Part shown: positions 1 to 64,000 of the stretch, piece by piece | Numbering within the stretch: position 1 is the first letter of the stretch | How the letters are laid out: each line of letters opens with the position of its first letter | Assembly: GCA_043825615.1 (NCBI GenBank) | Contig: JBDRRS010000003.1 | Coordinates: 125,379 to 189,378, forward strand | DNA from: a bacterium | Lineage (GTDB): Bacteria > CG03 | Length of the DNA: 64,000 nucleotides | Direction of reading: 5' to 3' | Position numbers and translations under genes: made by a program | Notes under the pieces: model-generated | Databases searched by the model: none | Told to the model about the DNA's origin: nothing | Seen by the model: only the letters and a program-made list of their open reading frames with translations

Positions 1-71
1 TAGATTCTAATTGGTTTTTTTGGCTTTTTATTGTAGGCGCTGCATTAGGGGGTTTTGGTGTACATTTCGCC

Positions 72-254
72 TTGGATTATTTTCAATTTAATAATTTACC
101 AAAATGGATAAAATTTACATTAATTATTCTTACGGGTATATTTTCTGGCTATCTCTTGGCAAAGATTAGGAATATTATCCAGTTAATTTTGCTTTATGTA
201 CTAATAGTTGGGGGTTTATTTTTGATAGGTTACTTTTTATGGTCAATACTTTAG
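72..254 (+). CDS. hypothetical small membrane protein (60 aa)
   Basis: ORF in track; hydrophobic, two predicted TM segments; AT-rich; followed within 12 nt by hairpin element copy A. Confidence 0.3.
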   Translation: MDYFQFNNLPKWIKFTLIILTGIFSGYLLAKIRNIIQLILLYVLIVGGLFLIGYFLWSIL

Positions 255-265
255 CTAAAAGAACA

Positions 266-323
266 GGGACGGTTCTGATACTTTTTAGTATGGAAATAAA
301 AACCAGAACCGTCTCGGTTTTTT
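266..323 (+). repeat. intergenic hairpin element copy A (terminator-like: 10-bp stem GACGGTTCTG/CAGAACCGTC, conserved loop, U-tract)
   Basis: Perfect 10-bp inverted repeat read directly; loop GATACTTTTTAG...GAAA..AAAACC shared with copies D, E, G; followed by TCGGTTTTTT. Confidence 0.6.
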
Positions 324-354
324 GAAAAGGTTATTTTAAATAGGAGGATAAATT

Positions 355-1134
355 ATGATTGTTCCTTTAAAAGATTTTGGCAAGTCAGTAAAAGAGCTAT
401 CACGAAATCCGCTTGGTATTATAGCGCTATTTATTGTGCTAGTTTATGGTTTTACATGCTTGCTATTTGGATTTTCAGCTAAATCTTTGACACCGAGCGA
501 AAGAGTTCCGCTTATATGGTTTACTACTCTTTTTCCTTGTTTAGTATTAGTTGTATTCTTTAGGTTAGTTACTAGACATAATCGGAAATTGTATGCTCCA
601 AAAGATTTTCGCGATGATGAATCATTCTTTGGAGCTATAAGAAAAAATCAAACGAATCCATCGGAAGCAAAGGAAAGTGATGCTGATATAAAGGATTTGA
701 TGGAATACGGCGAGGGCTTTCAAATAATCAAAAAACTGGAAGAAAAAATAAAAGAAGATTTACGAGTAAGAAAAGTTAGCAATTCTGATAAAAAGGCCGA
801 AGTTTTGATTCATCAGTTGGCGGCAGCGCAAGTATTAACTTGGTTTGAAAAAACATATTATATGCTGTTTGGCAGTCAAATTGCTTTATTAAAATCACTT
901 AATGAAACTCCTTCAGGACTTACAAAACACTTTATCTCTTATAGATTTTTTGAGACAGTTAGAAATCAATACCCAAAAGCATTTTTATCTTGGAGTGTAG
1001 ATAATTATTTAAATTTTCTTATAACGTCCAACTTGATTTTACCAGAAAATGATAAATTGGTTATAACTGTAGTGGGTAGAGAATTCCTAACATGGCTAAC
1101 AAAATCGGGATATTCTGAATTTAAAGAGTATTAA
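355..1134 (+). CDS. hypothetical membrane protein (N-terminal TM helices, C-terminal soluble domain)
   Basis: 259-aa ORF with RBS-like AGGAGG 8 nt upstream; hydrophobic stretches at residues ~20-70; no recognisable catalytic motif. Confidence 0.5.
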   Translation: MIVPLKDFGKSVKELSRNPLGIIALFIVLVYGFTCLLFGFSAKSLTPSERVPLIWFTTLFPCLVLVVFFRLVTRHNRKLYAPKDFRDDESFFGAIRKNQTNPSEAKESDADIKDLMEYGEGFQIIKKLEEKIKEDLRVRKVSNSDKKAEVLIHQLAAAQVLTWFEKTYYMLFGSQIALLKSLNETPSGLTKHFISYRFFETVRNQYPKAFLSWSVDNYLNFLITSNLILPENDKLVITVVGREFLTWLTKSGYSEFKEY

Positions 1135-1185
1135 TCCTAATAGCAATGAGAAAAAGGAAAAAAAAGGTAACGTCTTTGATATTGA

Positions 1186-1228
1186 GAGGGCGAAAATGAA
1201 GATGGAAACCAGAACCGCCCTGGATTTT
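1186..1228 (+). repeat. intergenic hairpin element copy B (GAGGGCG...CGCCCTGGATTTT)
   Basis: Stem GGGCG/CGCCC flanking loop containing GAAAACCAGAACC shared with copies A and C. Confidence 0.45.
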
Positions 1229-1312
1229 AGAAGCCTATCCAAGTGACTGATTTAGGATGTTACGTGATTAAAGAATTAATCTAATATCAAAATAGGGGGT
1301 AAGGTCATAAGA

Positions 1313-1915
1313 ATGCCAAAGAAATTAAGAGGTTATAAAATTTATATTGCACCGCAGATTTCAGGATATTTAGATACTAATGGACAACCTGTAGTATATG
1401 ATGAAAAAACAAAAAAGAGTCTTGACCCTAATAATATTAATGATAAAATTACAATTTATGAGAGACAAGTAAAAGAATGGTTTCTCAACAGGGCATCGAG
1501 ATTACTGAGTGGTAAGAAAAATGGATTTATAATTCTAATGTTGTCAATTTCTTATATTGAAGGTGTTGAGCGATATAGACAAGGGAATAATAGTAGAAAT
1601 AGTAGTACAAACTATTTTAAAACAGGGCTTCAAAGAATATTTGCGGCACTGCATGTAAGCAATCATGACTTAAATGATTTTTATAGCCAAGTAAGATGTG
1701 GATTATTTCATGTGGGGATGACACGAAAGCAAGTAATCATTAGTCAACTTTACCCTCATCCGATAGATTTTTCAGAATCAAACACTATAAAAATTAATCC
1801 AAAAAAATTTCTAAGGGATATAAAGCTAGATTTTAATAGGTATTTAAAAGAACTAAGAGACCCAACCAAGATTGACCTAAGAAATAACTTCGACAGTATG
1901 TATAGGAATATGTAA
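1313..1915 (+). CDS. hypothetical protein (200 aa)
   Basis: ORF in track, AT-rich island, co-directional with neighbours; no motif recognised. Confidence 0.5.
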   Translation: MPKKLRGYKIYIAPQISGYLDTNGQPVVYDEKTKKSLDPNNINDKITIYERQVKEWFLNRASRLLSGKKNGFIILMLSISYIEGVERYRQGNNSRNSSTNYFKTGLQRIFAALHVSNHDLNDFYSQVRCGLFHVGMTRKQVIISQLYPHPIDFSESNTIKINPKKFLRDIKLDFNRYLKELRDPTKIDLRNNFDSMYRNM

Positions 1916-2005
1916 GAAAATAGAAAAAAAGTTATAGCGTTAGAAATTTAATCCCCAAGAAGAAAAGTAAAAGAAAATGGTGAAGAAAGAGAAGGCGTAG
2001 AAGAA

Positions 2006-2028
2006 GATGAAAACCAGAACCATCCCGG
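2006..2028 (+). repeat. intergenic hairpin element partial copy C (GATGAAAACCAGAACCATCCCGG)
   Basis: 3' half of the element only; its GAACCATCCC is the exact complement of copy D 5' arm GGGATGGTTC. Confidence 0.4.
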
Positions 2029-2042
2029 ATAGAGATATATAG

Positions 2043-2678
2043 ATGAAAGAATATAAAACAATAAAAGATTGTGCAGTTGATATTATCTGTGAAAAAGGTG
2101 ATAAATTAAGCAATAAACAGATAGCTGAACAGGTACGGGATATTATGAAGTCAAATACTACTTGGAAATCTATTGCCTGGTATAAAAATAAAATAAACAG
2201 AGGGATTATAAAAGTTGACAGGCAGCAATATAAATGGATTAGAAAAGGAAAAGTGGTACTAAGAGAAATTACAGTTGAGAATTTAGATGAAATAAATTAT
2301 GAGAATGAAGCAGAAAGAATTGTAGCTGAATATGAGAAGAAACGAACCGGCAAATATCCAAAGAGTTTCAAAAAGGGACCGAATAGCCCCGGATATGATT
2401 TAGAGAGCACAGACCGACATATAGAGGTAAAGGGCAAAAAAAACAAAGGCACAAGATGGTTGCCCCTAACAGCCAATGAAACAGAGAAACTAATCAAAGA
2501 TCCAAAATACTGGTTGTATTTAGTGGAAGGGGATATAGAAAAAAAGCCGGACAATGTTGATATATATGCGATTTCAAAAAATGATTTACTAAGTATGACA
2601 CAACTTAAAATACATGCAAGATTAACGCAATTATCAAATAAAGAAAAGAGGAAGAATTGGAAGGTCAGGAAAGTGTGA
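2043..2678 (+). CDS. DUF3883-like (restriction-endonuclease-fold) domain protein with N-terminal helical/HTH-like region
   Basis: C-terminal segment GYDLESTDRHIEVKGKKNKGTRWLPLTANETEKLIKDPKYWLYLVEG resembles the DUF3883 signature as recalled (GYDi...IEVK...lT.nE...YwLY.V); sits directly upstream of Type III mod. Confidence 0.5.
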   Translation: MKEYKTIKDCAVDIICEKGDKLSNKQIAEQVRDIMKSNTTWKSIAWYKNKINRGIIKVDRQQYKWIRKGKVVLREITVENLDEINYENEAERIVAEYEKKRTGKYPKSFKKGPNSPGYDLESTDRHIEVKGKKNKGTRWLPLTANETEKLIKDPKYWLYLVEGDIEKKPDNVDIYAISKNDLLSMTQLKIHARLTQLSNKEKRKNWKVRKV

Positions 2679-2753
2679 GAGGAATTTGTTCTGAAACTGA
2701 ATTTCTTTGAGAGTTTAAAATTTGGTAGAATAGTGAAATGAGGAATTATTTAT

Positions 2754-4751
2754 ATGAAAAACATTTTTAAAAACAAATTGTATGCATTACTTAAAAAAGA
2801 CGTTCGCCTTTGGGACAAAGAAAAGAAAGAACTCAATGAAACTCTTCTGAAAGACTTGATTGATAAGCTAGACGAAAAACTGCTCGGATTGCTGCTCGAC
2901 GACAAAGAAGCAAAAGAAAAGTTTTTTATCAAAGTTAAAGACGTTTTTGTATTAAAGCAAAATGAGTTAAAATTTTTTATTGATGAAAACAAGCTTGATA
3001 ACTCCTATACACAATATCAAAACAAAATAGGATTGCGTGTCGGGAATAAACTTTTAAGCGAACGAGATGAAGTAGTTTTGGATTGGCCTTTCAAGGATTG
3101 TGTGCTTGAAGGCGGGATGACTAAAGAAGACCAAAAAAGAAATGAGATATTTTTTAATGTAGTGTTAGCAAAAGATGAAATTGACCGGTTGGAAGATCCG
3201 AAGGCATTGGTTAATTGGAAAAGATACACTGCTAATGGTGCGGAAAAGGTAAAAGAACTTGAAAGAGATAAAGACGGCACAATCCGGGAAAATTTAATTA
3301 TCAAAGGTAACAATTTGCTTGCTTTACATAGTCTTAAAGAGCAATTTGCCGGAATGGTGAAATTGATTTACATTGATCCGCCTTACAATAGAGACGCTGA
3401 CACTTTTTATAATGATAACTTTAAGCATTCAACATGGTTAACTTTCATGAAAAACAGACTGGAAGTTGCAAAAGATTTATTAAGAGATGATGGAGTGATT
3501 TTTGTGCAGTGTGATGATAATGAACAAGCATATTTGAAAGTTTTGATGGATAAAATTTTTGGAAAGGATTTGTTGCTTTCAATTCATCATATACAAGTTA
3601 GATATGGAAGTAAATCTTTAAATGAAAGAAAAGATTTTCAAGAATTATTAGAATACGTATTAATATACAAAAATAAAAATATTAATATTAATTTCAACAA
3701 ACCAACGCAAAAGTATCCATTAAATAAATTTAATTTAAAAATACAGCATTCAGATAAACCTTCAAAACAAGTTATTGAAAATGGAAGGAAAGTAGATATT
3801 TGGGATTCTGATAATTTTACTATTAAAGAACAGAAAACTGGAGGTATTGATTTTTTTAAAGAGACTTGGATTTCAGGTAGTATATTATCAGGTACTGGTC
3901 ACGGGAAAATGTATATAAAGATTATAGATAAAAGAAGAAGAGAAGATGGAAATGGATGTTTATATAGGATACATGGGATAGGTGAAGATGGACTGGGTTA
4001 TAGATATTATACTAACCCTCAAAATTCTGGTGCAGAAAGAGGAAAAATGTATACGAAAGTACCATTAAAGATTCTTGAACAAGTGAAAAAAGGGACTGCA
4101 AAAAAAGAAAGTCCAATAATTAATTATTATGATTTTAGTCCAGATATTGGGAATATTAGTCATGAAGGAGGTTTTTCTTTTAATTCAGGGAAAAAACCAA
4201 TTAAGATGTTGAAACAATTTATTAATTATTTTAAGGAAAAAAATTGTTTAGTTCTTGATTTTTTTGCTGGATCTGCTTCAACCGCTCACGCAGTTTTACA
4301 ACTTAACAAAGAAGATGGTGGAAACAGAAAATTTCTTTTAGTTGAACAAATGGATTATATAAACACCATTACTTGTCCCAGAGTGCAAAAAATAATAGAA
4401 AAAGAAAATATCGATGATTCTTTCATTTATCTCGAACTTGCTAAATGGAACGAAGAGGCAAAAGAAAAAATATTGAAAGCGAAAAGTTTGAGCGTCTTGG
4501 AAAAACTTTTTGACGAACTTTATGAGCGATATTTCCTTAACTACAATGTAAAAACAAAAGAGTTCAAAGAAAAAACGATTAAGGAAGAAGAATTTAAAAA
4601 GCTTGGTATAGCCAAACAGAAAAAACTTTTTGTTGAAATGTTGGATATGAACCAGATGTATGTGAATTTTAGCGAAAGAGCGGATAAGAAATACAATCTC
4701 TCAAAAGAAGACATTGCATTGAGTGAAGAATTTTATAAATCTAAAAAGTAA
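2754..4751 (+). CDS. mod: Type III restriction-modification system methyltransferase (Mod), N6-adenine beta-class
   Basis: Motif IV LIYIDPPYN (DPPY) at residue ~207 precedes motif I DFFAGSAST (FxGxG-like) at ~503, the beta-class order typical of Type III Mod; stop overlaps start region of res. Confidence 0.85.
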   Translation: MKNIFKNKLYALLKKDVRLWDKEKKELNETLLKDLIDKLDEKLLGLLLDDKEAKEKFFIKVKDVFVLKQNELKFFIDENKLDNSYTQYQNKIGLRVGNKLLSERDEVVLDWPFKDCVLEGGMTKEDQKRNEIFFNVVLAKDEIDRLEDPKALVNWKRYTANGAEKVKELERDKDGTIRENLIIKGNNLLALHSLKEQFAGMVKLIYIDPPYNRDADTFYNDNFKHSTWLTFMKNRLEVAKDLLRDDGVIFVQCDDNEQAYLKVLMDKIFGKDLLLSIHHIQVRYGSKSLNERKDFQELLEYVLIYKNKNININFNKPTQKYPLNKFNLKIQHSDKPSKQVIENGRKVDIWDSDNFTIKEQKTGGIDFFKETWISGSILSGTGHGKMYIKIIDKRRREDGNGCLYRIHGIGEDGLGYRYYTNPQNSGAERGKMYTKVPLKILEQVKKGTAKKESPIINYYDFSPDIGNISHEGGFSFNSGKKPIKMLKQFINYFKEKNCLVLDFFAGSASTAHAVLQLNKEDGGNRKFLLVEQMDYINTITCPRVQKIIEKENIDDSFIYLELAKWNEEAKEKILKAKSLSVLEKLFDELYERYFLNYNVKTKEFKEKTIKEEEFKKLGIAKQKKLFVEMLDMNQMYVNFSERADKKYNLSKEDIALSEEFYKSKK

Positions 4752-4753
4752 AT

Positions 4754-7528
4754 ATGGACGAGCAAAATCTTCAACAACTTGTTGAATCAGAAATAGGCCG
4801 CAAAACCATTTCTAAGATAGAAATACCGGAGTTTATATCCAGTAATTTAAAGCATGATTTTTGGTATTGGCAAAAAGAAGCTTTGCAGTATTTTGTTGCC
4901 TTTGATGCTCTGGAATATGAATATGAAAAGCCGCTAAACGAGCCAACGCATTTGATGTTTAATATGGCCACTGGTACCGGCAAAACTCTGCTTATGGCCG
5001 CTTTAATTATATATTACTACAAAAAAGGCTATAGATATTTCATTTTCTTTGTTAATCAAAACAATATCGTTGATAAAACTGAAAATAATTTTATCAATAA
5101 AAATCATACCAAGTATCTTTTTCACCAAAATATAGTTATTGACGATAAAACTATCAATATCCGTAAAGTAGAAACTTTTGACAATGCTAATGATATTCAA
5201 ATCAAGTTCACATCTATTCACAAGCTTCACAATGTTGTTTATTTGGCAAAAGAAAATGCGGTCACGCTGGAAGATTTACAAAAAAGAGATTTAGTAATGA
5301 TTGGCGATGAAGCTCATCACTTCAATGCTTCAACTATGAGAAATGGACAAACGGAAATGGATTTGCCAACCGAGCTAAAAGGAAATGCCAGCGAAAAAGA
5401 TGTTGAGAAAAGTTGGGAAAATACAGTGTTGAATAAAATTTTAAGAAAAGGCAAAAATAAACAAGATGTTGAAAATAGAAATGTTTTATTGGAATTTACT
5501 GCAACGATACCGAGAAATGCGGATGTTATAGAAAAATATCGCACTAAGACCATTTATAAATTTGAACTTGTAGATTTTTTAAACGCGGGATATACCAAAG
5601 AAATAAATCTCGTTTCTACTTCGCTCAAAAAGAAAGAAAAAATTTTACTTGCTTTGCTTTTTAACTGGTATAGGCATCAAATTGCTCTTAAAAATAATAT
5701 TGCCAATTTTAAGCCTGTTATTCTTTTTAGAAGTAAGTTTATTAAAGAATCAAAGAAAGATTATGAAGAATTTTTGTCGGTTGTTGATAATTTAAAACCT
5801 GCCGATTTTTATTTTTTAAAAAATATTGAAAATTCCATAAAACAAGAGCAATCCAGTGCGTTCAAGGTATATGAACAAGGCAAAAGTCGAGTGCGACAAA
5901 TGCTCCAATTTATCAAGTATAAAAAAATCAACAGTCGAGAAATTGTGAACTATATCAAAGACGAATTTACCGAAAGAAACTGTATTATAACTAACTCGAA
6001 AGACAACAAGGCAACTACTAAAGAGAAAACAACAGAATACCAAGAACAATTACTTAATAGTTTGGAGGATAGAAATAATCATATACGGGCTATTTTTACT
6101 GTTAAACGCCTAACGGAAGGGTGGGATGTTTTAAATCTTTTTGATATTGTTCGCCTTTATAACGGTAGGGATGAAGGCTACGAAAAAAGTACTGGGAAAA
6201 GAAAAGCTGGAGAGGCAACCGTTCAGGAAATACAGCTCATCGGGCGAGGTGTACGCTACTTTCCTTTTTTTTACAATGAACACGAGAAAAACAAGAGAAA
6301 ATTTGATAATGAATTAGAAAATCCACTTCGGGTGTTAGAGGAATTTTATTACCACAGCGACGACGATGTCCGCTATCTTGATGAGTTAAAGCGAGAACTT
6401 AAAAATAAAGGATTTATTCAAGATAATCGCGAGATAAAGAAATTTGCTCTGAAAGATGAATTTAAGCAAAACTATTTCTTTAAAGAAATAAAAGTTTGGA
6501 AAAATGAAAGAATAGATAATCCAGAAAAAAGAAAAAGAACTTTGGCGGAATTGGAAAAAGAATTTGTTTTTGAATATGAAACAAAAGAATTTGCATTGAA
6601 AGAACAGCAAATTGTTTTAGATAAAGAAAAAGATGAAATTTTAGCGGAAAGTTTACAAAAATATAAAAAAACTATCAGCGCAAAAGTTTCGGATTTTGAG
6701 AAGCATATTGTTTGGAAAGCAATTAATAAAAAAGCTACAAAGGATTTATCGCTTTTACGTTTTGATAACTTGCAAAAGGAGTTGAATCTAAATAGTGTTG
6801 ATGAAATTTTATCAGATCGTTTTATCGGCAATTTTAGGGTCAATATTATTGTAGCAAAAGAAAAACAGGGGCTTGATGATATAAGCAATGACGAAAAACT
6901 GGAGTTATTTTTAAAGTTTTTTGATGAATTTACAAGAAAACTCAAAGAAATAGCCAATCCGTATAAGGGAACTGAAAAATTTGAGCCATTTTCTTTTGAA
7001 GATTTATTTGGCGAGGAAAAGCCAAAGAGCGTGCTTATTGATCCTGAAAGTAAAAATCTTGAGGCTGAATTATTAAAAAATAGCTGGTATGTTCTAAATG
7101 GATTTAATGGAACAAGCGAAGAAAGAGAATTATTAGAATTTATGAAAAATAAAATCGGAAATCTACAAGAAAAATATAATGAAGTTTATTTACTACGGAA
7201 TGAAGAAGTATATAAAATTTACGATTTCGAACAAGGACGTGGATTTGAGCCGGATTTTTTGCTTTTTCTAAAAGGCAATAAAGGAAATTTATATTATCAA
7301 ATCTTTATTGAGCCAAAAGGAAGCCAATTTAAGGACAAGGATGGTATGTTTAAATATAGCAAAGAAGGCTGGAAAGAAGAATTTTTACAGAAAATTACTG
7401 ATAAATATGGCAATGGTAATTTATTGAAAGCTGAAAGTAAAGAATATAAATTGCTTGGATTGCCTTTATTTAATGAAAGAGAAAAACATACTTTCGAAGA
7501 AACATTCAACGAACAATTGTTTAACTAA
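4754..7528 (+). CDS. res: Type III restriction endonuclease Res subunit (SF2 helicase + PD-ExK nuclease)
   Basis: Walker A MATGTGKT, DEAH box (MIGDEAHHF), 924 aa; C-terminal PD...ExK-like motif (EPDF...QIFIEPKG); immediately downstream of mod. Confidence 0.85.
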   Translation: MDEQNLQQLVESEIGRKTISKIEIPEFISSNLKHDFWYWQKEALQYFVAFDALEYEYEKPLNEPTHLMFNMATGTGKTLLMAALIIYYYKKGYRYFIFFVNQNNIVDKTENNFINKNHTKYLFHQNIVIDDKTINIRKVETFDNANDIQIKFTSIHKLHNVVYLAKENAVTLEDLQKRDLVMIGDEAHHFNASTMRNGQTEMDLPTELKGNASEKDVEKSWENTVLNKILRKGKNKQDVENRNVLLEFTATIPRNADVIEKYRTKTIYKFELVDFLNAGYTKEINLVSTSLKKKEKILLALLFNWYRHQIALKNNIANFKPVILFRSKFIKESKKDYEEFLSVVDNLKPADFYFLKNIENSIKQEQSSAFKVYEQGKSRVRQMLQFIKYKKINSREIVNYIKDEFTERNCIITNSKDNKATTKEKTTEYQEQLLNSLEDRNNHIRAIFTVKRLTEGWDVLNLFDIVRLYNGRDEGYEKSTGKRKAGEATVQEIQLIGRGVRYFPFFYNEHEKNKRKFDNELENPLRVLEEFYYHSDDDVRYLDELKRELKNKGFIQDNREIKKFALKDEFKQNYFFKEIKVWKNERIDNPEKRKRTLAELEKEFVFEYETKEFALKEQQIVLDKEKDEILAESLQKYKKTISAKVSDFEKHIVWKAINKKATKDLSLLRFDNLQKELNLNSVDEILSDRFIGNFRVNIIVAKEKQGLDDISNDEKLELFLKFFDEFTRKLKEIANPYKGTEKFEPFSFEDLFGEEKPKSVLIDPESKNLEAELLKNSWYVLNGFNGTSEERELLEFMKNKIGNLQEKYNEVYLLRNEEVYKIYDFEQGRGFEPDFLLFLKGNKGNLYYQIFIEPKGSQFKDKDGMFKYSKEGWKEEFLQKITDKYGNGNLLKAESKEYKLLGLPLFNEREKHTFEETFNEQLFN

Positions 7529-7541
7529 AATGGAAAAGTAT

Positions 7542-7599
7542 GGGGATGGTTCTGATACTTTTTAGGATGGGAATGAAAACCGGAAGCGTCCCGGATTTT
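7542..7599 (+). repeat. intergenic hairpin element copy D
   Basis: GGGGATGGTTCTGATACTTTTTAGGATGGGAATGAAAACCGGAAGCGTCCCGGATTTT; outer stem GGGATG/CGTCCC compensates relative to copy A. Confidence 0.55.
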
Positions 7600-7619
7600 A
7601 CAAACAAAAGGAGGTCATT

Positions 7620-7724
7620 ATGAGTGCAAAAAAGAAAGCAAAGAAGAAAGCAAAGAAGAAAGTAGCTAAAAGGAAAGGCACAAAAAAGAGTACAGGTCCT
7701 GGAGGAGGCCGATCTGGTCGATAG
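7620..7724 (+). CDS. lysine-rich micro-ORF (34 aa, MSAKKKAKKKAKKKVAKRKGTKKSTGPGGGRSGR)
   Basis: ATG preceded by AAAGGAGG RBS at -8; not in ORF track (below 60 aa); low-complexity basic peptide. Confidence 0.3.
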   Translation: MSAKKKAKKKAKKKVAKRKGTKKSTGPGGGRSGR

Positions 7725-7743
7725 AGAAGTACTAAATTATAAT

Positions 7744-8196
7744 ATGGGTGGAAGTGGGCAAAATAGATTCAAGAATGCAGAGGAAGCCTTAAAGAAACTC
7801 GGTCAGGATTTTAATGATTGGTGTTCTATTTTAACGACTCACAGTATGCAAGCTGCATATGCAATTATCGCAGCAAACTGGGCCGTGCATGGTAATGCTC
7901 AAAAAATACTCAATAATTGTTGCTCAAAATGGTCACTTGTCGTTGTTTTCCTATTTCTTGGGGTAAACTTGCTCGCAACCAAATGGATGATCCACAAGCA
8001 CTACAAACAATTTCTATATGCAGAGGAGAACTCGGAAAGATGGGAAAAAGAATTCAGAGAAAATAAGGGCAAACGAACTTTCTGGCCGTATACTAAGTGT
8101 ATTGAATATCTTGGTATTGCTCTCCGTTGGCTGAAAGTGGGGGCACCAGTGATAGCTGCTCTGCTATTCATTCTGAGTCTGTTCTTTGGATCGTAA
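7744..8196 (+). CDS. hypothetical membrane protein (150 aa)
   Basis: ORF in track; hydrophobic segments (WSLVVVFLFLGVNLLA, APVIAALLFILSLFF). Confidence 0.45.
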   Translation: MGGSGQNRFKNAEEALKKLGQDFNDWCSILTTHSMQAAYAIIAANWAVHGNAQKILNNCCSKWSLVVVFLFLGVNLLATKWMIHKHYKQFLYAEENSERWEKEFRENKGKRTFWPYTKCIEYLGIALRWLKVGAPVIAALLFILSLFFGS

Positions 8197-8211
8197 TGGT
8201 ACAACGAAGAA

Positions 8212-8275
8212 CGGGAACAGTTTTGATACTTTTTAGGATGAGAATTAAAAGCGGAAGAGCACCTGTGCTCTTTGC
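8212..8275 (+). repeat. intergenic hairpin element copy E (diverged 3' arm GAGCACCTGTGCTC)
   Basis: Shares GTTTTGATACTTTTTAGGATGAGAATTAAAAGCGGAAG with copies A and D. Confidence 0.45.
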
Positions 8276-8554
8276 TTGGAGAGAACGTGAGTAAACAAAA
8301 CCTTAGAAGCTATCCAGTAATAGCGCACGGAGCAGAATATCTTGTAATCGGCTATCTGATGCGTAGGAATATCCTTGCTTACAAGGCATAGCCAGAGAGC
8401 GTTACAAGAATGAAAAGGGGTTTGATATTATCGCAAAGAAATTGGGTATATCTTACCCGGGGATGGAAGATGTCTTACCTGCCTGACGGCAGGCAGGTTG
8501 TAAAGTGCTGTCCCCGCGGATGCTTTGTGTATAATGACGGTAGGAGAAAAAAAT

Positions 8555-8968
8555 ATGAAACCAAACAATTTAAACTCAAGTTTATTTAATTTTGATTATG
8601 TAATCGTAAAAAAACAATGGCTTCGAAATTTTAAGGAAATCATTAAAGATTTAAAAAAGTTAAAAACGAGATCAAAAACTAATATTAAAAAAATAGCAGA
8701 AAAAGATTTAAGAAAAACTATAGAAAATCATATAAAAGATAATGCAGAAGAATTTACTAGAATTATAGAACTCATTGAATTGCAAGTAAGAGTGCTAGTA
8801 AAATTGGAGGAATTTAGTGTTGAAACTCTAAACAAACATCTTTTTTTAACACTTACTCTTTTTAGAATGTTCCATAAGAAAGATATTTCAAAAAGTTTAG
8901 AAAGAAAATTAAGTTGTATTTGTAACCGTCTTAAATGTAGATTTACAAAATTTAAAAAGAAATTCTAA
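8555..8968 (+). CDS. hypothetical protein (start moved to internal Met MKPNNL)
   Basis: ORF 8525-8968 in track; GGAGA RBS-like precedes the ATG at 8555; no motif recognised. Confidence 0.4.
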   Translation: MKPNNLNSSLFNFDYVIVKKQWLRNFKEIIKDLKKLKTRSKTNIKKIAEKDLRKTIENHIKDNAEEFTRIIELIELQVRVLVKLEEFSVETLNKHLFLTLTLFRMFHKKDISKSLERKLSCICNRLKCRFTKFKKKF

Positions 8969-9011
8969 TAAATCTCTCAGCAGACTTTTGAATTAAGATG
9001 AAAAGAGAAAA

Positions 9012-9056
9012 AGGGTACCGGGGCTTTTAAAATGGGAATGGTAACCGGAAGCGGAT
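9012..9056 (+). repeat. intergenic hairpin element copy F (partial)
   Basis: AATGGGAATGGTAACCGGAAGCGG matches the 3' half of copy D. Confidence 0.4.
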
Positions 9057-9138
9057 AATAGAAAAAGTAGGATGTTCCCCTTTCCTCCATAATGTGGAAC
9101 TTTTTTTAAAATAAAATAGATAGAAGGAGAATATTTGT

Positions 9139-10302
9139 ATGGGAGTTTTTAAGTTTAAAACAAATATAGGGATAATGAGTATAGATTATAGACAAACAAA
9201 GAATTTCCCAACGGAAGTTAGAATAGTATCAAAGGATGATTTCGATAGACATATTGAATTTGATTTAGCCACTCACATTAAAATAGAAATCAATCAGTTC
9301 GTAAGTATTCATGATGATGATGGAACTTATTTGATATATGGTGGTTTAAAAATAAGCAAAATAGAACAAAATCTTGAGAGAATCCGATATTATTGTGATT
9401 TAGATAAAATGATATTTGAAAAAAAAGATGTGTTATACAAGGTTGACCATTGGGAAATTGAATTATTTGGAGTTGATTTTTATTCAGAAGAGATCCTGAG
9501 CGGTGAAATGAGATTCCCTTTTTCTCATAAAATTGATAAACCTTTTAGTTTATTTGAAGTCAAACAGCAATCTTGGGAAATACCATATAAAGGATATGAT
9601 TTTTTTGAAAGCCAAGATTTAATATTTGACCTTGTTAGAATACTTTCAATACTCTCCATGAGAGAAGTATGTTTTGGTGACATAAAAGCGTATAATGAAA
9701 ATAATGAATGTATAAAAGCTCAATTAAATAAACCAAAATATATATTTGAACCGAAACTAGATTATAAAATAGGGAATCTAAAGCTAAAAAAATCCTTAAA
9801 TTTTATTTCTGAATTACCTAATCTTAGTTCAAAAAAATATTCTACGCTGGTTTTTTACTATTTAAATGTATTTCATCAAACCTATGCAGAATTTAGTTTA
9901 GCATTTATGTATCAAGTTTTCGAGTGTATATTTAATTCAAAATGGAAACAAGAAAAAGAATTTCTGAAAATTAAAGAGAAGGGGGAGAAAACAAATGAAT
10001 TAAAGAATGAATACATAGAGAAAAAAATAATAGAAGCTTATCGTGTGCTAAACAAAGATGTACAAAATATATTGGATATTACACCGGGGGAATTCTTTAA
10101 ATTGATTAAAAAAATAAGACAGGTATATTTTCATGCAGGGGATTTAAGTAAAGCACTAAATGAAATGAGAAATAAACTACCAGGCGTTAGAAACGAAGAT
10201 AGAAATTATATTATAGCATTAGGGCAAGTAGTATTATCGGTATTATTACTTTCGGCGGTATATGATTATTCTTTAGAGGATATAGAAGTAACAACTAAAT
10301 AA
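9139..10302 (+). CDS. hypothetical protein (387 aa)
   Basis: ORF in track; last gene of AT-rich island; no motif recognised. Confidence 0.5.
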   Translation: MGVFKFKTNIGIMSIDYRQTKNFPTEVRIVSKDDFDRHIEFDLATHIKIEINQFVSIHDDDGTYLIYGGLKISKIEQNLERIRYYCDLDKMIFEKKDVLYKVDHWEIELFGVDFYSEEILSGEMRFPFSHKIDKPFSLFEVKQQSWEIPYKGYDFFESQDLIFDLVRILSILSMREVCFGDIKAYNENNECIKAQLNKPKYIFEPKLDYKIGNLKLKKSLNFISELPNLSSKKYSTLVFYYLNVFHQTYAEFSLAFMYQVFECIFNSKWKQEKEFLKIKEKGEKTNELKNEYIEKKIIEAYRVLNKDVQNILDITPGEFFKLIKKIRQVYFHAGDLSKALNEMRNKLPGVRNEDRNYIIALGQVVLSVLLLSAVYDYSLEDIEVTTK

Positions 10303-10313
10303 AAAGAAAAACG

Positions 10314-10347
10314 AGATTAGTTCTAATACTTTTCTATCTATTGAAAC
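10314..10347 (+). repeat. intergenic hairpin element weak copy H (GTTCTAATACTTTT)
   Basis: Shares GTTCTAATACTTTT with copy G; 12 nt after stop of the 9139-10302 ORF. Confidence 0.3.
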
Positions 10348-10566
10348 CTGCAGAAAGAAATTACATCCTGACAAAACTATCATTCTCGTGGTCTGAAGAA
10401 CTTCGGGTTTTGTAAAGTACGGGATACGGGTAACGGGGGAAGAACAAATCCCCCTCAATCCCCCTTTACTAAAGGGGGAAAGATTGCCACGGGCTTCGCC
10501 CTCGCAATGGCAGGCCAGGGGGAGGAAAGAACTTTGAGTTAAGAAAGCATTTGGTATAATTGCGCT

Positions 10567-11346
10567 ATGATTGGCGCGATAGCGGGTGATATTATCGGTT
10601 CTGTCTTTGAATGGAATAATATTAAGACGACGGAGTTCCCTTTATTTTGTGACGAATCAATGTTTACGGACGATACAGTATTAACCATAGCGGTTGCCGA
10701 TTGTATATTAAACAGTAAAGATTATGCCGGGACTCTTAAATCATGGGGCAGAAAATATCCGGATGCCGGATACGGGGGAAATTTCGGGGCATGGCTGTAT
10801 AATGAGAGAAGCGAACCGTATAACAGTTGGGGGAACGGGTCGGCTATGAGAGTCAGTCCGGTTGGTTTTGCTTTCGGAACCCTTGAGGAAGTATTGGAAG
10901 AAGCAAAGAAAAGCGCTGAAGTAACCCACAACCATCCTGAAGGAATAAAAGGCGCCCAGGCGGCCGCCGGAGCAATATTTTTAGCGAGGCAGGGTAAAAG
11001 TAAAATTGAAATTAAGGAGTATGTGGAAGAGCAATTTGATTATAACCTGAGCAGAACTCTTGATGAAATCAGACCGTCATATTCCTTTGATGTGAGTTGT
11101 CAGGGCTCTGTGCCCGAAGCTATAACCGCATTTTTAGAGTCAAACAGTTTTGAGGATGCAGTTAGAAAAGCGGTTTCAATAGGAGGGGACAGCGATACGA
11201 TTGCCTGTATAGCGGGCGGAATTGCCCAGGCGTTTTATAAGGAAATTCCTGCGGAAATTATATTGAATGTAAAAAAAAGATTGCCGCCGGATATGCTGGG
11301 GGTTGTTGAAGAATGGAGAAAGAGAATAGTAAATGGTAAATGGTGA
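10567..11346 (+). CDS. ADP-ribosylglycohydrolase family protein (DraG/ARH-like)
   Basis: Family-typical N-terminal GAIAGDIIGS and C-terminal GGDSDTIACIAGGIAQA motifs. Confidence 0.8.
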   Translation: MIGAIAGDIIGSVFEWNNIKTTEFPLFCDESMFTDDTVLTIAVADCILNSKDYAGTLKSWGRKYPDAGYGGNFGAWLYNERSEPYNSWGNGSAMRVSPVGFAFGTLEEVLEEAKKSAEVTHNHPEGIKGAQAAAGAIFLARQGKSKIEIKEYVEEQFDYNLSRTLDEIRPSYSFDVSCQGSVPEAITAFLESNSFEDAVRKAVSIGGDSDTIACIAGGIAQAFYKEIPAEIILNVKKRLPPDMLGVVEEWRKRIVNGKW

Positions 11347-11386
11347 TTAGGGAAGAAGGACGAGAGGTATTTAGTATAATTGTGGT

Positions 11387-12235
11387 ATGAGACTTCATAT
11401 CGTCGTATTATTTTCAATTATTGTCTTATCTCTAACAGCGCCGGTCTATGCGGATAATAAAAATGAGATTAATCTTAATTTAGAATGCTCAAGTTATGCG
11501 GGAACGAGCAGAAATATTAATTATTCTTACCGGTCCGGTAAACTTCCATTAAAATACCAGATAGAGAGTTTTACTTTTCCAAATAAAAGGGTAATCAGGA
11601 GTGTTCTTTCGGGAAGAATTTCATTGGATATGAAATACTTCGAACTTGGCTATGGCTATAATTGTGATAAATTCAGTACTGGCCGCAATGGAATATTACG
11701 TATAGGTTCAAAAAATGCATGGGCGCTTGTACTTAAAGGATTCTACAATGTAGAAGAACAGTTTCTGATTGGTGAAAAGAGAAGATACAATACATCAGCT
11801 TACATGGATATGTTGATAGTGTTTGGTAATTTAATATATTTGAACTTTGATTTGAACATGGTGGGGATGCATGTAACTGATGAAGTTATAGATGAAGATG
11901 GAGCATGTAGGGACACTATTAAAGAAGAATCAGATTTTATTTCAGATGCTGAATTTAGTTTAAAAATAAAACTGTTTCCCAGAAGGAAAATATCATATTT
12001 CGTTGGAATAGGTGGGATAAGCAATGAAAATATACATTATGGCGAGAACACTGAAGATTATTGTTTTGTTGGCTATTTTGAGATACTTAATCAGATAAAT
12101 AAGAATATTCATTGGAATATTTCTTTCAAGTGCGGAAATGGTGAAAAGAGTTATCGTACAGGAGAGTTCGAACCCTCGACGAATTCAAGCCAAAAGATGA
12201 TTGGATTGTTTACAAGCGTTTCTTATAAATTGTAA
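11387..12235 (+). CDS. hypothetical secreted protein
   Basis: N-terminal signal peptide-like MRLHIVVLFSIIVLSLTAPVYA; no motif recognised. Confidence 0.45.
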   Translation: MRLHIVVLFSIIVLSLTAPVYADNKNEINLNLECSSYAGTSRNINYSYRSGKLPLKYQIESFTFPNKRVIRSVLSGRISLDMKYFELGYGYNCDKFSTGRNGILRIGSKNAWALVLKGFYNVEEQFLIGEKRRYNTSAYMDMLIVFGNLIYLNFDLNMVGMHVTDEVIDEDGACRDTIKEESDFISDAEFSLKIKLFPRRKISYFVGIGGISNENIHYGENTEDYCFVGYFEILNQINKNIHWNISFKCGNGEKSYRTGEFEPSTNSSQKMIGLFTSVSYKL

Positions 12236-12249
12236 TTAGAGGGTTTTTT

Positions 12250-13167
12250 TTATTCGGGATATTCTTCTTCGTCGTCTTTCTCCGGAGAGATAAAGGATAT
12301 TTTGTAGGTTTTCCCGTTCGTCACTATTCTGATTGTTCCGTCCGTGTCGGTTCTGCATACGAGTGAGCCGTAATTTCTTAATCTGTTTATTACGCCGCTC
12401 TGCGGGTGTCCCCATGTGTTCGGACCGACGCAGATGATGGATACCAGCGGCTGCGCCCAGTCCAGAAACCAGTTTTGTGTAAGAGAGTTTTCAGAGCCGT
12501 GATGCGGGACCTTTAAAACAGTGCAGAGAAGATCGTCCTTGAAGGAGCGGACTATTTTCCGGCCCGCCGCTGCTTCCGCGTCACCGGTGAAGAGAAAAGA
12601 AACATCTTTGTAGGTCAGTTTGAAGACAACAGAGTTATCGTTCGCCGGTGACCCTCCGCGCCTTAGGTATTTTTTAGGGGGGTGCAGGATTTTGATTTGG
12701 CAGTCTTTGTCCCAATCCAGCTCATCGCCTGCGTGCACCTCTATCAGGGATATGTCTTTTTTTTCGGCAATCTTCAGTATCAGTTCGTAATCTTCTTCAT
12801 CCGGGGGGAAACCCGAATCCACGATGGTGCCCACATCAAATTCTTGGACAACGGGCCTGATGCCTCCGATGTGATCGCTGTGCGGATGGCTCATGATGAT
12901 ATAATCAATGTATTTTATACCCATTTTCTTGAGGAAAGGAACAACGATTGTTGAGCCGGCGTCAAACGGGTTCCATCCGACACCGCCGCTTCCGCCGTCC
13001 GAAAGCACTGTTTTGCCGCCCGGAAGTTGTATGAGAGCGCAATCTCCCTGTCCGACGTCAATAAAGGTTATCCTGAGAAGTTTTTCAGGCGGGTTTTGGG
13101 GCGCTGCGGTTATACCGGATACGAGAAAAATGAGCGCAGCCGCGCATATTTTTATTGGGATTTTCAT
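12250..13167 (-). CDS. MBL-fold metallo-hydrolase, ComEC/Rec2 C-terminal-domain-like, secreted
   Basis: HPHSDH motif, DVGQGD, HHGS; signal peptide. Confidence 0.75.
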   Translation of the reverse strand: MKIPIKICAAALIFLVSGITAAPQNPPEKLLRITFIDVGQGDCALIQLPGGKTVLSDGGSGGVGWNPFDAGSTIVVPFLKKMGIKYIDYIIMSHPHSDHIGGIRPVVQEFDVGTIVDSGFPPDEEDYELILKIAEKKDISLIEVHAGDELDWDKDCQIKILHPPKKYLRRGGSPANDNSVVFKLTYKDVSFLFTGDAEAAAGRKIVRSFKDDLLCTVLKVPHHGSENSLTQNWFLDWAQPLVSIICVGPNTWGHPQSGVINRLRNYGSLVCRTDTDGTIRIVTNGKTYKISFISPEKDDEEEYPE

Positions 13168-13272
13168 TACGATATTGTAATAATTAAAAGCCGGAACGCA
13201 AAAAGTTCAAGGGAAGAGGCGGGTAACGGGGAGCGGGCCGGGGCTTTGCAATAAAAGAAAGGGTAAAAGAAA

Positions 13273-13359
13273 GGGGACGGTTCTAATACTTTTTGGGCGG
13301 GGCAAAATAAGAAACACCGTTGGTTTCGGGGAAATGTCATATTGTAAAGCACCGTCCCC
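13273..13359 (+). repeat. intergenic hairpin element copy G (outside the AT-rich island)
   Basis: GGGGACGGTTCTAATACTTTTTGGG...; distal complement CACCGTCCCC at 13350-13359; upstream of ankyrin gene. Confidence 0.45.
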
Positions 13360-13382
13360 ATTGCTAAAATATAAAAAGCGAA

Positions 13383-14426
13383 ATGAAGAGAATCTTTAGG
13401 TTTGGAACCGTTGTTATTCTGCCGTTCATTTACTCCGTCGTTTATTGTTACGCATCAAGCGAGGAGTTATTAACGGCGATAAGGGACGGTGATATAGAAC
13501 AGGTCAATGCATTAATTCAGGCCGGTACCGATATCAACGCCAATGACGAAACCGGCTGGATAACGCCGCTGATGCAGGCGGCTTTTACCGATTCTTTTTA
13601 TATAACGAAGTTACTGATAGAAAACGGAGTGGATGTCAACGCTAGAAATAATTCCGGCTTTACGGCGCTGATATTTGCGGTCGCCGAAAAATCCCTTGTT
13701 GTTGCAAGGCTTCTTATAGAAGCCGGCGCGAATGTTAATGTTAAAGGCGATAACGGTCTGACGCCGCTGATGGTAGGCGCTTTGAACCAGTCATACGCTC
13801 TGGTAAATTTACTGCTTGAAAAAGGAGCTGATATCAATCTCAAAAACAGCGAAGGAAAGACGGTAATAAAGCTGGCCGGAGAAAAAGGCTATGATAAAAT
13901 AGTCGCCCTGCTTGAGAGTTACAGAGAGTTAAAAACTGTTAAGGAGGTTCCTGTAACAGCCCCGAAAGAGCCCAGCCCCGCGCCCTTCAATCCGCTGGCG
14001 GAGTGGGCCACCGGCAGGGGATGGATTGGAAAGGATATCAAACTGATAAATGCCGCCCGGGGGAATTCTCTGGAAGCGGTAAAATCGCTGATAAAGGAAG
14101 AGGTTGATATCAATGCCGTGACCAGAACCGGGACGACGGCGCTGATGTGGGCGGCTTTTCACAATTCTCCGGATATTGCGGGGCTGCTGCTTGAAAAGGG
14201 CGCCGACGTCAATCTTAAAAATAATAACGGAATGACGGCGCTGATATTCGCTGCGGGCGCGAATTCTCTGGCCATGGCAAAATTACTGCTTGAAAAAGGG
14301 GCGGATATGGAAGCGGTGAGCGTTCACGGCGTAACGTCTTTGATAGCGGCGGACACTAACGGTTATGAAGAAATGAGAATTTTTCTGACGAAGTATAAGG
14401 GGAAACGTAATGAATTTTCTTATTAG
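13383..14426 (+). CDS. ankyrin repeat protein with signal peptide
   Basis: Repeated TPLM.AA...LLLE.GADVN ankyrin units. Confidence 0.8.
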   Translation: MKRIFRFGTVVILPFIYSVVYCYASSEELLTAIRDGDIEQVNALIQAGTDINANDETGWITPLMQAAFTDSFYITKLLIENGVDVNARNNSGFTALIFAVAEKSLVVARLLIEAGANVNVKGDNGLTPLMVGALNQSYALVNLLLEKGADINLKNSEGKTVIKLAGEKGYDKIVALLESYRELKTVKEVPVTAPKEPSPAPFNPLAEWATGRGWIGKDIKLINAARGNSLEAVKSLIKEEVDINAVTRTGTTALMWAAFHNSPDIAGLLLEKGADVNLKNNNGMTALIFAAGANSLAMAKLLLEKGADMEAVSVHGVTSLIAADTNGYEEMRIFLTKYKGKRNEFSY

Positions 14427-16503
14427 GCCGTCCCGTCCGTCGTCGGCGGGAGCCCTTCTCGGGGTTTCGCTCTTATTTTTAATCGTCCCTGAAGTTAAGG
14501 CGGAGGTCTGGACAACTTATACAAACGCCACGACCGTCGGCGGGCTCGTTAATAACAATGTTCATGTAATAGTAATAGACGGAAACAATAAATGGTTCGG
14601 AACAAACACCGGCGTGAGCAAATTCGACGGGGAAGTCTGGAAGTCCTATACAACCGGAGACGGCCTTGCCAAAAGCAATGTCCGGGCGATAGCAATAAGC
14701 GGAAACGGAAGTAAATGGTTCGGATTCGGAAGTTCAGGGGGCGGCGTAAGCATGTTAGATGTGACTGAACAAGTTTGGGAAACCTATACGACTGCGGATG
14801 GGCTTGTTAGTAATGTTGTTTATGCAATAGCGATAGACGGAAACGATAAATGGTTCGGCACGAGCGGAGGTGCGTGTAAGTATGGCGAATCGGGATGGAG
14901 CACCTATACGGCTACGAATAGCGGTCTTGTCTATAACAGTGTCACGGCAATAGCGATAGACGGCAGCGGTAATAAATGGTTCGGCACGGGCCAGGGCGTA
15001 AGCGTGTTAGACGCGGCTGAACAATCATGGAATTCCTATACGACTGCAAACAGTGGAATTGTTAATAATTATATCCAGGCGATGGCGATAGACGGAAACG
15101 ATAAATGGTTCGGCGCTTATAATGCCGGCGTGAGCAGTTTTGACGGAGAGAACTGGACGACTTATACAAAACCCCCGGCCGGCGGCGGTCTTGTTGATAA
15201 TAATATTCTGGCAATAGCAATAGACGGCAGCGGTAATAAATGGTTCGGCACGAGCGGCGGAGTGAGCAAGTTTAACGGGAATGAATGGATAACCTATAAA
15301 ACTGCCGATGGCCTTGCCGATGATTATGTCCAGGCAATAGCGATAGACGGGGACGGTAATAAATGGTTCGGAACAAGCAGCGGAGTGAGCAGGTTTGATG
15401 ATATCGGCATCAGCGGCGGTATTACGGACACTGAAGATGCGGGCATGAACGGGGTAACGGTAAATCTTACGGGAGCGGAAACAAGGACGGCGACAACAAC
15501 TGCCGACGGAAATTATCAGTTCAGCGACCTCACGCCGGGCAATTACATAATAACTCCGGTTAAAAGCGGTTATACATTCCTGCCGGTTTCCATCAGCACG
15601 GGTTCTCTCGCCGGCGACCTCGTGGAGCAGAATTTTACCGGGGACAGACCGCCGAACGTTCCCGCCGTCGTAACGCCGCTGGACGGAGCAGTTGATGTTT
15701 CAACCGGAACGGCGCTTACCTGGACGGGCGGGGACCCCGACACGGGCGATACGGTGACTTATGACGTTTATTTTTCCTCTTTTTCGCCGCCTTCCTTCAA
15801 AATAAATCAATCAGGCGCGACATATAACCCCGGCGGATTGGACAATAATACGACGTATTACTGGAAAATCGTCGCAAAGGATTCTTACGACGTGGAAACG
15901 GCCGGGCCGGCATGGTCTTTTGTAACGGGGGATATCCCGTTTCCCGTTTATTACATCAAAGGTTACATAAAAGATTCCGGTGAGGAAGGAGTAAGCGGGG
16001 TGACGGTAGAACTTACTGGAGCCGCTGAAGGTTCTGCGGCTACGGATTCATCCGGGTATTATGAATTTACAAATCTGGCGTCGGGAAATTATGCGGTGAC
16101 TCCTTCAAGCGCGGGATGTTTGTTTGCGCCGCCGAACTGGATATATTCCCCGCTGGCCTCCAATCAGGGCGGGCAGGATTTCCACATTGCCGGAATACTT
16201 ACGGGCGAAGGGAACGTTGAGGTCAGGGGAGGGCCAAAGGGTTATATAAAACTGAGCAAGGGCGAAAAGGCCGAGATAATCATGAGGCCGGTGACATCCG
16301 GGCTGGTCACAATCAAAATTTATACTCTGCGGAAAAAACTCGTCTGGAAAAAAGAAATTTATGTAACGGGAGGAACGCAGCCGCTGCCAGTGGTATGGGA
16401 ATGTAAAAATACAGGGTCGGAGCAGGTCGCTTCGGGAACTTATATAGCGCATATAAAAGGAGCGGGATACAACGAAAAGAAATATATTGTTGTCGTCAGG
16501 TAA
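14410..16503 (+). CDS. secreted two-component-regulator-propeller (Reg_prop) repeat protein with carboxypeptidase-regulatory-like domains and T9SS-type C-terminal domain
   Basis: About nine repeats of V.AIAIDGNNKWFGT..GVS; GNY..TP.KSGYTF (CarboxypepD_reg-like); C-terminal SGTYIAHIKGAGYNEKKYIVVVR resembles T9SS/FlgD-Ig sorting domain. Confidence 0.65.
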   Translation: MNFLIRPSRPSSAGALLGVSLLFLIVPEVKAEVWTTYTNATTVGGLVNNNVHVIVIDGNNKWFGTNTGVSKFDGEVWKSYTTGDGLAKSNVRAIAISGNGSKWFGFGSSGGGVSMLDVTEQVWETYTTADGLVSNVVYAIAIDGNDKWFGTSGGACKYGESGWSTYTATNSGLVYNSVTAIAIDGSGNKWFGTGQGVSVLDAAEQSWNSYTTANSGIVNNYIQAMAIDGNDKWFGAYNAGVSSFDGENWTTYTKPPAGGGLVDNNILAIAIDGSGNKWFGTSGGVSKFNGNEWITYKTADGLADDYVQAIAIDGDGNKWFGTSSGVSRFDDIGISGGITDTEDAGMNGVTVNLTGAETRTATTTADGNYQFSDLTPGNYIITPVKSGYTFLPVSISTGSLAGDLVEQNFTGDRPPNVPAVVTPLDGAVDVSTGTALTWTGGDPDTGDTVTYDVYFSSFSPPSFKINQSGATYNPGGLDNNTTYYWKIVAKDSYDVETAGPAWSFVTGDIPFPVYYIKGYIKDSGEEGVSGVTVELTGAAEGSAATDSSGYYEFTNLASGNYAVTPSSAGCLFAPPNWIYSPLASNQGGQDFHIAGILTGEGNVEVRGGPKGYIKLSKGEKAEIIMRPVTSGLVTIKIYTLRKKLVWKKEIYVTGGTQPLPVVWECKNTGSEQVASGTYIAHIKGAGYNEKKYIVVVR

Positions 16504-16511
16504 TTTGTCTA

Positions 16512-17786
16512 ATGTGTAATACAGGGAAGATTTTCTCTATTTGTGTTTTCATAATAATTCAAAGCGCCGTTTATGCGGGAGAAGGGACGGGAGCGGCAAT
16601 ATTCGCCCAGCCCGCCGGCGTAAGAGCGTCCGGAATGGGGGAAGCATATACGTCGGTGGGGGACGACGTGTGCTCTCTTTATTATAATCCGGCCTGCCTT
16701 GCGCGGTTAAGCCGGAAAGAGGCGTCTTTACTTTATCAGTCGGGGGTTATCGGGGACACGTTCGGGTCCTTTAATTTAGGCCTGCCGTTTGAACCGTTCG
16801 TTGCGGCCGTGAGTTATTTCAATTATACCACCGGTAATCTTGATTTGATTGATAGCGGCGGCGGTATCAGGAGCATAAAAGCGGAAGAGGACTATGCGGT
16901 AACATTGTCGGCCGGTTGCAGCCCGTGGGACGGAGCGGACATAGGCCTTAATTTAAAAATGCTCAACTCAACCATTGCCGGGGAATTTACGGCTGCCGCG
17001 CACGCTTTTGATATAGGCGGCGTATATCATGTGATAGAAGACAGTTTATTTTTCGGGTTATCCGTGCAGAACATCGGAGGGGAATTAACGTATGATGCGG
17101 AAACCGAACCGCTTCCGGCAATTATAAGAAGCGGAATTTCTTATAACCAGGAATATTCGCTTATTTCTTTTGATATTGTGAAACCGGGAGACGGCAGTAT
17201 GGAGAAATGCCTGGGCGTCGAGTATTCTTTGCTGGATGGTCTTGCCCTGCGCTGCGGGTACAGGGATATGGGGGATACGGATGAAATAAGCGCCGGTTTC
17301 GGGGTGACGTTATCGGACATGAAAATTGATTACGCCTGGTCGCCGGATTCGGACCTGGGCGACTGCCATAGGTTTTCATTAACTAAGAGGTGGAAATCAA
17401 AAGTCACAAAGGGAAGGGATGACCCCGACTTATCGGGACCGTGGCGGGTTTTTACAAAGGCGAGAGAACTTTTCCGTCTCGGACGGTACAAAGCCGCTCA
17501 AAAGAAATTTAGAGAGGTCCTGAAATCGGTTCCTTCCCATGAAGAATCAAAAAAATGCATTATTCTCTGCCAGAGGAACTTTTATGAGAGTTTGGCGCCG
17601 GAAGCGCAGCAGCGGTATATTGACAGGTGTTTTATGAAAGGCGTAGATATGATTAAGAAGAAGAAATATGATAAAGCAGTTGAGTGCTTTGAAGAGGTTT
17701 ACAACATCAATCCGAAATATCCGCAGGTGAAGGACTATTTACAGTGGACAAGAGATAAATTGAAGGAATATCCGTTCACGAAATGA
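16512..17786 (+). CDS. outer-membrane beta-barrel protein, PorQ/PorV-like N-terminus, C-terminal helical (TPR-like) domain
   Basis: N-terminal GVRASGMGEAYTSVGDDVCSLYYNPACLA resembles the FadL/PorV/PorQ family signature; call is by motif resemblance only. Confidence 0.45.
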   Translation: MCNTGKIFSICVFIIIQSAVYAGEGTGAAIFAQPAGVRASGMGEAYTSVGDDVCSLYYNPACLARLSRKEASLLYQSGVIGDTFGSFNLGLPFEPFVAAVSYFNYTTGNLDLIDSGGGIRSIKAEEDYAVTLSAGCSPWDGADIGLNLKMLNSTIAGEFTAAAHAFDIGGVYHVIEDSLFFGLSVQNIGGELTYDAETEPLPAIIRSGISYNQEYSLISFDIVKPGDGSMEKCLGVEYSLLDGLALRCGYRDMGDTDEISAGFGVTLSDMKIDYAWSPDSDLGDCHRFSLTKRWKSKVTKGRDDPDLSGPWRVFTKARELFRLGRYKAAQKKFREVLKSVPSHEESKKCIILCQRNFYESLAPEAQQRYIDRCFMKGVDMIKKKKYDKAVECFEEVYNINPKYPQVKDYLQWTRDKLKEYPFTK

Positions 17787-17789
17787 TCG

Positions 17790-18680
17790 GCGGGGGAAGG
17801 GGTATAATGCCAGGGAAGAAAACCAACCGGCGCACGGCTTTTGCTGTCTGCGCAGAGAACGGTTATCGGGTGACGGGAGAGCGCCCCTGCCCGTGCGGAA
17901 TTCAATTCGTAAAGACCCCGTTTTGCTCGAAAAAGCGCTTTTTCAGCCGGCTTAATGGTTTTGTATGGCTGAAAGCCGGAAAATGACACATTTCCCCTAA
18001 GTCGGCTTTCAGCACGCCACGGCGCATCTACGACCGCAATCAAATTGCTCGCAAAATCTTCTCCGCCCCGAGAAATCCAAAGGATTTCCGGGACTCAGTC
18101 CTCGGAATTTCTTTGAAATTCCAGAGGGTAATCTGCGTAGAAGTCGCAACGTAAGATACATCGCTGCTGAGGACTGACCGGCCTTGTTCCGCTTGTCGGC
18201 CCGGTGGCGCCAGGCACCTTGCGCGGAAAACGGCAGCAAGTCCGGATAAATCCGGCCGCTGCAGGAAAAGATGGCGATTACCGGCGCGGCGGGCGAAACA
18301 ATAAAAACTGAGTTTCATTTTTTTTCAGGGTTATCAGCCGAAAATTGGTTTTACTTGTTTTCATTGTAAAATTGGTATAGTTTCTTCATAGAACATATTA
18401 AGTATTGAATTGAAATTCTTTAATCATAAGAAAATACAAGATATTTCTGTTAAAAAGCATTAAATATTTTTCAGGGAGAAATCCCTCTAAAAGTTTACAG
18501 AATAGATATTATCATAACTTGTAAAGGGGTTCCCGACGGGGGAAAAATCCTGCAGGTTTTCATGAAATCGAGCTGCCTTCCCTTTTTTCTCAGGTATTTA
18601 CCGTCGGGGAAAGTTATATAATCTTTGTATTTGTCAATTTTCAGGGTCTGTTAATGGTTTTGTACCCTGAAATCGCTTTT
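17790..18680. other. ~0.9-kb region without coherent ORF between convergent genes; GC-rich core 17990-18320 with multiple hairpins (possible ncRNA or gene remnant)
   Basis: Only short overlapping low-complexity ORFs on both strands; local palindromes GGACTCAGTCC, CCGGATAAATCCGG, GGAATTTCTTTGAAATTCC. Confidence 0.3.
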
Positions 18681-18684
18681 TTGA

Positions 18685-19848
18685 TTAAAATTGGGTTTTA
18701 CGCACAATTCTCGTAAAAGGAGAATCAATAAGTTCCTGGTCTGCCATCCGGAGCCGTTCTATAAGCGCCGAAATAAAAGCCCTGTAAAATTTTACGGCGA
18801 TGTCCTGGCGGCTGTTGAAAAGATTATCCAGAGAGTCCCTGTCAATTTTGAAAAGAACCGAATCTGCCGCCGCCTGAGCGCTGCCGCTGCGCGGTATGTT
18901 TATAAGAAGAGCCATTTCCCCGAAAAATTCGCCGGGATGGATAAATGCAAGGAATTTCTCCTTCTTTGCGCCCTCCTGCCCTATCGTCTTGAATATTTTT
19001 ATCTTTCCTTCGAAAACAACGTAGAAATTGTTGCCGGCGGCGCCTTCGGAAAAAATAACGGACCCGGCCGGCGCTTTAAATTTTTTTCCGGTTCTTTGAA
19101 CATAGATGAGTTCTTCGGCGTTAAATTCGGAAAATACGCTGAGATTTTTGAGGACGAGCAGATTTCCGGTGTATTCCTCGATGTCATCGCTCTCGGCGGA
19201 GGTTATGCCGGCAAACCTGAAAGCCGTGTGCCAGTGCTCTCCCATATCGGCATCCCGTATCTTTACGCCGCGGAGGTTGAATTGTTTTCCCTCTTCGAGA
19301 GAAAACGTTATCCGGTAAGATTCGGAATCAGGAATACGCTTTTCCGTTTTGACGGAAATGCCTCCGGCGGACAGGTTTCTCAAAGTGCCTTCCGTCTTCG
19401 TGCCGGCCTCGGATATTGCCACCGGCGTTTTCACGGATATTCGCAGGTGTTTTCTTTTGTCGTCCTTGATTTTCCCTATTTTAACTGAGCCGAAGTCCGT
19501 CTGCTTACGCGGCAGCACGCTTTCAGCCCATGTTTTTTTCAGCGCCTCGGCCAGTTTTTCTTTGAAAAACATTGTCGTTTTATACGAAACGATGTCTTTG
19601 GAAAAAATGAAAACCGGAAGTTTGCCCGTCTCTGTCTTTCTGAATTTATTAAAGTCAGGGTCTTTGAACAGGTGCTTGGTATCGGAGGAAAGAATTATCA
19701 GAGACGGCGGGTTATCAGTTATGTTTTTTTTGAGATTAATCCATTCCGCCACTTCGCGAAAGTTGAGTTCAAATTCCTTCAGGCATTCTTTGATAAAAGA
19801 AAAAAGTTCTCTGTTCTTTCCTAAAAAAACGATGTTATAATTCTTCAC
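18685..19848 (-). CDS. PilZ domain / cyclic-nucleotide-binding domain protein
   Basis: RKHLR...NLSAGG (PilZ RxxxR / D/NxSxxG); C-terminal FGEMALL...RSGSAQAAADS (cNMP-binding). Confidence 0.7.
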   Translation of the reverse strand: MKNYNIVFLGKNRELFSFIKECLKEFELNFREVAEWINLKKNITDNPPSLIILSSDTKHLFKDPDFNKFRKTETGKLPVFIFSKDIVSYKTTMFFKEKLAEALKKTWAESVLPRKQTDFGSVKIGKIKDDKRKHLRISVKTPVAISEAGTKTEGTLRNLSAGGISVKTEKRIPDSESYRITFSLEEGKQFNLRGVKIRDADMGEHWHTAFRFAGITSAESDDIEEYTGNLLVLKNLSVFSEFNAEELIYVQRTGKKFKAPAGSVIFSEGAAGNNFYVVFEGKIKIFKTIGQEGAKKEKFLAFIHPGEFFGEMALLINIPRSGSAQAAADSVLFKIDRDSLDNLFNSRQDIAVKFYRAFISALIERLRMADQELIDSPFTRIVRKTQF

Positions 19849-19890
19849 AATTCTATTATATCAATATATCAATTTCCTGCAAGCACGGGT

Positions 19891-19941
19891 CCAAGCATGG
19901 GGTCATCCAAGCATGGGGTCCATGCATCCAAGCATGGGGTC
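19891..19941 (+). repeat. tandem repeat, three copies of CCAAGCATGGGGTC
   Basis: Read directly: copies at 19891, 19907, 19928. Confidence 0.7.
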
Positions 19942-19956
19942 AGGTCTTGCAATGCA
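19936..19956 (+). repeat. REP-like element GGGGTCAGGTCTTGCAATGCA (forward)
   Basis: Same 18-mer at 35744 and inverted at 20006 and 36612. Confidence 0.7.
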
Positions 19957-20005
19957 ACAGTTATTGAAGGAAATTGAGGAGTTTATGAAGGAAATTAATG
20001 TGTTA

Positions 20006-20023
20006 ATGCAAGACCTGACCCCC
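20006..20023 (-). repeat. REP-like element (inverted copy), with 19936-19956 forms a REP doublet
   Basis: ATGCAAGACCTGACCCCC is the reverse complement of the REP core; ~50 bp from the partner. Confidence 0.7.
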
Positions 20024-20024
20024 A

Positions 20025-20828
20025 CTATGACCCCACTATTTTGAGCATTTGTTTGTGGAGAAGCATGTTGCTGCAGAGAATTGTTTTGTCTTTATTTTCA
20101 TACTTTCCGTCAATTGATATTTCTTTTCCCGAATAGTCCGTGACTTTTCCTCCCGCTTCCTCTATCAGGATTTTCCCGGCGCCGGTGTCCCACGGGAACA
20201 AACCTTCCTCCCAGAAACCGTCAAACCTTCCGCAGGCGACATACGCCATATCAAGGGTGGCCGAACCCGGTCTTCTGATGCCCTGGGCGTTTACGACAAA
20301 TTTTTTGAATAACTCGACCGTTCTCAGGGGGTTTTTCCATACGTAATAAGGGAACCCCGTGGAAATAAGGGCTCTTTTCATTTTCTTTATGCCGGAGACC
20401 TTTATTTTCTTCCCGTTGAGAAAAGAGCCCTTCCCCGCCGCAGCAAAAAAGATTTCCCCGTTCGCCGGATTGTAAGTTACGCCGATAACAGGCGTTCCGT
20501 TCCTGACGAGGGAGACGCTCACCGCCCACATTCTGCCGCCGTGCGAGTAGTTGACGGTCCCGTCTATAGGGTCAATGACCCACATCGTTTCCTTTATTTT
20601 CTGAAAGGTTCTCTCCTCGCACAGGAAACCGGCGCTGCAGAGTTTGGAGAGTTCTTTGACGAGGAATTTTTCGCATCTTTTATCAGCGTCGGTTACGGGA
20701 TTGATTCGCCCCTTGTATTCGATACGGATTTTTTTTTGTCCGGCCTGCGCAAGGCGGCCGGCTTTTACGAGGACGGGCAGAACCTGTTTGAGTATTTTGC
20801 CGTAATTGATAATTCTATTTTTTGACAA
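20025..20828 (-). CDS. inositol monophosphatase family protein
   Basis: WVIDPIDGT and FPWDTGAG motifs. Confidence 0.85.
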   Translation of the reverse strand: MSKNRIINYGKILKQVLPVLVKAGRLAQAGQKKIRIEYKGRINPVTDADKRCEKFLVKELSKLCSAGFLCEERTFQKIKETMWVIDPIDGTVNYSHGGRMWAVSVSLVRNGTPVIGVTYNPANGEIFFAAAGKGSFLNGKKIKVSGIKKMKRALISTGFPYYVWKNPLRTVELFKKFVVNAQGIRRPGSATLDMAYVACGRFDGFWEEGLFPWDTGAGKILIEEAGGKVTDYSGKEISIDGKYENKDKTILCSNMLLHKQMLKIVGS

Positions 20829-22023
20829 CCTTGAAATTCTTCAACCTTCCGGCCTGCGGCAGTTCCCCGGCAATCGGTCCGGCGTAGTCGATGAATGCCT
20901 GCGTGACGTTGTTGCCCGCGGAATTTATGAATTTTGCGGGCATCTCCCTCGTTTCTTTCGCGACGCTTTCAAGCGGAACTCTTTCAAAATAGACGCTGTA
21001 TTTTTTCGACGGTTTCCGGCGGATGGCTATCGAGCCGTCCGTGTCCGCCGCTGCAGCTTTCTTTACGGCAATTTCACCGGCGAGCCGGGCTTCTTTCGCG
21101 TCGGTTTCGGAGACGATGCCCGGAAACGACCGCTGGAGGTAGCCGAATGTGTCCGCCCTGACACGCGTTATGTTGGTTCTTGTCTTGATTTCCGCCGCCA
21201 GCAGGTCCCCGAGCGCGCCGCTGCCGCTCAACTGGACATTGCCGTGGGCGTCCTTTTCCCTGATGAATTTAGCGGCGATTGCGGCGCCTTTTCCGTCGGA
21301 TATGCCTTCCGACACAGCCGCGAGGCATCGTCCGAGTTTTTTGTAAACGCCTGAAACGTCCCTGATAAATTTATCCATGCCGAAAGGCCTTTCGGGAAGA
21401 TATATCAGATGAGGCCCGTCGCCGGGTCTGGACCGTCCGAGCGCGGATGCGGCCGTAAGGAAACCCGCGTGGCGTCCCATGACGATGTCAATTTTAACGC
21501 CGGGCAGAGCGAGGTTGTCCAGATTGTCTCCCATAAAAGCGGACGCTACGAACTTTGCCGCCGAGCCGTATCCGGGGGTGTGGTCGTTCTCCCTGAGGTC
21601 GTTGTCGATCGTCTTCGGAATGTGAAAACACCGGAGTTCCCATTTCACTTTTTTTGCTTCCTGGTTGATAATGTACGCGGTTTCGGCCGAGTCGTTGCCG
21701 CCTATGTAAAAAAAATACCTCACGCCGAACTTGTGAAGAGTCCTGAAGATAACCCCGCAATCTTCGGGTGTGGGTTTTTTCCGGACGGTGCCGAGCGCGG
21801 AAGAAGGCGTGCGGGCGACTTTTTCAAGATTGTCCGCCGTTTCTCTTCCGAGGTCTATAAAGTCCTTTTCAAGGATTCCCTTGATGCCGTGACGGGCGCC
21901 GTAAATTTTTTTTATTTGGAAATGCTTCTTCGCCTCGATAACCGCGCCGGCAAGACTCTGATTTATGACCGCCGTCGGACCCCCGCTCTGCGCGATAAGC
22001 ATATTGCCGGTAATGTTTTTCAT
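20815..22023 (-). CDS. pfp: 6-phosphofructokinase, PPi-dependent type
   Basis: GGPTAVIN, YIGGNDS, PKTIDNDL motifs typical of PFK A family. Confidence 0.8.
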   Translation of the reverse strand: MKNITGNMLIAQSGGPTAVINQSLAGAVIEAKKHFQIKKIYGARHGIKGILEKDFIDLGRETADNLEKVARTPSSALGTVRKKPTPEDCGVIFRTLHKFGVRYFFYIGGNDSAETAYIINQEAKKVKWELRCFHIPKTIDNDLRENDHTPGYGSAAKFVASAFMGDNLDNLALPGVKIDIVMGRHAGFLTAASALGRSRPGDGPHLIYLPERPFGMDKFIRDVSGVYKKLGRCLAAVSEGISDGKGAAIAAKFIREKDAHGNVQLSGSGALGDLLAAEIKTRTNITRVRADTFGYLQRSFPGIVSETDAKEARLAGEIAVKKAAAADTDGSIAIRRKPSKKYSVYFERVPLESVAKETREMPAKFINSAGNNVTQAFIDYAGPIAGELPQAGRLKNFKVVKK

Positions 22024-22130
22024 CCTACGCCCCCTCCTTACCCCGTTAGAGAGCGCCGCTCCCGCGAGCCTCGTCCGCCTCAGGCGGCCGGGCAGGGGCT
22101 CCCGTCGGCGGTATGTTACTCTAATGGGGT

Positions 22131-23078
22131 TTACGCTTTTTTAATTACTCCCATTTTCCTGAATTTTCTGTATCTTGTCATGGAATACGGTTTTTTTTCT
22201 TTAACGATTTCAATTGCCTGCAGTAATCTTTTCTTCAGGAGTTTCGCCTGTTTTTCGGGCTCAAGGTGCGCGCCGCCGAGCGGCTCGGGGACAATTTCGT
22301 CAACCACGCCGAAATCGAGAAGGTCCTGCGCCGTGAGTTTCAGGATATTTGCCGCCTTCTCCGTACTCGCCGCGTCTCTGAAAAGAATTGAAGCGCAGCC
22401 CTCTGGCGATATCACGGAATAAACCGCATTTGAAAGCATTAGAATATAATTACTTACACCGAGCGCGAGCGCTCCGCCGGACCCCCCTTCCCCTATAACG
22501 ACGCTGACAATCGGGACTTTAAGGCCCATCATCTCCTGAAGGTTCTGCGCAATCGCGCGCGACTGGCCTCTTTCCTCCGCTCCGATTCCCGGATACGCCC
22601 CGGGGGTGTCTATAAAAGTTATCACGGGAATGCCGAATTTCTCGGCGAGTTTCATAACTCTCAGCGCTTTCCTGTAGCCCTCCGGCTGGGACATCCCGAA
22701 ATTCCTTCTCATTTTTTCGGCGGTCGTTTTCCCTTTTTCCTGTCCGACGACTGCGCATTTCAGCCCGTCGATATCCGCCAGGCCGGCTATGATTGCGGGG
22801 TCATCCGAAAAATACCTGTCGCCGTGCAGTTCAAGGAAGTTCGTAAAAATATTCGCGGCATAATCGGAAAACAGCGGCCTTAAAGGGTGCCGGGCAATCT
22901 GCACTTTCTGAAACGGGGTGAGTTTTGAGAAAATTTTTTTTCTCAGTTTAAGGACTTTCATTTTCAGACCGGCGATTTGTTTTGAGTTCTTTTCGGGTTC
23001 AAGTTCAAGCTGTTTTATTTTCTTCTCGATTTTTAACAGCGGTTTTTCGAATTCGGGAGATAAGTCAGACATGAGCAA
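22131..23078 (-). CDS. accA: acetyl-CoA carboxylase carboxyltransferase subunit alpha
   Basis: ARHPLRP, FIDTPGAYPG, GEGGSGGALA motifs. Confidence 0.9.
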   Translation of the reverse strand: MLMSDLSPEFEKPLLKIEKKIKQLELEPEKNSKQIAGLKMKVLKLRKKIFSKLTPFQKVQIARHPLRPLFSDYAANIFTNFLELHGDRYFSDDPAIIAGLADIDGLKCAVVGQEKGKTTAEKMRRNFGMSQPEGYRKALRVMKLAEKFGIPVITFIDTPGAYPGIGAEERGQSRAIAQNLQEMMGLKVPIVSVVIGEGGSGGALALGVSNYILMLSNAVYSVISPEGCASILFRDAASTEKAANILKLTAQDLLDFGVVDEIVPEPLGGAHLEPEKQAKLLKKRLLQAIEIVKEKKPYSMTRYRKFRKMGVIKKA

Positions 23079-23121
23079 CCGGACATTTCAACACTGAACA
23101 TTTTGACATTACTTTTATTTT

Positions 23122-23895
23122 TTAGAATGCCGCCCGGTAGATGATAGAAAGAGCTCTTTCTATTTTTGCGTCTTCCAAGGCTTTACCGTTTTCCTCTATT
23201 TCTGTCCTGGTAATGTTTTCGAAGTTCAGCATAAATTCCAGCCCTTCCGTAAATTGCAGAATGGCGCCCGCATTAAACCTGCATAAACCGTTCCCGCGTC
23301 CGAGGTTAATCCCTTCGGCGCAGAAACCGAATTTTGAGGGCTTGAAACTAAAGCCCGCAAAGGAACTGATTTTATCTCTGAAACTGTCGGGGTTTTCAGC
23401 AAGTACCTTGTTGTAATTCGCTCCGCCGGTCACAAAAAAATTCGGGAAGAAAAGTTCTTTGGTCATTACAAGAAAAAACCCTATAGGTTCTATCCGGTAT
23501 TTCTGCGTACTTGTACCGGTGCTGTCTATCCATTCATAACCCTGCCTGTCATATCCGAGCGATACTTTCGGAAAAGCGTAGTTGCCCCTGAAAATGTCCA
23601 TCTTCAAATAAAGATTCGGGTCCCTTCCCTTTGGCGTTTGCGAACCGATCAGCGAATCCACGTTCCATGAAAAACCCACATTAAAACCCTGCAGTACGCC
23701 GAAGACCGCCCTTGTGAGCATTCCGCCGCCCTTGTACATTCTGAAATTAACGTTATATTCGCCGTAGTTCATTCCCCCCGCCGTCGGGGTAAATATCAAT
23801 CTTTCCATGTTGTCCGCTTTCGCGGTTTCTTCCGCCGGCAGGGTTCCTGCCGTCAACACGCACGCCAGTATAAACAACAAAAGACCTTTTTTCAT
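23122..23895 (-). CDS. hypothetical outer-membrane beta-barrel protein (start moved to MKKGLLL)
   Basis: Signal peptide; C-terminal aromatic F; GGAGGTG RBS upstream of the internal ATG at 23895. Confidence 0.5.
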   Translation of the reverse strand: MKKGLLLFILACVLTAGTLPAEETAKADNMERLIFTPTAGGMNYGEYNVNFRMYKGGGMLTRAVFGVLQGFNVGFSWNVDSLIGSQTPKGRDPNLYLKMDIFRGNYAFPKVSLGYDRQGYEWIDSTGTSTQKYRIEPIGFFLVMTKELFFPNFFVTGGANYNKVLAENPDSFRDKISSFAGFSFKPSKFGFCAEGINLGRGNGLCRFNAGAILQFTEGLEFMLNFENITRTEIEENGKALEDAKIERALSIIYRAAF

Positions 23896-24013
23896 AAACA
23901 CCTCCTGAATTACCCTAATTTTATTAAAATATCCGGTCAAGGTCAAATTTTTTAAAAGATGGTTTTCTGCGGGATGTTAAAATACGGAAAAATTCGGCTC
24001 AAAAGGTGTTTCC

Positions 24014-25663
24014 CTATTTTTTTCTTTTTAATTTTTTAAGGATGCGCTCAATATCCGATTTCAATTTAGGAGAAATATTCGGGTTGCTGTGCACTTTTTC
24101 CAAAAAAGGAATTCCCTGCGTTATTTTAAATTTCTTTATGTAATATAGATAAAACCGCAAACGATAAGCTCTTTTTTTATCAAATAAATCTTTTTCATAC
24201 AATTTCGATTTTTCCTCCAGGAAAGCGTAATCTATTTGCTCGTAATGTTCTTTTGTTAACTTTAGTACCATTGCTTGTATTTTCCTTCCTATGTTTTTCT
24301 GCAAATTCGGGTATTCTAAAAAAGCAAATAGTTCGGGGAGCAATAACAACTTTTTTGAAGATATAAAATCCAGCACTATTTTCTGCGAGTTTTTATAACC
24401 GCGTTTGAACGGGATATTCATTACGGAAACTGTGTTTGAATCACTTTTGTCATATTTCAAATTTAACAGAAATTTGATTCGTTTTTCAAGATAATCATCA
24501 GCGTATTTGCTTATTTTTGAATCGCACAGATACATAAGGTATTCCATTGTTTTCATAACGGTTAAGTCGTTCAATATAGCAACTATTTTTTTACGGATAA
24601 TTACGGCATCGTAAGGGACAACCTGCAGGTTTCCAAGTACGTCCAGCAACACTGTTATGTGCCTGGTGCGTTCTGAAAACTCTAAATTATTTTTATCTAT
24701 TTTATCAACGATTTCAAATGCCTTAAGAGCCACGTCGAAATTTTTTGATTTTAGTAAATGATACAACCCCGGCAGACATTTCCTGCTTTTTATAATGTCA
24801 AAAACTTCAAGCAGGGTCTGTTCAATTTCAGGGGATTTATAATTATTTGCGTATTGGTTCAAATAACCGGCGTACTTCTCCCCGCCTAAAAATGCAACCA
24901 CCTTAATTATTTTCTGAATCACTTCTTCGTCCGAACTTGTTTTATACGCGTTCGCCGCCATATCCAAATAGTTGGTTTTATTGTTGTTCAGTATAAAATC
25001 CAGCGTCTTGAGTTTTTCTTCTTTGCTGCCGTATTTCAAGTTATACACCGTTTCTTTGTCGGAACCGCTCATTAGGGAGTTTCCATCGCTTTTAGAGTTG
25101 TAAGTATCTTCTATTACAACGGTTTCACCGCCTTCGAATGTGGTCCTAACAAGGGAAGAAACTAATTTATCCGTCAGATAATGAATCCTCGATTCAGAGG
25201 AAGTCGTCGCATGATTGCTGTATAAGATTTTACCTGTTTCCACATCTACCATGTTTACGGATACAACGAATTTATTCAGCAGTTTTCCGAATTTTCCGGT
25301 TACAATATACCGTATGTTTAATATTTTCCCGATTTTAACAGCGCATTCTACTTCCGTGCAAGCGGTTTGCTGGAAACCCTGCTCCGCCAGCACCTTATCA
25401 AGGTTGTTCCTGTCAACAACGTTAAAGCGCTTGCTTTTGACGATACCTTCTCTGAAAAATTCCGCTACGAATATGGAGTCGCTGGCAGATACGCCCTGAG
25501 AGCCGAAGTCCAGAACCGCTATATTATGGATTTTGTTCTTTATTGCAACCGCGCCGACGGTAAGAAACGCGAGCAATACTACTGCGGTGAAAACATTGTG
25601 TAACTTTCTCTTTATTTTTCCGGATTCTGCGCTAAATAAAAAAGACATTGCGAATATTCTCAT
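24014..25663 (-). CDS. CsgG/LpoB-like N-terminal domain protein with C-terminal alpha-helical repeats
   Basis: IAVLDFGSQGVS...VVDRNNLDKVLAEQGFQQ...VTGKFGKL pattern; AT-rich gene. Confidence 0.5.
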   Translation of the reverse strand: MRIFAMSFLFSAESGKIKRKLHNVFTAVVLLAFLTVGAVAIKNKIHNIAVLDFGSQGVSASDSIFVAEFFREGIVKSKRFNVVDRNNLDKVLAEQGFQQTACTEVECAVKIGKILNIRYIVTGKFGKLLNKFVVSVNMVDVETGKILYSNHATTSSESRIHYLTDKLVSSLVRTTFEGGETVVIEDTYNSKSDGNSLMSGSDKETVYNLKYGSKEEKLKTLDFILNNNKTNYLDMAANAYKTSSDEEVIQKIIKVVAFLGGEKYAGYLNQYANNYKSPEIEQTLLEVFDIIKSRKCLPGLYHLLKSKNFDVALKAFEIVDKIDKNNLEFSERTRHITVLLDVLGNLQVVPYDAVIIRKKIVAILNDLTVMKTMEYLMYLCDSKISKYADDYLEKRIKFLLNLKYDKSDSNTVSVMNIPFKRGYKNSQKIVLDFISSKKLLLLPELFAFLEYPNLQKNIGRKIQAMVLKLTKEHYEQIDYAFLEEKSKLYEKDLFDKKRAYRLRFYLYYIKKFKITQGIPFLEKVHSNPNISPKLKSDIERILKKLKRKK

Positions 25664-25977
25664 TTCTTCTATAATAAATTACCTCTTTATTGTGTTGAAG
25701 TCAATATTTGGTTGTTGTTACACAATTACGGTTTACCCTGCACCACGGCTTGACAACCGCGGCTTTTGGGGTGATACCCTTCGGGATTTCATATTCATTC
25801 ATCCGCAGGTTTACACTCTCTGCTTTCTGGCTGTGCGGGATAAACCTGTTTGGAAGTGGGAAATAAAGACGGAAGAACAATTAGCGGGTATCTCCTGTTT
25901 TTCGTCAGCCTTTTTTGCTTTATGTTTTGTTTTTTTTTGAAAACTTGCTAAAATGTAAAAGTTCAGTGAACGGCGTG

Positions 25978-26063
25978 TCATTGCGAGGGAATGACTGCCT
26001 GCCGAAGGCAGGCGAGACCGAAGCCCGCCTGAGGCGGGCCACGCCCTTCGGGCTCGCAATGAC
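25978..26063. repeat. 86-bp GC-rich palindromic element, 11-bp terminal inverted repeats GTCATTGCGAG / CTCGCAATGAC
   Basis: Read directly; internal sub-hairpins GCCTGCCgaaGGCAGGC and GCCCGCCtgaGGCGGGC; partial relative at 10491-10510. Confidence 0.55.
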
Positions 26064-26103
26064 AAATACGGTTTTCGCTGAATATTTATGCTAAAATAAA
26101 GCA

Positions 26104-26577
26104 ATGAAAGTCAAAGACGTGATGCTGAAAGATGTTGTGACCGTGAGAAGGTCCACTAACCTCGGGCAGCTTCTGGAGATTTTCGGGAAATTTCACATAT
26201 CGCCGGTGCTTCCCGTTATTGACAACGCGGGGAACCTTATCGGCACGATTACGCTTGAGAACGTTATAGAGCAGTTCAGCAATATCCCCGCGCACTTTTC
26301 AAGAGCTGCGAAGTACGCTTCTCATGATGATATGACAATCAGCGAGCTGCTGACCGCGGACATACCGAAAGATGCGGCGACGCTCTTTCTCGTCGACGAT
26401 CTCCTGTCGGAAATACCCATAACAATTTCACAGGACGCCGGCGTCATGGAAGCGGAGAGAATGATGAAACTCAACCGCGTTGAAATAATTCCCGTCGTGG
26501 ACGGGAAAAAATTCGCCGGCGTCGTCACGAAGTTCGACATTGTCCTCGGAATTCTGAAAGAAAAAGGAATTGTCTGA
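26104..26577 (+). CDS. CBS-pair domain protein
   Basis: Two CBS-like units (VVTV...IGTIT; IIPVVD...AGVVT). Confidence 0.75.
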   Translation: MKVKDVMLKDVVTVRRSTNLGQLLEIFGKFHISPVLPVIDNAGNLIGTITLENVIEQFSNIPAHFSRAAKYASHDDMTISELLTADIPKDAATLFLVDDLLSEIPITISQDAGVMEAERMMKLNRVEIIPVVDGKKFAGVVTKFDIVLGILKEKGIV

Positions 26578-26586
26578 TACCTGGAT

Positions 26587-27756
26587 ATGCACATACTTTT
26601 CAGTTTCGGCATAATTCTTTTCGGAGCATGGTCTGCGGGAAAAATCATAAAATATATCGGACTCCCCCTCGTTACGGCTTATATAATTTTCGGTATTGTG
26701 ATGGGGCCTGACATTCTGAATCTCGTTCACGGAAATTTTATCACCGCCTCGCCGCTTATTTCCAGCATCGGGCTCGGTTTTATCGCTTTCAACATCGGGC
26801 AGAATTTTGTCTGGGAAAACATAAAGCGGCTCGGTAAAATGGTCATCTGGATATCCTGCCTTGAGGCGTTTATGGCGTGGATTTTCGTAACTCTGGGAGT
26901 CCATTTTCTGGCCGGTATGAACTGGGCGACTTCAATCTGCCTCGGGGCTCTCGCTTCCGCTACGGCGCCGGCGGCGACGATGATGGTTATAAGGGAATAC
27001 AAAGCGTCGGGCCTTTTTACGAACACTCTCCTCGGGGTTGTGGCGCTGGACGACGCGTGGTGTCTGGTAATAATATCAATAGCGATCGCCGTTACCAAAG
27101 CCGTCTCGCTTCATGGCGCGGGAAATACCGTAATACTCAATGCGTTCTTTCACTCGATAGGCAGTATTACGGGGGCGTGTCTGGTCGGCGCGCTTCTCAC
27201 GGTGATGATAAAAAAAATATCCATTTTTGTCGTAACGCGGGATAATCTCCTGATTTTTATGCTGAGTTTCCTTTTCATAGGGATCGGCGCTTCCGAAATG
27301 TTTCATTTTCCCCTTCTCCTGACCTGCATGATAATGGGCGCCGTACTCGCCAATATTACGCGGGAGACGAAGTTTTTTGACGTCCTGCACGAGGTGGACG
27401 CACCGGTTTATCTGCTCTTCTTTGTGCTCGCCGGCGCGAATTTGAAAATAGCGCAGCTCGGAACAATCGGAATCGTCGGCATCGTTTATTTCTTTGTAAG
27501 AGTGGCGGGGAAATTTTCGGGGTCTTATCTGGGAAGCGTTATCTCGGATGCGCCCGTCAGAATCAGAAAATATATCTGGCTGGGGCTTGTCCCGCAGGCG
27601 GGCGTCGCTCTGGGAGCGGCTCTTATGGTGCGCGACCGGTTTCCTCTTGTCGGCGAAACAATTTTTACGACGGTTGTCGCAACAACGGTTCTTTACGAAC
27701 TGGTGGGACCTCTCTGCACGAAATTATCTCTCCGGAAAGCCGGCGAAATCCTGTAA
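26587..27756 (+). CDS. cation:proton antiporter (Na+/H+ exchanger family)
   Basis: Polytopic membrane protein; N-terminal GLPLVTAYIIFGIVMGPDILNLV typical of CPA/KefB-type exchangers. Confidence 0.75.
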   Translation: MHILFSFGIILFGAWSAGKIIKYIGLPLVTAYIIFGIVMGPDILNLVHGNFITASPLISSIGLGFIAFNIGQNFVWENIKRLGKMVIWISCLEAFMAWIFVTLGVHFLAGMNWATSICLGALASATAPAATMMVIREYKASGLFTNTLLGVVALDDAWCLVIISIAIAVTKAVSLHGAGNTVILNAFFHSIGSITGACLVGALLTVMIKKISIFVVTRDNLLIFMLSFLFIGIGASEMFHFPLLLTCMIMGAVLANITRETKFFDVLHEVDAPVYLLFFVLAGANLKIAQLGTIGIVGIVYFFVRVAGKFSGSYLGSVISDAPVRIRKYIWLGLVPQAGVALGAALMVRDRFPLVGETIFTTVVATTVLYELVGPLCTKLSLRKAGEIL

Positions 27757-27862
27757 ACATCTGTCTCTCCGTTAAATGCGTACTATAATCCTGGCGCCGT
27801 GACTGAACAGTAAGCAGTACGGAATCAATAAATCCCAAATAAACTTAAAATTCTACTCCCAA

Positions 27863-29149
27863 TTACTTGGAAAAATGTTTCTGACTTGCAGCCAGCCCGT
27901 CTTCAAGCGACTCTTCCATCGTTGAGTACTTCCAGCCGCCGAACCTTCCGGTTGATATTATTTTGTGTTTTTTGAGGAACCCGAAAATTTTGGGCAGGAC
28001 CTTTTCCCTTTCATTATCGTAAATGACATAAGCGAACGGGATGTTCAGGTCTTTTTGGACGAGGATGCTTTTCTCCGTGAGGCGCAGAAATTCAAGAATT
28101 TTTTTTACCGTCATTTCCGCCTTCCCGTCCCGGAATGATTCCTCTACGTAAATGTTCGAGAACCGCTCCGGCACGCTGCCGAAATTGGACAGGAAACCGA
28201 TTCTGTAAAACGGGAATTTCTTTTCGGGAAAATAAATCCAGTGCCCCATTTCCGAAAAATTCTTTTTTAAAACGAGGTTCGTGTTTTTCACGCCCGCCCA
28301 CTTTAATTTCTTTGAAAGTTTCCGCATTTCCGGACAGCCGTTCAGACGGTTCAGGAGAACGGGCAGAGGGATTGTGGATATGATTTCGTCATAGGATATT
28401 TTGCCGTTTCCTGTAAATATTATTTTTTTATTCAGGTCGATTGATTTTACTCCCGCTCCGAAAATTATGTTTTTCCCTTTTGCCAGCGGCTTTATGATTT
28501 CGCTGATTCCTCCTCTTTCCGGGTAATAAAACGAGGCGTTGTAACCTCCCGTCTGCTCCGGGTTGCGCCGCGCGGCTCCTTTGAGTATCAGACCTTTCGA
28601 AGGCGGCGGCACGAATCTCCCCATCCACAGGGTGCTCATTTTTCTCAAGTCGTATTTCCAGAGTTTCCTGTTATACGGCTCAAAAAAGAGGCGGAACATT
28701 CTTTCACCGAAGGAATTCTTAGCCCAGTCGTAAAAACTGCCGCGGGCCGGCTCTCCCCTGCCGGCAAGGAAGTCCTTTACGCATTTGGTTTTTTCCTTTT
28801 GCGGCAGGTAGGCGAGATGATACTGGAAGGGATAGGGGACAGACCCGTCCAGCAGATGTATTGACGCGGAGCGCGAATGTTTTTTCAGAGGGACTTTCAG
28901 TTCCGACGTTATAAAACGCTTCCAATCCTTATCCTTCGCAGGGTGGCGTGATGTCGTCTGCTTTTTATTTTTGAAATGCAGGAGGTGTCCGGTGTAATCA
29001 AAGAAAAAACCGTTTTTCTTCTCGGTTCGGCAGAGCCCACCAGCTTCGCTTTCTTTTTCAAGGACGAGCGGTTTTATTTTTCTTTTTACAAGGAAATGCG
29101 CTGCGGAAAGGCCGGTGAGCCCCGCCCCGAGAATCACGATTTTTTTCAC
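27863..29149 (-). CDS. NAD(P)/FAD-dependent oxidoreductase (UDP-galactopyranose mutase / amine-oxidase-like)
   Basis: N-terminal Rossmann VILGAGLTGLSAA...E...GG. Confidence 0.65.
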   Translation of the reverse strand: MKKIVILGAGLTGLSAAHFLVKRKIKPLVLEKESEAGGLCRTEKKNGFFFDYTGHLLHFKNKKQTTSRHPAKDKDWKRFITSELKVPLKKHSRSASIHLLDGSVPYPFQYHLAYLPQKEKTKCVKDFLAGRGEPARGSFYDWAKNSFGERMFRLFFEPYNRKLWKYDLRKMSTLWMGRFVPPPSKGLILKGAARRNPEQTGGYNASFYYPERGGISEIIKPLAKGKNIIFGAGVKSIDLNKKIIFTGNGKISYDEIISTIPLPVLLNRLNGCPEMRKLSKKLKWAGVKNTNLVLKKNFSEMGHWIYFPEKKFPFYRIGFLSNFGSVPERFSNIYVEESFRDGKAEMTVKKILEFLRLTEKSILVQKDLNIPFAYVIYDNEREKVLPKIFGFLKKHKIISTGRFGGWKYSTMEESLEDGLAASQKHFSK

Positions 29150-32025
29150 CAGTTCACTCCCAGCCGGAAATACGATTCATATTCCTTATCCCGCAGAGTC
29201 CTTGCCCTGTCAAAAGAAATAAAGAGAGGATAACTCTGAAAAAGGAGCGCGTTCAGCCGGAAACCGAACCCGAAGGAGTGCCTGAGATTTTCTTTCCCCC
29301 ACTCGCTGCTTTTTGAGAAAACCTCTCCCGCATCGTAAAAAATAACCCCTTTCAAACTCTTGAAATACATCGGAGGTATCAGCCACCAGACATTATAGTC
29401 AATATCAGGAAAAACGTAAAACCTGTATTCGGCGGAGCCGAGAGCGAGCCGGCTCTCGTCGGGCACGCCGCTTAAGCCACGGACCATGTTCCACCGCGTG
29501 ATGTCGAAAAGTTCCGGCGTTTCGCCCCACGAGAAAAGACCGAGAAGCCGCAGGGCAAAAATGTGGTTCGGGAAAACAATAGGGGCAAAAAACTGTTCTT
29601 CAAAATAAACCGATTTGTACTGGAAATCGCCGCCGAGACGTTTCCCCGACTGCGCAAAACTCAGGTTGGCTCTCCTCCCTTTTACGATGTCCATAAACCT
29701 GTAAATGCTGAAATCCCTGACGAGAGAGAGGACGTAAGCGTTTTCAAACGTTTCGTAATAGTCGTTTTCCTCCCAGTCAAGCAGGTCTTTGTTTCTTTCC
29801 CGCGCGAGCATCAGTTCCAGCCGGTTGTTTTTGTCGAGGGGTCTTGTGAAAAAAAGGCCGAAAGCGTCTTTTCTGCTGTCCTCTTTCATCACCTCGGCCG
29901 CGTCTTCGTCATCTCCGGGGATGCTCCATCTTGTTTCTCTCGAGCCGCCCGTAAAAAAACCGGCGTTCGTTTTCCATTTCTTGCACAGGTAGGAAAAAGA
30001 ATAATTCATGTCTCTCGTCGCCGACAGCCACTGGAGATAGAGAGAGGCATTGTGGTTGCCGGTGATATCGGACGCCTGCATGTAATTCAAAACATAGAAT
30101 TCCACGTCTCCCTCGGAAAAAGCGAACATCGCGAGAGGGTAAACCAGGTCAAAAGACCACCGTGTTTTGTATTTTCTGAAGTCATAGGGCAGGACTTCAG
30201 ACGGTTCCGGCGGTTTCTCTTTTTCCTTTTTCATTTCGATTCCCGCAGTAAAATTTTCATCCTGCGTTTCAGGGGCATGTCTCCGCAAAGCAGGTTTTAT
30301 ATCCTCGATGTCAATTCCTCTTTTGAGAAAGGCATCGTCAATGACTGACGATGAACCGGCGTGCGCTGAATCCGCCGTTGCCGGAGGTGAATCAAAAACA
30401 TAAATCTGCCGGGAACCTTCCCACTGGATTACGGCGGCAATTTCATTGTTTTTTGAAACCGCGAAATCCGTAACGCCTGTTTTAATGAACGTCATATTTT
30501 CCGCCTCGTCGAAATTTGAGGAGGAATATCTTATTCTGAAAATATCGCTGAAAGAATTTCTGTCGCTTATGAAATACAGGTGTTTCCCGAGAAGATGCGG
30601 AGTTTTTTCGTCAAAGGACGTGTCTGTAAGCCATGTTTTTTTGAAAGATGAAAGCGATATTTCTCTCAGGTCAAGTTCCTGCCTGCGTTCGCAGGAATAG
30701 ATGATTTTCTGTTCGCCGGGAATTACCGTAAAGGAGTGTTCAAAGTCGTCGTCGTCCGTAATGTTTGAGATTTTTCCTTCGTTCCAGAGGAATATGTCGC
30801 TCCTGCAAGACAGGTCCCCAGCCATCAGGAGAGAACCGTCGTTAAGGGCTTCAATCTGTCTTACCTCGGTGAAAGGGATGGGGATTTCGAGAAACTTTTT
30901 ATTTTCATAAAAGACCAGATGGTGTTTTCCGTCCTTCCACGCGGTAAAAATGAGCCGGTTCCCGTAATAAGCGAAAGAGTCCCCTACATTGTCAAAATAA
31001 TTCTTTTTTCTTTTTAAAAGACGTTTCTGCTTTCCGCTTTTCACGTCCTTTATCACAATTTCGTCGTAGCCGTATCCGTCGGAAACGAACGCAATTTTAC
31101 CGTCAAAGAAAAAAGGGCTTCTCGCCCGGTAGAACCGGAAATCCGGGGAAATCATCCGCCCGAGTTTTTCCGGAGCGTTTCTTTCATCGGTCGCTTTTTT
31201 ATACTGTCCGTCCAGATATTCTTCGAACAAAGCGTCGAATCTGCGCGAACCGGTATCAAACGTTTTTCTCATCGCGATGTTCTGTTCCCATATCTGCGGG
31301 AATTGTTTTACGAGTTCGAGAACTTTATTTTTGCCGTATTTCCGCGCGATAAAAATCATCATTTTCTGCGACTGCTTATAAGCAAGGTAGACGCGGTAGC
31401 CCTCAAGGTGAGAGAAGGAAAGCAGGTCCTCCGAAGGGACGAGCAAGCCGTGCAGGTAGATATCCCGGAGAGCTGCGGCGTCTTCCCCGTCCCAGATGTC
31501 GGATGAAAATTCGGCAAGGCCCTCCTGTATCCAGAGAGGAATGGGATATATCATAAGGCGCACGAGTGAAATCGACCGCCAGAAACCGCCGTAGAAAATT
31601 TCAAAACTCGCGACGTGCGTGTATTCGTGCTGGAGGATGTGCCTCATTTCCCGGGGCGAAGTATAGTAAGGCAGCACAAACCTGTTCTTAAACGCCTCCG
31701 CAAAACCGCCTGTCCCCCACGACACGGGGGCTATCCTGTTCGAATGAAAGTCAGGGTGGTCTTCAAAGAAAAAAAAGAACGGTTTTTTCCGCGGGCTTAC
31801 GTTGAGAAATTCAAACGTTTCGTCGTGGGTTTTTTCAAGCATTTGCGATATCAAAGCCGTCTTATGAGAAATCTGCGGGTAGTGGAAAATCGTAAAATGT
31901 TCCGTTTCGCAGGTGCTCCATTCGAAGTTCTGCGTATATGTCTGATTTTTTCCGAATTCGAGACCGGAAACCGCCGACGATATTAAAAGTGCAAAAATGC
32001 CGTAAAGTGAAACTTTACATTTCAC
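29146..32025 (-). CDS. large secreted protein: N-terminal HExxH metallopeptidase-like region, TolB-like beta-propeller, C-terminal Omp85/BamA-like beta-barrel
   Basis: Signal peptide; HEYTHV zinc-binding motif; C-terminal FYDAGEVF...FGFGFRLN; 4-nt overlap with upstream oxidoreductase gene. Confidence 0.5.
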   Translation of the reverse strand: MKCKVSLYGIFALLISSAVSGLEFGKNQTYTQNFEWSTCETEHFTIFHYPQISHKTALISQMLEKTHDETFEFLNVSPRKKPFFFFFEDHPDFHSNRIAPVSWGTGGFAEAFKNRFVLPYYTSPREMRHILQHEYTHVASFEIFYGGFWRSISLVRLMIYPIPLWIQEGLAEFSSDIWDGEDAAALRDIYLHGLLVPSEDLLSFSHLEGYRVYLAYKQSQKMMIFIARKYGKNKVLELVKQFPQIWEQNIAMRKTFDTGSRRFDALFEEYLDGQYKKATDERNAPEKLGRMISPDFRFYRARSPFFFDGKIAFVSDGYGYDEIVIKDVKSGKQKRLLKRKKNYFDNVGDSFAYYGNRLIFTAWKDGKHHLVFYENKKFLEIPIPFTEVRQIEALNDGSLLMAGDLSCRSDIFLWNEGKISNITDDDDFEHSFTVIPGEQKIIYSCERRQELDLREISLSSFKKTWLTDTSFDEKTPHLLGKHLYFISDRNSFSDIFRIRYSSSNFDEAENMTFIKTGVTDFAVSKNNEIAAVIQWEGSRQIYVFDSPPATADSAHAGSSSVIDDAFLKRGIDIEDIKPALRRHAPETQDENFTAGIEMKKEKEKPPEPSEVLPYDFRKYKTRWSFDLVYPLAMFAFSEGDVEFYVLNYMQASDITGNHNASLYLQWLSATRDMNYSFSYLCKKWKTNAGFFTGGSRETRWSIPGDDEDAAEVMKEDSRKDAFGLFFTRPLDKNNRLELMLARERNKDLLDWEENDYYETFENAYVLSLVRDFSIYRFMDIVKGRRANLSFAQSGKRLGGDFQYKSVYFEEQFFAPIVFPNHIFALRLLGLFSWGETPELFDITRWNMVRGLSGVPDESRLALGSAEYRFYVFPDIDYNVWWLIPPMYFKSLKGVIFYDAGEVFSKSSEWGKENLRHSFGFGFRLNALLFQSYPLFISFDRARTLRDKEYESYFRLGVNW

Positions 32026-32027
32026 AA

Positions 32028-33659
32028 TTATTCTTTCTTGAGAATGTCTCCGATGCTGAAACCCGCGGATTCCGAAGAATAATATTGCTGCATCGTTTCG
32101 TTTTCTTTCTGTTTTTCCAGTTCCTTTATGCTGAGTTCTACCATCCTTAAGTTTTCGTTTACCTTTACGACAACCGCTTCAATTTTCTGACCTTCGGAAA
32201 AGGCGGAAAGGTTTTCGGTTTTTCCCGCCTCAATCTGCGAAATGTGGATAAAACCCGTTATTCCGTCCGGAAGGTCCATTATAAGTTTATCCGTATCAAC
32301 TTTGGCGACCGTGCCGGTTACGTTCCGCCCTGAAACGTAATTTTTAAAAGGGCTGTCTTCTATCTGTTTCAGGCCCAGATAAATTTTTTGTTCCTCAACG
32401 CTGATGCTCAGAATTTTTGCGGAGACCTGCTGGTCGACACACAAGATGTCCGCGGGATGGGAAATTCTTTCTTTCCATGAAAAATCCTTCAGCAGAATAA
32501 AACCCTCTGCGGCATCCGGAAGTTCCACAACGGCGCCGTTCTTCGTAAGATGGGTAACCCTGCCTTCAATTGTTTCCCCGACGGAATGTTTCGCGGTAAA
32601 GCTCTGCCATGGATTTTCCTGCGTGTTCTTCAGGCTCAGGGATATTCTTTTGTTTTCATGGTCGCTCTTTAACACCATTACTTCTATTGTCTGGCCTTCT
32701 TTCAGGACCTCGGCTGTCTTGAGATTTCTTTTCCAGGACAGTTCGCTTATGTGCAGGAGCCCCTCAAGACCCGGCTCAAGTTCAACAAAAGCTCCGTACT
32801 CTACAACGCCTCTTACAACGCCGTTGTGTATGCTGCCGACAGGGTATTTCTTTTCGACTTTTTCCCATGGGTGAGATTTTGTTTCTCTTAAACTCAGGGA
32901 AACCCTGTTTTCCGTTTTGTTCAGTTTTGTAATCTTGACTTCTATTTCCTGCCCGATTTTCAATTCGTCGGAAACCCTTTCCGTCCTGCCCCACGAGATG
33001 TCCTTTATGTGAAGAAGGCCTTCAAATCCTCCTATGTCCACAAATGCGCCGAATTTGGTAATGCCTTTTACGACGCCTTTTTTTATTTCGCCCTCGCGCA
33101 CCTCGGACCAGAATTTTTCCTGAAGCTTTTTATATTCCGGTTCGACCACGTCCCTCCACGAGACGACAATATCGTTTTTAATTCTGTTGAATTTCTTTAT
33201 TTTCACGGGGACGTCCTGCCCTATGGTTTCTTTTATTTTTCTGACGGGAGGATAACCTATCTGCGAGTTCGGCATAAATGCCTCAATCCCGTTGATTTTG
33301 GCTTTTACGCCGCCTTTAATCTGCTCAACAATTCTGGCGGTGACGGTTTCCCCTTTTTCAAACGCCTGCTCAATGTCGTATATCGCCTTGTTCTTCTGCG
33401 CTCGACGGCACGACAGCGTCGGGGAACCGCCGGTTCCGGACATATCAATTATGTATACGTCTATGTCCTGCCCGACGGAAATATCGCTCACCTCAGATAT
33501 TTCCGAAAGGGGAATTACGCCTTCGGCTTTTCCCCCGATATCCACCAAAACGCCGTCCGGACTGGAAACGTCAAGCACTTTTCCCTTGACGATTTTCCCC
33601 GCCGCAAGTTTTGGAATGGCATTCACAACTTCATCCATCAGATTCTTTGACTCACTCAT
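32028..33659 (-). CDS. rpsA: 30S ribosomal protein S1
   Basis: Multiple S1 domains (G..V.G.V......G..V..G....G..H.SE). Confidence 0.9.
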   Translation of the reverse strand: MSESKNLMDEVVNAIPKLAAGKIVKGKVLDVSSPDGVLVDIGGKAEGVIPLSEISEVSDISVGQDIDVYIIDMSGTGGSPTLSCRRAQKNKAIYDIEQAFEKGETVTARIVEQIKGGVKAKINGIEAFMPNSQIGYPPVRKIKETIGQDVPVKIKKFNRIKNDIVVSWRDVVEPEYKKLQEKFWSEVREGEIKKGVVKGITKFGAFVDIGGFEGLLHIKDISWGRTERVSDELKIGQEIEVKITKLNKTENRVSLSLRETKSHPWEKVEKKYPVGSIHNGVVRGVVEYGAFVELEPGLEGLLHISELSWKRNLKTAEVLKEGQTIEVMVLKSDHENKRISLSLKNTQENPWQSFTAKHSVGETIEGRVTHLTKNGAVVELPDAAEGFILLKDFSWKERISHPADILCVDQQVSAKILSISVEEQKIYLGLKQIEDSPFKNYVSGRNVTGTVAKVDTDKLIMDLPDGITGFIHISQIEAGKTENLSAFSEGQKIEAVVVKVNENLRMVELSIKELEKQKENETMQQYYSSESAGFSIGDILKKE

Positions 33660-34543
33660 CTTACCACCTTTTTATAAACGCATTTCTCAATTTCTAAAAC
33701 CAGCTCTCTCGGAGAGGAAGCTCCCGATGTAATTCCGATCGGGCGGCTTATTTTTTTTCCTCTCAAGTCGTTTACCCCTGCAATTATTTCAGCTGGGCAG
33801 ATACGCCTGACAATTTTTGCGAGGTTCACCGTATTGCTGCTTTTTTTATCACCGACTATTATAACCGATTTAGAAATTTTTGCAAGTTCTTTCGCCTCAA
33901 CCCGCCGCTCCTTTGCTTCTCTGCATATTGTGTTTATTATGCGCGCTCCGGGAATTTTGCCGCGAAGGACGCCCGAAATTTCAAGAAACCTGCTGTCGGT
34001 TATTGTTGACTGGCAGATCACGGCGGTTTTTTTCTTTTTGGTGCGCCGGGCGGGTTGTGCTTTGAAATTTTCGGCAGCCGCTTTATTTTCGACAATCACG
34101 GAGCCGCGCCCCGCATGCGAGATGAGCGCCTTAACCTCCGCGTGCAGAGGGTTGCCTATGATAACGATTGAGTAATCCGACTTTTTCAGTTTTTCAAGAG
34201 TCAGATGTATTTTTTTGAGAATAGGGCAGGTGAAATCGAAAATTCTGCAGTTTTTTTTCTTTAAGGTGTTTATCGTTTTCAGAGGAAGTCCGTGAGCCCG
34301 TATAATTACGTCTGACTTTGCAGGAATGGCCGTTGGTTTCTTTACGATGATGAGACCTTTTTTTGCGAGGTCTATCATAACGAAAGAGTTGTGCACGAGG
34401 TCGCCTATGCAGTAGACTTTTTTATGCAGCAGGAGTTTTTTTGTTTTTTTTACCGCTATCGTTACGCCGCTGCAGAAACCGGCAAATCCCGCAACTTTTA
34501 TAGCGGGCGTCCACGTATCAGCGGGCGTTTTTTTCAATGCCAT
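33656..34543 (-). CDS. ispH: 4-hydroxy-3-methylbut-2-enyl diphosphate reductase
   Basis: LytB-type motifs incl. GDLVHNS and IVGDKKSSNT. Confidence 0.85.
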   Translation of the reverse strand: MALKKTPADTWTPAIKVAGFAGFCSGVTIAVKKTKKLLLHKKVYCIGDLVHNSFVMIDLAKKGLIIVKKPTAIPAKSDVIIRAHGLPLKTINTLKKKNCRIFDFTCPILKKIHLTLEKLKKSDYSIVIIGNPLHAEVKALISHAGRGSVIVENKAAAENFKAQPARRTKKKKTAVICQSTITDSRFLEISGVLRGKIPGARIINTICREAKERRVEAKELAKISKSVIIVGDKKSSNTVNLAKIVRRICPAEIIAGVNDLRGKKISRPIGITSGASSPRELVLEIEKCVYKKVVR

Positions 34544-35096
34544 CTTTTATCCTCTCACAAATTTTTTCGGAAACTTCACGCGTGTAAGGCATTTTTCTCT
34601 CCGGGAAATCAACAGGGTTGCCGAATTTAACGGAAAACCTTTTAAGGTTTTTCCATTCGTTTGTCCCTTTTATGAAGACGGGAATAACCGGTTTTTCCGT
34701 GCGGTAAATAATATAAGACACGGCTCGCCGTATCTTTTTGACTTTGCCGTCGCCCGTTTTATTCCTTGTACCCTCGGGAAACACGAGTAAATTTTTACCG
34801 GAATTCACTATTTCCACGGCTTTTCTGAATGCGCTCCTGTCAAAAAGATTTCTGTCCACGGGAAAAGCGCCGAGTTTTTTCAGAAAAAATGCGATTACAG
34901 GGTTATAAAAAAGTTCTTTCTTCGCCATAAAATGAAGTCTCCGGAACGTTGAAGCCGCTATTACGGGAGGGTCACAGTTGGAAAGGTGGTTTGAGCAGAG
35001 AATTACGCCTCCTCCGGGGATGATGCCTGAAACTTTCAGCCGGAAAAAAATTCCTCCGGCAAACAGGGACAAAACCCATGCAATCAAATAAATCAT
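34518..35096 (-). CDS. plsC: 1-acyl-sn-glycerol-3-phosphate acyltransferase
   Basis: NHLSNCD (NHxxxxD) and FPEGTR motifs. Confidence 0.8.
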   Translation of the reverse strand: MIYLIAWVLSLFAGGIFFRLKVSGIIPGGGVILCSNHLSNCDPPVIAASTFRRLHFMAKKELFYNPVIAFFLKKLGAFPVDRNLFDRSAFRKAVEIVNSGKNLLVFPEGTRNKTGDGKVKKIRRAVSYIIYRTEKPVIPVFIKGTNEWKNLKRFSVKFGNPVDFPERKMPYTREVSEKICERIKDGIEKNAR

Positions 35097-35764
35097 TTTT
35101 TCCCGCTTTTTTCTGCAACCTCTTTTATAATGATGTCCGCAACTTCTTCAATGCTTTTGTTCGTTGAATCTATCACCGTCGCCCCCGCCGGAATTTTCAG
35201 CGGGCAGAGCCCCCTTGTTTTGTCAATGTTGTCTCTTTTGTTTATGTCGGCTATGATGCGCTCTAAAATCTGCGGGTTTCCTTTTTCCTTTAATTCCAGA
35301 AATCTTCTTTTCGCTCGTTCGCTAATGCTGGCGTCGAGATAAAACTTAAATCGGGCGCGAGGGAACACGACCGTTCCGATGTCGCGGCCTTCCATGACCA
35401 CGCCCGATTTTTCCGCAAATTGCCGCTGCATGTCGCGGAGAATCCGGCGGACTTCCCCGCTTGCCGCCGTTATGGAAGTGCGGTTCGTAACGGTTCTCGA
35501 CCTGATTTTGCGGGAGACGTCCTCCCCGTCCAGTAATATTTTCTGTTTATCGAACCGTATTCTGGAACCTGCGGCGATTCCGCACATTTTTTTCGGATCC
35601 GTCATGTCGATTTTATTTTTCAGCGCCTTGTATGTTACCGCCCTGTACATTGCGCCTGTGTCTATATAGGTTAAGCCGAGTTTCTCTGCCACGATGCGGG
35701 CTATCGTGCTCTTCCCCGCCCCCGCCGGCCCGTCTATTGTAATGGGGTCAGGTCTTGCAATCAT
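35093..35764 (-). CDS. cmk: cytidylate kinase (annotated start lies inside REP-like repeat; true start uncertain)
   Basis: ITIDGPAGAGKST P-loop typical of Cmk; first codons ATGATTGCAAGACCTGACCCC coincide with REP core. Confidence 0.85.
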   Translation of the reverse strand: MIARPDPITIDGPAGAGKSTIARIVAEKLGLTYIDTGAMYRAVTYKALKNKIDMTDPKKMCGIAAGSRIRFDKQKILLDGEDVSRKIRSRTVTNRTSITAASGEVRRILRDMQRQFAEKSGVVMEGRDIGTVVFPRARFKFYLDASISERAKRRFLELKEKGNPQILERIIADINKRDNIDKTRGLCPLKIPAGATVIDSTNKSIEEVADIIIKEVAEKSGKK

Positions 35765-36629
35765 ACATTTTCTCTATGCGCCGTAATCTGCGGCTCACTG
35801 TAGCATAATGCACGCCAAGATATTCCGCTATTTCTTTCATACAGTACCTGTATTTTTCATAGGCTTCCACTATGGCATTATCACTGTTCTTTCTCAATAT
35901 CACCCTCAGCGGTTTACGCTTTGGTTCCTGCTGAATCCTCGGTATTTCTTTAATCCTTTCTTTTTTCGATATTTTTTTGATAAATTTATCATCACCGTAA
36001 TATATCTGCCCTTTTAATTTTTCCCATACCGTTTTACCCACTCCCTCTTTAACAAACTTATAATATTTTTCTACCCCTTTTTTTTGATTATTGTCGAACT
36101 GCTTTAATATCCAATCTGTCGTCAGCCAATCCGGGCACTCTTCCAATCCCAGCATTGCCCGATACGCGCTCCATTTCCAATCTTCAACCCTTTTTACTAT
36201 CCCTGCTCGCACTGAATTCAACACTATATATCTGCTTAGTTCCAGTAAATGCTCATTTTTCTGCACAACTATTGCTTTATATCTGCCCTGAAACAAATGC
36301 CCAACACGGCTATGCATCTTGTTAAACCGCTGTGTATACACTCCATTTAACTGCCGCATTCCTCCTGATAAATTACCTTCAGGCGTCTCTACCAATAAAT
36401 GATAATGATTGGTCATCAAATTATATGAATGGCATAACCATTTATAACGCTTTATCGTTTTTTCAAGTATCCGCAGGAACTCTTTACGGTCACTGTCATT
36501 GTAATATATACTCCGCTTTGCGTTACCTCGTGCTGTAATATGGTATATTGCCCCGGGATATTCTATTCTTAGCGGCCTAGCCATATTTCAACTTACCTTT
36601 TATTTTGTTGCATTGCAAGACCTGACCCC
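35744..36629 (-). mobile_element. REP-flanked RAYT unit inserted between aroA and cmk
   Basis: GGGGTCAGGTCTTGCAAT at 35744-35761 and its reverse complement at 36612-36629 bracket the RAYT gene. Confidence 0.7.
35748..36584 (-). CDS. REP-associated tyrosine transposase (IS200-like Y1 HUH transposase family) with C-terminal HTH
   Basis: GAIYHITARGN, HuH motif NHYHLLV, GHLFQGRYK, ELSRYIVLNSVRAG; C-terminal HTH-like IAEYLGVHYATVSRRL. Confidence 0.85.
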   Translation of the reverse strand: MARPLRIEYPGAIYHITARGNAKRSIYYNDSDRKEFLRILEKTIKRYKWLCHSYNLMTNHYHLLVETPEGNLSGGMRQLNGVYTQRFNKMHSRVGHLFQGRYKAIVVQKNEHLLELSRYIVLNSVRAGIVKRVEDWKWSAYRAMLGLEECPDWLTTDWILKQFDNNQKKGVEKYYKFVKEGVGKTVWEKLKGQIYYGDDKFIKKISKKERIKEIPRIQQEPKRKPLRVILRKNSDNAIVEAYEKYRYCMKEIAEYLGVHYATVSRRLRRIEKMYDCKT

Positions 36630-37883
36630 TTCCAGGGTTTTCAGAAAACCGGGGAAAGAAACGGAGATGCTGTCTGCGTCATCTATCAGCGTGCTTCCGC
36701 GGGCTATCAGACCGGCGAGGGAAAGCATCATTGTTATCCTGTGGTCGCCGAAACTTCGTACGCCGGCGCCGGAAAGTTTTACCGGCCCGGAAATTTCAAA
36801 ACCGTCCTCTAATTTTTTTATTTTTGCGCCCATTTTTTTTAATTGGGAATAAGTCGCTTCAAGCCGGTCGCACTCTTTCACTTTCAATTCTCCGGCGCCT
36901 GTTATAACCGTTTTACCCTCCGCCTGTGTTGCGCACAGGGCAAGAAGCGGGATTTCATCAATCATCGCAGGAACGTCTTTTTCGGTAAATTCCGCCGCAC
37001 GGAGGGAGCTTTCCGCAACGATTATGTCCGCCACGGGCTCCAGACCGAAGAACTTCCTGTTAGTTATTTTATACCTCAGCCCCATTTTCCGGATGGCTTT
37101 TAAGAACCCCGTCCTCGTCGGGTTTATTCCGACTTCTTTTATTTTTAAGTTGCTTTTAAGGATTGCCGCCGCTGTTATGAAAAAAGACGCGGATGAAATA
37201 TCGCCGGGGATTTTTACTTCTGCGCTCTTCGGTTTCTGCCCGCCTTTTAATTCCACCCTGCCGGATTTTTTTGTTACTTTTACGCCGAAAAGCGGAAGCA
37301 TTCTTTCGGTGTGGTCGCGTGATTTTATTTTTTCGAAAATCTTCGTCGTGCCCGCGGCGTTGAGACCCGCCAGAAGAATGGACGTTTTTACCTGAGCGGA
37401 GGCGATGGGCATTCTGTAGGATATTGCCTTGAGTGTTTTTCCTTTTATAACAAGCGGCGGGAAACCGCTCCTGCTGATAATTTTTGCGCCCATCTTTTCC
37501 AGCGGCGCGGTGATTCTTTTCATAGGCCGGCGAGAGAGAGACCTGTCGCCCGTGAGGGTTGCCGAAACGGGCAGACCTGCAATCAGACCTGCGAGGAGAC
37601 GCATCGTCGTTCCGGAGTTCCCGCAGTATATTTCCTTTCCGGGCGTTTTGTAAGGGTGCCCTGTTATCAGAAGGTCGAAGCCCGATTTTTTTACGCCGGC
37701 TCCGAGCGAGGAAACCGCTTTCAGCGTCGAAAGAGTGTCGTCGCTTTTCAGAAAATTTTTAATTCTTGAAGTTCCTGAAGCAGTCGAGGAAATAATTACC
37801 GCTCTGTGCGAAATGGATTTATCCGGCGGGACTCTTATTTCACCTGATATTCTTTTTACGGGTCTTATTCTCAAACCCTTCAT
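36600..37883 (-). CDS. aroA: 3-phosphoshikimate 1-carboxyvinyltransferase (EPSP synthase)
   Basis: GNSGTTMRLLAGL motif; length 427 aa; last codons overlap REP-like repeat. Confidence 0.9.
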   Translation of the reverse strand: MKGLRIRPVKRISGEIRVPPDKSISHRAVIISSTASGTSRIKNFLKSDDTLSTLKAVSSLGAGVKKSGFDLLITGHPYKTPGKEIYCGNSGTTMRLLAGLIAGLPVSATLTGDRSLSRRPMKRITAPLEKMGAKIISRSGFPPLVIKGKTLKAISYRMPIASAQVKTSILLAGLNAAGTTKIFEKIKSRDHTERMLPLFGVKVTKKSGRVELKGGQKPKSAEVKIPGDISSASFFITAAAILKSNLKIKEVGINPTRTGFLKAIRKMGLRYKITNRKFFGLEPVADIIVAESSLRAAEFTEKDVPAMIDEIPLLALCATQAEGKTVITGAGELKVKECDRLEATYSQLKKMGAKIKKLEDGFEISGPVKLSGAGVRSFGDHRITMMLSLAGLIARGSTLIDDADSISVSFPGFLKTLEGVRSCNATK

Positions 37884-38712
37884 AAGCGTTCCTGATATCG
37901 TTCAGTTTTTTCAAGAGGCGGCGGTCGTTTATATCCTTTTTAAAATTATCCAGCGTTCCGGAAAACTTTTGTATATGCCTGTTTATTTCCGTCCTGTTCT
38001 GCTTAAAAATGGCGTTCCACAAAAACGGGCTGCTTTTTGAAACCCGCGTCATGTTTTTGAAACTCCCCGCAATGAATGCAGGGGATATTTTACTTCTTTT
38101 CAGATAACTTAAAAACATTTCCGTAAAGCAGAATGAGATAACGTGGGGAAGATGGCTCGTCAGAGCGGCGAATTCGTCGTGTTTATCCGGACGGACGATG
38201 GAGCAGACCGCGCCTAAACCGCTCCAGAATTTTTTCACTTTTTCCAATGCGTCCTTACCGGTGCCCTTCACCGGCGTCAGCAGGACGTTCGTCCCGCGGA
38301 AGAGGTCTCCCCTGCTGTTTATGCAGCCGCTTTTTTCCGAACCCGCCATCGGATGACAGCCGACAAATTCAATCCCGTGTTTTTTCGCGAAGGGATGGAT
38401 TTCCCTGCAGATTTTTTCTTTTACGCTTCCAGCGTCAATGAGGATTGAACCCTTTTTCATAAAAGGGATTATGCGCTTTGAAATTTTTACGATTACGTCG
38501 ACGGGCGTGCAGACGGCCACGATGCCGCAGCCTCCCGCTTTTGAAAAGTCGGCCGAAAAGACATCGCAGACCCCTTCCCTTTTCGCAATCCGGAGCCGGT
38601 CTTTGTTCCTGCCGAAGCAGACAACGTCTTTTCCGCGGGATGTGTAAAATTTACCGATTGACCCGCCGATAAGCCCCGGCCCCACAATCCCGATTTTATT
38701 AAACATAGCCAT
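37840..38712 (-). CDS. tyrA: prephenate dehydrogenase
   Basis: N-terminal Rossmann IGIVGPGLIGGSIG; family-typical length. Confidence 0.75.
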   Translation of the reverse strand: MAMFNKIGIVGPGLIGGSIGKFYTSRGKDVVCFGRNKDRLRIAKREGVCDVFSADFSKAGGCGIVAVCTPVDVIVKISKRIIPFMKKGSILIDAGSVKEKICREIHPFAKKHGIEFVGCHPMAGSEKSGCINSRGDLFRGTNVLLTPVKGTGKDALEKVKKFWSGLGAVCSIVRPDKHDEFAALTSHLPHVISFCFTEMFLSYLKRSKISPAFIAGSFKNMTRVSKSSPFLWNAIFKQNRTEINRHIQKFSGTLDNFKKDINDRRLLKKLNDIRNAYEGFENKTRKKNIR

Positions 38713-38786
38713 ATACTATAAAAAATATCACGAAAGGCAAAATCCGGTACCTGTCGGAAGTTCGTCGTATTTGAAAATGCAACTTC

Positions 38787-38945
38787 CTAAAACAGAGTAT
38801 AAATGAGAGGCGCCAGCGCCGAACCTTCAGTAAAAACGATTAATGCGCTTGTTACTATCAGGAAGATAAATATCGGCACCAGCCACCATTTCTTGCGGGT
38901 TTTCAGGAATTCCAGGTACTCTAATACTGTCGCTAATTTTTTCAT
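38787..38945 (-). CDS. small membrane protein, DUF5989-like (52 aa, not in ORF track)
   Basis: Translated by hand: MKKLATVLEYLEFLKTRKKWWLVPIFIFLIVTSALIVFTEGSALAPLIYTLF; same gene-order context as carbamoyltransferase/SGNH clusters. Confidence 0.5.
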   Translation of the reverse strand: MKKLATVLEYLEFLKTRKKWWLVPIFIFLIVTSALIVFTEGSALAPLIYTLF

Positions 38946-38966
38946 AATATCCTCTTTTGGACCTCT

Positions 38967-40034
38967 TTAAACCGTCGGCTGCAATTTTAGCAAATTTTTC
39001 CTAATCAAGTAACTATATATTCTTTCTCCGACAATAGAATGTCCTGCGCTATTCCAGTGGCAATTGTAGGGCATTCCGTCAACGACAATTCCGGCGGTCT
39101 TCGCTTTTTTTATCAGTTCAGGAATATCGGGTATATAATGTATCTTGCATTTCCTGCAGATATTCGGAAAAGCGTTGCCTAACCATTCGGGCTTAAAGGC
39201 AGAAAAAGCGATTATTGGAGTGCTGCCGGCTCTTTTTTTGACCAATTTCATTATCTCCGAAGTTGTGTTTACCGATTGTTGAAATAACGGGTGTCTTTCA
39301 TGCAGTTCGTCTTCTATTGAACCAATCATTTTTTCTTTTACAATGTGTAATCTGCTTTTAAATAACCGTAAAAAATATGAAAAATGAACTAATTTATGGA
39401 TCCACGTGTAACCTCGACTCTGTTTCGGGTATAAATACTCAATTTGCCCGTCTTTGTAATAAGGTCTTCTCATCTGGTTATTGTTTCTATTACTGGCGGA
39501 TTCAAGAGAGTAATCATTATTAATAATATCATTGCTGCTGAATTGCCATAAAATAATGTCGGGCTTTATTATGTCAAAAAACTTATCCAATATCATGTAT
39601 TCCTGCAGCGAGCCGTAGCCGCCGCATCCGTAGGCGAATATTTCCGTGTCCTTATTTTTCAAAAAATCGTAGTAGGTATTGCCGTCCGAAACAGTATTTG
39701 CCTGTGTAATTGAGTCGCCTATTACAAGTATTTTGGTTTTGGAAGTATTCGTGTCGCCGAAAACGCGGAAACCCCACTTGGTCGTGGTAAATTTTATTTT
39801 CCCGTATCTTTTATATCTCTTTTCCACAGATATGTTTGGAGCAGTTTCCCATCCGAGGTATTTTGAAAAGTTGCTTTCACGGGGAATTGCTTTGCTTTTA
39901 ATTAAATAGAAACTTCTCGTTACACCCTCCAGCAGAAGGATGAATAAAACGAACGTTGTAATTAAAAATATGATTTCACGAACTCTTATTCCGGTAAATA
40001 CTCCCGTTTTTTTAAAATTGTTTTTCATATTCAT
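38967..40034 (-). CDS. SGNH/GDSL-family hydrolase, membrane-anchored
   Basis: ILVIGDSIT motif; N-terminal TM. Confidence 0.6.
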   Translation of the reverse strand: MNMKNNFKKTGVFTGIRVREIIFLITTFVLFILLLEGVTRSFYLIKSKAIPRESNFSKYLGWETAPNISVEKRYKRYGKIKFTTTKWGFRVFGDTNTSKTKILVIGDSITQANTVSDGNTYYDFLKNKDTEIFAYGCGGYGSLQEYMILDKFFDIIKPDIILWQFSSNDIINNDYSLESASNRNNNQMRRPYYKDGQIEYLYPKQSRGYTWIHKLVHFSYFLRLFKSRLHIVKEKMIGSIEDELHERHPLFQQSVNTTSEIMKLVKKRAGSTPIIAFSAFKPEWLGNAFPNICRKCKIHYIPDIPELIKKAKTAGIVVDGMPYNCHWNSAGHSIVGERIYSYLIRKNLLKLQPTV

Positions 40035-40338
40035 TCTTCCCGGAATTATCTATCTTCTTTGGAATCCAGTAACTATCCGCTTTCCTGTCAAATTTTAAAT
40101 CCAAGAATTTTTTCCCGAAGATGCTTGCCGCGAATCTGATAGGCGTAATTATGAGATAAAACAGAATAAACAGAAAAATCTTTGTCGTAAGCCATTTTAT
40201 AATGCCGGCAAAAAACATCCATATTTTATAGACGGGTTTCAGCGTGACGGGTAAAAGCAGGCCGGGTAATAAAAATACTGCGGAAAATGCAAAAAAACAG
40301 CGGTAACAACCTTTCCGCAAGAGGAACAATACGCCCAA
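40012..40338 (-). CDS. hypothetical small membrane protein (SxtJ-like context)
   Basis: 108-aa hydrophobic ORF overlapping the SGNH hydrolase start; gene context only. Confidence 0.4.
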   Translation of the reverse strand: MGVLFLLRKGCYRCFFAFSAVFLLPGLLLPVTLKPVYKIWMFFAGIIKWLTTKIFLFILFYLIITPIRFAASIFGKKFLDLKFDRKADSYWIPKKIDNSGKNEYEKQF

Positions 40339-40443
40339 TAGACCGAGGATAGTACCGATTGTTATACCGAAGTTACGCAGTTCCTTTTTCTCGCTCTTGG
40401 AATTTTCTATCTTTTCAGTAATCGTAAACCTCCTTGAAATACA

Positions 40444-41457
40444 TTATTTTTTTTTCTTTCCGAGCATCGTAAAAAAACCGCCTTCCCTGCCCCCTGTAAA
40501 AAGCAGCCGGCTTTGGATAAGAATGTGTTCAAGCCAATTCCCCCTCGGGTTCGGGTTAAACAGATTCTCGTCTTCCGAAAACGACTTTGGGTTTCTTAAT
40601 TTGGGAATGCTGTTTATAAAATCAAAACCGGTTTGATCGAACCATTTCAGCACTTCGCCGATAGTGTGCTTTGATTCGTGCGGATTTTCATACTGGTCTT
40701 TATACCACGTGAATTTTTTGTGATAACCGATGTTTCTGCTTCTCAAACGCTGGTCTAAAAACTTGAAATGCCCGCCGGAAAACTTGAAAACAGCGCGGCG
40801 GATATCGGTGGTTAACCTGCCGTAACTGTTATAAAGCCCGATAATAATATATCCTCCTTTTTTTACAAGTTTCGATATGGACCGGAAACCGGCAAAAGGG
40901 TCAGCCGTGTGGTGAAGAACGCCGTTACAAATGACAAGAGGAAAACTTTCTTCTTTGAAGATGGGTTTAAACAGGTTCATTTGATAGAATCCCACTCTTT
41001 CAAGATTATTTTCCGCCCTGAAATTGTTGGCTAACCTTAAAGAGTTAAAGCAAATATCAGTCCCGAAGGTGAACCTGTGAGCGACTCCCAGAAAATTGGT
41101 TAGTTGACCCGTGCCGCAGCCGACTTCCAGAACTCTGATATTGAAAGGAACCTGTTTGTTTAACAAACGCGCAAAAATTCCCTTCCGGGCTTTTTGAATA
41201 AGGTCGCCTATGTTTTCAAAATCTTCATAGTTCGGAAACGGCGTTTTTTCATAGAATGCTTTTATTGTATCCGTAATACCGCCTTCTTTATTGTTTTCCC
41301 CGTTTGCCCAAAAAAGAAGGGGAATGCCGTCCTTGATTTGATAACGGTTACGGCAATCCCCGCATTTTATCCCGGTATCGGATATTTTCAGATTTCCTCC
41401 GCATGAAGGGCACATAAAAATCTCCGAATGTTTTTCCATGTGTTTTAACATTATCAC
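40444..41457 (-). CDS. class I SAM-dependent methyltransferase with N-terminal zinc-ribbon
   Basis: CPSCGG...CGDC zinc ribbon; LEVGCGTGQ motif I. Confidence 0.8.
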   Translation of the reverse strand: MIMLKHMEKHSEIFMCPSCGGNLKISDTGIKCGDCRNRYQIKDGIPLLFWANGENNKEGGITDTIKAFYEKTPFPNYEDFENIGDLIQKARKGIFARLLNKQVPFNIRVLEVGCGTGQLTNFLGVAHRFTFGTDICFNSLRLANNFRAENNLERVGFYQMNLFKPIFKEESFPLVICNGVLHHTADPFAGFRSISKLVKKGGYIIIGLYNSYGRLTTDIRRAVFKFSGGHFKFLDQRLRSRNIGYHKKFTWYKDQYENPHESKHTIGEVLKWFDQTGFDFINSIPKLRNPKSFSEDENLFNPNPRGNWLEHILIQSRLLFTGGREGGFFTMLGKKKK

Positions 41458-41462
41458 AACGG

Positions 41463-43298
41463 TTATTGCCTTTCAGCCGCTCCGAACTGCCCGGACCATT
41501 CAACTTCACCTGACAGATTCTGCTCTTTTTTTTCTATCAGATAATTACCCATAATTAAGAAATCCATATTTGTTCGCATAAAGCACTTATAAGCGTCTTC
41601 CGGTTTGCATACAATGGGTTCTCCGCGGACGTTGAAAGAAGTGTTAATGATTACGGGACAGCCGTATTTCTCGTTGAATTTTTCTATCAGGCGGTAATAT
41701 AAAGGGTTATCGTTCCTGTCAACGGTTTGAAGACGAGCCGTGTAATCTACATGAGTAACCGCCGGAATACTTGAACGTACAATTTTCAATTTATCAAGAC
41801 CGAAGAGTTTCTGTTCTTCGCCTGACATCTCCCGGCAAATTTCTTTTTTTACCGGCGCCACCAAAAGCATATAGGGGCTTTCCGTTTTCGTTTCAAAATA
41901 ATCAGAGGCTTTTTCTTTCATTACGGAAGGCGCAAAAGGACGAAAACTTTCTCTGAATTTTATTTTCAAGTTTATTGTCTCCTGCATTTTGACAGAACGG
42001 GCATCTCCCAAAATTGAGCGGTTTCCCAATGCGCGCGGGCCGAATTCCATACGTCCCTGAAACCAGCCGATTACGTTTTGCCCGGCGATTAAATCGGCTA
42101 TTTTCTCCGGAATTTCTTCATCCGTTAGCAGCGTGTAAGGAATATGGCGCTCTTCAAGATAGTTTTTAATATAATCATTTTTGAACTCCGGACCGAGGTA
42201 AGAGCCCTGTTGAAAATCCTTTTTCCCGTCGGCGATTCTCTTTTTCTCCAGGTATTGATACCAGACAAACAAAGAGGCGCCCAACGCTCCGCCGGCATCT
42301 CCCGCTGCCGGCTGTATCCAGATATTTTCAAAAGGTCCTTCCCGCAGAATTTTCCCGTTAGCGACGCAATTCAAAGCCACACCCCCCGCCAGACAGAGAT
42401 TTTTGTGTCCGGTTTCTTTATGGATGTGCCGCGCCATGCGCAACATAATTTCTTCGGTTACTTCCTGCACGGAGCGGGCTAAATCCATATCTTTTTGCGT
42501 TATTTGCGATTCCGGTTTTCTCGGAGGGCCGCCGAACATTCTCTCGAATTTTTTGGTAATCATTTTTAATCCGACGGGATAATCAAAATATTTCATATTC
42601 ATCCTGAAAGAGCCGTCTTTTTTTAAGTCCAGCAACTCGGAAAGAATCAAATCCTTATATTTCGGCTCGCCGTAAGGAGCCAGACCCATCACTTTATATT
42701 CGTCCGAATTTACTTTAAATCCCGTGTAATATGTAAACGCCGAATAAAGCAATCCGAGAGAATGGGGAAAATCAATCTCGGACAGAATGCGTATCCCGTT
42801 GTCCTTGCCTGTGCCGTAACTCGTCGTCGCCCATTCGCCGACCGCATCCGTCGTGAGAAAAGCCGCTTCCTGGAAAGGCGAAGGAAAAAAGGCGGCTGCG
42901 GCATGCGACTCATGATGTTCGGGGAAAATAATTTTGCCGTCAAAGCCTGTTTCCTCTGCTATGAATTCCTTCATCCAGATTTTTTGTTTTATCCATAAAG
43001 GCATGGATTTAAGAAACGAGCGGATGCCAAGAGGCGCATAATTCAGATGGGTCTCTAATATACGCTCGAACTTGAGAAAAGGTTTTTCGTAAAATGCCAC
43101 AAAATTCAGGTCTTTGGATTTTAAACCCTTACTCTGTAAACAGAAATTTATTGCATTTTTCGGGAAGGAAAAATCGTGTTTTTTTCGGGTAAACCTTTCT
43201 TCCTGGGCGGCTGCTGCTAATTTGCCGTCCTGAACCAGACAGGCGGCGCTGTCATGATAAAATGCCGATATTCCCAGAATATTCACAGATTCTCCCAT
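41463..43298 (-). CDS. carbamoyltransferase (NodU/CmcH family)
   Basis: N-terminal ILGISAFYHDSAA and overall length typical of the family. Confidence 0.85.
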   Translation of the reverse strand: MGESVNILGISAFYHDSAACLVQDGKLAAAAQEERFTRKKHDFSFPKNAINFCLQSKGLKSKDLNFVAFYEKPFLKFERILETHLNYAPLGIRSFLKSMPLWIKQKIWMKEFIAEETGFDGKIIFPEHHESHAAAAFFPSPFQEAAFLTTDAVGEWATTSYGTGKDNGIRILSEIDFPHSLGLLYSAFTYYTGFKVNSDEYKVMGLAPYGEPKYKDLILSELLDLKKDGSFRMNMKYFDYPVGLKMITKKFERMFGGPPRKPESQITQKDMDLARSVQEVTEEIMLRMARHIHKETGHKNLCLAGGVALNCVANGKILREGPFENIWIQPAAGDAGGALGASLFVWYQYLEKKRIADGKKDFQQGSYLGPEFKNDYIKNYLEERHIPYTLLTDEEIPEKIADLIAGQNVIGWFQGRMEFGPRALGNRSILGDARSVKMQETINLKIKFRESFRPFAPSVMKEKASDYFETKTESPYMLLVAPVKKEICREMSGEEQKLFGLDKLKIVRSSIPAVTHVDYTARLQTVDRNDNPLYYRLIEKFNEKYGCPVIINTSFNVRGEPIVCKPEDAYKCFMRTNMDFLIMGNYLIEKKEQNLSGEVEWSGQFGAAERQ

Positions 43299-43417
43299 TA
43301 TAAAAAATTGCTTGGTTTCGTCATTGCCTGTTAATATTACTATAAAACTTCTTTTGCTGTCAATAAAATTGACGAATGCCGGAATTTTTAATAAAATCAG
43401 CAGATTAAGGAGGGGTC

Positions 43418-44434
43418 GTGAAAATAGCGGTTGTCGGCGCGGGCTACTGGGGAAAGAATTTAATACGGAATATGTATCAGCTGGGCGCTCTTGCCGCTGT
43501 TTGTGATGTTGACGGGACAGGTCTGGAGAAAATTAAAAGAACTTTCCCCGGAATAGAGGCGGAAACCGATTTGTCTTCGGTTCTGAACAATCCGGAAATT
43601 AAAGCGGTGGTCATTGCCACTCCCGCCTCTACGCATTATGCCGTAGCGAAACAGTGCCTTTCCGCGGGAAAACACGTTCTTGTTGAAAAGCCGTTCACTC
43701 TTTCTTTAAAAGAAGCAGACGAACTTATTTCCATTGCCCGCGGGAAAAAACTCGTTCTGATGGTCGGGATGACATTTATTTATAACGCCGCCGTCCGGAA
43801 AGTGAAGGAATTGATTCAGTCGGGCGCTCTGGGAGATATTTACTATGTTTATTTTGAGCGGGTGAACCTCGGAAAAGTCAGGACCGACGTAAACGTGTGG
43901 TGGAACCTCGCTCCCCACGACATCTCAATTGCTCTTTACTGGCTTGATTCAAAAATTGACAATTTAACGGCCCGCGGCGCCTGCTATCTGCAGAAAGACA
44001 TAGAGGACGTCGCATGGGCGAACATAAAGTTCAAAAACGGCGCCTGCGTGCTTATCCACACTTCATGGCTTCACCCCCATAAGACGAGAAAGGCGATTGT
44101 CGTCGGCTCAAAGAAAATGGCCGTCTATGACGAGATTTCATCCGATATGAAAATTCAGATTTACGATAAGGGAATAGACAAAAAGGACATATCAAAACGT
44201 CTGGGTGAATACGAGAATTTCGGACAGTTTCAGCTCATCCAGCGCGCGGGGGACATTTACATCCCGAAAATAAATTTCACCGAACCGCTTTTAGAAGAAT
44301 GTTCTCATTTTATCGACTGTATAAAAACAAACAAACGTCCGCGGACGGACGGCGCCTGGAGCCGTGAGATTGTAAAGGTTCTGGAAGCGGGCCAGAAATC
44401 AATGAAGAAAAACGGCAGACTTGTCAAGCTGTGA
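43418..44434 (+). CDS. Gfo/Idh/MocA-family oxidoreductase (WbpB-like UDP-sugar 3-dehydrogenase)
   Basis: [13 protein letters not shown] Rossmann; EKP motif. Confidence 0.8.
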
Positions 44435-45045
44435 ATTACAAAATCTGCAGAAATGTTAAAATCGGAAAAAATTCCGAGGTCGGTGATTTTTCCATAATAG
44501 GACTCCCTGAAAAATCAAAATCCGCCAAAACGGTTATCGGCGACAACGCGACAATCCGCTCTCACACGGTCATTTATGCCGGTAACCTCATCGGGAAGAA
44601 TTTTAATACCGGTCATATGGTGATGATAAGGGAATCGAACAGAATAGGCGATAACGTAAGCATCGGCACGGGCTCCTGCGTTGAACACCATGTCAAAATC
44701 GGCAACGGCGTCCGTCTGCACTCAAATGTTTTTGTGCCGGAATACACGACGCTGGAGGACGGCTGCTGGGTGGGGCCGAATGTTGTTTTTACCAATGCGC
44801 GGTATCCCAAAAGCAAAAACGTAAAAAAGCGGTTAAAAGGAGCGCTGGTAATGAAAGGGGCCAAAATCGGCGCGAACGCGACCGTTCTTCCGGAAGCGGT
44901 CATCGGCAGGAATGCCCTCGTCGGCGCGGGTTCCGTCGTAACAAAAGATGTCCCTGACAATAAGGTCGTTGCGGGCAACCCCGCGAAAGTGATAAACGAC
45001 ATAAGAAAAATTTCCGTTTATGGAAAGAAAAATTTCCCTGGTTGA
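44431..45045 (+). CDS. hexapeptide-repeat N-acetyltransferase (WbpD-like)
   Basis: Left-handed beta-helix hexapeptide repeats throughout. Confidence 0.8.
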
Positions 45046-46135
45046 TTTGGCCGCGCAGTACCGGCTGATAAAAAGCGAGATAGACGAAGCGGTCAGCCGC
45101 GTCCTGACGAATACCAATTTTATAATGGGGAAGGAAGTAACCGATTTTGAATTGAATTTCGCCGGATTCTGCGGTGTTAAGTTCGCCATCGGCGTCGGCA
45201 ACGGGACGGACGCCCTGTATATTGCGCTCCGCGCGCTTGGAATAGGGGCGGGCGACGAGGTCATCACGGCTCCGAACACGTTTATCGCCACGACGGAGGC
45301 GATATCAATGACGGGAGCCAGACCCGTTTTTGCCGACGTGGAGGAAAACAGTTTTACGATTGACGCGGATATGATTGAAAATGCAGTCACCTCCAGAACA
45401 AAGGCAATCATACCCGTTCACCTTTACGGGCGTATCTGCGATATGGAAAAAATAAAAGCGATTGCGCAAAAGCGCGGTTTGAAAATAATTGAGGATGCCG
45501 CCCAGGCGCACGGCGCGGAGCTCGGAGGAATTAAAGCGGGCTCTTTTTCGGATGCCGGTTGCTTCAGTTTTTATCCGGGAAAGAACCTCGGCGCAGCGGG
45601 CGATGCGGGCGCCGTTGTTACCAGCGACGAGAAACTTGCCGGTAAGATAAGAATGTTAAGAAATCACGGCCGGCAGAAAAAATACATTCACGAATTTGAA
45701 GGGGTAAACAGCCGGCTGGACACAATTCAGGCGGCTGTCCTGAACGTCAAACTGAAACACCTTTCTGAGTGGGTGAAAAAAAGAAACGAGAAGGCGGAAA
45801 TCTACCGGGAATTGCTTGGCGGGTGCAAAGGAATTAAACTTCCCGGGATTCCGCCCTGCGGTATCCACGCGTGGCATCTTTTTGTTATCCGGTGCGCGTT
45901 CAGGGATAAGTTAAAGAGTCAACTTGAAATCGAAAACATTTCCTGCGGAATTCACTACCCTGTTCCCCTTCACCTCCAGCCCGCGTACAGCCGGCTGGAT
46001 TATAAGGAAGGCGATTTCCCTGTCGCCGAGCGTCAGGCAAAAGAAATCCTTTCGCTTCCTATTTATCCCGAATTACAGGGTGACGACCAGAGAAGAATTT
46101 GCGAGGTGATAAAAAAAACCTGCAGGGAGAACTGA
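45020..46135 (+). CDS. DegT/DnrJ/EryC1/StrS-family sugar aminotransferase (WbpE-like)
   Basis: Family-typical motifs incl. GNGTDAL, putative PLP lysine in SFYPGKNLG. Confidence 0.85.
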
Positions 46136-47080
46136 ATGTATAAAGAAAAAAAGATTGCCCTTGTGATTCCGGCGCGCAACGAAGAGGTCTTGATAATACC
46201 GACGCTAAAAGGCGTGCCGGAACTTATTGATAAGGTCTTTGTGGTTGACGACGGCAGCTCTGACAAAACGGCGGAACTGGTCGGTGAATACGCGGGAAAA
46301 GATAAAAGGGTCGTACTGCTGCGGCACGGAAAAAATTCGGGTGTCGGGTCGGCGCTGATTACGGGATACAGGAAGTCGGCGGAAGAGGGCTACGATATCT
46401 CCGTGGTAGTCGGAGGCGATAACCAGATGCCGCTGGATAATGTCACGGATTTTCTTGACCCGCTGATTGCGGGCGCGGCGGATTATACGAAGGGTAACCG
46501 GTTTCTCGTCGAGGAAAATGTTTTTGACGATATGCCGTCTCTCCGCCTGATAGGAAATTCCGTAATTTCCTTAATCACTAAAATTGCTTCGGGTTATTAT
46601 AAGATTTTTGACTTCGTCGAGGGTTATACCGCAATTACAAAGAAAGCGATTGAGACAATTAACTGGGACAAGGCGTGGAAGGGCTACGGTTACCCGATGG
46701 ATTTTTTAATCCGGTTGAACGCATATGGTTTCAAGGTAAAGGATATTCCCCGCCGGGCAATATATCTCCCCGGAGAGAAACAGACCCAGATCAAGGGGCT
46801 GCCTTACGCAATAAGGGTAACGCCGATGCTTGTGCGGGGTTTTCTGTGGAGAATTGCGAAAAAATATGTGTTCAGGGATTTTCATCCTCTCGTATTATTT
46901 TACTTCGGAGGAATAATAATGCTGCCTGTCGGAGTGCTGTTCGGCATATATCTTTTACATCAGCAAATAGCGGGTTTCGGAGTTTCCGGACCCCGTGCGA
47001 TATTATGCGCGCTTTTAATTATGGCAGGTTTACAGTTTCTCTTTTTCGCGATGCTATTTGATATGCAGCAGAGTGATTAA
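46136..47080 (+). CDS. glycosyltransferase family 2 (polyprenyl-phosphate glycosyltransferase-like) with C-terminal TM helices
   Basis: IPARNEE, VVDDGSSD, DGD-like motifs. Confidence 0.8.
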   Translation: MYKEKKIALVIPARNEEVLIIPTLKGVPELIDKVFVVDDGSSDKTAELVGEYAGKDKRVVLLRHGKNSGVGSALITGYRKSAEEGYDISVVVGGDNQMPLDNVTDFLDPLIAGAADYTKGNRFLVEENVFDDMPSLRLIGNSVISLITKIASGYYKIFDFVEGYTAITKKAIETINWDKAWKGYGYPMDFLIRLNAYGFKVKDIPRRAIYLPGEKQTQIKGLPYAIRVTPMLVRGFLWRIAKKYVFRDFHPLVLFYFGGIIMLPVGVLFGIYLLHQQIAGFGVSGPRAILCALLIMAGLQFLFFAMLFDMQQSD

Positions 47081-48824
47081 AAATTTCAAATTTCTTTGCG
47101 TTCTTGCGGTATTGCTCACGTTTTCAGGATGCGCTGAGCGGAAAGAAGTTGCCGATATTCTGCTTATTTATAATTCAAAAAAAGAACAGACCTCCGATGT
47201 CAATTTCCGCAAAATTTCCGAATATTACGGTCTGCTCTGCGGCAAAACTGATTTATCCGAAACGGCGCTAACGGAAGATTTATTCGGGAATATCACAACC
47301 GCCGGCATAAACGGGGCGAATCTTGAAAGATTAAAACCGGATGAGTTGTCTCTTCTCAAAAGTAAAATAAGCGCCGGAGGAATGAAATTAATCGTTCTCA
47401 TGCAAGAATCGGCTGAATACAAAAATCTTAAAAAATTAACAGGTAATGAAGTTCAGGGCGTTGCGGAGGCGGCCCAAACCGGTCATTACAGCGTTTCGGC
47501 ACGCTTTCCCCTGATAACACGGGAGTTTACAGGCCATGAACTAAATTATCCGGATATGGAACGTATTCCCTGCATAAATGTAAATAAGAATGCAGTGAGC
47601 GCGTTCCCTTTAATAGCGGCCGGCGACGGTCAGGCGGTGTTTATTTACCATAAATCAGGGAAAGGAGAAATATTTTTTATTGCCGGTAAGGAATGCCCGA
47701 ACCTTGAAGAGAATCAGATGTATAAAATTTATTGCAGCACTGAAAGTTTTTACAACTTGCTCCCGGCAATGACGGCAATACGCTACTCTATGGGAAACAG
47801 ATGCTGGCGCAACGAGCGGAACTATGCAAATCTGACAATAGACGACCCTCCCCTGCGTCAGACAACCCGTCCGAAGGACTGGATGGGTCTGGATTATTTC
47901 GGCTTGCTTAAAGAATTAAAAAAACATAATTACCACATAACAATTGCTCTTATTCCCGGCTGGATGAAGTTTACCGAAAAAAGCGTGGTCGACCTCTTTC
48001 TGCAGAACCCCGACAGGTTCTCCATAGTTCAGCACGGCAACAATCATGACGGCTATGAATTCTGGCACTATGACCCTCAACCCGGCGACTCCCGCCCGCC
48101 AAAACCATACCGCGACCAGGACGAAGACCTTGCCGAAGGTATGCAGAGAATGAACGGTTTTTCAAAAGTTACAGGAATTCCCTGGGGACGACTCATAATT
48201 TTTCCCGGCGGAATCTGTCCGTTAAGAACATTTAAACTGCTGAAAAAATACAACTTTCTCTGTACTGTAAACTACCAAAGAGAACCTCTCGGGGAGAAAC
48301 CCGCAGACACCTACGACTATCAAATGTATCCCGCCGAAATGAGTTTCGGTTCTTTCCCGTCCGTGCGCAGAGAACATCCGGGACTGCACTTCCCTGTTTT
48401 GAACTTTATTCTGTTTAGTATGTTTATTGATACGCCGTTCCTGATTTATGACCACGCATGGGATTTTAAGGAAGGCGCTAAAACGTATAATTTACTGGCG
48501 GATGAAGTTAACAGAGTTACCGGCGGCGTAGAATGGCGGAGTTTGGGAGAAATCGCCGAACATCTGTATCTTGAGAGAGAACGAGCAGACGGAGTCATAG
48601 AAGTAAAGATGTTCAGCAACGGAATTGTTCTGGAAAATAAATACGAAGTTCAAAAAAAATACAGGATAACCAAAAGAGAAAACTTTGATGTGCCTGTTAA
48701 GTGTGTCAGGGTAGATAACGCAAAAGTAAAATATAAGAAAAAGGAAGATTACATTTGCGTAACTACGGTCATTGATGCTCATTCGGAAAAGAAAATCAGG
48801 ATTGAATATAAAGGACCGAAATGA
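47058..48824 (+). CDS. hypothetical lipoprotein, possibly polysaccharide-deacetylase-like
   Basis: Lipobox LTFSGC; LTIDDPP and HGNNHD weakly resemble NodB-type motifs. Confidence 0.35.
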   Translation: MICSRVIKNFKFLCVLAVLLTFSGCAERKEVADILLIYNSKKEQTSDVNFRKISEYYGLLCGKTDLSETALTEDLFGNITTAGINGANLERLKPDELSLLKSKISAGGMKLIVLMQESAEYKNLKKLTGNEVQGVAEAAQTGHYSVSARFPLITREFTGHELNYPDMERIPCINVNKNAVSAFPLIAAGDGQAVFIYHKSGKGEIFFIAGKECPNLEENQMYKIYCSTESFYNLLPAMTAIRYSMGNRCWRNERNYANLTIDDPPLRQTTRPKDWMGLDYFGLLKELKKHNYHITIALIPGWMKFTEKSVVDLFLQNPDRFSIVQHGNNHDGYEFWHYDPQPGDSRPPKPYRDQDEDLAEGMQRMNGFSKVTGIPWGRLIIFPGGICPLRTFKLLKKYNFLCTVNYQREPLGEKPADTYDYQMYPAEMSFGSFPSVRREHPGLHFPVLNFILFSMFIDTPFLIYDHAWDFKEGAKTYNLLADEVNRVTGGVEWRSLGEIAEHLYLERERADGVIEVKMFSNGIVLENKYEVQKKYRITKRENFDVPVKCVRVDNAKVKYKKKEDYICVTTVIDAHSEKKIRIEYKGPK

Positions 48825-49858
48825 GAATATTGGTGGATATTCTGCACCCGGCGCATGTTCATTTTTTCAAAAATGCAATTCGGGAATGGGAAAAAAGGGG
48901 ACATCAGGTTTTGACGACAGCACGGGATAAAGATGTAACGCTTAATTTGCTTAAAGCGTATAATATTGATTTTACGGAGATCAGCAAAATAGGAAAAGGG
49001 ATATTCGGACTCGCGGGAGAACTGGTCTTACGGAATTGCCGGCTGATTAAAATAGTAAAAAATTTCAGCCCGGATATTATGTTCGGAGTAGCGGGAGTTT
49101 CTATTGCGCCCGTCGGTAAGATTACGGGAATACCGTCTGTTGTTTTCACCAATAACGAACATGCCGCATTATCCAATAAAATCACATTTCCCTTTGCGGA
49201 TGTAGTATGTACTGCATCATGTTTTAAGAAAAATTTCGGAAAAAAGCATGTATGGTTTAATGGATATCACGAGTTGGCTTATCTTCACCCCGATTATTTT
49301 AAGCCGGACGAATCCGTTTTGAGGGAATTAAACCTTACAGTGACGGATAAATTCGTTATTTTCAGATTTGTTTCATGGGGCGCGGCTCATGACATCGGGG
49401 AAAAATGGCTTTCCCTTCAGGAGAAGCGCAAATTAATAAAAAGCGCAGAAAAATATGCCAGGGTGTTCATTACTTCGGAGTCGCGGCTGCCCCCTGATTT
49501 AATGAGATATCATATATCTATTTCTCCGGAGAAAATGCATTCTCTGTTGAGTTTTGCCCGCCTGCACATCGGAGAAAGCGCAACAATGGCTTCGGAAAGC
49601 GCGGTGTTAGGTGTGCCTGCTATCTTTGTTTATTCTTCCCCCCGGGGATATACCGACGAAATCAGGGATAAATATGAACTGTTATTTACATTTTCCAGTA
49701 AAAACCATAATTGGAGAAAAATTGAGAATAAATTGATAGAATTACTGGAGGACGAAAATATGAAGGAAAAATGGCAAATGAAAAGAAATAAAATGCTGGC
49801 AGAAAAAACTGATGTCACTAAATTTATCGTAGGGCTGGCGGAGAAATATTGTGGTTAA
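48821..49858 (+). CDS. DUF354-family protein (GT-B-like)
   Basis: N-terminal MRILVDILHPAHVHFFKNAI matches DUF354 signature as recalled. Confidence 0.65.
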   Translation: MRILVDILHPAHVHFFKNAIREWEKRGHQVLTTARDKDVTLNLLKAYNIDFTEISKIGKGIFGLAGELVLRNCRLIKIVKNFSPDIMFGVAGVSIAPVGKITGIPSVVFTNNEHAALSNKITFPFADVVCTASCFKKNFGKKHVWFNGYHELAYLHPDYFKPDESVLRELNLTVTDKFVIFRFVSWGAAHDIGEKWLSLQEKRKLIKSAEKYARVFITSESRLPPDLMRYHISISPEKMHSLLSFARLHIGESATMASESAVLGVPAIFVYSSPRGYTDEIRDKYELLFTFSSKNHNWRKIENKLIELLEDENMKEKWQMKRNKMLAEKTDVTKFIVGLAEKYCG

Positions 49859-50648
49859 ATCATCCGAAGCCCATATAAATTACGATAGGCAATGGTTTAT
49901 CGTGGTTAAAAAAATGCATGAATTACGTCCCCCTGCCGTAGAGTTGCGTGATGAGTTAATCCTAAAGTTGTTTCCTCTAAAAGGAAATAATCTTACCTGT
50001 CTTGACGTGGGATGCGGATACGGAAAATATACTTTGGAACTTTTAAAGAGAGGATTTTCCGTCCATGCTTTTGACGGTTCTGAAGATGCCGTCAAAAAGT
50101 TAAAAGAAAGTGTCCCTGAAGATTCTTCCGGCAGGCTGACCGCGCAGGCGGCAACCATTGAGAATTTTACATCAACTGCCCGGTATGATTTTATTCTGGT
50201 ATCGGAAGTGCTGGAGCACATTAAAGATGATTGCGGCGCTGTAAAAAAATTATTTTCTTTGCTGAAAGAAGACGGAAGAATGATTATCTCGGTCCCGCAT
50301 GATATGAAGTTATGGACAGTGACGGATACTTTTGTCGGGCACCTTCGCCGATATAGCAAAGAGTCGCTTATAAAAATTTTACCCTCGGGAAAAATAAAAA
50401 TTGAAAAAATGTGGTGTTACGGATTCCCCTTCCTGTGGATGGTACGTCTGTTGCGAAAAATCTTCTGTATGGGCCCTGAATACATTGTTGCAAAGACAAC
50501 AAAACCGACTTTTTATGGAACGTTGCTGAAAATTTGCACATGGATATTAGGGAGATTACTCTTTTTTGACAGGTTGTTTTTGAATGTATTCACGGGTATA
50601 GGGCTGATAACTGTGATTGTAAAGCATAATGGGATTAATAAAGATTAA
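49851..50648 (+). CDS. class I SAM-dependent methyltransferase
   Basis: LDVGCGYGKYT motif I. Confidence 0.75.
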   Translation: MVKSSEAHINYDRQWFIVVKKMHELRPPAVELRDELILKLFPLKGNNLTCLDVGCGYGKYTLELLKRGFSVHAFDGSEDAVKKLKESVPEDSSGRLTAQAATIENFTSTARYDFILVSEVLEHIKDDCGAVKKLFSLLKEDGRMIISVPHDMKLWTVTDTFVGHLRRYSKESLIKILPSGKIKIEKMWCYGFPFLWMVRLLRKIFCMGPEYIVAKTTKPTFYGTLLKICTWILGRLLFFDRLFLNVFTGIGLITVIVKHNGINKD

Positions 50649-50651
50649 GAA

Positions 50652-51869
50652 ATGAATTTTACAGGCAATATCAAAAGTCAGCTGTTTAAAGAAAGTATTT
50701 CCGGTGTGCTAAAATATTCCGAGGCCGGTAATTATGCGGGTTATTCGAAATTTGACGCTTTAAATTCACCTTTGCTGTGGAAAATTTTCGGGAGCAGTTC
50801 TATTTACCGATTTATAATTATTCAAATGGTCAACAGAATCCCGTTTCATATACGCCCGCTTTTGGGCGTTAAAAAACTGCGCAACCCCAAAGGAATAGCG
50901 AATTTTATAAAAGCGTACTGCGCTCTTTATAAGATAGAATCTTTGCCGGAATACTTGAATAAAATAAGAGAATTGTCGGATTGGCTTTTGAAAAACAACT
51001 CCAACAAAAATAACAGATATCATGGAGTTTGCTGGGGGTATAATTTTCCGTGGCAGAACCCGGGATTTTATGCGCCAAGATATTTTCCGAATTGTATTGT
51101 AACTTCGTTTGCCGGAGATGCGCTGCTTTACGCTTATGAGTTAACCGGAGATATTAAATATATGAAAACCGCGGAAAGCGCCGCAACTTTTATTTTAAAA
51201 GACCTTCCCGTTATGGAAGAAACCGGGGATGGGAAGTGCATAGGCTACGTTCCGGCAAAATTGCGCTGGAAGGTTATAAATATTAATTCGGTGGCTGCCG
51301 GTTTTTTATCCCATTTATTTGCCGTTTCAGGCGAAGAAAAATATATTGATGAAGCAAGACGTTTAACTAATTGGGTGATTTCCAAAAAAAAAGAGGGCGA
51401 TGTATGGTCTTATACATATCCGGAATCTTCTTCAGGAATAATGCCTGACAACTACCACACCGGCGGAATATTAGACGGTATTTTTGATTACATGGTTAAC
51501 AGCAAGGACCACACATATATGGAAACTTATATGAGAGGTTTGAATTTTTATAAAAGGAGATTTTTTAAATCTGACGGCGCTCCGAAACTGTTTGATAAAA
51601 AAGAGTTTCCTTACGATATTCACAGTGTTGCACAGGGAATAATTACATTTGTTAAAGCGGGTAAATTTGATTCGGATTATATGGATTTTGCAAAGAATAT
51701 AGCCGCATGGGGCATCAGGAATATGCAGGATGCAAGCGGACATTTTTACTATAGGAAATATAAATTTTATACCCTGAAATATGATTTAATGCGCTGGAAC
51801 AATTCATGGATGACCTGGGCTCTGGCGGAACTGTTGCTGCAATTATTTAAGGGGACGAATGAAAAATAA
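50652..51869 (+). CDS. hypothetical protein (405 aa)
   Basis: ORF in track within glycan locus; no motif recognised. Confidence 0.4.
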   Translation: MNFTGNIKSQLFKESISGVLKYSEAGNYAGYSKFDALNSPLLWKIFGSSSIYRFIIIQMVNRIPFHIRPLLGVKKLRNPKGIANFIKAYCALYKIESLPEYLNKIRELSDWLLKNNSNKNNRYHGVCWGYNFPWQNPGFYAPRYFPNCIVTSFAGDALLYAYELTGDIKYMKTAESAATFILKDLPVMEETGDGKCIGYVPAKLRWKVININSVAAGFLSHLFAVSGEEKYIDEARRLTNWVISKKKEGDVWSYTYPESSSGIMPDNYHTGGILDGIFDYMVNSKDHTYMETYMRGLNFYKRRFFKSDGAPKLFDKKEFPYDIHSVAQGIITFVKAGKFDSDYMDFAKNIAAWGIRNMQDASGHFYYRKYKFYTLKYDLMRWNNSWMTWALAELLLQLFKGTNEK

Positions 51870-53343
51870 AAAAATTATTCTGATTTTCTGCGGTGCAAAA
51901 GGAAAAGGCGTTCGGTTACCACTGGCTGTTCTTGTTCTGGCACGGCCTTTAATTGACGCTGGATTTGGCGTTGAACTTTTTGATCTCCGGGTGGAGAAAT
52001 TTTTTTTAAAAAATCCGAAGGATGTTTTATTGATGGGCGTAAGTGCATGGACAGGAAAACACAGCATCCCGCAGGCGATTGAAGTTTCCAGGAAAATAAA
52101 AAAAATAAATCCGGAAATACCTATTGTCTGGGGCGGCCCTCACGCTACTTCATTGCCGGAAGAAACGGCCAACAACAAATACATAGACATTGTTGTAAGA
52201 GGTGCGGGTGAAGAATGCCTGTTGGAGCTGGCGAATAAAATTTATCGGAACAAAGACATTTCAGGCGTTAAAGGGATAACCTATAAGAAAAATGGTCAGG
52301 TCATTTCCACGCAGGACAGGGACATTCCTAATATTAATAAAATCACTCACCTGCCGTACGATTTGCTGAAACTGTCCAGATATCCGGCGCTGCGGTATAA
52401 CTTTGATTATCTTTCCAGCGTGGGTTGTCCTCACAGATGCATGTTTTGTTCCGAACCGTTTTTTTCCAAAAGAAAGTGGAATGCAAAGGACAATGAGGTG
52501 ATGGCTGCCGAATTGGATTACATAGTCAAAAAATTCAATCCTGAACGCATTGTAATAAATGATTCCAATTTTTTCGTAAACAAAAACCGCGTTTTGAAAT
52601 TTTGCCGGAATAAGATTGAACGGGGGTACAAATTTAAAATACATGCTGAGTGCAGAATTGATTATTTTTCGAAATACGATTCCGAAACGCTGTTGCTTTT
52701 GCACCGAGCCGGTTTTTCTGAAATTCTGTTCGGCGGGGAATCAGGTTCGGATAGGACATTGCAATTTATCAAAAAAGATATAACGTCGGAACAAATTCTG
52801 AAAAGCGTAAAAAAAACAAAAGATTTTGATATTACGCCGGTTATCAGTTTTATGATTGGTTTTCCCGAAGAAAATCAGAAACATCGCTTAAAAACAATTG
52901 AAATTTATGACAGAATTATGAAAATTAATCCTAAAGCACGGATAAACGGAATCCGTGTTCTGACTCCTTTCCCCTGCACGGGTTTGTATGATTATGTGAA
53001 GGAAAAACATCATTTCCATCCGCCTGAAACACTTGAAGAATGGGGCAAATACACACTGTATGAAACGAATTATGCCACATGGTTGAGCAAGAAGGAATTG
53101 GACATTATTAAAAATATATCAATAGTGGCAAGATATTTTTATGTGTTTAAACTCCTTAAATCGTGGTCATTGCGGGAACTCGTCGCAAGACACCACTCGC
53201 TTTTACGGGGGGTTGCTTCCGTATTTTTCAACCATCTTTTTTATCTGCCCGCAGTTTTCAGGTGGAAATTGCGTTACTTCAATAATGCCGTGGAATTCCA
53301 TTTGTGGAACAGAATTTTGCAGGCATTTACGGGTAAAAAATAA
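51859..53343 (+). CDS. B12-binding domain radical SAM protein
   Basis: CPHRCMFC (Cx3Cx2C) cluster motif preceded by a B12-binding-like N-terminal domain. Confidence 0.8.
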   Translation: MKNKKIILIFCGAKGKGVRLPLAVLVLARPLIDAGFGVELFDLRVEKFFLKNPKDVLLMGVSAWTGKHSIPQAIEVSRKIKKINPEIPIVWGGPHATSLPEETANNKYIDIVVRGAGEECLLELANKIYRNKDISGVKGITYKKNGQVISTQDRDIPNINKITHLPYDLLKLSRYPALRYNFDYLSSVGCPHRCMFCSEPFFSKRKWNAKDNEVMAAELDYIVKKFNPERIVINDSNFFVNKNRVLKFCRNKIERGYKFKIHAECRIDYFSKYDSETLLLLHRAGFSEILFGGESGSDRTLQFIKKDITSEQILKSVKKTKDFDITPVISFMIGFPEENQKHRLKTIEIYDRIMKINPKARINGIRVLTPFPCTGLYDYVKEKHHFHPPETLEEWGKYTLYETNYATWLSKKELDIIKNISIVARYFYVFKLLKSWSLRELVARHHSLLRGVASVFFNHLFYLPAVFRWKLRYFNNAVEFHLWNRILQAFTGKK

Positions 53344-53442
53344 GATATGATGTGTTAATGATTAATATTAGGTAGAAGGATTTTTACTGGATACCCCCGG
53401 AAACCTATTTTGTATTGCTCTGTTATGAGAGGGGGTGCCGTT

Positions 53443-54642
53443 ATGCAGAAAAAAATGAATCTTTTATTCGTGGGTACTGTTAGAGGCGCTGATCCGCCTA
53501 ACCGCATCAATGCTCTTATAAAAATGGGTTATGATGTTTCTATACTCAACATAGATAGAGAATTTTTTTCATATAATACAATAAAAGAGCTTACTGGACT
53601 GAAATCTGTTACAAACTTGTTCTACGAGAAAAAACTTTATTCTGCTATGAAATCTAAAATGGCAGAAGCAGCAAAAATGCTGTTAAGTACATTTCATCTG
53701 TATGAAAATAAGGAAGTTAAAGCGAAGGTGAAAGAAGTTATACTCAAGAATAAGATAAATATGGTGTATTGCCACTGGGGAGTAACTGTTGTTCCGCTAA
53801 TAGCCTTGATTAAAAACGAGTTTCCAAATCTGCCAGTTATCCATGAGATACTGACTTATCCTTCTTCGGTAAATCCATTAGAGATTGCTTTTCAGAATTT
53901 TTTCTACGGGAGGGTGGTAAAAAAGATCGACGGCAGGATACATTGCAGCCGGCGGATGTATGATTATTTGAACTCCCGGTTTAATTTAAAACAACGGGGA
54001 AAAGATTTAATTCAGCCATTATACTTTAACAGGCGTTATTTTTATAAAAAAAGGCTGCCAGCGTTATCGGAGAAAGATAACGTTCCTCATATTATATTTA
54101 TTGGTATTGGAAGAGAGAACTTCTCTAAAAAAAGACCGTCTGATGATATTAGAAAAAAAATTCAGGAAATAACCAAATTGCAAATACATTTCTGGATTAG
54201 TTCAAAAAACAAAAATATAGAGGAAAGCGATTACGTGCATTTCTACCCATGGCTTAACTCTTTTGAAGTAGCCAACGGTTCCATGGCGACTTTTATGACT
54301 CAATTCGACGCTTGCATCTATTTACACAATTTAAAGAAAAATTATGCAATGTATGAAAACAGTTTACAGACAAGATTCCGATTTGCTCTCACGGCGGGTA
54401 TACCGATAGTCATGCCTATCGGGTATTACGGAGCTTGTCAGGATATTGTTGAAAAATACAAGATTGGATTTGCTTATAAAGATGTCGGGGAACTCAAAGC
54501 AAAATTATCCGATAGAGAACTTATGGCGGAATACCGGAAAAATGCCGTCAGGGCCTCGCCGGAGTTTACTTTTGAAAACAACTTTGAAAAATTGGACAAA
54601 TTTGTTAAAGAAATAATATATCCGGAATCGCATGCTGTCTAA
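53443..54642 (+). CDS. hypothetical protein, possibly GT-B-fold glycosyltransferase (start moved to MQKKMNLLF)
   Basis: ORF 53410-54642 in track; C-terminal region weakly GT-B-like. Confidence 0.35.
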   Translation: MQKKMNLLFVGTVRGADPPNRINALIKMGYDVSILNIDREFFSYNTIKELTGLKSVTNLFYEKKLYSAMKSKMAEAAKMLLSTFHLYENKEVKAKVKEVILKNKINMVYCHWGVTVVPLIALIKNEFPNLPVIHEILTYPSSVNPLEIAFQNFFYGRVVKKIDGRIHCSRRMYDYLNSRFNLKQRGKDLIQPLYFNRRYFYKKRLPALSEKDNVPHIIFIGIGRENFSKKRPSDDIRKKIQEITKLQIHFWISSKNKNIEESDYVHFYPWLNSFEVANGSMATFMTQFDACIYLHNLKKNYAMYENSLQTRFRFALTAGIPIVMPIGYYGACQDIVEKYKIGFAYKDVGELKAKLSDRELMAEYRKNAVRASPEFTFENNFEKLDKFVKEIIYPESHAV

Positions 54643-55291
54643 AATAAAAAAAGCAATAAAAAGCACTGTATTTTATAACCTTTTGTGGAAAATGTGGATG
54701 CTTCTTGCCCTCTGGGAGTGGTATTTGAGAGGAAAGCCCGATCCGCCGCCGCCGCCGGTAAAGCAGAATACGGTTAAAGAATACGCCGCGCGGTTCAATT
54801 TAAGCACGTTAATTGAAACGGGCACCTATCTTGGCGATATGATTAGGGCAACCGGAAATTGTTTTAACCGCATTTTTTCAATTGAGTTAAATGAAACACT
54901 CTATGAAAAAGCAAAGAAAAAGTTTTCCAAATTTTCTCACATTCAGATTATTAACGGAGACAGCGGCAGGATTTTGCCGGATTTACTGCGCTCTATTTCG
55001 CAGCCATGCCTGTTCTGGCTTGATGCGCACGAAGGAAATAAAGATACGCCGGTTACTATGGAAATAAAATCTATTTTCTCACATTCTGCTTCGGGGCACG
55101 TGATACTTATAGATGATGCAAGATTCTTTGTCGGGCGAAATAACTATCCTGCCATTGAAGAATTAAAGGAATTTGTCCGCGATCACCGCCCGGACCGGGT
55201 GATGGAAATTAAACATGACATTATTAGAATTCACCCCGCTTTACAGGATACAGGCGCAACTCCGCGTAGCGGGGTTCACGGAACCAAATAG
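54632..55291 (+). CDS. putative methyltransferase-fold protein (CmcI/TylF-like)
   Basis: IETGTYLGD and DAHE motifs; proline-rich linker. Confidence 0.45.
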   Translation: MLSKIKKAIKSTVFYNLLWKMWMLLALWEWYLRGKPDPPPPPVKQNTVKEYAARFNLSTLIETGTYLGDMIRATGNCFNRIFSIELNETLYEKAKKKFSKFSHIQIINGDSGRILPDLLRSISQPCLFWLDAHEGNKDTPVTMEIKSIFSHSASGHVILIDDARFFVGRNNYPAIEELKEFVRDHRPDRVMEIKHDIIRIHPALQDTGATPRSGVHGTK

Positions 55292-55320
55292 AATGTATCA
55301 AGCGGATAAAGTATAAAACC

Positions 55321-56637
55321 ATGGGCGCGGTAAAAGACAGTTTGAAAATTTTCAGCGGCAGGATTGCCGTTATAATTGCCGGCGCGCTCGCTAACATTCT
55401 TATAGCCCGTATCCTCGGTCCCGAAGGCCAGGGAATTTACACGTTGATTATTTTACTTCCGTTTTTGGCTGCAAAAATAGGGGATTTGGGAATAGGTCAT
55501 GCTAACGTGTATTTTTTGGGAAAGAAGGAACATGGTTTACAAAAAATTGCAAATAATTCTTTTTCACTGGCAATTATTATCGGATTACTGGTTTTGGTTA
55601 TCAGCGGATTTGCATTAAATTTTTTACAGCCCTCATTTTTTAAGAATGTACCTCTCGCTTATTTGCGCGTTGCTCTTTTAACTTTGCCTTTTTTTCTTTT
55701 CATATCTTATTTCGGCATGATACTGCTCGGAGCAAACAGAATAAACGAATATAATGTTGTCCAGAATTTTTTACGCAGCCTTCCTCTGCTTTTATTTTTA
55801 CTGTTTTTTCTGGTTATTTTGAAAAAAGGTCTTTTGGGCGCAACGCTCGCATGGGCATTAACTAATATAATAGCGGGGGCGGTTTCTATTTATTTTGTGC
55901 AGAGATTAACCGGAATAAAATGGGCAGTAGATTTTAAATTTTGCAAAGAGCTAATCAAATTCGGCGTCAAAGGATATTTAGCCACCATAATGAATTTTCT
56001 CAACTATCGCCTTGACATATTGCTGATAAATTTTTTTACGAGCGCGGTACTCGTCGGTTATTACAGTATATCCGTTCTGATTGCCGAGACCCTTTTATTT
56101 TTCCCGACTTCCATCGGTCTTGCGCTTTTTCCCCGGACGGCACAGTCAAGCCGGGAACTTCCCTACCGTTCCACCCCTCAGATATGCAGGGTCTCGCTTT
56201 TTCTAACTTTTATTAGCGCTTGTATCCTTTTTGTTTTAAGCAAGAGTATTATTCTGATTCTTTTCGGGAAACAATTTATCCCTGCTTATCAACCGCTGAA
56301 AATTCTGCTTCCCGGAATAGCGGCTTTGAGTGTCTGCAACATACTCAATTTTGACCTGATAGGCCGCGGAAAACCGATATTTGTTACTTACGCTTCAGGG
56401 GTTGCCCTTGGAATAAACATAATATTGAACCTGCTGTTTATTCCAAGGTGGGGAATCTCCGGCGCCGCTCTCTCTTCAACTTTATCTTATGTGGTAATGA
56501 CGGCTATCGTTCTGAAAAAGTTTTTAAGCATCTCGGAAAATAAATTCCTGGATACTGTATTTATCAAACGTGAGGATTTTAAAGTCATCCGGAGCAAGTT
56601 CGCGAAATTTGCAGAAAAAATCCATTATGGAAAATAA
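55321..56637 (+). CDS. oligosaccharide flippase (Wzx/MOP family)
   Basis: ~12 TM polytopic protein with family-typical N-terminus. Confidence 0.75.
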   Translation: MGAVKDSLKIFSGRIAVIIAGALANILIARILGPEGQGIYTLIILLPFLAAKIGDLGIGHANVYFLGKKEHGLQKIANNSFSLAIIIGLLVLVISGFALNFLQPSFFKNVPLAYLRVALLTLPFFLFISYFGMILLGANRINEYNVVQNFLRSLPLLLFLLFFLVILKKGLLGATLAWALTNIIAGAVSIYFVQRLTGIKWAVDFKFCKELIKFGVKGYLATIMNFLNYRLDILLINFFTSAVLVGYYSISVLIAETLLFFPTSIGLALFPRTAQSSRELPYRSTPQICRVSLFLTFISACILFVLSKSIILILFGKQFIPAYQPLKILLPGIAALSVCNILNFDLIGRGKPIFVTYASGVALGINIILNLLFIPRWGISGAALSSTLSYVVMTAIVLKKFLSISENKFLDTVFIKREDFKVIRSKFAKFAEKIHYGK

Positions 56638-59026
56638 AAGAAAAAAAATAAGGGCGGTTATCTCTGACGGAATAAAAATACCGGGATCTCTGTTTTCCGC
56701 AATTTCAATTGTGTGGCTCGGAGTGGTTACGTCCCGGTTTATGAAGTATCACCGGATTAATCCGGATATATCATATTTATTCAAATTGGAAGGTCAATTC
56801 AATCTGGCCATTTTTTTACGTTTATTAACCGAATACATATCCGCATTGTTCCTGGTCGTCGGCATTATGGCAGGCGCTTTTTTTATCGGAAGAAAAGTCA
56901 TTCAATTGCTAAAAATTAAAATGAGTTCGCCGCTCGAAGATTTAACTTTTTCGCTCGGCGCCGGCCTCGGGTCTTTGGGTTATATCGTTTTCTTTCTGGG
57001 AATTTTCGGTTTATTGTACAAGTCAATTTTTTATCCTTTGTGGCTTGTGCTTTTCGTACTGGGAATAAAAGAAATTTTACCTCTGGCGAAAACGGGCGCT
57101 TCAAAGAAATTTCAGATTTCATTACTGCACAAAATTATTATTTTTCTTTTGTTTATACCCGTCCTGTTTAATTTTTTTATAAGTTTCACGCCGGAAATGT
57201 TCTACGATTCATTAAATTACCATGTGGGCCTTTCAAATTATTACAGCGTTTATCACAGGATCCTTCCAAGCCCCTACAAGATTGTTTCACATTACCCGCA
57301 CCTGATGTCCATTGTTTATCTTATGGGAATGATGCTGAAAAGCGAAATGACGCCTAAATTAATCAATTTTTCCTGCGGTTTGATAACCATTTTAGGAATA
57401 TTTTACTTTTGCGAAAAGAACTTTAAAAGCCGGATTACAGGCATTATCGGCGTTGCGGTTTACTATTTTACTCCGACGGTCATCAGCAGGTCATGGGCGG
57501 CAACAACGGATATCGGACTGACGTTATTCACCTTCCTTAGTTTAGCCGCTTTAATTAATTCGCTGACTAAAAAAGACGATAATAAGTGGCTGCTCCTGTC
57601 TGCGGTTTTTGCCGGATTTGCCATGGGCACAAAGTATTCGGGAATTTTATTTACTTCCGGTTTGGTTGCCGTGTTATTCTTTTCGAAAGATGATTATTTT
57701 TCTGTAAAAATAAAAAAAATTTTGTTATTCGGCGCAATTTCGCTAATGATATATTCCCCGTGGCTTATTAAAAACTATGTGGAATCCGGCAATCCCGTTC
57801 ACCCGTTCCTCGGCAAATACTGGAAAGTCAAACATTCACATCAATCGCACACCGAACAAATCAAAAATTATTTTTCAGCGCCTGTGCGCAGAAAACAGAA
57901 TTTTCTAAATCTTCTGACGGTGCCGTGGAACCTCAGTATAAAAGGAGGCGGCAGCAACAAATACAGTTCGCCGGATTATTTTATGCTCGGAGCCGTTTTC
58001 CTCGCGTTTATTCCGTTGTTTTTTTTCATTAACGCCAAAAATAAAAAAACGGTTTATAAACTTTTATTGTTTTCGTTTTTTACTTACGTTTTATGGGTTC
58101 TGTGGGCGCCGGATACCAAAATTAAGTATTACACTCCGGCGATACCCGCATTAAGCGTGGCGGCGGCTTACACTATCGTAAAGATTGAAGAAATAAATAA
58201 ATACCTGGGAAAGATGCTTTTAGTGGTTTTTATACTTTTGATAACTATTAACTTTTTATTTATGGTCCCGCTCGCGCACGTTGTTTATAAACCCTTTTCC
58301 ATTCTGACGGGCAGCGTATTAAAAAGCGAATATCTTTCTGCATCCAGGCCGAGTTACCCCTGCCCCTCATACGGCGCCTACAGGTACGTAAACGAAAACC
58401 TTTCCGCGGATGCAAAAATCCTGATGTTCAGGGACTCCAAATGCTATTACATAAAAAGAAAATTCGTTACTTCCGATATCGCCGGGCACAATCCTCTGAT
58501 TGAGTTCTTAAAAAATGCGGGCGACGCGGATGAATTTTACAGTTATCTCAAACAAAAAAACTTCACGCACATCATCGTAAATATACCCGAAACAATCAGA
58601 ACCGCTGTCTATGGGACATTATACTTTGAAAAAAAGGACTTTGCGGTTCTAGACGGATTCTGGAAAAAATACATGAAAAAATTATATGATTTAAACGGCG
58701 TTTATCTGTATGAAATTCTGTCCGAAGAAGAGGCATCAAAGCCGCGCACCCCACCGGAGAACACTGTGGAAAAAACCTATGTAATTTTCAAAATGCAGGC
58801 GGCAGAAGAAAATATGAAAAGCGGGAACTGGAAAGGCGCGCTTGAAGACATAAACGATTTAATTGATAAAAATGTTGCGGACCACCGTACTTATTACTTT
58901 GCAGGGATTTGTTATTACAACCTCGGGGTCTACGTCAATGCGGAAAAAACCATGCAAATTGCGTATAAACTCAGACCCGAGGAAAGATACCGTCAACTTC
59001 TTGAGGATTTGAAAAAGAAATTTTAG
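56627..59026 (+). CDS. large polytopic membrane protein (GT39/GT83-like glycosyltransferase architecture) with C-terminal TPR-like domain (start moved to MENKRKK)
   Basis: Many TM helices over ~550 aa, then soluble C-terminal helical repeats; overlaps Wzx stop by 11 nt. Confidence 0.45.
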   Translation: MENKRKKIRAVISDGIKIPGSLFSAISIVWLGVVTSRFMKYHRINPDISYLFKLEGQFNLAIFLRLLTEYISALFLVVGIMAGAFFIGRKVIQLLKIKMSSPLEDLTFSLGAGLGSLGYIVFFLGIFGLLYKSIFYPLWLVLFVLGIKEILPLAKTGASKKFQISLLHKIIIFLLFIPVLFNFFISFTPEMFYDSLNYHVGLSNYYSVYHRILPSPYKIVSHYPHLMSIVYLMGMMLKSEMTPKLINFSCGLITILGIFYFCEKNFKSRITGIIGVAVYYFTPTVISRSWAATTDIGLTLFTFLSLAALINSLTKKDDNKWLLLSAVFAGFAMGTKYSGILFTSGLVAVLFFSKDDYFSVKIKKILLFGAISLMIYSPWLIKNYVESGNPVHPFLGKYWKVKHSHQSHTEQIKNYFSAPVRRKQNFLNLLTVPWNLSIKGGGSNKYSSPDYFMLGAVFLAFIPLFFFINAKNKKTVYKLLLFSFFTYVLWVLWAPDTKIKYYTPAIPALSVAAAYTIVKIEEINKYLGKMLLVVFILLITINFLFMVPLAHVVYKPFSILTGSVLKSEYLSASRPSYPCPSYGAYRYVNENLSADAKILMFRDSKCYYIKRKFVTSDIAGHNPLIEFLKNAGDADEFYSYLKQKNFTHIIVNIPETIRTAVYGTLYFEKKDFAVLDGFWKKYMKKLYDLNGVYLYEILSEEEASKPRTPPENTVEKTYVIFKMQAAEENMKSGNWKGALEDINDLIDKNVADHRTYYFAGICYYNLGVYVNAEKTMQIAYKLRPEERYRQLLEDLKKKF

Positions 59027-59055
59027 TTCGGTGCAAACGGAAAAGTTCCCGAAGT

Positions 59056-60390
59056 TTATTTCTGCATTGATTTGAGGAAGTCCTTGTTCGTCGCGGTCTT
59101 TTTTATTTTTTCGCGGATAAATTCCATCGCTTCAACATGGTCAACCCTTGAAAGAAGTTTTCTTAAAATCCAGATCTTGTTAAGAACTTCCTCGCTCAAA
59201 AGAAGTTCCTCCTTCCTCGTGCCGCTTTTTGATATATCTATTGTAGGGAAAACTCTTTTGTCGGTTAATTCCCGCGAGAGGTTTACCTCCATGTTTCCCG
59301 TGCCCTTGAATTCTTCGAATATGACTTCGTCCATCCGGGAGCCGGTGTCCACAAGAGCCGTAGCGATGATGGTTAAACTCCCCTGCTCCTTGGTCGCTCT
59401 TGCCGCTCCGAAAAATTTTTTCGGTTTCTGAAGAGCGCTGGACTCCAGCCCCCCCGACATAACTCTTCCTGACGACGGTGTCTGGGCGTTGTGGGCCCTC
59501 GCCAGCCGCGTGAGGGAATCAAGGAGTATCACGACATCCTCCCCCATTTCAACAAGCCGTTTCGCTTTTTCAAGCACCATATCCGCCACCTGCGTGTGTC
59601 TTTGCGGCGTTTCGTCAAAGGTTGAGGCGACCACTTCCGTGGCTACGCTGTTCCGCATATCGGTAACTTCCTCAGGCCTCTCGTCAATAAGCAGGCATAT
59701 AAGAACAACTTCGGGATGATTTTCCGTTACGGCGTTGGCAATTGCCTGAAGAAGCATGGTTTTTCCCGTTCTTGGGGCGGCCACAATCAGACCCCTCTGG
59801 CCTTTTCCTATAGGGGTAAGCAAATCCATCACCCGCGTCGAAATCTGGTCTCTCGTCGTCTCAAGGTTTATCTTTTCATGCGGATACAAAGGGGTTAATT
59901 TGTCGAAGTGCGGCCTTTTTATTGATTCTTCAGCCGTCTGGGAATTTACGGATGTAATGTCGTTCATTGCGTAGTATTTTTCGTTGTTGACGGACGGATG
60001 TTTGCAGAAGCCCTTCAGAAAGTCCCCTGTTCTGAGGCGCAGGCGCTTTATCAGCATGGGCGCCACATAAATATCGTTGTTTGAAGGGAGATAACTGTTT
60101 TCGCTGGCCCTCAGAAAACCGAATCCGTCGGGAAGTATCTCGAGAAAACCTTCTTTTTCTTCTTTCGGAGGGACGGCATTTTCCGCCGGCGTTTCGTTTT
60201 CCCTGTATTCTTTCTTAGGCAGGGATTCAACAACCGCCGCGGGCGCAGGCGTAACCCGCGATTTCATTATTTCCTCTATTAGAGCATCTCTTTTCAGTTT
60301 TGGGATGTTTTTAACATTCATTGACGATGCAATGTGCCTCAGTTCCCACCATTTCATTTTTTCCAGTTCTTCCATGTTAATTTCCGGCAT
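59056..60390 (-). CDS. rho: transcription termination factor Rho
   Basis: [15 protein letters not shown] Walker A and overall Rho-typical sequence; AGGAGG RBS 8 nt upstream. Confidence 0.9.
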
Positions 60391-60406
60391 TTTGCCTCCT
60401 GTTATA

Positions 60407-60714
60407 CTTACTCACTCGCATATAATTCTCGATTGTTCAGCTCAAGAAGGGGAAGTTTCCCCTTATTGTGCTCCGAATCGTCCTCAGGCGGACAATTCTC
60501 CGCGGTCATCCCCTCCAAAGGTAAAGGATGGTTGCTTTCACGAGCATACTTATAGACTTACTCACTCGCATATAATTCTCGATTGTTCAGCTCAATAGGG
60601 GGGATTTGCCCCCCTGCTACGCATTGTGCCCCGGGCAACCGCTTCCCAGCGCACTCGTCGCTTGTCCCCCCCCCCATAAGGTAAAGGACGGTTGTTTTCA
60701 CGATCATACTTTTA
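60407..60714. repeat. tandem duplication (2 units, ~150 and ~158 bp) immediately upstream of rho
   Basis: Unit starts CTTACTCACTCGCATATAATTCTCGATTGTTCAGCTCAA at 60407 and 60557; unit ends AAGGTAAAGGA[T/C]GGTTG[C/T]TTTCACGA[G/T]CATACTT; internal hairpins covary (AGGGGAAgTTCCCCT vs GGGGGGatttgCCCCCC). Confidence 0.8.
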
Positions 60715-60926
60715 CAATTGCCAGCCGCTGCCCCTAAGAATTGTTACAAAGGCAGCCGGTGGTTTGATAAAACTTCTGTTTAATTCCTGGTTTTTATCTC
60801 AATGTTTCAAAATCCCAAACTTTCCCGATTTAGTTTTTCTTAAATTTTCTATCCCTGTATGGATATTTTACAAATACGGCTTTTTCGTGTCAACCCCCAA
60901 TTTCCAATATTTTCCAGGTGGGGTTT

Positions 60927-61406
60927 TTAAGTTTTTTTGCCGCGGGCAAGGGCAATAATTCCCGTCCGCACCATTTCTTTTATGCCATAGGGCGAAAGAA
61001 GTTTCAGGAACGCCTCGATTTTATTTTCCCTTCCCGTTAATTCAAGAACACAGGTGTCCGTCGAAACATCAACGATATTGGCGCGGAAAACATTGGCAAT
61101 CTCAATAATTTCCCTGCGCACATTTTTTGAGGTGCTCACCTTTACAAGCATCAGGTCTCTTTCTATAAACTCCTCGTTTTTGAAGTCAATTACTTTTATT
61201 ACGTCAGGGAGTTTGTTCAGTTGTTTTACAACCTGTTCTAATATTTTGTCATCGCCTTTTACAACAATTGTCATTCTGGAAATGTCGGCGACCTCAGTTT
61301 CCCCTACCGTCAGCGAACTTATGTTAAAAGCCCGCGCGGAAAAAAGCCCCGAGATTTTCGCAAGGACCCCCGGCTTGTTTTCAACAAGAGCCGCAATCGT
61401 ATGCTT
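60927..61406 (-). CDS. ilvN: acetolactate synthase small (regulatory) subunit, ACT domain (start moved to MKHTIAAL)
   Basis: HTIAALVENKPGVLAKISGLFSARAFNISSLTV ACT-domain signature. Confidence 0.75.
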   Translation of the reverse strand, partial: KHTIAALVENKPGVLAKISGLFSARAFNISSLTVGETEVADISRMTIVVKGDDKILEQVVKQLNKLPDVIKVIDFKNEEFIERDLMLVKVSTSKNVRREIIEIANVFRANIVDVSTDTCVLELTGRENKIEAFLKLLSPYGIKEMVRTGIIALARGKKT

Positions 61407-61459
61407 CATTTTTTCCTCCTTTATCATTTTTTTTGACACTATATCTTTTGTGTTTTTTC

Positions 61460-64000
61460 TTATTTAATAACCGCCAGTTTTTTGACTTCCGTTATATCCC
61501 CTTCTCCTTCCTTCAATGCTTTTACGGAATACAAATAAACTCCGCTGGCAATATCCGAGATGTTCCATGCGTGCTCATAAGCATATTTGCCCCTGACAAT
61601 TGTAAACTCATTTCCGGAAAGTTCCTTCGTATAAACGAGTTCACCAGCGATATTATATATTTTTATTTGAACTTTGTCAGCAATCCCGCACTCAACATGA
61701 ATCGTCGGTTTCTTTCCTCTCTTCGCAGGATTCGGATACGAGTAAATCTCTCCCTTTCTGAATGTCATATCTGGCCCGGCTCTGCTTACTTTCACCGAAG
61801 AAACAACTTCCCTCACAAACGAGCCGTCGCTCACCCCTTCATTCCCCGCTAAATCCTTTCCCGTCACGTAGATTTTATCAATGTCTCCGAAGCCGGTTCT
61901 TTTTGTGTAAATTCCTTTATAAGTCGTGGTCGTTCCTGTTACCGGTTCCATTTCTATTTCAACACTCTGTTTCTTATCTTTTTTGCTGTTGCCGTTTGGC
62001 AGAACCTCGGCAATAATATCCGGCGCTGCCTGAAGTTCTTCCGAGGCGGTAACGGTTATTATCATCTCATCCGACGTTTCAGGGTCAACTGTTAAAACCA
62101 CCCCAAACTCCGGAGGTGTCGTATCAAACATTGTGCTTACAGGTGAAAGAACCGCATACAGTGACGCGACAGAACCCACCCGAACAATCACTCTGTGATT
62201 TATCCTGTCAACCGTTCCGCCTAAAGCAACCCATTCTCCCAACTCTTCATTCCAGTCGTAAATATCAAGTTCTTCCTCGCTCCCCCCTTCAGGGAGCAAA
62301 GCGGGCTCATAAAACATAATCAGAAACGCAGCCGGGGTGAATATAACGCCGTCCGGAGAGATGTCATAAAGTTCCCCCATGATTTCCAGGCCGGATAACT
62401 GAAGTGATTTTGAGGCATTATCGGGAACTGACGTTGTTGAAATTGAAACCGCACCTGCAATATTCGGATACCATATATCTACAAACCCGTCGCTGCTCAT
62501 TGTCTCATTCGGTGATTCGCTTGCAACCACAATATAACTGCTCTCAACAGGCGATGTCTTCTGGGCGGTCTTCGCCTGAATGTTAAGCAAATATATCCCG
62601 TCTGAAACTATATCGCCGTTGTAATCTCTTCCGCCCCAGTCGGCGCTCTGCGGGTTCTGACCGCTTTGTCTTAACTCATCATCAATGAGAATCCGAAAGA
62701 TATCCGGATTGTCCTTATCCTCTATTCTGATGGTAACATTTGAGTTCTTTGAAATTGAATAATGAATCGTTATTGTGTCCCTCACCCCGTCAAAGTTCGG
62801 TGAAAAAGGGTCTGGTTCCGTTGAGATATTATAAACATAAAGAGCGGTATTTGAGATTGTTACTTTATTCATTGAACTTTCACAGGAGTAACCCAGAACA
62901 TCAAACGCCGTTACCTGATAATAATAGTCGCCCGGAGAAACCAGACCTCTGTTATCGTCTTTACCGTCCCAGACAACATTCTGGAGAACATCAAGTGCCT
63001 GCGTCGTGTCGCTTAAGAGGCATCTTGTTATGCTTGTCCCTTCCTGGTCGGAATACACTTTTACGCTTACTTTCACCGGTTCCGTTGTTTTCGTGTCCGA
63101 AAACATATAAGAGAGCGTCGTTATATCATCTGTCCCGTCCCCGTCGGGACTGAATGTTGCAGGGTTAACGGGCTCAACCGAAATTGTCAGCACATCAACC
63201 TGCATGGTAATTATGTACTGCTGGGAAGGTCCGACCTCCGTCGTGTATCCGAACTGGTCGGTGCCTGTTAGCTGATAATAATACTTACCGTTTGAAACGA
63301 ATTTACCGTCTTCCCTTTTCCCGTCCCATGTGTGAGAATAAATACCGGGAACCGCTTCCTCACTGTTTGAAATTAGATCTCTTACGAGGTTTTCTCCGCC
63401 CGAATCGGAATAAATCTTTATTGAAACATAAGATGAGGTCGCTCCTTTCAAGTCGGAAAGCGAATACGTTATTGTTGATACTTCATCCACAAAATCCCCG
63501 TCCGGAGAAAAGGGGTCGGGACTATCCGCAATATCCGAAAAAACGAGAATGTCCTTGCTCTTTACTATAACCAGTCCAGGAGCGCTCTCAACGGGATTTC
63601 CGTATGTCTCGGCGATTATCTTTATGTTATACGAGGCGTTCGGAACATAAAAGCCGCTGTCTCTCTTCCCGTCCCATGTGTCCGTGCTTATCCCGACAGC
63701 CCTTGTTTCATCCGTTATTAGATTCCTTACAATCTCTCCTGTTACCTTGTCCGAAATAATTACACTTACCCCCGCTTCTTCAGAAAGCGAATAGACAATG
63801 TCTATTGTGTCGGCAAGTCCGTCGTCGTCAGGCGAAAATACGTTATTCGCTACACCGTCAACATAAAAGACAGGAACTGTAATTACAACCAGAACATTTG
63901 AGATTGTAACCTCCGCGCTTTCATCAGTTGTTATGCTTCCACCAACATTTGTTTTTATCTGATATGTGTAAATTCCGTTTGGAAGCCAGTTCCCGGAATC
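61460..64000 (-). CDS. large surface protein with repeated FlgD-Ig-like domains and T9SS C-terminal sorting domain (5' end beyond window)
   Basis: C-terminal ASGVYLYSVKA...TEVKKLAVIK; repeated FSPDGDG...WDGK..G..V..G.YYYQ units; hand translation shows the frame stays open from 63490 to 64000. Confidence 0.7.
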   Translation of the reverse strand, partial: DSGNWLPNGIYTYQIKTNVGGSITTDESAEVTISNVLVVITVPVFYVDGVANNVFSPDDDGLADTIDIVYSLSEEAGVSVIISDKVTGEIVRNLITDETRAVGISTDTWDGKRDSGFYVPNASYNIKIIAETYGNPVESAPGLVIVKSKDILVFSDIADSPDPFSPDGDFVDEVSTITYSLSDLKGATSSYVSIKIYSDSGGENLVRDLISNSEEAVPGIYSHTWDGKREDGKFVSNGKYYYQLTGTDQFGYTTEVGPSQQYIITMQVDVLTISVEPVNPATFSPDGDGTDDITTLSYMFSDTKTTEPVKVSVKVYSDQEGTSITRCLLSDTTQALDVLQNVVWDGKDDNRGLVSPGDYYYQVTAFDVLGYSCESSMNKVTISNTALYVYNISTEPDPFSPNFDGVRDTITIHYSISKNSNVTIRIEDKDNPDIFRILIDDELRQSGQNPQSADWGGRDYNGDIVSDGIYLLNIQAKTAQKTSPVESSYIVVASESPNETMSSDGFVDIWYPNIAGAVSISTTSVPDNASKSLQLSGLEIMGELYDISPDGVIFTPAAFLIMFYEPALLPEGGSEEELDIYDWNEELGEWVALGGTVDRINHRVIVRVGSVASLYAVLSPVSTMFDTTPPEFGVVLTVDPETSDEMIITVTASEELQAAPDIIAEVLPNGNSKKDKKQSVEIEMEPVTGTTTTYKGIYTKRTGFGDIDKIYVTGKDLAGNEGVSDGSFVREVVSSVKVSRAGPDMTFRKGEIYSYPNPAKRGKKPTIHVECGIADKVQIKIYNIAGELVYTKELSGNEFTIVRGKYAYEHAWNISDIASGVYLYSVKALKEGEGDITEVKKLAVIK

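What the first reader, a model, noticed from the sequence alone, without database searches (positions are those of the whole stretch)
7620..10302. Uncharacterised block downstream of res: lysine-rich micro-ORF, membrane protein and two unknown proteins
A 34-codon ORF (MSAKKKAKKKAKKKVAKRKGTKKSTGPGGGRSGR) with a strong AAAGGAGG RBS is invisible to the 60-aa ORF track. It sits 20 nt upstream of a 150-aa membrane protein, followed by 138-aa and 387-aa proteins without recognisable motifs. A highly basic peptide paired with a membrane protein could be a toxin/immunity or nucleic-acid-binding pair; the 387-aa protein is the largest unknown in the island.
Basis: partly seen in the sequence, partly recalled or inferred. 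Interest (0 to 1): 0.6.

Follow-up and report, generated by a model that had tools for sequence, protein, structure and literature searches.

The report
Tagged basic peptide plus membrane partner
The unannotated 34-codon lysine-rich gene is real: with the membrane protein after it, it forms an undescribed two-gene module found in over 50 environmental bacterial loci, where varied DNA-binding proteins share a short Gly-Pro-Gly-Gly-Gly-Arg/His tag, while the two larger "unknown" genes are unrelated orphans.

Summary
In detail: ORFs, RBS and coordinates are as described, and no library recognises any of the four proteins.

The block is not one system.

(1) The micro-ORF (7620-7724) and the 150-aa protein (7744-8196) form a conserved two-gene module.
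- Homologues of the membrane protein occur in about 60 loci (Deltaproteobacteria, Acidobacteriota and Pirellulales MAGs; sediment and soil metagenomes).
- Nearly all are preceded, often with overlapping stop and start codons, by an ORF ending in G-x-G-x-G-R/H. This is true of 39 of 53 loci under a strict rule, against 5 of 8,027 control ORFs.
- The rest of the partner varies: 30-45-aa Lys/Ala peptides, H1-like repeats, HU, SWIB, wHTH and a few acidic proteins.
- Codon usage and substitution patterns show selection on the protein.
- The membrane protein models confidently as a three-helix bundle with a cytoplasmic stalk.
- Best reading (inferred): the motif docks a nucleic-acid-binding partner onto the membrane protein. 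The biological role is open. Neighbours are often defence genes, but not always.

(2) The 138-aa and 387-aa ORFs have no homologues anywhere, have a different GC content, and are separated from the module by an island-specific intergenic repeat. Nothing can be inferred about them.

The toxin/immunity reading is unsupported. The nucleic-acid-binding reading is partly supported.

The parts
7534..7604 (+). Copy of the island-specific ~70-nt intergenic repeat, between res and the micro-ORF. It holds a short GC hairpin (CCGGAAGCGTCCCGG) followed by a T run.
   Evidence: Repeat family D1/D2. The core motif is confined to the island. A terminator-like hairpin is called at 7580-7594. It is not attC-like.
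7607..7614 (+). Shine-Dalgarno sequence AAAGGAGG of the micro-ORF, 5 nt before the ATG.
   Evidence: Read directly from the sequence.
7620..7724 (+). Micro-ORF: a 34-aa polybasic protein (16 K/R, no D/E). It is the 'tagged partner' of the module and is unannotated in the public record.
   Evidence: Equivalent ORFs lie upstream of homologous membrane genes in about 50 loci. Substitutions show a third-position excess.
7695..7712 (+). Codons for the conserved motif G26-P-G-G-G-R31 (GGT CCT GGA GGA GGC CGA), followed by S-G-R-stop.
   Evidence: Motif table and codon table. 39 of 53 loci pass the strict rule against 5 of 8,027 controls.
7744..8196 (+). 150-aa inner-membrane protein and founder of an unmodelled family. 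It is a three-helix antiparallel bundle, half in the membrane and half a cytoplasmic stalk. Invariant residues are W26, A40, A43-A44-N45-W46, S64, W100 and W114-P115.
   Evidence: 33 homologues. Alignments. AF2 pLDDT 87.2. No Pfam, PDB, PADLOC or PHROG match.
8205..8275 (+). Second copy of the intergenic repeat, closing the module on its 3' side. It ends in its own hairpin, AGAGCAC..GTGCTCT.
8287..8480 (+). Probable gene remnant. A 34-codon ORF (VSKQNLRSYPVIAHGAEYLVIGYLMRRNILAYKA*) continues in another frame (..NEKGFDIIAKKLGISYPGMEDVLPA*).
   Evidence: Three-frame translations. No Pfam hit. The reading as a remnant is an inference.
8456..8519 (+). GC-rich hairpin (-36.6 kcal/mol, z = -4.4) just upstream of the 138-aa ORF. 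Its outer stem resembles the repeat's GGGGATGG...GTCCCCG ends.
8552..8968 (+). 138-aa ORFan (alternative starts at 8534 and 8525). It is Lys-rich, 22% GC, and has an AGGAG RBS. Its coding status is plausible but only marginally above chance.
   Evidence: It matches only itself among 5.8 billion proteins. No family hits. Shuffle test and GC.
9025..9053 (+). Partial copy of the intergenic repeat, upstream of the 387-aa ORF.
   Evidence: Family D2.
9139..10302 (+). 387-aa ORFan, 27% GC. The low-confidence AF2 model suggests a beta-rich N-terminal half and a helical C-terminal half with an R-x4-H string (RQVYFH, nt 10117-10134).
   Evidence: Only a 99%-identical copy was found by the k-mer search and by full phmmer against 1.84 billion representatives. 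No PDB or Pfam hit. AF2 pLDDT 34.6. Motif position.

Best explanation
The interval holds three independent units, not one system.

Unit 1 (7607-8196) is a self-contained, probably translationally coupled two-gene module. It encodes a 34-aa polybasic protein carrying the motif G-P-G-G-G-R near its C-terminus, and a 150-aa three-helix inner-membrane protein with a cytoplasmic helical stalk.

Shown:
- The pair recurs in more than 50 loci from several phyla.
- The upstream partner always keeps a G-x-G-x-G-R/H motif.
- The rest of the partner is swapped among Lys/Ala peptides, H1-like repeats, HU, SWIB, wHTH/HTH proteins and a few acidic proteins.
- The motif is selected at the protein level.
- Its last residue (R or H) tracks the clade of the membrane protein.

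Inferred:
- The motif is a short docking tag that binds the cytoplasmic, aromatic-rich stalk of the membrane protein.
- A non-specific nucleic-acid-binding protein is therefore held at the inner face of the membrane.
- The window's peptide is the minimal version: polylysine DNA/RNA binder plus tag.
- What this achieves (tethering or intercepting DNA at the membrane, or controlling the membrane protein) is not resolved. The frequent restriction-modification, TIR, PLD-nuclease and ABC-3C neighbours hint at a role in handling foreign DNA.

Units 2 and 3 (8552-8968 and 9139-10302) are lineage-restricted ORFans of different base composition. They lie in their own repeat-bounded slots, and no function can be assigned to them.
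For: Family and loci:
- Membrane-protein family: 33 homologues. 5 GTDB genomes and 54 metagenome loci.

The upstream partner:
- A tagged upstream ORF is present in almost every locus with usable upstream DNA.
- Under the strict rule, 39 of 53 loci pass against 5 of 8,027 other ORF segments. Two of those five are second tagged partners in tandem modules.
- Partner domains: HU 3.5e-29 and 5.6e-25, SWIB 2.9e-28, TrmB/MarR wHTH 2.6e-7, HC2-like weak. HU is also seen by precomputed Pfam in L067.

Protein-level selection on the motif:
- Arg uses AGA, AGG, CGA, CGG, CGT and CGC. Pro uses all four codons. Gly uses all four codons. The frame is always Gly-Gly.
- Pairwise comparisons show a third-position excess and synonymous changes about equal to non-synonymous ones.
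- The motif is kept when it is 31+ nt from the downstream start (the window), when it is duplicated (L002, L050), and when it is N-terminal (L066).

Coupling and co-evolution:
- The stop and start codons are 0-7 nt apart or overlap in many loci.
- R-tag and H-tag partners go with two membrane-protein clades, 26 and 13 sequences.

Structure:
- The AF2 model has pLDDT 87 and helices 12-49, 59-107 and 118-147.
- The positive-inside rule puts the N-terminus and the 85-131 loop in the cytoplasm. The invariant residues W26, W100 and W114-P115 fall in that cytoplasmic part.

Independence from the neighbouring genes:
- ORFan status.
- GC is 41-42% for the module against 22-27% for the ORFans.
- Repeats flank the module. 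A different repeat flanks the homologous module in L068.
Against: - No physical interaction has been shown or modelled.
- In many loci the Gly codons (GGAGG) also lie where the downstream gene's Shine-Dalgarno sequence or GTG start should be, so part of the conservation may be at the nucleotide level.
- The R/H split coincides with phylogeny, so it is not independent evidence of co-evolution.
- Some partners are acidic or may carry a signal peptide (L008, L036, L046). DNA binding is therefore not universal.
- The most conserved stretch of the membrane protein, AIIAANW, is inside the membrane. This suggests it does more than anchor.
- Three loci lack an obvious partner: L019, L055 and L062.
- The window's peptide has not been shown to be translated or to bind nucleic acid.
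Confidence: 0.45

Rival explanations
1. Defence or abortive-infection effector pair. The membrane protein is a pore-forming or membrane-disrupting effector. The DNA-binding partner is its sensor or inhibitor: bound through the tag, it releases or activates the effector when foreign DNA titrates it. This keeps the tag-docking idea but gives the module a toxin/antitoxin-like logic.
For: - Neighbours in several loci are defence genes: type III RM and a NOV_C nuclease here, type II RM in L069, two TIR proteins in L067, a PLDc_2 nuclease in L070 and L072, and ABC-3C CTD9/MC5 plus DUF4145 in L068.
- The distribution is patchy and rare, only 5 of 185,579 GTDB species by pattern scan.
- Tandem duplicated modules exist.
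- Conserved polar residues lie in the membrane helices: N45 and S64 invariant, N58 87%, N75 nearly invariant among the 32 closer homologues.
Against: - No match to any PADLOC, PHROG or Pfam toxin, holin or effector model.
- The module also sits among housekeeping genes: aro genes and rnpA-yidC-jag in L063, and efp-secA in L066.
- It is absent from phage, plasmid and IMG/VR collections.
- There are no toxicity data.
Confidence: 0.25
2. The Gly-rich tail is only a by-product of the translation-initiation region of the membrane gene (GGAGG Shine-Dalgarno sequence, GTG starts) overlapping whatever gene lies upstream. On this view the upstream ORFs are unrelated neighbours and the window's micro-ORF need not be functional.
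For: - In many loci the membrane gene starts 0-7 nt after the partner's stop or inside its last codons.
- GGA GGN codons then sit 7-14 nt upstream of the start, and in H-type loci in-frame GTG codons fall inside GGT GGT GGA.
Against: - The G-run is always read in the Gly-Gly frame.
- A Pro codon that is not part of any SD is conserved with all four synonymous codons.
- The final Arg switches between the AGR and CGN codon families.
- The motif persists 31+ nt from the start in the window, 60-70 nt away in L026 and L034, and about 130 nt upstream near the N-terminus in L066.
- The upstream genes are far from random: nearly all are polybasic or known DNA-binding domains.
- The control frequency is 5 of 8,027.
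Confidence: 0.08
3. The micro-ORF is a regulatory leader or arrest peptide. Its translation (polylysine plus a Gly/Pro-rich end) stalls ribosomes and so controls expression of the membrane gene. It has no function as a free protein.
For: - The ORF is short, has a strong RBS, lies close to a downstream gene with a weak RBS, and has a conserved C-terminal end.
- Polylysine and Pro/Gly-rich ends are known to slow ribosomes (general knowledge, not tested here).
Against: - At the same position other loci have full-length HU, SWIB and wHTH proteins of 90-180 aa or more carrying the same tag.
- The motif can be followed by up to about 10 residues, or by a 40-residue tail in L066.
- Its last residue differs between the clades of the membrane protein.
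Confidence: 0.05
4. All four ORFs (micro-ORF, membrane protein, 138-aa, 387-aa) form one operon-encoded system attached to the type III restriction-modification genes.
For: All lie on the same strand in one low-GC island immediately after res.
Against: - The module recurs in about 60 loci, never with relatives of the other two genes, which have no relatives at all.
- GC differs by 15-20 points.
- Repeat copies with terminator-like hairpins, a gene remnant and a strong hairpin lie between the units.
Confidence: 0.03

Closest known systems
Membrane-anchored nucleoid-associated proteins: M. tuberculosis Rv3852 (a NAP with a C-terminal transmembrane helix; PMC8233713) and bacterial HU-CCDC81 proteins fused to a TM segment, proposed to tether the nucleoid to the envelope (Burroughs et al. 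2017, PMC5499826)
   Same: A non-specific DNA-binding moiety (Lys/Ala-rich or HU) is coupled to a membrane anchor. The expected outcome is DNA held at the inner membrane.
   Different: - Those are single polypeptides with a fused TM helix. Here the binder and the anchor are separate genes, joined (by inference) through a 6-residue motif.
- The anchor is a conserved 3-helix protein with invariant intramembrane residues.
- There is no sequence similarity.
HU-HIG clade of Bacteroidetes: HU with a glycine-rich C-terminal tail (Pfam PF18291; PMC5499826)
   Same: HU domains carry a short conserved Gly-rich C-terminal extension, which the authors proposed mediates binding to a partner and placed in a conflict context.
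   Different: - HU-HIG genes are reported to lack conserved operon partners. Here the partner is a dedicated membrane protein.
- The HU partners here score as classical PF00216 and only weakly as HU-HIG (1.6e-5, below cut-off).
- The tag is shared with non-HU proteins.
Histone H1-like proteins of bacteria (chlamydial Hc1/Hc2, Pfam HC2)
   Same: Lys/Ala-rich low-complexity DNA-condensing sequences. One long partner (L004) gives a weak HC2 match.
   Different: - The window's peptide is 34 aa and gives no HC2 hit.
- Hc proteins have no GPGGG-R/H motif or membrane partner (own knowledge).
Short C-terminal docking peptides with a neighbouring receptor gene, for example encapsulin cargo-loading peptides or the FtsZ C-terminal peptide bound by FtsA/ZipA (own knowledge)
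   Same: Genetic and architectural logic: variable 'cargo' proteins share a short, Gly-containing terminal peptide that is recognised by one partner.
   Different: - The receptor here is a 150-aa membrane protein, not a capsid-like shell or a divisome protein.
- The motif sequence is different.
- The analogy is of principle only and is untested.
Integron gene cassettes / attC arrays
   Same: One-directional array of small, mostly unknown genes, each separated by a repeated element. The module is bounded by such repeats here and, with a different repeat, in L068.
   Different: - The repeats conserve sequence rather than a hairpin.
- They lack RYYYAAC/GTTRRRY ends, and most copies do not fold better than shuffles.
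- No integrase is seen in the available DNA.

Membership tests
Known anti-phage defence systems (PADLOC-DB v2) | HMM match of the component proteins | tested here: not met
   The micro-ORF, 150-aa and 387-aa proteins have 0 families. The 138-aa protein has only noise (Cas8a 0.0022, BrxB 0.034). mod and res match type III RM strongly.
Integron gene cassette | attC site: an imperfect hairpin with R''/L''-L'/R' boxes and a GTTRRRY core at the 3' end of each cassette | tested here: not met
   Only 1 of 7 window copies and 0 of 4 L068 copies fold clearly better than shuffles as bottom-strand DNA. No GTTRRRY is conserved.
Integron gene cassette | Integron integrase (intI) and attI next to the array | not testable with these tools
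   The island starts about 490 nt left of the window. Only 622 nt more could be fetched (L001). The minus-strand ORF there is not integrase-like.
HU/IHF (PF00216) or other folded nucleoid-associated protein, for the window's micro-ORF | Match to the domain model | tested here: not met
   The 34-aa peptide has no Pfam hit. HU, SWIB and wHTH are found only in positional equivalents in other loci.
Histone H1-like HC2 (PF07382) | Lys/Ala/Pro-rich repeats matching the model above its cut-off | tested here: not met
   The window peptide has no hit. The best partner (L004) scores 19.5 bits against a cut-off of 40. The resemblance is compositional.
Holin / phage lysis cassette | Small membrane protein matching a phage family and next to an endolysin | tested here: not met
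   No PHROG hit. No BFVD fold match. No tblastn hit in phages or IMG/VR. No lysin gene is adjacent.
Leaderless bacteriocin plus immunity protein | Amphipathic or hydrophobic cationic peptide, with an immunity membrane protein and usually a transporter | tested here: not met
   The peptide is K/A/G-rich with almost no hydrophobic residues. Equivalents are cytoplasmic DNA-binding domains. No transporter is conserved nearby.
HEPN nuclease domain, for the 387-aa protein | All-alpha domain with an R-x4-6-H motif, and a match to a HEPN family model | tested here: inconclusive
   RQVYFH at residues 327-332 lies in a helical region predicted with low confidence. No Pfam hit appears even at E <= 10, and no homologues exist to build a profile. 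The string could be chance.
Proposed new family: GPGGG-R/H-tagged partner plus 3-helix membrane protein | (a) homologue of the 150-aa protein with the A-[IV]-I-A-A-N-W and W-P-[YF] signatures; (b) an immediately upstream, same-strand ORF carrying G-x-G-x-G-R/H near its end | tested here: met
   The window has both: AIIAANW at residues 41-47 and WPY at 114-116, and the micro-ORF motif at residues 26-31. The pattern recurs in the loci.

The most novel reading that the evidence does not exclude
The GPGGG-R/H motif and the three-helix membrane protein form a previously unrecognised tag-receptor system. It posts interchangeable DNA-binding proteins (HU, SWIB, HTH, polylysine peptides) at the inner membrane as a first-line guard against incoming DNA. 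Either it coats or traps injected phage or plasmid DNA at the point of entry, or it triggers the membrane protein as an abortive-infection effector. This would be a new class of defence module that cooperates with neighbouring restriction systems.
Probability: 0.2. Interest if true: 0.85.

Novelty: new variant of a known kind. Interest (0 to 1): 0.6.

Why it matters
- Standard gene callers and the public annotation miss the 34-codon gene, yet it proves to be the signature component of a conserved module.
- The module shows that very different DNA-binding proteins can share one six-residue tag and one dedicated membrane partner.
- If the tag docks on the membrane protein, this is a modular, two-gene way for bacteria to hold nucleic-acid-binding proteins at the membrane. 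That bears on nucleoid-membrane contacts and possibly on interception of foreign DNA.
- It gives a simple search rule (the motif plus the AIIAANW/WP[YF] protein) for finding more hidden small genes.
- It also corrects the picture of the island. The large '387-aa unknown' is an uninformative orphan, not the centre of a system.

Tried and rejected
- 387-aa protein, homology: a k-mer search of 5.8 billion proteins and full phmmer against 1.84 billion representatives found only a 99% copy and one weak 3.7e-5 hit with no informative domains. The PDB sequence search was empty.
- 387-aa protein, structure: single-sequence AF2 was unusable, pLDDT 34.6. No fold search was therefore attempted.
- 138-aa protein: it matches only itself.
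- HEPN idea: R-x4-H strings occur in the 387-aa and 200-aa proteins, but no HMM supports them and the two proteins are not significantly similar.
- Integron/attC hypothesis for the intergenic repeats: rejected on folding and core-site criteria. One suggestive R''/R' complement in L068 (GTTCGGT/ACCGAAC) was not repeated in the other copies.
- Rfam found nothing in 1-12000.
- Mobile-element carriage: no relatives in IMG/VR, INPHARED phages or PLSDB plasmids. The repeat core is absent from IMG/VR and from all fetched loci except the window's own copy, L003.
- Rosetta-stone fusions of partner and membrane protein: the long N-termini of P0009 and P0031 are alternative-frame readings of the Lys-rich partner, not fusions.
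- A conserved third gene: none. Downstream neighbours differ in every locus.
- Residue-level co-variation between tag type and membrane protein: it cannot be separated from the R/H clade split.


Full report
**Setting**

The first ~10.4 kb of the window is a low-GC island: 31% GC against 44.5% for the rest. All its genes are on the + strand. In order they are:
- a 259-aa TM/wHTH-like protein,
- a 200-aa unknown,
- a 211-aa NOV_C-domain protein,
- a type III restriction-modification pair: mod 2754-4751 and res 4754-7528,
- the flagged block.

The source is an NCBI "MAG: bacterium" contig of 252 kb with locus tags ABIJ15_00740 to 00750.

**Observation check**

- The 34-codon ORF is 7620-7724 and reads MSAKKKAKKKAKKKVAKRKGTKKSTGPGGGRSGR.
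- AAAGGAGG lies 5 nt upstream of its ATG.
- The 150-aa ORF starts 19 nt after its stop.
- ORFs of 138 aa (8552-8968) and 387 aa (9139-10302) follow.
- No Pfam, NCBIfam, PADLOC or PHROG model reaches significance for any of the four.
- The micro-ORF is missing from the public annotation and from a 15-billion-protein collection.

**The two large unknowns are orphans**

- The 387-aa protein has only a 99%-identical copy on a 1.3-kb contig among 5.8 billion clustered proteins.
- The same holds for an exhaustive phmmer search of 1.84 billion representatives. The single extra hit, at 3.7e-5, has no informative domain.
- It has no PDB relative, and its single-sequence AF2 model is unusable at pLDDT 34.6.
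- The 138-aa protein matches only itself.
- The 387-codon ORF is far longer than any stop-free run in shuffles. The 138-codon one is only marginally longer.
- An R-x4-H string (RQVYFH) in the helical C-terminal part of the 387-aa protein is reminiscent of HEPN nucleases. Nothing supports it statistically, so it remains a lead.

**The micro-ORF and the membrane protein are a conserved pair**

- The 150-aa protein has 33 homologues at 38-71% identity, all 145-184 aa and all unnamed.
- Pattern-plus-tblastn scans found it in 5 GTDB genomes: two Deltaproteobacteria MAGs, a Pirellulales, a Thermoanaerobaculia and a Terriglobia. They also found it on 54 metagenome contigs.
- In the first locus inspected (L002, 67% identity), the gene is preceded by MAKKKKAAKKKAKRAKRKKKGGPGGGRRSKGIGGGR*.
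- Systematic translation of the upstream DNA of all loci shows the same arrangement almost everywhere. The upstream ORF ends in GPGGGR, GGGGGR, GGGPGR, GPGPGR, GPGPGH, GAGGGH or GGGGGH, sometimes followed by up to ~10 mostly basic residues.
- I applied a strict rule: G-x-G-x-G-[RH], at most 4 further residues, then stop, ending within -60 to +200 nt of the membrane gene. 39 of 53 distinct loci with at least 120 nt of upstream DNA qualify.
- The control is 5 of 8,027 other stop-to-stop segments of 25 aa or more in the same DNA. Two of those five are second tagged partners in tandem modules (L036, L061).
- Only L019, L055 and L062 show no partner at all.

**What varies and what does not**

The part of the partner outside the motif is interchangeable.
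- 30-45-aa Lys/Ala peptides like the window's.
- Long H1/HC2-like repeats (L004, L047, L052).
- Coiled-coil plus Lys-rich proteins (L010, L028, L030).
- Bona fide HU: L045 at 3.5e-29, L059 at 5.6e-25, and L067 by precomputed Pfam.
- SWIB: L044 at 2.9e-28.
- A TrmB/MarR-type winged helix: L006/L035 at 2.6e-7.
- An XRE-like HTH, judged by eye (L061).
- In Terriglobia, acidic Pro-rich proteins.

Most partners are therefore nucleic-acid-binding. The invariant feature is the motif.

**Protein-level or nucleotide-level conservation?**

There is a serious alternative. In many loci the membrane gene starts 0-7 nt after the partner's stop or overlaps it. The GGA GGN codons then sit where its Shine-Dalgarno sequence should be, and in H-type loci GTG starts fall inside GGT GGT GGA. 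Several observations argue for selection on the peptide all the same.
- The G-run is always in the Gly-Gly frame.
- The Pro codon, which is irrelevant to an SD, is kept with all four synonymous codons.
- The final Arg switches between the AGR and CGN families.
- Gly uses all four codons: GGA 59, GGT 54, GGC 37, GGG 27.
- The motif survives at 31 nt (the window) and at 60-70 nt (L026, L034) from the start. In L066 it survives near the N-terminus, ahead of a 40-residue Lys tail.
- It can be duplicated, as in L002 and L050.
- Pairwise codon comparisons show a third-position excess, for example 3/8/17 and 2/4/10 differences at codon positions 1/2/3. Synonymous changes are about as frequent as non-synonymous ones.

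The ORF is conserved as coding. Dual use of the Gly codons as an SD in some loci is likely, and it fits translational coupling.

**The membrane protein**

- With the 32-sequence alignment, AF2 gives a confident model: pLDDT 87.2 and pTM 0.74. It has three long antiparallel helices at 12-49, 59-107 and 118-147.
- Hydrophobicity and the positive-inside rule place residues ~36-56, 64-84 and 130-150 in the membrane. The N-terminal helix and the 85-131 loop (11 K/R) are cytoplasmic, forming a ~35-Å three-helix stalk.
- Residues invariant or nearly invariant across 46 distinct sequences are W26, L30 and S34; A40, I42, A43, A44, N45 and W46; S64; W100; W114, P115 and T117; and P135.
- They cluster in two places: an aromatic group in the cytoplasmic part, and the AIIAANW stretch inside the membrane.
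- Fold searches returned only generic helical bundles. Profile searches against PDB and Pfam found nothing.
- The family splits into two clades that match the last residue of the tag: 26 sequences with R and 13 with H. This fits co-evolution but is confounded with phylogeny.

**Context and mobility**

The module's neighbours are:
- a type II RM system in L069,
- two TIR proteins in L067,
- a PLD-family nuclease in L070 and L072,
- ABC-3C conflict-system domains and DUF4145 in L068,
- type III RM here,
- aromatic-amino-acid genes and rnpA-yidC-jag in L063,
- efp-secA in L066,
- unremarkable genes in L006 and L007.

No third gene is conserved. The family is absent from IMG/VR, phage and plasmid collections. 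In the window the module has 41-42% GC, against 22-27% for the two ORFans and 30-31% for mod/res.

The module is bracketed by two copies of a ~70-nt repeat. That repeat also sits in every other intergenic gap of the island, at 257, 1184, 1989, 7534, 8205 and 9025, with one more copy just left of the window. In L068 the homologous module is bracketed in the same way by an unrelated ~88-nt repeat.

I tested whether these repeats are integron attC sites, and they are not. Sequence is conserved rather than structure, most copies fold no better than shuffles, and there is no GTTRRRY core. The conserved core holds a short GC hairpin followed by T's. They may be terminators, but their origin is unexplained.

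**Mechanism**

Shown:
- a two-gene unit;
- tight or overlapping gene junctions;
- a protein-level conserved six-residue motif shared by otherwise unrelated, mostly DNA-binding partners;
- a confidently modelled membrane protein with a cytoplasmic stalk.

Inferred:
- The motif is a docking tag for the stalk. Aromatic-rich surfaces commonly bind Gly/Pro-rich peptides (general knowledge).
- The module therefore holds a non-specific nucleic-acid binder at the inner membrane. The window's peptide is the minimal form.
- I put this at about 0.45.

A variant in which the membrane protein is an effector controlled by the partner, with defence or abortive-infection logic, gets about 0.25. It is favoured by the defence neighbours and the conserved intramembrane polar residues. 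It is disfavoured by the housekeeping contexts and the lack of any toxin-like match. The SD by-product, leader-peptide and single four-gene-operon readings are each unlikely.

**Comparison with known systems**

- The closest concepts are membrane-anchored nucleoid proteins: Rv3852, and TM-fused HU-CCDC81 (PMC8233713, PMC5499826).
- Also close are the Gly-rich-tailed HU-HIG proteins, for which a partner was postulated but no operon partner found (PMC5499826).
- This module differs in three ways. It is split into two genes. One tag is shared across HU, SWIB, HTH and minimal peptides. The partner is a dedicated conserved 3-helix membrane protein.
- It is not a member of any modelled family.
- A full-text search for the motif string and for related concepts found no description.

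**Verdict**

It is wrong in treating the block as a unit, and the toxin/immunity idea is unsupported.
- The interesting object is the 577-bp module at 7620-8196, not the 387-aa protein.
- Interest is 0.6: a new, testable tag-plus-receptor gene pair of unknown role. It is held down by the absence of any functional data and by the uninformative ORFans.

Noticed in passing
window 257-327, 1184-1225, 1989-2030, 7534-7604, 8205-8275, 9025-9053; L001 470-500: A ~70-nt repeat (core TTTTAGGATGRGAATGAAAACCRGAASCGTCCCGGAT) occupies nearly every intergenic gap of the low-GC island and occurs nowhere else in the window. Its core forms a short GC hairpin plus a T run. It is not attC-like. Its origin and role (terminator, regulator site, assembly scar) are unexplained.
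   Followed up: partly
L068 5778-5865, 6503-6590, 8948-9035, 10016-10070, 10527-10581, 11223-11310: In an unrelated contig, the homologous micro-ORF/membrane-gene module sits in a one-directional array of small genes. It is bracketed by a different, array-specific ~88-nt repeat, the same architecture as in the window. The array includes ABC-3C CTD9/MC5 and DUF4145 genes.
   Followed up: partly
L001 104-148 (about window -518 to -474) and window 10399-10455: The whole ~10.9-kb low-GC island is bracketed by an imperfect inverted repeat (AGGGGGATTTKTTCT ... CTTTAMARAACCCGAARTT). Two colinear BLAST segments give E 0.005 and 0.25. These could be terminal inverted repeats, or the two arms of a host hairpin split by the insertion. 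No transposase or integrase is visible.
   Followed up: partly
window 8287-8480: A frameshifted remnant of a gene (VSKQNLRSYPVIAHGAEYLVIGYLMRRNILAYKA* then ..NEKGFDIIAKKLGISYPGMEDVLPA*) occupies its own repeat-bounded slot. From memory it resembles the N-terminus of small PD-(D/E)XK-type nucleases, but it has no Pfam hit.
   Followed up: partly
window 8456-8519: A very stable GC-rich hairpin (-36.6 kcal/mol, z = -4.4) lies in otherwise AT-rich DNA, immediately upstream of the 138-aa ORF.
   Followed up: no
L036 670-1568; L061 1355-1995: Tandem modules. L036 has an acidic tagged partner, the membrane gene, then a second 35-aa Lys-rich partner ending GPGGGH at the contig end. L061 has a Lys-rich partner, a truncated membrane gene, then an XRE-like HTH protein ending GNGKGGGRFR.
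   Followed up: partly
window 1694-1711 and 10117-10134: Both the 200-aa island protein (RCGLFH) and the 387-aa ORFan (RQVYFH) carry an R-x4-H string in predicted helical regions. This is the HEPN nuclease signature, but it has no statistical support.
   Followed up: partly
window 10549-10569 and 11369-11389 (also 2720-2741): A repeated TTTGGTATAATTG-N4-ATG element places an extended -10 box (TGGTATAAT) 6 nt before the start codons of the ADP-ribosylglycohydrolase gene (10567) and the next gene (11387). There is no room for a Shine-Dalgarno sequence, which suggests leaderless mRNAs.
   Followed up: no
window 355-1134: The 259-aa island protein (two N-terminal TM helices and a weak C-terminal winged-helix hit) matches phage family phrog_26238 (E 8.6e-9). 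It is the only phage-related signal in the island.
   Followed up: no
L063-L065 6900-7486: In a Deltaproteobacteria MAG (RBG_16_44_11) and two near-identical contigs, the module lies next to Sir2, histone-deacetylase-family, NUDIX and TANGO2 genes, within 2-5 kb of jag-yidC-rnpA-rpmH or trmE. This is an origin-proximal, chromatin-flavoured neighbourhood rather than a defence island.
   Followed up: no

What the first reader, a model, noticed from the sequence alone, without database searches (positions are those of the whole stretch)
19891..20023. REP doublet plus 14-bp tandem repeat in the PilZ/IMPase intergenic region
Two inverted copies of the 18-mer GGGGTCAGGTCTTGCAAT (19936-19956 forward, 20006-20023 reverse) are separated by ~50 bp and can form a long hairpin, preceded by three tandem CCAAGCATGGGGTC units. 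The same 18-mer flanks the RAYT gene at 35.7-36.6 kb, so these are the cognate REP sequences, here in a BIME-like doublet abutting the IMPase stop codon.
Basis: seen in the sequence. Interest (0 to 1): 0.5.

Follow-up and report, generated by a model that had tools for sequence, protein, structure and literature searches.

The report
Miniature copy of a tyrosine-transposase element
The 87-bp hairpin between the inositol-phosphatase and PilZ genes is a gene-less miniature copy of a small mobile element (a "TIRtron") whose full copy lies 16 kb away; this element type is known but little studied, and its ends turn out to be identical in many bacterial phyla.

Summary
GGGGTCAGGTCTTGCAAT occurs at 19936-19953(+), 20005-20022(-, 1 mismatch), 35744-35761(+) and 36612-36629(-).

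These are the cognate ends of the Y1 (HUH) transposase gene at 35748-36584. They are not REP/BIME elements: there is no GTAG foot and no single-unit palindrome. They match the TIRYT/"TIRtron" class (Di Nocera 2013; TnpAY1 subclass 2.1, Quentin 2018): a GGGGWSAS terminal inverted repeat (TIR), a C-terminal HTH, and a gene stop inside the 3' TIR.

Element 19936-20022 is an 87-bp miniature carrying both ends. Relatives have only 12 nt between the IMPase and PilZ genes, and an intact aroA/cmk overlap where the full element sits. Both are therefore lineage-specific insertions.

The 16-18-nt TIR is exact in at least 119 genome contigs from about 14 phyla, while the transposases share only 45-61% identity.

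The "14-bp tandem repeat" is a family-wide feature. Short duplications spanning the flank/TIR junction occur at 38 of 370 ends, against about 0.3% of control positions. Their inner boundary is most often after GGGGTCA, which is a candidate cleavage site (inference).

Verdict: new member of a known kind, moderate interest.

The parts
19936..20022 (.). 87-bp miniature TIRtron: a TIR doublet with no coding capacity, consisting of a 16-bp perfect terminal stem plus a 55-nt interior.
   Evidence: DNA fold z = -6.1. Absent from relatives L150 and L151, where IMPase and PilZ are 12 nt apart. Its size lies within the 44-300 bp range of doublets elsewhere.
19936..19959 (+). Gene-proximal-type (5') TIR, GGGGTCAGGTCTTGCAATGCAACA.
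   Evidence: 24/24 identical to the reverse complement of 36606-36629 (pair I5). The same 24-mer is found in at least 120 metagenome contigs.
19997..20022 (-). Gene-distal-type (3') TIR, GGGGTCAGGTCTTGCATTAACACATT on the minus strand.
   Evidence: 23/26 identical to 35744-35769 (pair I7; alignment A1).
19880..19942 (+). Left junction duplications. Units of TCCAAGCATGGGGTC(A) lie at 19890-19905, 19906-19920 and 19927-19942 (the true junction), with a degenerate copy at 19880-19891 and a 6-nt spacer at 19921-19926.
   Evidence: WIN row. The sequence is absent from the empty site of relatives.
20016..20038 (-). Right junction duplication: TGACCCCCACTA (20016-20027, true junction) followed by TGACCCCACTA (20028-20038). 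The unit is TAGT + GGGGTCA on the minus strand. The IMPase stop codon TAG (20025-20027) lies at the start of the inner flank copy (TAGT); the outer copy encodes the last IMPase residues (..VGS).
   Evidence: GGGGTCA on the minus strand at 20016 and 20028. Relatives end IMPase differently...MLKIISGN* versus MLKIVGS* in the window.
35744..36629 (-). Full-length 886-bp TIRtron, bounded by inverted 18-mers and inserted at the aroA/cmk junction.
   Evidence: Relatives L152 and L154 have an aroA TGA overlapping the cmk ATG and no element.
35748..36584 (-). TIRYT gene, 278 aa. It has an N-terminal Y1 HUH domain (H60-Y-H62, Y119) and a C-terminal HTH. The ATG lies 45 nt inside the 5' TIR end. The stop codon TGA lies inside the 3' TIR, 4 nt from the element end.
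   Evidence: Pfam Y1_Tnp 1.4e-14 and HTH_23 4e-5. NCBIfam REP_Tyr_transpos 79.8 against a cut-off of 80. Invariant HUH and Tyr residues in 59 homologues. AF2 model pLDDT 85. Best PDB fold match is 4ER8 TnpAREP, TM 0.75.
36606..36629 (-). 5' TIR of the full element. Together with the next 6 nt it encodes the last 9 residues of aroA and its stop codon (GVRSCNATK*).
35744..35769 (+). 3' TIR of the full element. It contains the ATG now used by cmk (35764-35762) and codes for MIARPDP.

Best explanation
The 87-bp inverted doublet at 19936-20022 is a miniature, non-autonomous derivative of a 'TIRtron'. A TIRtron is a small element made of a RAYT-like Y1 (HUH) tyrosine transposase gene with a C-terminal HTH (a TIRYT), bounded by terminal inverted repeats that begin GGGGWSAS. 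The autonomous copy is at 35744-36629. The miniature keeps both ends and little else.

Shown:
- Both copies are insertions specific to this lineage.
- The ends are the same sequence.
- The first 16 nt of the end are invariant across very distant bacteria whose transposases have diverged to about 50% identity.
- Miniature doublets with different flanks accumulate in some genomes.

Inferred:
- The TIRYT recognises the invariant 16-mer (plus a conserved ACA at positions 22-24) at each end.
- It nicks and rejoins single-stranded DNA through Tyr119, as its structural relatives TnpAREP and IS608 TnpA do.
- It thereby moves both the full element and the miniature in trans. In the miniature the two ends can pair as a hairpin.

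The short repeats on both sides of the miniature (TCCAAGCATGGGGTCA x3 and TAGTGGGGTCA x2) are duplications of the flank/TIR junction. Such duplications recur across the family, and their inner edge is most often after TIR nucleotide 7 (GGGGTCA|GG). I read them as scars of transposase nicking at or near that position, followed by mis-joining or fill-in repair. This last step is speculative.

No host function is needed to explain the element. Its insertion replaced the last residues of IMPase and added about 150 nt ahead of the PilZ gene.
For: Identity of the ends:
- The 18-mer occurs 4 times against 0.06 expected.
- 24/24 and 23/26 matches link the miniature to the two ends of the full element.

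Protein:
- Y1_Tnp plus a weak HTH_23 match.
- HUH and Tyr119 are invariant in 59 homologues.
- The AF2 model has pLDDT 85. Its best solved match is 4ER8, E. coli TnpAREP on a REP hairpin (E = 2e-7, TM 0.75), followed by the ISDra2 and IS608 transposases.

Class:
- The literature defines TIRYT/TIRtron by TIRs carrying GGGGWSAS, by TIRs that overlap the gene's 3' end, and by TIR copies found singly, as dimers or in groups (PMC3733652).
- Subclass 2.1 carries HTH_23 or Bac_DnaA_C and has no REPs (PMC6006769).

Insertion polymorphism:
- Relatives L150 (IMPase 86% identical) and L151 have 12 nt between IMPase and PilZ, where the window has about 176 nt.
- Relatives L152 and L154 (aroA 89% and 82% identical) have an aroA/cmk ATGA overlap and no element. 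L153 (93% identical) also lacks any TIR at the aroA end.

Family breadth:
- The 24-mer occurs in at least 120 metagenome contigs.
- 16 of 121 loci have a TIRYT homologue (32-60% aa identity; 45-60% for the full-length hits) in the stretch; in 14 it abuts the TIR.
- Three TIRYT homologues chosen by protein alone (55-58% identity) all carry the exact 16-mer starting 46 nt upstream of the ATG.

Mobility of miniatures elsewhere:
- L026 has five near-identical 55-nt doublets with different left flanks in 7.4 kb.

Junction duplications:
- 29 of 193 ends against 8 of 3660 controls in the genome set.
- 9 of 177 ends against 11 of 3600 controls in the independent metagenome set.
- The inner boundary is at 7 nt in 15 of 38 cases and at 6-8 nt in 22 of 38.
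Against: - No experiment shows that any TIRYT cleaves or moves DNA.
- Only one miniature is visible in 64 kb. Its interior 24-mer has no match in the metagenome collection, so there is no sign that this particular miniature has multiplied.
- Outside the TIRs its interior resembles the resident full element only patchily. It is therefore not a recent derivative of that copy.
- There is no target-site duplication and no clear conserved target motif. The flank shows only a weak AAY preference.
- The full element replaced 35-50 nt of host DNA rather than inserting cleanly.
- The +7 boundary could reflect which partial copies survive rather than where the enzyme cuts.
- No excision footprints of the form GGGGTCA...TGACCCC were found in 1.4 Mb of loci.
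- The genome-wide copy number in the source organism was not measurable.
Confidence: 0.75

Rival explanations
1. In-situ relic. A full-length TIRtron once inserted between IMPase and PilZ and later lost its gene by internal deletion. The 87-bp doublet never moved as a miniature and is now inert.
For: The loop 24-mer has 0 matches in metagenomes. Only one doublet is present in 64 kb. The doublet carries one 5'-type and one 3'-type end, as an internal deletion would leave. The sub-terminal 15-20 nt resemble the TIRYT 5' leader and 3' coding end.
Against: Miniatures of 44-96 bp with different flanks are common elsewhere and clearly multiply in some genomes (L026; sizes). The sequence divergence from the resident full copy does not say where the deletion happened. 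This rival changes the history, not the identity of the element.
Confidence: 0.3
2. Canonical REP/BIME-RAYT (REPIN) system. The 18-mer would be a REP, the doublet a REPIN, the gene a domesticated RAYT, and the genome would hold tens to hundreds of copies.
For: A Y1 gene is flanked by inverted copies of the repeat and a hairpin-forming doublet lies elsewhere. The closest solved fold is TnpAREP. The NCBIfam REP_Tyr_transpos match scores 79.8.
Against: There is no GT[AG]G or CGTC foot. A single unit is not palindromic. The NCBIfam score is below the cut-off of 80. The C-terminal HTH and the GGGGWSAS TIR place the gene in TIRYT / subclass 2.1, in which REPs are not found. REP sequences are lineage-specific, whereas this end is identical across phyla. 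Copy density in the window is low.
Confidence: 0.08
3. Host regulatory hairpin. The structure would have evolved as a terminator, attenuator or mRNA-stabilising element between IMPase and PilZ.
For: The minus-strand RNA folds strongly (-67 kcal/mol for 221 nt, z = -3.3). It lies between two co-directional genes.
Against: There is no U-tract and no terminator-like site. No Rfam family matches. The structure is absent from relatives, whose two genes are 12 nt apart. The same ends bound a transposase gene. Any effect on expression would be a side effect of insertion.
Confidence: 0.04
4. Chance similarity, or a purely local duplication between 19.9 kb and 36 kb.
For: Only four copies are present in the window.
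Against: 0.06 copies are expected by chance. The same sequence occurs in hundreds of unrelated contigs.
Confidence: 0.01

Closest known systems
TIRtrons / TIRYT (TIR-associated tyrosine transposases; Di Nocera et al. 2013, PMC3733652), which probably correspond to TnpAY1 subclass 2.1 (Quentin et al. 2018, PMC6006769)
   Same: A RAYT-like Y1 HUH protein with a C-terminal HTH. The gene is bounded by non-palindromic terminal inverted repeats that begin GGGGWSAS (here GGGGTCAG). The 3' TIR overlaps the gene end. Extra TIR copies occur as a dimer elsewhere in the genome.
   Different: Nothing that defines the class differs. The published descriptions give only the 8-nt motif and 26 examples. They do not report the exact 16-24-nt conservation across phyla, insertion polymorphism, or junction duplications.
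REPtron / REPIN-RAYT systems (E. coli TnpAREP, PDB 4ER8; Pseudomonas REPINs)
   Same: A Y1 HUH enzyme of the same fold (best PDB match, TM 0.75). The gene is flanked by inverted copies of a short repeat. Inverted doublets able to form a hairpin are the presumed mobile unit. The transposase gene is usually single-copy.
   Different: REPs are self-palindromic units of 20-40 nt with a GT[AG]G foot and are lineage-specific. Here the unit is not palindromic, starts GGGG, and is identical across phyla. The protein has an extra HTH domain. Copy number in the window is low.
IS200/IS605 insertion sequences (IS608, ISDra2)
   Same: The Y1 HUH catalytic domain (fold matches with TM 0.6-0.69). The expected single-strand nick-and-join chemistry. 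No target-site duplication.
   Different: IS200/IS605 elements have different sub-terminal hairpins at their left and right ends and no terminal inverted repeats. They insert 3' of a fixed 4-5-nt target. Here there are TIRs and no conserved target, although one lineage (L026) shows ACTCC next to one end in 4 of 5 copies.
Classical bacterial MITEs (RUP, Correia/NEMIS, ERIC, Nezha)
   Same: Size of 44-300 bp, TIRs, no coding capacity, intergenic location, a hairpin in transcripts, and derivation from an autonomous element by internal deletion.
   Different: Classical MITEs are moved by DDE transposases and carry target-site duplications. Here the partner enzyme is a tyrosine HUH enzyme. The flanks are not duplicated across the element; instead each junction is locally duplicated.

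Membership tests
TIRtron / TIRYT (Di Nocera 2013) | RAYT-like Y1 transposase with an HUH motif and a catalytic Tyr | tested here: met
   Pfam Y1_Tnp E = 1.4e-14. H60-Y-H62 and Y119 are invariant in 59 homologues. Fold match to 4ER8, IS608 and ISDra2.
TIRtron / TIRYT (Di Nocera 2013) | Gene flanked by terminal inverted repeats unrelated to GTAG REPs | tested here: met
   Inverted 18-mers at 35744-35761 and 36612-36629. No GTAG is present, and single ends are not self-folding.
TIRtron / TIRYT (Di Nocera 2013) | TIR carries the GGGGWSAS motif (true of the majority of TIRYTs) | tested here: met
   The TIR starts GGGGTCAG. The motif is quoted.
TIRtron / TIRYT (Di Nocera 2013) | Additional TIR copies in the genome as single, dimeric or grouped units | tested here: met
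   One dimer at 19936-20022 within 64 kb. The whole-genome count was not obtainable.
TnpAY1 subclass 2.1 (Quentin 2018) | C-terminal helix-turn-helix extension (HTH_23, HTH_28 or Bac_DnaA_C) | tested here: inconclusive
   HTH_23 scores 23.7 bits (E = 4e-5) at residues 238-270, below the gathering score of 24.6. Homologues carry precomputed PF13384 and PF13936 hits. The model shows three C-terminal helices at 235-276.
TnpAY1 subclass 2.1 (Quentin 2018) | Membership of the authors' MCL cluster or tree clade | not testable with these tools
REP / BIME with RAYT (REPtron, REPIN) | The repeat unit is itself an imperfect palindrome (a stem-loop of 20-40 nt) | tested here: not met
   The isolated ends of the full element fold no better than shuffles, z = -0.4 to -1.4. 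Only a 4-bp TTGC/GCAA stem is possible, and only in the 5' TIR.
REP / BIME with RAYT (REPtron, REPIN) | Conserved GT[AG]G (or CGTC) tetranucleotide at the foot of the hairpin | tested here: not met
   The ends start GGGG. The flanks are CAT, AAT, GAA and AGT. The definition is quoted.
REP / BIME with RAYT (REPtron, REPIN) | Protein passes the curated RAYT model | tested here: not met
   NCBIfam NF047646 REP_Tyr_transpos scores 79.8 bits against a cut-off of 80. This is a marginal miss.
REP / BIME with RAYT (REPtron, REPIN) | High copy number of extragenic repeats (tens to hundreds per genome) | not testable with these tools
   Only 64 kb of the source genome is held, with 4 TIRs.
REP / BIME with RAYT (REPtron, REPIN) | Inverted doublet able to form a long hairpin (REPIN geometry) | tested here: met
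   16-bp perfect stem, z = -6.1.
IS200/IS605 | Distinct sub-terminal hairpins at the left and right ends, and no terminal inverted repeats | tested here: not met
   The ends are inverted repeats without their own hairpins.
IS200/IS605 | Insertion 3' of a fixed tetra- or pentanucleotide target | tested here: not met
   The flank composition of 186 ends shows only a weak AAY preference. The four window flanks differ from one another.
Classical (DDE-type) MITE | Target-site duplication flanking the element | tested here: not met
   The left flank ...CCAAGCAT and the right flank ACTAT... are unrelated. The empty site in relatives shows no duplicated host sequence.

The most novel reading that the evidence does not exclude
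TIRtrons with the GGGGTCAGGTCTTGCA end are not domesticated RAYT relatives. They are one active, horizontally spreading Y1-transposon family present across most bacterial phyla, with an essentially invariant 16-nt recognition end. The recurrent junction duplications, whose inner edge falls after GGGGTCA, mark the enzyme's cleavage position and point to a transposition or repair pathway different from both IS200/IS605 and REP/RAYT. One possibility is two cleavage sites per end with unequal strand transfer. Another is a staggered break that is filled in.
Probability: 0.3. Interest if true: 0.65.

Novelty: new member of a known kind. Interest (0 to 1): 0.45.

Why it matters
For annotation, this intergenic hairpin should be labelled as a miniature TIRtron, not as a REP/BIME or a terminator. 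It explains the altered IMPase C-terminus and the unusual 176-nt spacer before the PilZ gene.

For the field, TIRYT elements have been described only bioinformatically, in two papers, with no evidence of activity. This locus gives two dated insertions, because the empty sites survive in relatives with 82-93% identical neighbouring proteins. It also shows a recognition end that stays identical while the enzyme diverges to about 50% identity. Finally, it yields a concrete and cheaply testable prediction for the nick site, around GGGGTCA|GG. That makes the question of whether and how these RAYT-like enzymes move DNA directly testable in vitro.

Tried and rejected
1. Hypothesis that the full element split a fused aroA-cmk gene. 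Removing 35744-36629 does leave an in-frame join. It was rejected because the closest aroA homologues are 421-424 aa and unfused, with an ATGA overlap to cmk. The element replaced 35-50 nt of that junction instead.

2. Exact-protein look-ups of the TIRYT and cmk found nothing. The aroA look-up found a 100% identical Logan contig, SRR26275509. The source is therefore a MAG-like assembly. The IMPase and aroA homologues place it near Elusimicrobiota, but only at 61-65% identity to named MAGs.

3. A metagenome scan with the miniature's interior 24-mer gave 0 hits, so there is no evidence that this exact miniature multiplied.

4. A sequence search of the PDB gave no hit. A structure prediction followed by Foldseek was needed.

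5. Rfam searches of the region and of the whole window found no family. The terminator scan found none.

6. A search for excision footprints (GGGGTCA, 0-8 nt, TGACCCC) in 1.4 Mb of loci found none. One GGGGTCTGACCCC in L146 is uninterpretable.

7. A planned covariation test of the hairpin beyond the 16-bp stem was dropped. Arm positions 19-21 are variable and frequently not complementary between the two arms, because the 5'-type and 3'-type ends differ. The extended stem is therefore not a conserved feature.

8. No further TIR copies, allowing up to 4 mismatches, were found in the window or in about 37 kb of relatives' contigs.
Full report
**What is in the sequence**

The 18-mer GGGGTCAGGTCTTGCAAT occurs four times in the window:
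- 19936-19953 (+)
- 20005-20022 (-, one mismatch)
- 35744-35761 (+)
- 36612-36629 (-)

Dinucleotide-preserving shuffles give 0.06 matches on average.

The two arms at 19.9 kb are 51 nt apart and pair perfectly over 16 bp. Element 19936-20022, 87 nt long, folds as single-stranded DNA at -17.6 kcal/mol. Shuffles give -6.3 +/- 1.8, so z = -6.1.

CCAAGCATGGGGTC is present at 19891, 19907 and 19928. The spacing is 16 and 21 nt. The third copy is the real flank/repeat junction, and a degenerate copy precedes them at 19880-19891.

The flanking genes are as described:
- Gene 20025-20828(-) is an inositol-monophosphatase-family protein.
- Gene 18685-19848(-) is a PilZ + cNMP-binding protein.

Both are on the minus strand. 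The element lies 2 nt after the IMPase stop codon.

**The partner locus**

Between the two copies at 35.7-36.6 kb lies a 278-aa ORF, 35748-36584(-). Its features:
- Pfam Y1_Tnp domain, E = 1.4e-14.
- A sub-threshold C-terminal HTH_23 match: 23.7 bits against a cut-off of 24.6.
- NCBIfam REP_Tyr_transpos scores 79.8 bits, just under the cut-off of 80.
- H60-Y-H62 and Y119 are invariant in an alignment of 59 homologues.
- An AlphaFold model has mean pLDDT 85 and pTM 0.74.
- The best solved match of the model is 4ER8, E. coli TnpAREP bound to a REP hairpin (E = 2e-7, TM 0.75 on the target, 18% identity). The ISDra2 and IS608 transposases follow.
- A plain sequence search of the PDB found nothing.

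The element is 886 bp and very compact:
- The ATG is 45 nt inside the outer end of the 5' repeat.
- The stop codon TGA lies inside the 3' repeat, 4 nt from the element end.

The miniature at 19.9 kb carries one end of each type. Its left arm is 24/24 identical to the gene-proximal end. Its right arm is 23/26 identical to the gene-distal end. The adjacent 15-20 nt resemble the TIRYT leader and 3' coding end only patchily.

**What kind of element it is**

A single arm has no self-complementarity. The isolated ends fold no better than shuffles. There is no GT[AG]G or CGTC foot. These are therefore not REPs by the definitions used in the literature.

They do match a class described by Di Nocera et al. 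2013 (PMC3733652):
- RAYT-like genes flanked by terminal inverted repeats (TIRs) rather than REPs. The authors called them TIRtrons, encoding TIRYTs.
- Many of the TIRs share GGGGWSAS. Here the TIR starts GGGGTCAG.
- Some TIRs overlap the 3' end of the gene.
- Extra TIR copies are found singly, as dimers or in groups.

Quentin et al. 2018 (PMC6006769) place 20 of those 26 TIRYTs in TnpAY1 subclass 2.1. That subclass is defined by a C-terminal HTH (HTH_23, HTH_28 or Bac_DnaA_C), and no REPs could be found for it.

Only those two papers in the searchable library mention TIRYT. None holds this sequence in a relevant context. No later functional study turned up.

**Both copies are insertions**

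The source is an uncultured bacterium:
- The window is 100% identical to a Logan contig from SRR26275509 over 7.3 kb.
- The TIRYT equals an NCBI 'MAG: transposase [bacterium]' protein on a 252-kb contig.
- The best named homologues of IMPase and aroA are Elusimicrobia MAGs, at 61-65% identity.

The IMPase/PilZ site is empty in relatives. A JGI contig (L150) whose IMPase is 86% identical, and a second relative (L151), have IMPase and PilZ separated by 12 nt: AAAATA-ATTTCCGG-AAATTGATATAAT. The window has about 176 nt there. The extra DNA is the 87-bp doublet plus the junction repeats. As a result, the last IMPase residues differ: MLKIVGS* in the window against MLKIISGN* in L150.

The aroA/cmk site is also empty in relatives. 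Relatives with 89% and 82% identical aroA have the aroA TGA overlapping the cmk ATG. A 93% relative also lacks any TIR at the aroA end.

In the window the 886-bp element replaces about 35-50 nt of that junction. Its ends now supply:
- the last nine codons and stop of aroA (GVRSCNATK*)
- the ATG and first residues of cmk (MIARPDP)

My initial idea that the element split a fused aroA-cmk gene is rejected by these data.

**How widespread the end is**

| Search | Result |
|---|---|
| Viral contigs, 16-mer | One contig (L026) with twelve TIRs in 7.4 kb |

The genome hosts span about 14 phyla: Pseudomonadota, Nitrospirota, Actinomycetota, Acidobacteriota, Gemmatimonadota, Methylomirabilota, Desulfobacterota, Omnitrophota, Elusimicrobiota, Patescibacteria, Chlorobiota, Bipolaricaulota, Poribacteria and Nitrospinota. 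GC content ranges from 31% to 73%.

Inverted pairs are 44-300 bp long, mostly 50-90. A second size class of 750-1000 bp contains the gene.

Sixteen of 121 loci have a TIRYT homologue (32-60% identical to the window's protein; 45-60% for the full-length hits); in 14 it abuts the TIR.

Those loci were selected by the repeat itself, so I made an unbiased check. Three TIRYT homologues were chosen by protein alone (55-58% identity; one from Bipolaricaulota). All three carry the exact 16-mer starting 46 nt upstream of the ATG. The window's spacing is 45 nt.

The nearest non-identical TIRYT among 5.8 billion proteins is only 61% identical, and more than 8000 homologues score E < 1e-10. The recognition end is therefore far more conserved than the enzyme. 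Beyond position 18 the only conserved feature is ACA at positions 22-24.

**The 'tandem repeat' is a family trait**

In many loci a short segment spanning the flank/TIR junction is duplicated just outside the element. For example, L062 reads tcaagtGGGGTCA-tcaagtGGGGTCAGG...

I required an exact partial copy, with at least 4 nt of flank and at least 5 nt of TIR, within 60 nt outside the end.

| Set | Ends with a junction duplication | Random control positions |
|---|---|---|
| Genome loci | 29 of 193 | 8 of 3660 |
| Metagenome loci (independent, de-duplicated) | 9 of 177 | 11 of 3600 |

The flank part is 4-15 nt. The TIR part is 7 nt in 15 of the 38 cases and 6-8 nt in 22 of 38. The remaining cases reach 9-34 nt into the TIR.

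Both ends of the window's miniature show the pattern:
- TCCAAGCAT+GGGGTCA on the left
- TAGT+GGGGTCA on the right

The protein-selected locus L275 shows it too. None of this sequence exists in the relatives' empty site.

**Mechanism: what is shown and what is inferred**

Shown:
- The identity of the ends.
- The lineage-specific insertions.
- The cross-phylum invariance of the end.
- The accumulation of miniatures with different flanks in some genomes.
- The enrichment of junction duplications and their modal boundary.

Inferred from the fold and from established knowledge of Y1 HUH enzymes (IS608, ISDra2, TnpAREP):
- The TIRYT binds the 16-mer at each end.
- It nicks single-stranded DNA through Tyr119 and rejoins strands.
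- It moves the full element, and the miniature in trans.
- The 16-bp stem of the miniature would present both ends together.

Speculative: the modal boundary GGGGTCA|GG marks the nick. The duplications would then arise in one of two ways. One is unequal strand transfer between this site and a second site 5-10 nt outside the TIR. The other is fill-in of a staggered break.

Points against, or limits:
- No TIRYT biochemistry exists.
- There is no target-site duplication, and only a weak AAY flank preference.
- One lineage (L026) has ACTCC next to one end in 4 of 5 copies.
- No excision footprints were found.
- The interior of the miniature has no other copy in the metagenome collection.
- The full element's insertion was accompanied by loss of host DNA.

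**Rival explanations**

- A canonical REP/BIME system fails two defining tests: a palindromic unit and a GTAG foot.
- A host regulatory hairpin is unlikely. There is no U-tract or terminator-like site, and no Rfam family matches. The structure is also absent from relatives.
- The most serious alternative concerns history, not identity. The doublet may be an in-situ deletion remnant of a full copy that never moved as a miniature. I cannot exclude this.

**Verdict**

The finding is real and is explained as a miniature TIRtron, cognate to the TIRYT element 16 kb away. It is a new member of a known but poorly studied kind.

The by-products of this check may interest transposon specialists and are directly testable:
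- the invariant 16-nt end across phyla
- two dated insertions
- a recurrent junction duplication whose boundary falls after GGGGTCA

Noticed in passing
window 35744-36629 with aroA 36600-37883(-) and cmk 35093-35764(-): The full TIRtron sits exactly in the aroA/cmk junction. Relatives have an aroA TGA overlapping the cmk ATG. In the window about 35-50 nt of that junction are gone. The element's ends now encode the last 9 residues and stop of aroA, and the start codon and first 7 residues of cmk. The TIRYT ORF overlaps the new cmk start by 17 nt, so aroA, TIRYT and cmk form one tight co-directional block.
   Followed up: yes
window 19857-19873: An 8-bp tandem duplication (TTGATATA x2 on the minus strand) lies just upstream of the PilZ GTG start. 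Relatives L150 and L151 have a single copy. It lies in a TGnTATAAT-like stretch.
   Followed up: partly
window 257-327, 7534-7604, 8205-8275, 13265-13335: A second dispersed repeat family of about 70 nt, 62-82% identical. It looks like a long hairpin (GGGACGGTTCTG...CAGAACCGTCTC) followed by a T-run. It is unrelated to the TIR family.
   Followed up: no
window 60394-60462 and 60544-60612: A 69-nt direct repeat (86% identical), 150 nt apart. Each copy ends in a G/C-rich hairpin (GGGGAAGTTTCCCC and GGGGGGATTTGCCCCC). No Rfam family matches.
   Followed up: no
L026 (IMGVR_UViG_3300029286_003067), whole 7.4 kb: A contig filed as viral holds five 55-nt TIR doublets plus extra arms, twelve TIRs in all. 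Four of the five doublets have GGAGT immediately after one end, and two are fused to another palindrome (GGTGGGCTCAGCCCACC). This suggests a lineage-specific target or a composite repeat.
   Followed up: partly
metagenome loci L156, L163, L176, L198, L244, L265, L268 and L158, L173, L179, L227, L242, L259: The same 24-nt TIR is followed by conserved sequence that is neither a TIRYT gene nor a nearby partner arm. Several sub-families share more than 80 nt. These may be longer MITE-like derivatives of 200-300 bp, as at L270 13525-13764, or elements with other cargo.
   Followed up: no
window 36586-36618 and the TIRYT leaders of L275, L276 and L277 (about 1462-1500): The TIR contains TTGCAA or TTGCAT. 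In all four full elements examined this is followed 17 nt later by a TAnnnT-like (or CAnAnT) hexamer, just before the TIRYT start codon. This could be an inward-facing promoter whose -35 box lies in the TIR. It was judged by eye only.
   Followed up: no
window 14500-15420 and 13550-14310: Runs of 123-135-nt and 99-nt in-frame coding repeats (families D1 and D3-D13), consistent with tandem protein repeat domains. They are unrelated to the finding.
   Followed up: no

What the first reader, a model, noticed from the sequence alone, without database searches (positions are those of the whole stretch)
29146..32025. 959-aa secreted protein combining HExxH metallopeptidase-like, beta-propeller and Omp85-like barrel regions
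The protein has a signal peptide, an HEYTHV zinc-binding-like motif, TolB/WD40-like propeller repeats and a C-terminus resembling Omp85/BamA barrels (FYDAGEVF...FGFGFRLN). I do not recognise this fusion as a described family. It overlaps the upstream FAD-oxidoreductase gene by 4 nt, suggesting co-expression.
Basis: partly seen in the sequence, partly recalled or inferred. Interest (0 to 1): 0.45.

Follow-up and report, generated by a model that had tools for sequence, protein, structure and literature searches.

The report
Outer-membrane barrel carrying a zinc peptidase
This gene encodes a bacterial outer-membrane barrel protein fused to a propeller and a zinc protease; the family was catalogued in 2014 but never studied experimentally, and its gene neighbours in other bacteria suggest it helps build or police the outer membrane.

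Summary
Window 29146-32025 is one intact 959-aa ORF, on the minus strand. It encodes a signal peptide, a gluzincin (HExxH...E...Y) peptidase domain, a six-bladed TolB-like propeller, a ~70-residue disordered linker with no POTRA domain, and a 16-strand BamA/TamA-type Omp85 barrel with both lid-lock motifs. AlphaFold2 gives pLDDT 88 and pTM 0.88.

The claim that the fusion is undescribed is wrong. It matches the 'WD40-like Omp85' subfamily of Heinz & Lithgow (2014), whose supplementary table already lists TolB and aminopeptidase/collagenase hits. No experimental study was found. The family is large, with about 886 clusters at 50% identity (E<=1e-10).

The FAD-oxidoreductase gene lies downstream, not upstream. 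The 4-nt overlap is real, but that neighbour is kept only in the query's own clade.

Two context results are new here:
- In the query clade and a ~30%-identity clade, the gene always follows aroA-cmk-plsC-ispH-rpsA.
- In 27 of 35 distant loci, it sits directly after a POTRA-Omp85 gene and tamB.

Best reading: an outer-membrane-anchored, periplasm-facing zinc peptidase working in envelope protein quality control or biogenesis. The topology, substrate and role are inferred, not shown. It is a new member of a known, uncharacterised kind.

The parts
29146..32025 (-). Whole gene: 959-aa peptidase-propeller-Omp85 protein (GTG start at 32025, TGA stop at 29146-29148)
   Evidence: ORF list and translation. 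Full-length homologs at 92% identity (P0001) down to ~21%.
31960..32025 (-). Signal peptide, residues 1-22 (Sec type I by inspection; no lipobox)
   Evidence: Sequence MKCKVSLYGIFALLISSAVSG|LE. AF2 pLDDT is below 50 for residues 1-22. Homolog N-termini are variable up to this point and conserved from F24 onward.
31138..31959 (-). Gluzincin (clan MA) zinc-peptidase domain, residues 23-296. It starts with the conserved FGKN(Q/K) motif.
31615..31629 (-). HEYTH zinc-binding/catalytic motif (H133, E134, H137)
   Evidence: Invariant in 110 aligned homologs. Aligns to the HExxH of M1 APA and M9 Vibrio collagenase.
31522..31533 (-). W165-I-Q-E168, within the 'PLWxxEGxAE' helix; E168 is the predicted third zinc ligand
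   Evidence: P163, W165, E168 and G169 are invariant. Aligns to 'LWLNEGFA' of M1 and 'WWSEGIAEY' of M9.
31378..31380 (-). Y216, predicted transition-state-stabilising tyrosine
   Evidence: Invariant. Aligns with Y549 of Vibrio collagenase VhaC; PDB 9l5o is the Y549A mutant of that enzyme.
30385..31137 (-). Six-bladed TolB-like (PD40) beta-propeller, residues 297-547; PD40 sequence motifs are eroded in this clade
30172..30384 (-). Low-complexity, mostly disordered linker, residues 548-618; no POTRA domain
   Evidence: pLDDT 47-56 for most of the segment. No POTRA hit in Pfam for the query or for homologs.
29149..30171 (-). 16-strand Omp85 (BamA/TamA-type) beta-barrel, residues 619-959, ending in the aromatic beta-signal ...YFRLGVNW
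29476..29484 (-). V848-R849-G850, the loop-6 'VRG' lid-lock motif
   Evidence: R849 is 99% and G850 97% conserved in 114 sequences. The motif lies in the loop between strands 11 and 12. The motif is defined in PMC11358297.
29326..29340 (-). F896-Y-D898-A-G900, the FxDxG motif on strand 13
   Evidence: 93-96% conserved. Lies on strand 886-903.
32028..33659 (-). Upstream gene rpsA (ribosomal protein S1); its stop codon lies 2 nt before the target's start. It is the last gene of the aroA-cmk-plsC-ispH-rpsA cluster (up to 37883).
   Evidence: Pfam S1 x6. Junction sequence. The same order is seen in all 23 loci of the query clade and the ~30% clade that have upstream flank.
27863..29149 (-). Downstream FAD/NAD-binding amine-oxidase-like gene; its GTG start overlaps the target's TGA stop (GTGA)
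   Evidence: Pfam Amino_oxidase and NAD_binding_8. No NCBIfam model is passed. Junction sequence. This neighbour is conserved only in the >=50% clade.

Best explanation
**Shown.** The gene encodes a member of the POTRA-less 'WD40-like' Omp85 subfamily. From N- to C-terminus it has:
- a Sec signal peptide
- a gluzincin zinc-peptidase domain with an intact HExxH + Glu + Tyr catalytic set
- a six-bladed TolB-like propeller
- a flexible ~70-residue linker
- a 16-strand BamA/TamA-type barrel with the loop-6 VRG and strand-13 FxDxG lid-lock motifs and a C-terminal aromatic beta-signal

**Inferred.**
- After Sec export, BAM inserts the barrel into the outer membrane. The peptidase-propeller module stays on the periplasmic side, as all N-terminal Omp85 domains studied so far do, including the PlpD patatin domain.
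- The high pTM suggests the module docks under the barrel.
- The propeller acts as a substrate-binding or gating platform, as in tricorn, DPP-IV and acylaminoacyl peptidases.
- It hands unfolded periplasmic or outer-membrane polypeptides to the zinc site for cleavage.
- The protein would therefore be a membrane-tethered quality-control or processing protease of the cell envelope. It would be functionally analogous to BepA at BAM, though unrelated in sequence.

**Context behind the inference.**
- In this lineage the gene is translationally coupled to the housekeeping cmk-plsC-ispH-rpsA operon, which suggests constitutive expression.
- In most distant relatives it is the third gene of a POTRA-Omp85 / tamB operon, which links the family to outer-membrane biogenesis.
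For: **Architecture and folds**
- AF2 gives pLDDT 88.4 and pTM 0.88.
- Foldseek agrees.
- The family profile hits TolB in PDB at 2e-33 and BamA at 1e-10.

**Catalytic competence**
- H133, E134, H137, E168 and Y216 are invariant in 110 sequences spanning 21-92% identity, as are F93, E110, R115, P163, W165 and G169.
- These residues align to the zinc ligands and the Tyr of M1 and M9 enzymes.
- The peptidase domain is the best-conserved part: about 30% identity to distant members against about 23% overall.

**Barrel**
- The VRG and FxDxG motifs are 93-99% conserved.
- The barrel resembles BamA/TamA more than the secretion pore FhaC.

**Periplasmic topology by analogy**
- PlpD's N-terminal enzyme domain is exclusively periplasmic (PMC11116518).

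**Link to envelope biogenesis**
- In 27 of 35 distant loci, tamB (PF04357) ends between -44 and about +70 nt of the gene's start in most cases.
- In 24 of these loci a POTRA-Omp85 gene sits upstream of tamB.
- This synteny is kept down to about 30% TamB identity.

**Housekeeping expression**
- rpsA's TAA stop is followed by 2 nt and then the GTG start.
- The same gene order occurs in 23 loci across two deep clades.
Against: - No experiment exists on any member of the family, so topology, activity and substrates are all unshown.
- The query's own locus has no tamA or tamB within 64 kb. The TAM link is therefore transferred from relatives at 22-30% identity.
I could not check that the active site faces the propeller, or that the module docks on the periplasmic face of the barrel.
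- The tamB synteny could partly reflect shared ancestry among related phyla rather than function.
- A 70-residue flexible linker is also what a surface-displayed passenger domain would need.
Confidence: 0.5

Rival explanations
1. **Surface-displayed protease (type V-like self-export).** The Omp85 barrel translocates its own N-terminal peptidase-propeller passenger through the flexible linker to the cell surface. There it degrades environmental proteins for nutrition or attacks other cells.
For: - An N-terminal enzyme, a long disordered linker and a C-terminal barrel resemble autotransporter logic.
- The closest peptidase folds are secreted collagenases.
- Heinz & Lithgow raised this option for enzyme-Omp85 fusions.
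- An M6 secreted-type peptidase is often encoded nearby in distant loci.
Against: - The prototype for this idea, PlpD, was shown to keep its enzyme domain in the periplasm (PMC11116518).
- A folded 250-residue propeller plus a 270-residue peptidase is a poor passenger for a 16-strand barrel.
- The gene sits in housekeeping or tamAB operons, not in nutrient-acquisition loci.
Confidence: 0.15
2. **Insertase or scaffold ('BamA-BamB fusion').** The barrel itself catalyses outer-membrane protein insertion, or anchors TamB. The propeller is a BamB-like docking platform. The peptidase domain mainly binds substrate, and proteolysis is secondary or absent.
For: - This is Heinz & Lithgow's suggestion.
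- The barrel is BamA-like and keeps the conserved lid-lock motifs.
- The gene lies directly after tamB in 27 loci. TamB is known to pair with Omp85 barrels (PMC4494059).
Against: - There is no POTRA domain. POTRA domains are what TamA and BamA use to engage TamB and their substrates.
- A separate POTRA-Omp85 gene is already present in the same operons.
- The entire catalytic set, including the general-base Glu and the Tyr, is invariant across the family. That argues for retained catalysis.
Confidence: 0.2
3. **TolB paralogue.** The protein acts in the Tol-Pal system or in peptidoglycan-linked envelope tethering, and the peptidase trims peptidoglycan-associated proteins or stem peptides.
For: - JGI annotates relatives as 'Tol biopolymer transport system component'.
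Against: - NCBIfam TolB scores 30 bits against a cutoff of 343.
- The TolB N-terminal domain is absent.
- None of the neighbouring genes identified in the loci inspected was a tol or pal gene.
- The PD40 motifs are eroded in the query clade.
Confidence: 0.05

Closest known systems
WD40-like Omp85 subfamily (Heinz & Lithgow 2014, Front Microbiol 5:370)
   Same: - A C-terminal Omp85 barrel without POTRA.
- An N-terminal TolB-like PD40 propeller.
- An aminopeptidase/collagenase-like region ahead of the propeller.
- Their Phyre2 templates (2w8b, 4k3b/4c00, 1z5h, 3qnf, 4ar1) are the structures recovered here.
   Different: - The query's clade (Elusimicrobia-type MAGs) is a divergent branch. PD40 motifs are eroded and no Pfam threshold is passed by the query itself.
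- The gene is embedded in the rpsA operon.
- Direct alignment to their listed accessions could not be done.
PlpD / patatin-like Omp85 (type Vd)
   Same: An enzyme domain is fused N-terminally to a 16-strand Omp85 barrel. PlpD's enzyme domain is periplasmic (PMC11116518), which provides the topological analogy.
   Different: - PlpD has a patatin lipase domain and one POTRA domain.
- Here there is a zinc peptidase plus a propeller and no POTRA.
BamA / TamA
   Same: - A 16-strand barrel with the L6 VRG and strand-13 FxDxG motifs and a C-terminal beta-signal.
- Distant members are encoded next to tamB.
   Different: - No POTRA domains.
- NCBIfam BamA and TamA models are not passed by the query.
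- The protein carries an enzyme module.
M9 bacterial collagenase peptidase domain (ColG/ColH/ColT, Vibrio VhaC) and M1 aminopeptidases
   Same: - The gluzincin fold.
- HExxH, a downstream Glu ligand in an 'EGxAEY' helix, and a catalytic Tyr, all aligned.
- A 'YGG' segment after the HExxH, as in Vibrio collagenase.
   Different: - No M9 activator domain and no collagen-binding or PKD domains.
- No M1 GxMEN motif, no M1 N-terminal or C-terminal domains, and HExxH-X30-E spacing instead of X18.
- Sequence similarity is marginal (E 1e-3 to 2e-2).
BepA (M48 protease with TPR domain, at BAM)
   Same: The proposed role is the same: a periplasmic zinc protease with a protein-binding repeat domain, acting at an Omp85 machine on stalled outer-membrane proteins. 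This is a functional analogy only.
   Different: - A different peptidase family (M48) and TPR repeats instead of a propeller.
- BepA is a soluble or peripheral protein, not fused to a barrel.
- No homology was shown.
Tricorn protease / DPP-IV / acylaminoacyl peptidases
   Same: A PD40-type propeller is combined with a peptidase. Pfam Tricorn_N, Tricorn_2nd and DPPIV_N hit the propellers of homologs.
   Different: Those enzymes are serine peptidases and soluble. Here the catalytic domain is a zinc gluzincin and the protein is membrane-anchored.

Membership tests
Omp85 superfamily (BamA/TamA-type barrel) | C-terminal 16-stranded beta-barrel | tested here: met
   - 16 long strands between residues 623 and 955.
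- Foldseek gives E 3.6e-10.
Omp85 superfamily (BamA/TamA-type barrel) | Loop-6 (V/I/L/M)RG motif and strand-13 FxDxG lid-lock | tested here: met
   V848-R849-G850 and F896-x-D898-x-G900 are present, and 93-99% conserved in 114 homologs.
Omp85 superfamily (BamA/TamA-type barrel) | Passes the Pfam PF01103 gathering score | tested here: inconclusive
   - The query gives no PF01103 hit at E<=1, and NCBIfam Omp85_fam scores 30 against a cutoff of 200.
- The 92%-identical P0001 scores 30.8 bits (threshold 24) and P0018 scores 82.6 bits.
- The family profile hits BamA in PDB at E 1e-10.
Omp85 superfamily (BamA/TamA-type barrel) | [quoted passage not shown] | tested here: not met
   - No POTRA hit in the query or in six homologs.
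- Residues 548-618 are disordered in AF2.
- This absence is itself the hallmark of the WD40-like subfamily.
WD40-like Omp85 subfamily (Heinz & Lithgow 2014) | TolB-like PD40 propeller N-terminal to a POTRA-less Omp85 barrel | tested here: met
- The family profile gives E 2e-33.
- Homologs carry PF07676 together with PF01103, matching their Table S2 architectures.
WD40-like Omp85 subfamily (Heinz & Lithgow 2014) | Aminopeptidase/collagenase-like region ahead of the propeller (their Table S3) | tested here: met
   Foldseek hits 4ar1, 3qnf and 1z1w (tricorn-interacting factor F3). Their table lists 4ar1, 3qnf, 1z5h (also F3) and 4kxd.
WD40-like Omp85 subfamily (Heinz & Lithgow 2014) | Direct sequence homology to listed members (e.g. 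H1XQ58, D0MEQ5, B0VIY2) | not tested
   Those UniProt sequences were not obtainable with the tools. The afdb50 library was unavailable.
Clan MA(E) gluzincin / Pfam Peptidase_MA_2 | HExxH plus a downstream Glu as third zinc ligand | tested here: met
   H133, E134, H137 and E168 are invariant in 110 sequences. They align to the ligands of M1 APA and M9 collagenase.
Clan MA(E) gluzincin / Pfam Peptidase_MA_2 | Thermolysin-like alpha/beta fold | tested here: met
   - The domain model has pLDDT 90.
- Foldseek gives TM 0.54-0.61 to M9 peptidase domains.
Clan MA(E) gluzincin / Pfam Peptidase_MA_2 | Passes the PF13485 gathering score | tested here: inconclusive
   The query scores 26.4 bits against 32.4. 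Homologs P0018 (66), P0120 (54.6) and P0014 (39.5) pass.
Clan MA(E) gluzincin / Pfam Peptidase_MA_2 | Zinc-dependent peptidase activity | not testable with these tools
   Needs biochemistry.
M9 collagenase | N-terminal activator domain paired with the peptidase domain; collagen-recruitment domains | tested here: not met
   - Only about 20 residues precede the peptidase domain.
- No PKD or CBD domains.
- Peptidase_M9 is only a weak hit, and only in some homologs.
M1 aminopeptidase | GxMEN exopeptidase motif and HExxH-X18-E spacing | tested here: not met
   The spacing is X30 (H137 to E168). No GxMEN motif is present; the conserved segment is GGF(A/S/T)E.
TolB (Tol-Pal) | TolB N-terminal alpha/beta domain plus propeller; passes TIGR02800 | tested here: not met
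   TIGR02800 scores 30 bits against a cutoff of 343 and covers only propeller blades.
PlpD / type Vd | Patatin domain + POTRA + Omp85 barrel | tested here: not met
   No patatin or POTRA hit.

The most novel reading that the evidence does not exclude
The family may be a dedicated third component of a TAM-like envelope machine: a zinc protease built onto its own Omp85 barrel. It would proofread or clear polypeptides (or process lipoproteins) handled by TamB and its POTRA-Omp85 partner. That would make it a covalently membrane-anchored counterpart of BepA, and it would have gone unnoticed because TAM has been studied in Proteobacteria and Bacteroidota, where it is not in the operon. In the query's lineage the gene would have been recruited into the rpsA housekeeping operon.
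Probability: 0.25. Interest if true: 0.7.

Novelty: new member of a known kind. Interest (0 to 1): 0.4.

Why it matters
Omp85 proteins are the core of outer-membrane biogenesis. Apart from BamA, TamA, TpsB and PlpD, their subfamilies are unexplored, and the PlpD work showed that 'odd' Omp85 fusions can overturn assumptions. This family is large: about 886 clusters at 50% identity, spread across Elusimicrobia, Fibrobacterota, Krumholzibacteriota, Zixibacteria, WOR-3, Bacteroidota and others.

Three results make a concrete hypothesis testable in culturable carriers, namely an outer-membrane-tethered quality-control protease linked to TAM:
- The zinc-protease catalytic set is invariant across the family.
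- The barrel keeps BamA-like lid-lock motifs.
- In many phyla the gene is the third gene of a POTRA-Omp85 / tamB operon.

For genome annotation, the protein should be labelled a peptidase-propeller Omp85 protein. The labels currently used in databases, 'hypothetical', 'TolB component' and 'BamA/TamA', are each incomplete or wrong.

Tried and rejected
1. Translating the plus strand of 29146-32025 gave a frame full of stops. The gene is on the minus strand.
2. A sequence-only PDB search with the query found nothing. Profiles and structure models were needed.
3. The search for related loci with the 110-sequence alignment failed because no stretch was conserved enough. A 15-sequence alignment worked.
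4. The afdb50 fold library was unavailable. I therefore could not tie the model directly to the UniProt accessions listed by Heinz & Lithgow.
5. The listing of cluster members and a second profile search did not surface members from cultured organisms.
6. I suspected 9ccg, the best barrel hit by profile, might be a PlpD-like protein. It is Fusobacterium nucleatum BamA, and a literature search for the code was uninformative.
7. A functional link to the FAD oxidoreductase was considered and set aside, because that neighbour is confined to the >=50% clade.
8. TolB, M1 and M9 membership were each rejected on defining features (see the membership table).
9. No tRNA genes were found in the window.
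10. Literature searches for any experimental work on this architecture, or for its presence in tam operons, found none.

Full report
**1. The observation**

The coordinates 29146-32025 delimit a single 959-codon ORF with a GTG start, but it lies on the minus strand. The plus-strand translation is full of stops.
- an N-terminal hydrophobic signal-like segment (MKCKVSLYGIFALLISSAVSG)
- HEYTH at residues 133-137
- FYDAGEVF at 895-902
- FGFGFRLN at 917-924

On its own the query barely registers in family libraries:
- Peptidase_MA_2 scores 26.4 bits, against a gathering score of 32.4.
- PD40 gives E 0.065.
- NCBIfam TolB and Omp85_fam each score about 30 bits, far below their cutoffs.
- A sequence-only search of PDB finds nothing.

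**2. Homologs confirm the architecture**

A database search found 185 relatives. They fall into four groups:
- one at 92% identity (P0001, a MAG)
- a group at 51-57%, mostly labelled Elusimicrobia
- a group at about 30%
- many full-length proteins of 930-1,140 aa at 21-29%

The more typical relatives pass all three Pfam thresholds. P0018, for example, scores Omp85 82.6, PD40 77.4 and Peptidase_MA_2 66 bits.

In an alignment of 110 full-length sequences, fourteen residues are invariant: F93, E110, R115, H133, E134, H137, P163, W165, E168, G169, Y216, D626, D771 and G783. R849/G850 and F896/D898/G900 are 93-99% conserved.

An exhaustive search of 1.84 billion cluster representatives gave 1,501 hits at E<=1e-3, 886 at E<=1e-10 and 151 at E<=1e-30. 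Most of the best 150 are 900-1,100 aa long, and most match from the N-terminal peptidase domain onward. This is a large, real family, not a chance ORF or a one-off fusion.

**3. Structure**

AlphaFold2 with this alignment gave a confident model, with mean pLDDT 88.4 and pTM 0.88. Its parts are:

| Residues | Feature |
|---|---|
| 1-22 | Disordered signal peptide |
| ~24-290 | Alpha/beta peptidase domain |
| ~298-546 | About 23 strands in six blades (propeller) |
| ~548-618 | Mostly low confidence, no POTRA-like fold |
| 623-955 | Sixteen long strands (barrel) |

The pTM is high for a three-domain protein, which suggests the domains pack in a defined way. I could not inspect the coordinates.

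No solved chain matches two of the domains at once. Foldseek agrees for the barrel.

V848-R849-G850 lies in the loop between strands 11 and 12, and FxDxG lies on strand 13. These are the positions of the Omp85 'lid-lock' motifs as described in PMC11358297. The protein ends in ...YFRLGVNW, an aromatic C-terminus typical of the beta-signal.

**4. The peptidase domain**

A separate model of residues 23-296 has pLDDT 90. By Foldseek it most resembles:
- the peptidase domains of clostridial collagenases ColT, ColH and ColG (E 3e-5 to 4e-4, TM 0.54-0.61)
- then M1 aminopeptidases: IRAP, ERAP1, LTA4H, tricorn-interacting factor F3 and aminopeptidase N

A profile of this domain alone aligns weakly to PDB sequences (E 1e-3 to 2e-2), but the motifs line up exactly:
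- With M1 glutamyl aminopeptidase: 'HELVH...LWLNEGFASF'.
- With Vibrio collagenase VhaC: 'HEYVH..LYGGFG..WWSEGIAEYVS..RIYRWGY'.

In these alignments the query's H133/E134/H137 match the HExxH and E168 matches the third zinc ligand. The invariant Y216 matches VhaC Y549, and PDB 9l5o is the Y549A mutant of that enzyme.

The domain is a gluzincin with a complete catalytic set. It is neither an M9 nor an M1 member. It lacks the M9 activator domain, lacks the M1 GxMEN motif, and has HExxH-X30-E spacing.

It is also the best-conserved part of the protein. Identity to distant members is about 30% for this domain against about 23% overall. In contrast, the PD40 sequence motifs have eroded in the query's clade, although the fold is still predicted with high confidence.

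**5. What is already known**

Heinz & Lithgow (2014, PMC4104836) divided the Omp85/TpsB superfamily into ten bacterial subfamilies. One is 'WD40-like'. Its members have N-terminal TolB-like PD40 repeats and lack POTRA.

Their Table S3 has a column 'best aminopeptidase hit' for these proteins. It lists 1z5h (F3), 4kxd, 4fgm, 3qnf (ERAP1) and 4ar1 (ColH), alongside 2w8b/2ivz (TolB) and 4k3b/4c00 (BamA/TamA). These are largely the structures recovered here; 4ar1 and 3qnf are identical codes, and tricorn-interacting factor F3 appears as a different entry (1z1w here, 1z5h there).

A 2024 paper paraphrases the subfamily as carrying 'divergent WD40 and peptidase domains' (PMC11358297). The PlpD paper notes that the WD40-like and metalloprotease Omp85 subfamilies 'have not been well characterized' (PMC11116518).

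Heinz & Lithgow's 'Metallo' subfamily is a different thing, since it carries PF00149. I found no experimental work on this architecture.

The family is catalogued but functionally unknown. I could not align the query directly to their accessions, because afdb50 was unavailable. Membership rests on matching architecture and templates.

**6. Genomic context in the window**

The gene is transcribed leftward. Immediately upstream is rpsA (32028-33659). Its TAA stop is followed by 2 nt and then the target's GTG start. Before rpsA come ispH, plsC, cmk, an IS200-like transposase ORF, aroA and a prephenate-dehydrogenase-like gene.

Downstream, the TGA stop overlaps the GTG start of an amine-oxidase-type FAD/NAD-binding protein (GTGA). 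That protein passes no NCBIfam model. So the '4-nt overlap' is correct, but the FAD gene is downstream.

**7. Context in relatives**

I fetched 62 loci and located the neighbours by tblastn.

- **rpsA-linked clades.** All 23 loci from the >=50% clade and the ~30% clade that have upstream flank show aroA-cmk-plsC-ispH-rpsA followed by the target. The FAD gene follows only in the >=50% clade.
- **Distant members.** These loci, at 22-30% identity, come from MAGs labelled Fibrobacteraceae, Krumholzibacteriota and unclassified bacteria. Clustering their neighbour ORFs revealed a different and striking pattern.

In 27 of these 35 loci, a ~1,283-aa TamB gene lies immediately upstream of the target on the same strand. 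Pfam TamB (PF04357) scores 112-127 bits. The gap between the tamB stop and the target start is mostly between -44 and about +70 nt.

In 24 of them, a ~565-aa POTRA-plus-Omp85 gene precedes tamB. It scores Omp85 176 bits and POTRA 47 bits. Its best NCBIfam match is BamA, below cutoff, with TamL and TamA weaker.

The order is kept even where TamB identity falls to about 30%. A uvrD-like helicase gene, and in about a dozen loci an M6 peptidase gene, follow the target.

No tamA or tamB homolog occurs in the window or in the rpsA-type loci.

The TAM evolution paper (PMC4494059) and the TamL paper (PMC12045153) do not mention a propeller or peptidase Omp85 in tam operons. No paper in the searchable library combines these terms.

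**8. Mechanism**

*Shown:*
- the domain anatomy
- the intact and invariant catalytic set
- the BamA/TamA-type barrel with lid-lock motifs
- the absence of POTRA
- the two operon contexts

*Inferred:*
- The barrel N-terminus of Omp85 proteins is periplasmic, and the one enzyme-Omp85 fusion tested (PlpD) keeps its enzyme in the periplasm. The peptidase-propeller module most likely stays periplasmic, tethered under the barrel.
- By analogy with propeller-gated peptidases, the propeller would bind or filter unfolded polypeptides for the zinc site.
- The association with tamB and a POTRA-Omp85 in many phyla, and with a constitutive housekeeping operon here, points to a role in envelope protein quality control or processing. 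That role would resemble BepA's at BAM.

I put this at about 0.5.

*Rivals:*
- Surface display by self-export, about 0.15. The PlpD precedent, the lid-locked BamA-like barrel and the operon contexts argue against it.
- A BamA-BamB-like insertase or TamB anchor in which catalysis is secondary, about 0.2. The missing POTRA, the separate POTRA-Omp85 in the same operons and the invariant catalytic residues argue against it.
- A TolB-like role, about 0.05.

**9. Novelty and verdict**

It belongs to a subfamily catalogued in 2014, so it is a new and divergent member of a known but uncharacterised kind.

What this analysis adds:
- residue-level evidence that the peptidase is catalytically intact and M9/M1-like
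- confirmation that the barrel keeps the Omp85 lid-lock motifs
- an estimate of the family's size
- two conserved operon contexts, of which the POTRA-Omp85/tamB/peptidase-Omp85 arrangement appears unreported and gives a testable functional hypothesis

Interest is moderate, at 0.4. It would rise to about 0.7 if the TAM-linked quality-control role were demonstrated.

Noticed in passing
L028-L062 (e.g. L040:364-5924, L032:299-5849); not in the window: In 27 of 35 distant family loci the gene is immediately preceded on the same strand by tamB (~1,283 aa, PF04357). In 24 of them a ~565-aa POTRA-Omp85 gene lies before tamB. Gaps between tamB and the target are mostly -44 to +70 nt, and the synteny holds down to about 30% TamB identity. 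This arrangement is not mentioned in the TAM papers consulted.
   Followed up: yes
L028-L058, downstream of the target (e.g. L043:9170-12937): A uvrD/pcrA-like helicase gene follows the target in most tamB-linked loci. An M6 (immune inhibitor A-type) metallopeptidase gene follows in about a dozen of them. It is unclear whether this is functional or just inherited synteny.
   Followed up: partly
window 35748-36584 (-): A 278-aa IS200-like Y1 transposase ORF (Pfam Y1_Tnp 54.7 bits, with a C-terminal HTH) sits between cmk and aroA inside the conserved operon. In the 92%-identical relative L001, aroA and cmk are adjacent (35-nt gap), so this looks like a recent insertion in the window's genome.
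   Followed up: partly
window 31948-31959 (-), residues 23-26 and onward (EFGKNQ...W36): A near-invariant FGKN(K/Q)V...W motif lies directly after the signal peptide (F24, G25, K26, N27 and W36 are each >=90% conserved). Its pLDDT is higher in the full-length model (75) than in the domain-only model (54), which hints that it contacts the propeller or the barrel. Its role is unknown.
   Followed up: no
window 30385-31137 (-): In the query's >=50% clade the propeller has lost recognisable PD40 sequence motifs. PD40 gives E 0.065 here against 120 bits in the ~30% relative P0014. AF2 still predicts a six-bladed propeller at pLDDT above 90. The peptidase and barrel motifs stay invariant, so the propeller is the fast-evolving part.
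   Followed up: partly
window 61460-63490 (-): A 676-aa protein with FlgD-Ig and type IX secretion C-terminal sorting domains (CHU_C / Por_Secre_tail). This suggests the organism has a T9SS-type secretion route.
   Followed up: no
window 2754-7528 (+): A type III restriction-modification pair: an N6_N4 methylase with the TypeIII_RM_meth domain (665 aa) followed by a ResIII helicase-type subunit (924 aa).
   Followed up: no
window 23122-25663 (-): Two envelope-looking genes lie a few kb downstream. One is a 549-aa protein with a CsgG/LpoB-like N-terminal region. The other is a 274-aa signal-peptide protein with no Pfam hit that ends in ...AAF, so it may be a small outer-membrane beta-barrel.
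   Followed up: no
L014-L025 (record titles): The ~30%-identity clade comes from MAGs titled 'Clostridia bacterium', yet these encode an Omp85 barrel protein in an Elusimicrobia-like operon. The taxonomic labels of these MAGs look doubtful, or the organisms are diderm.
   Followed up: no
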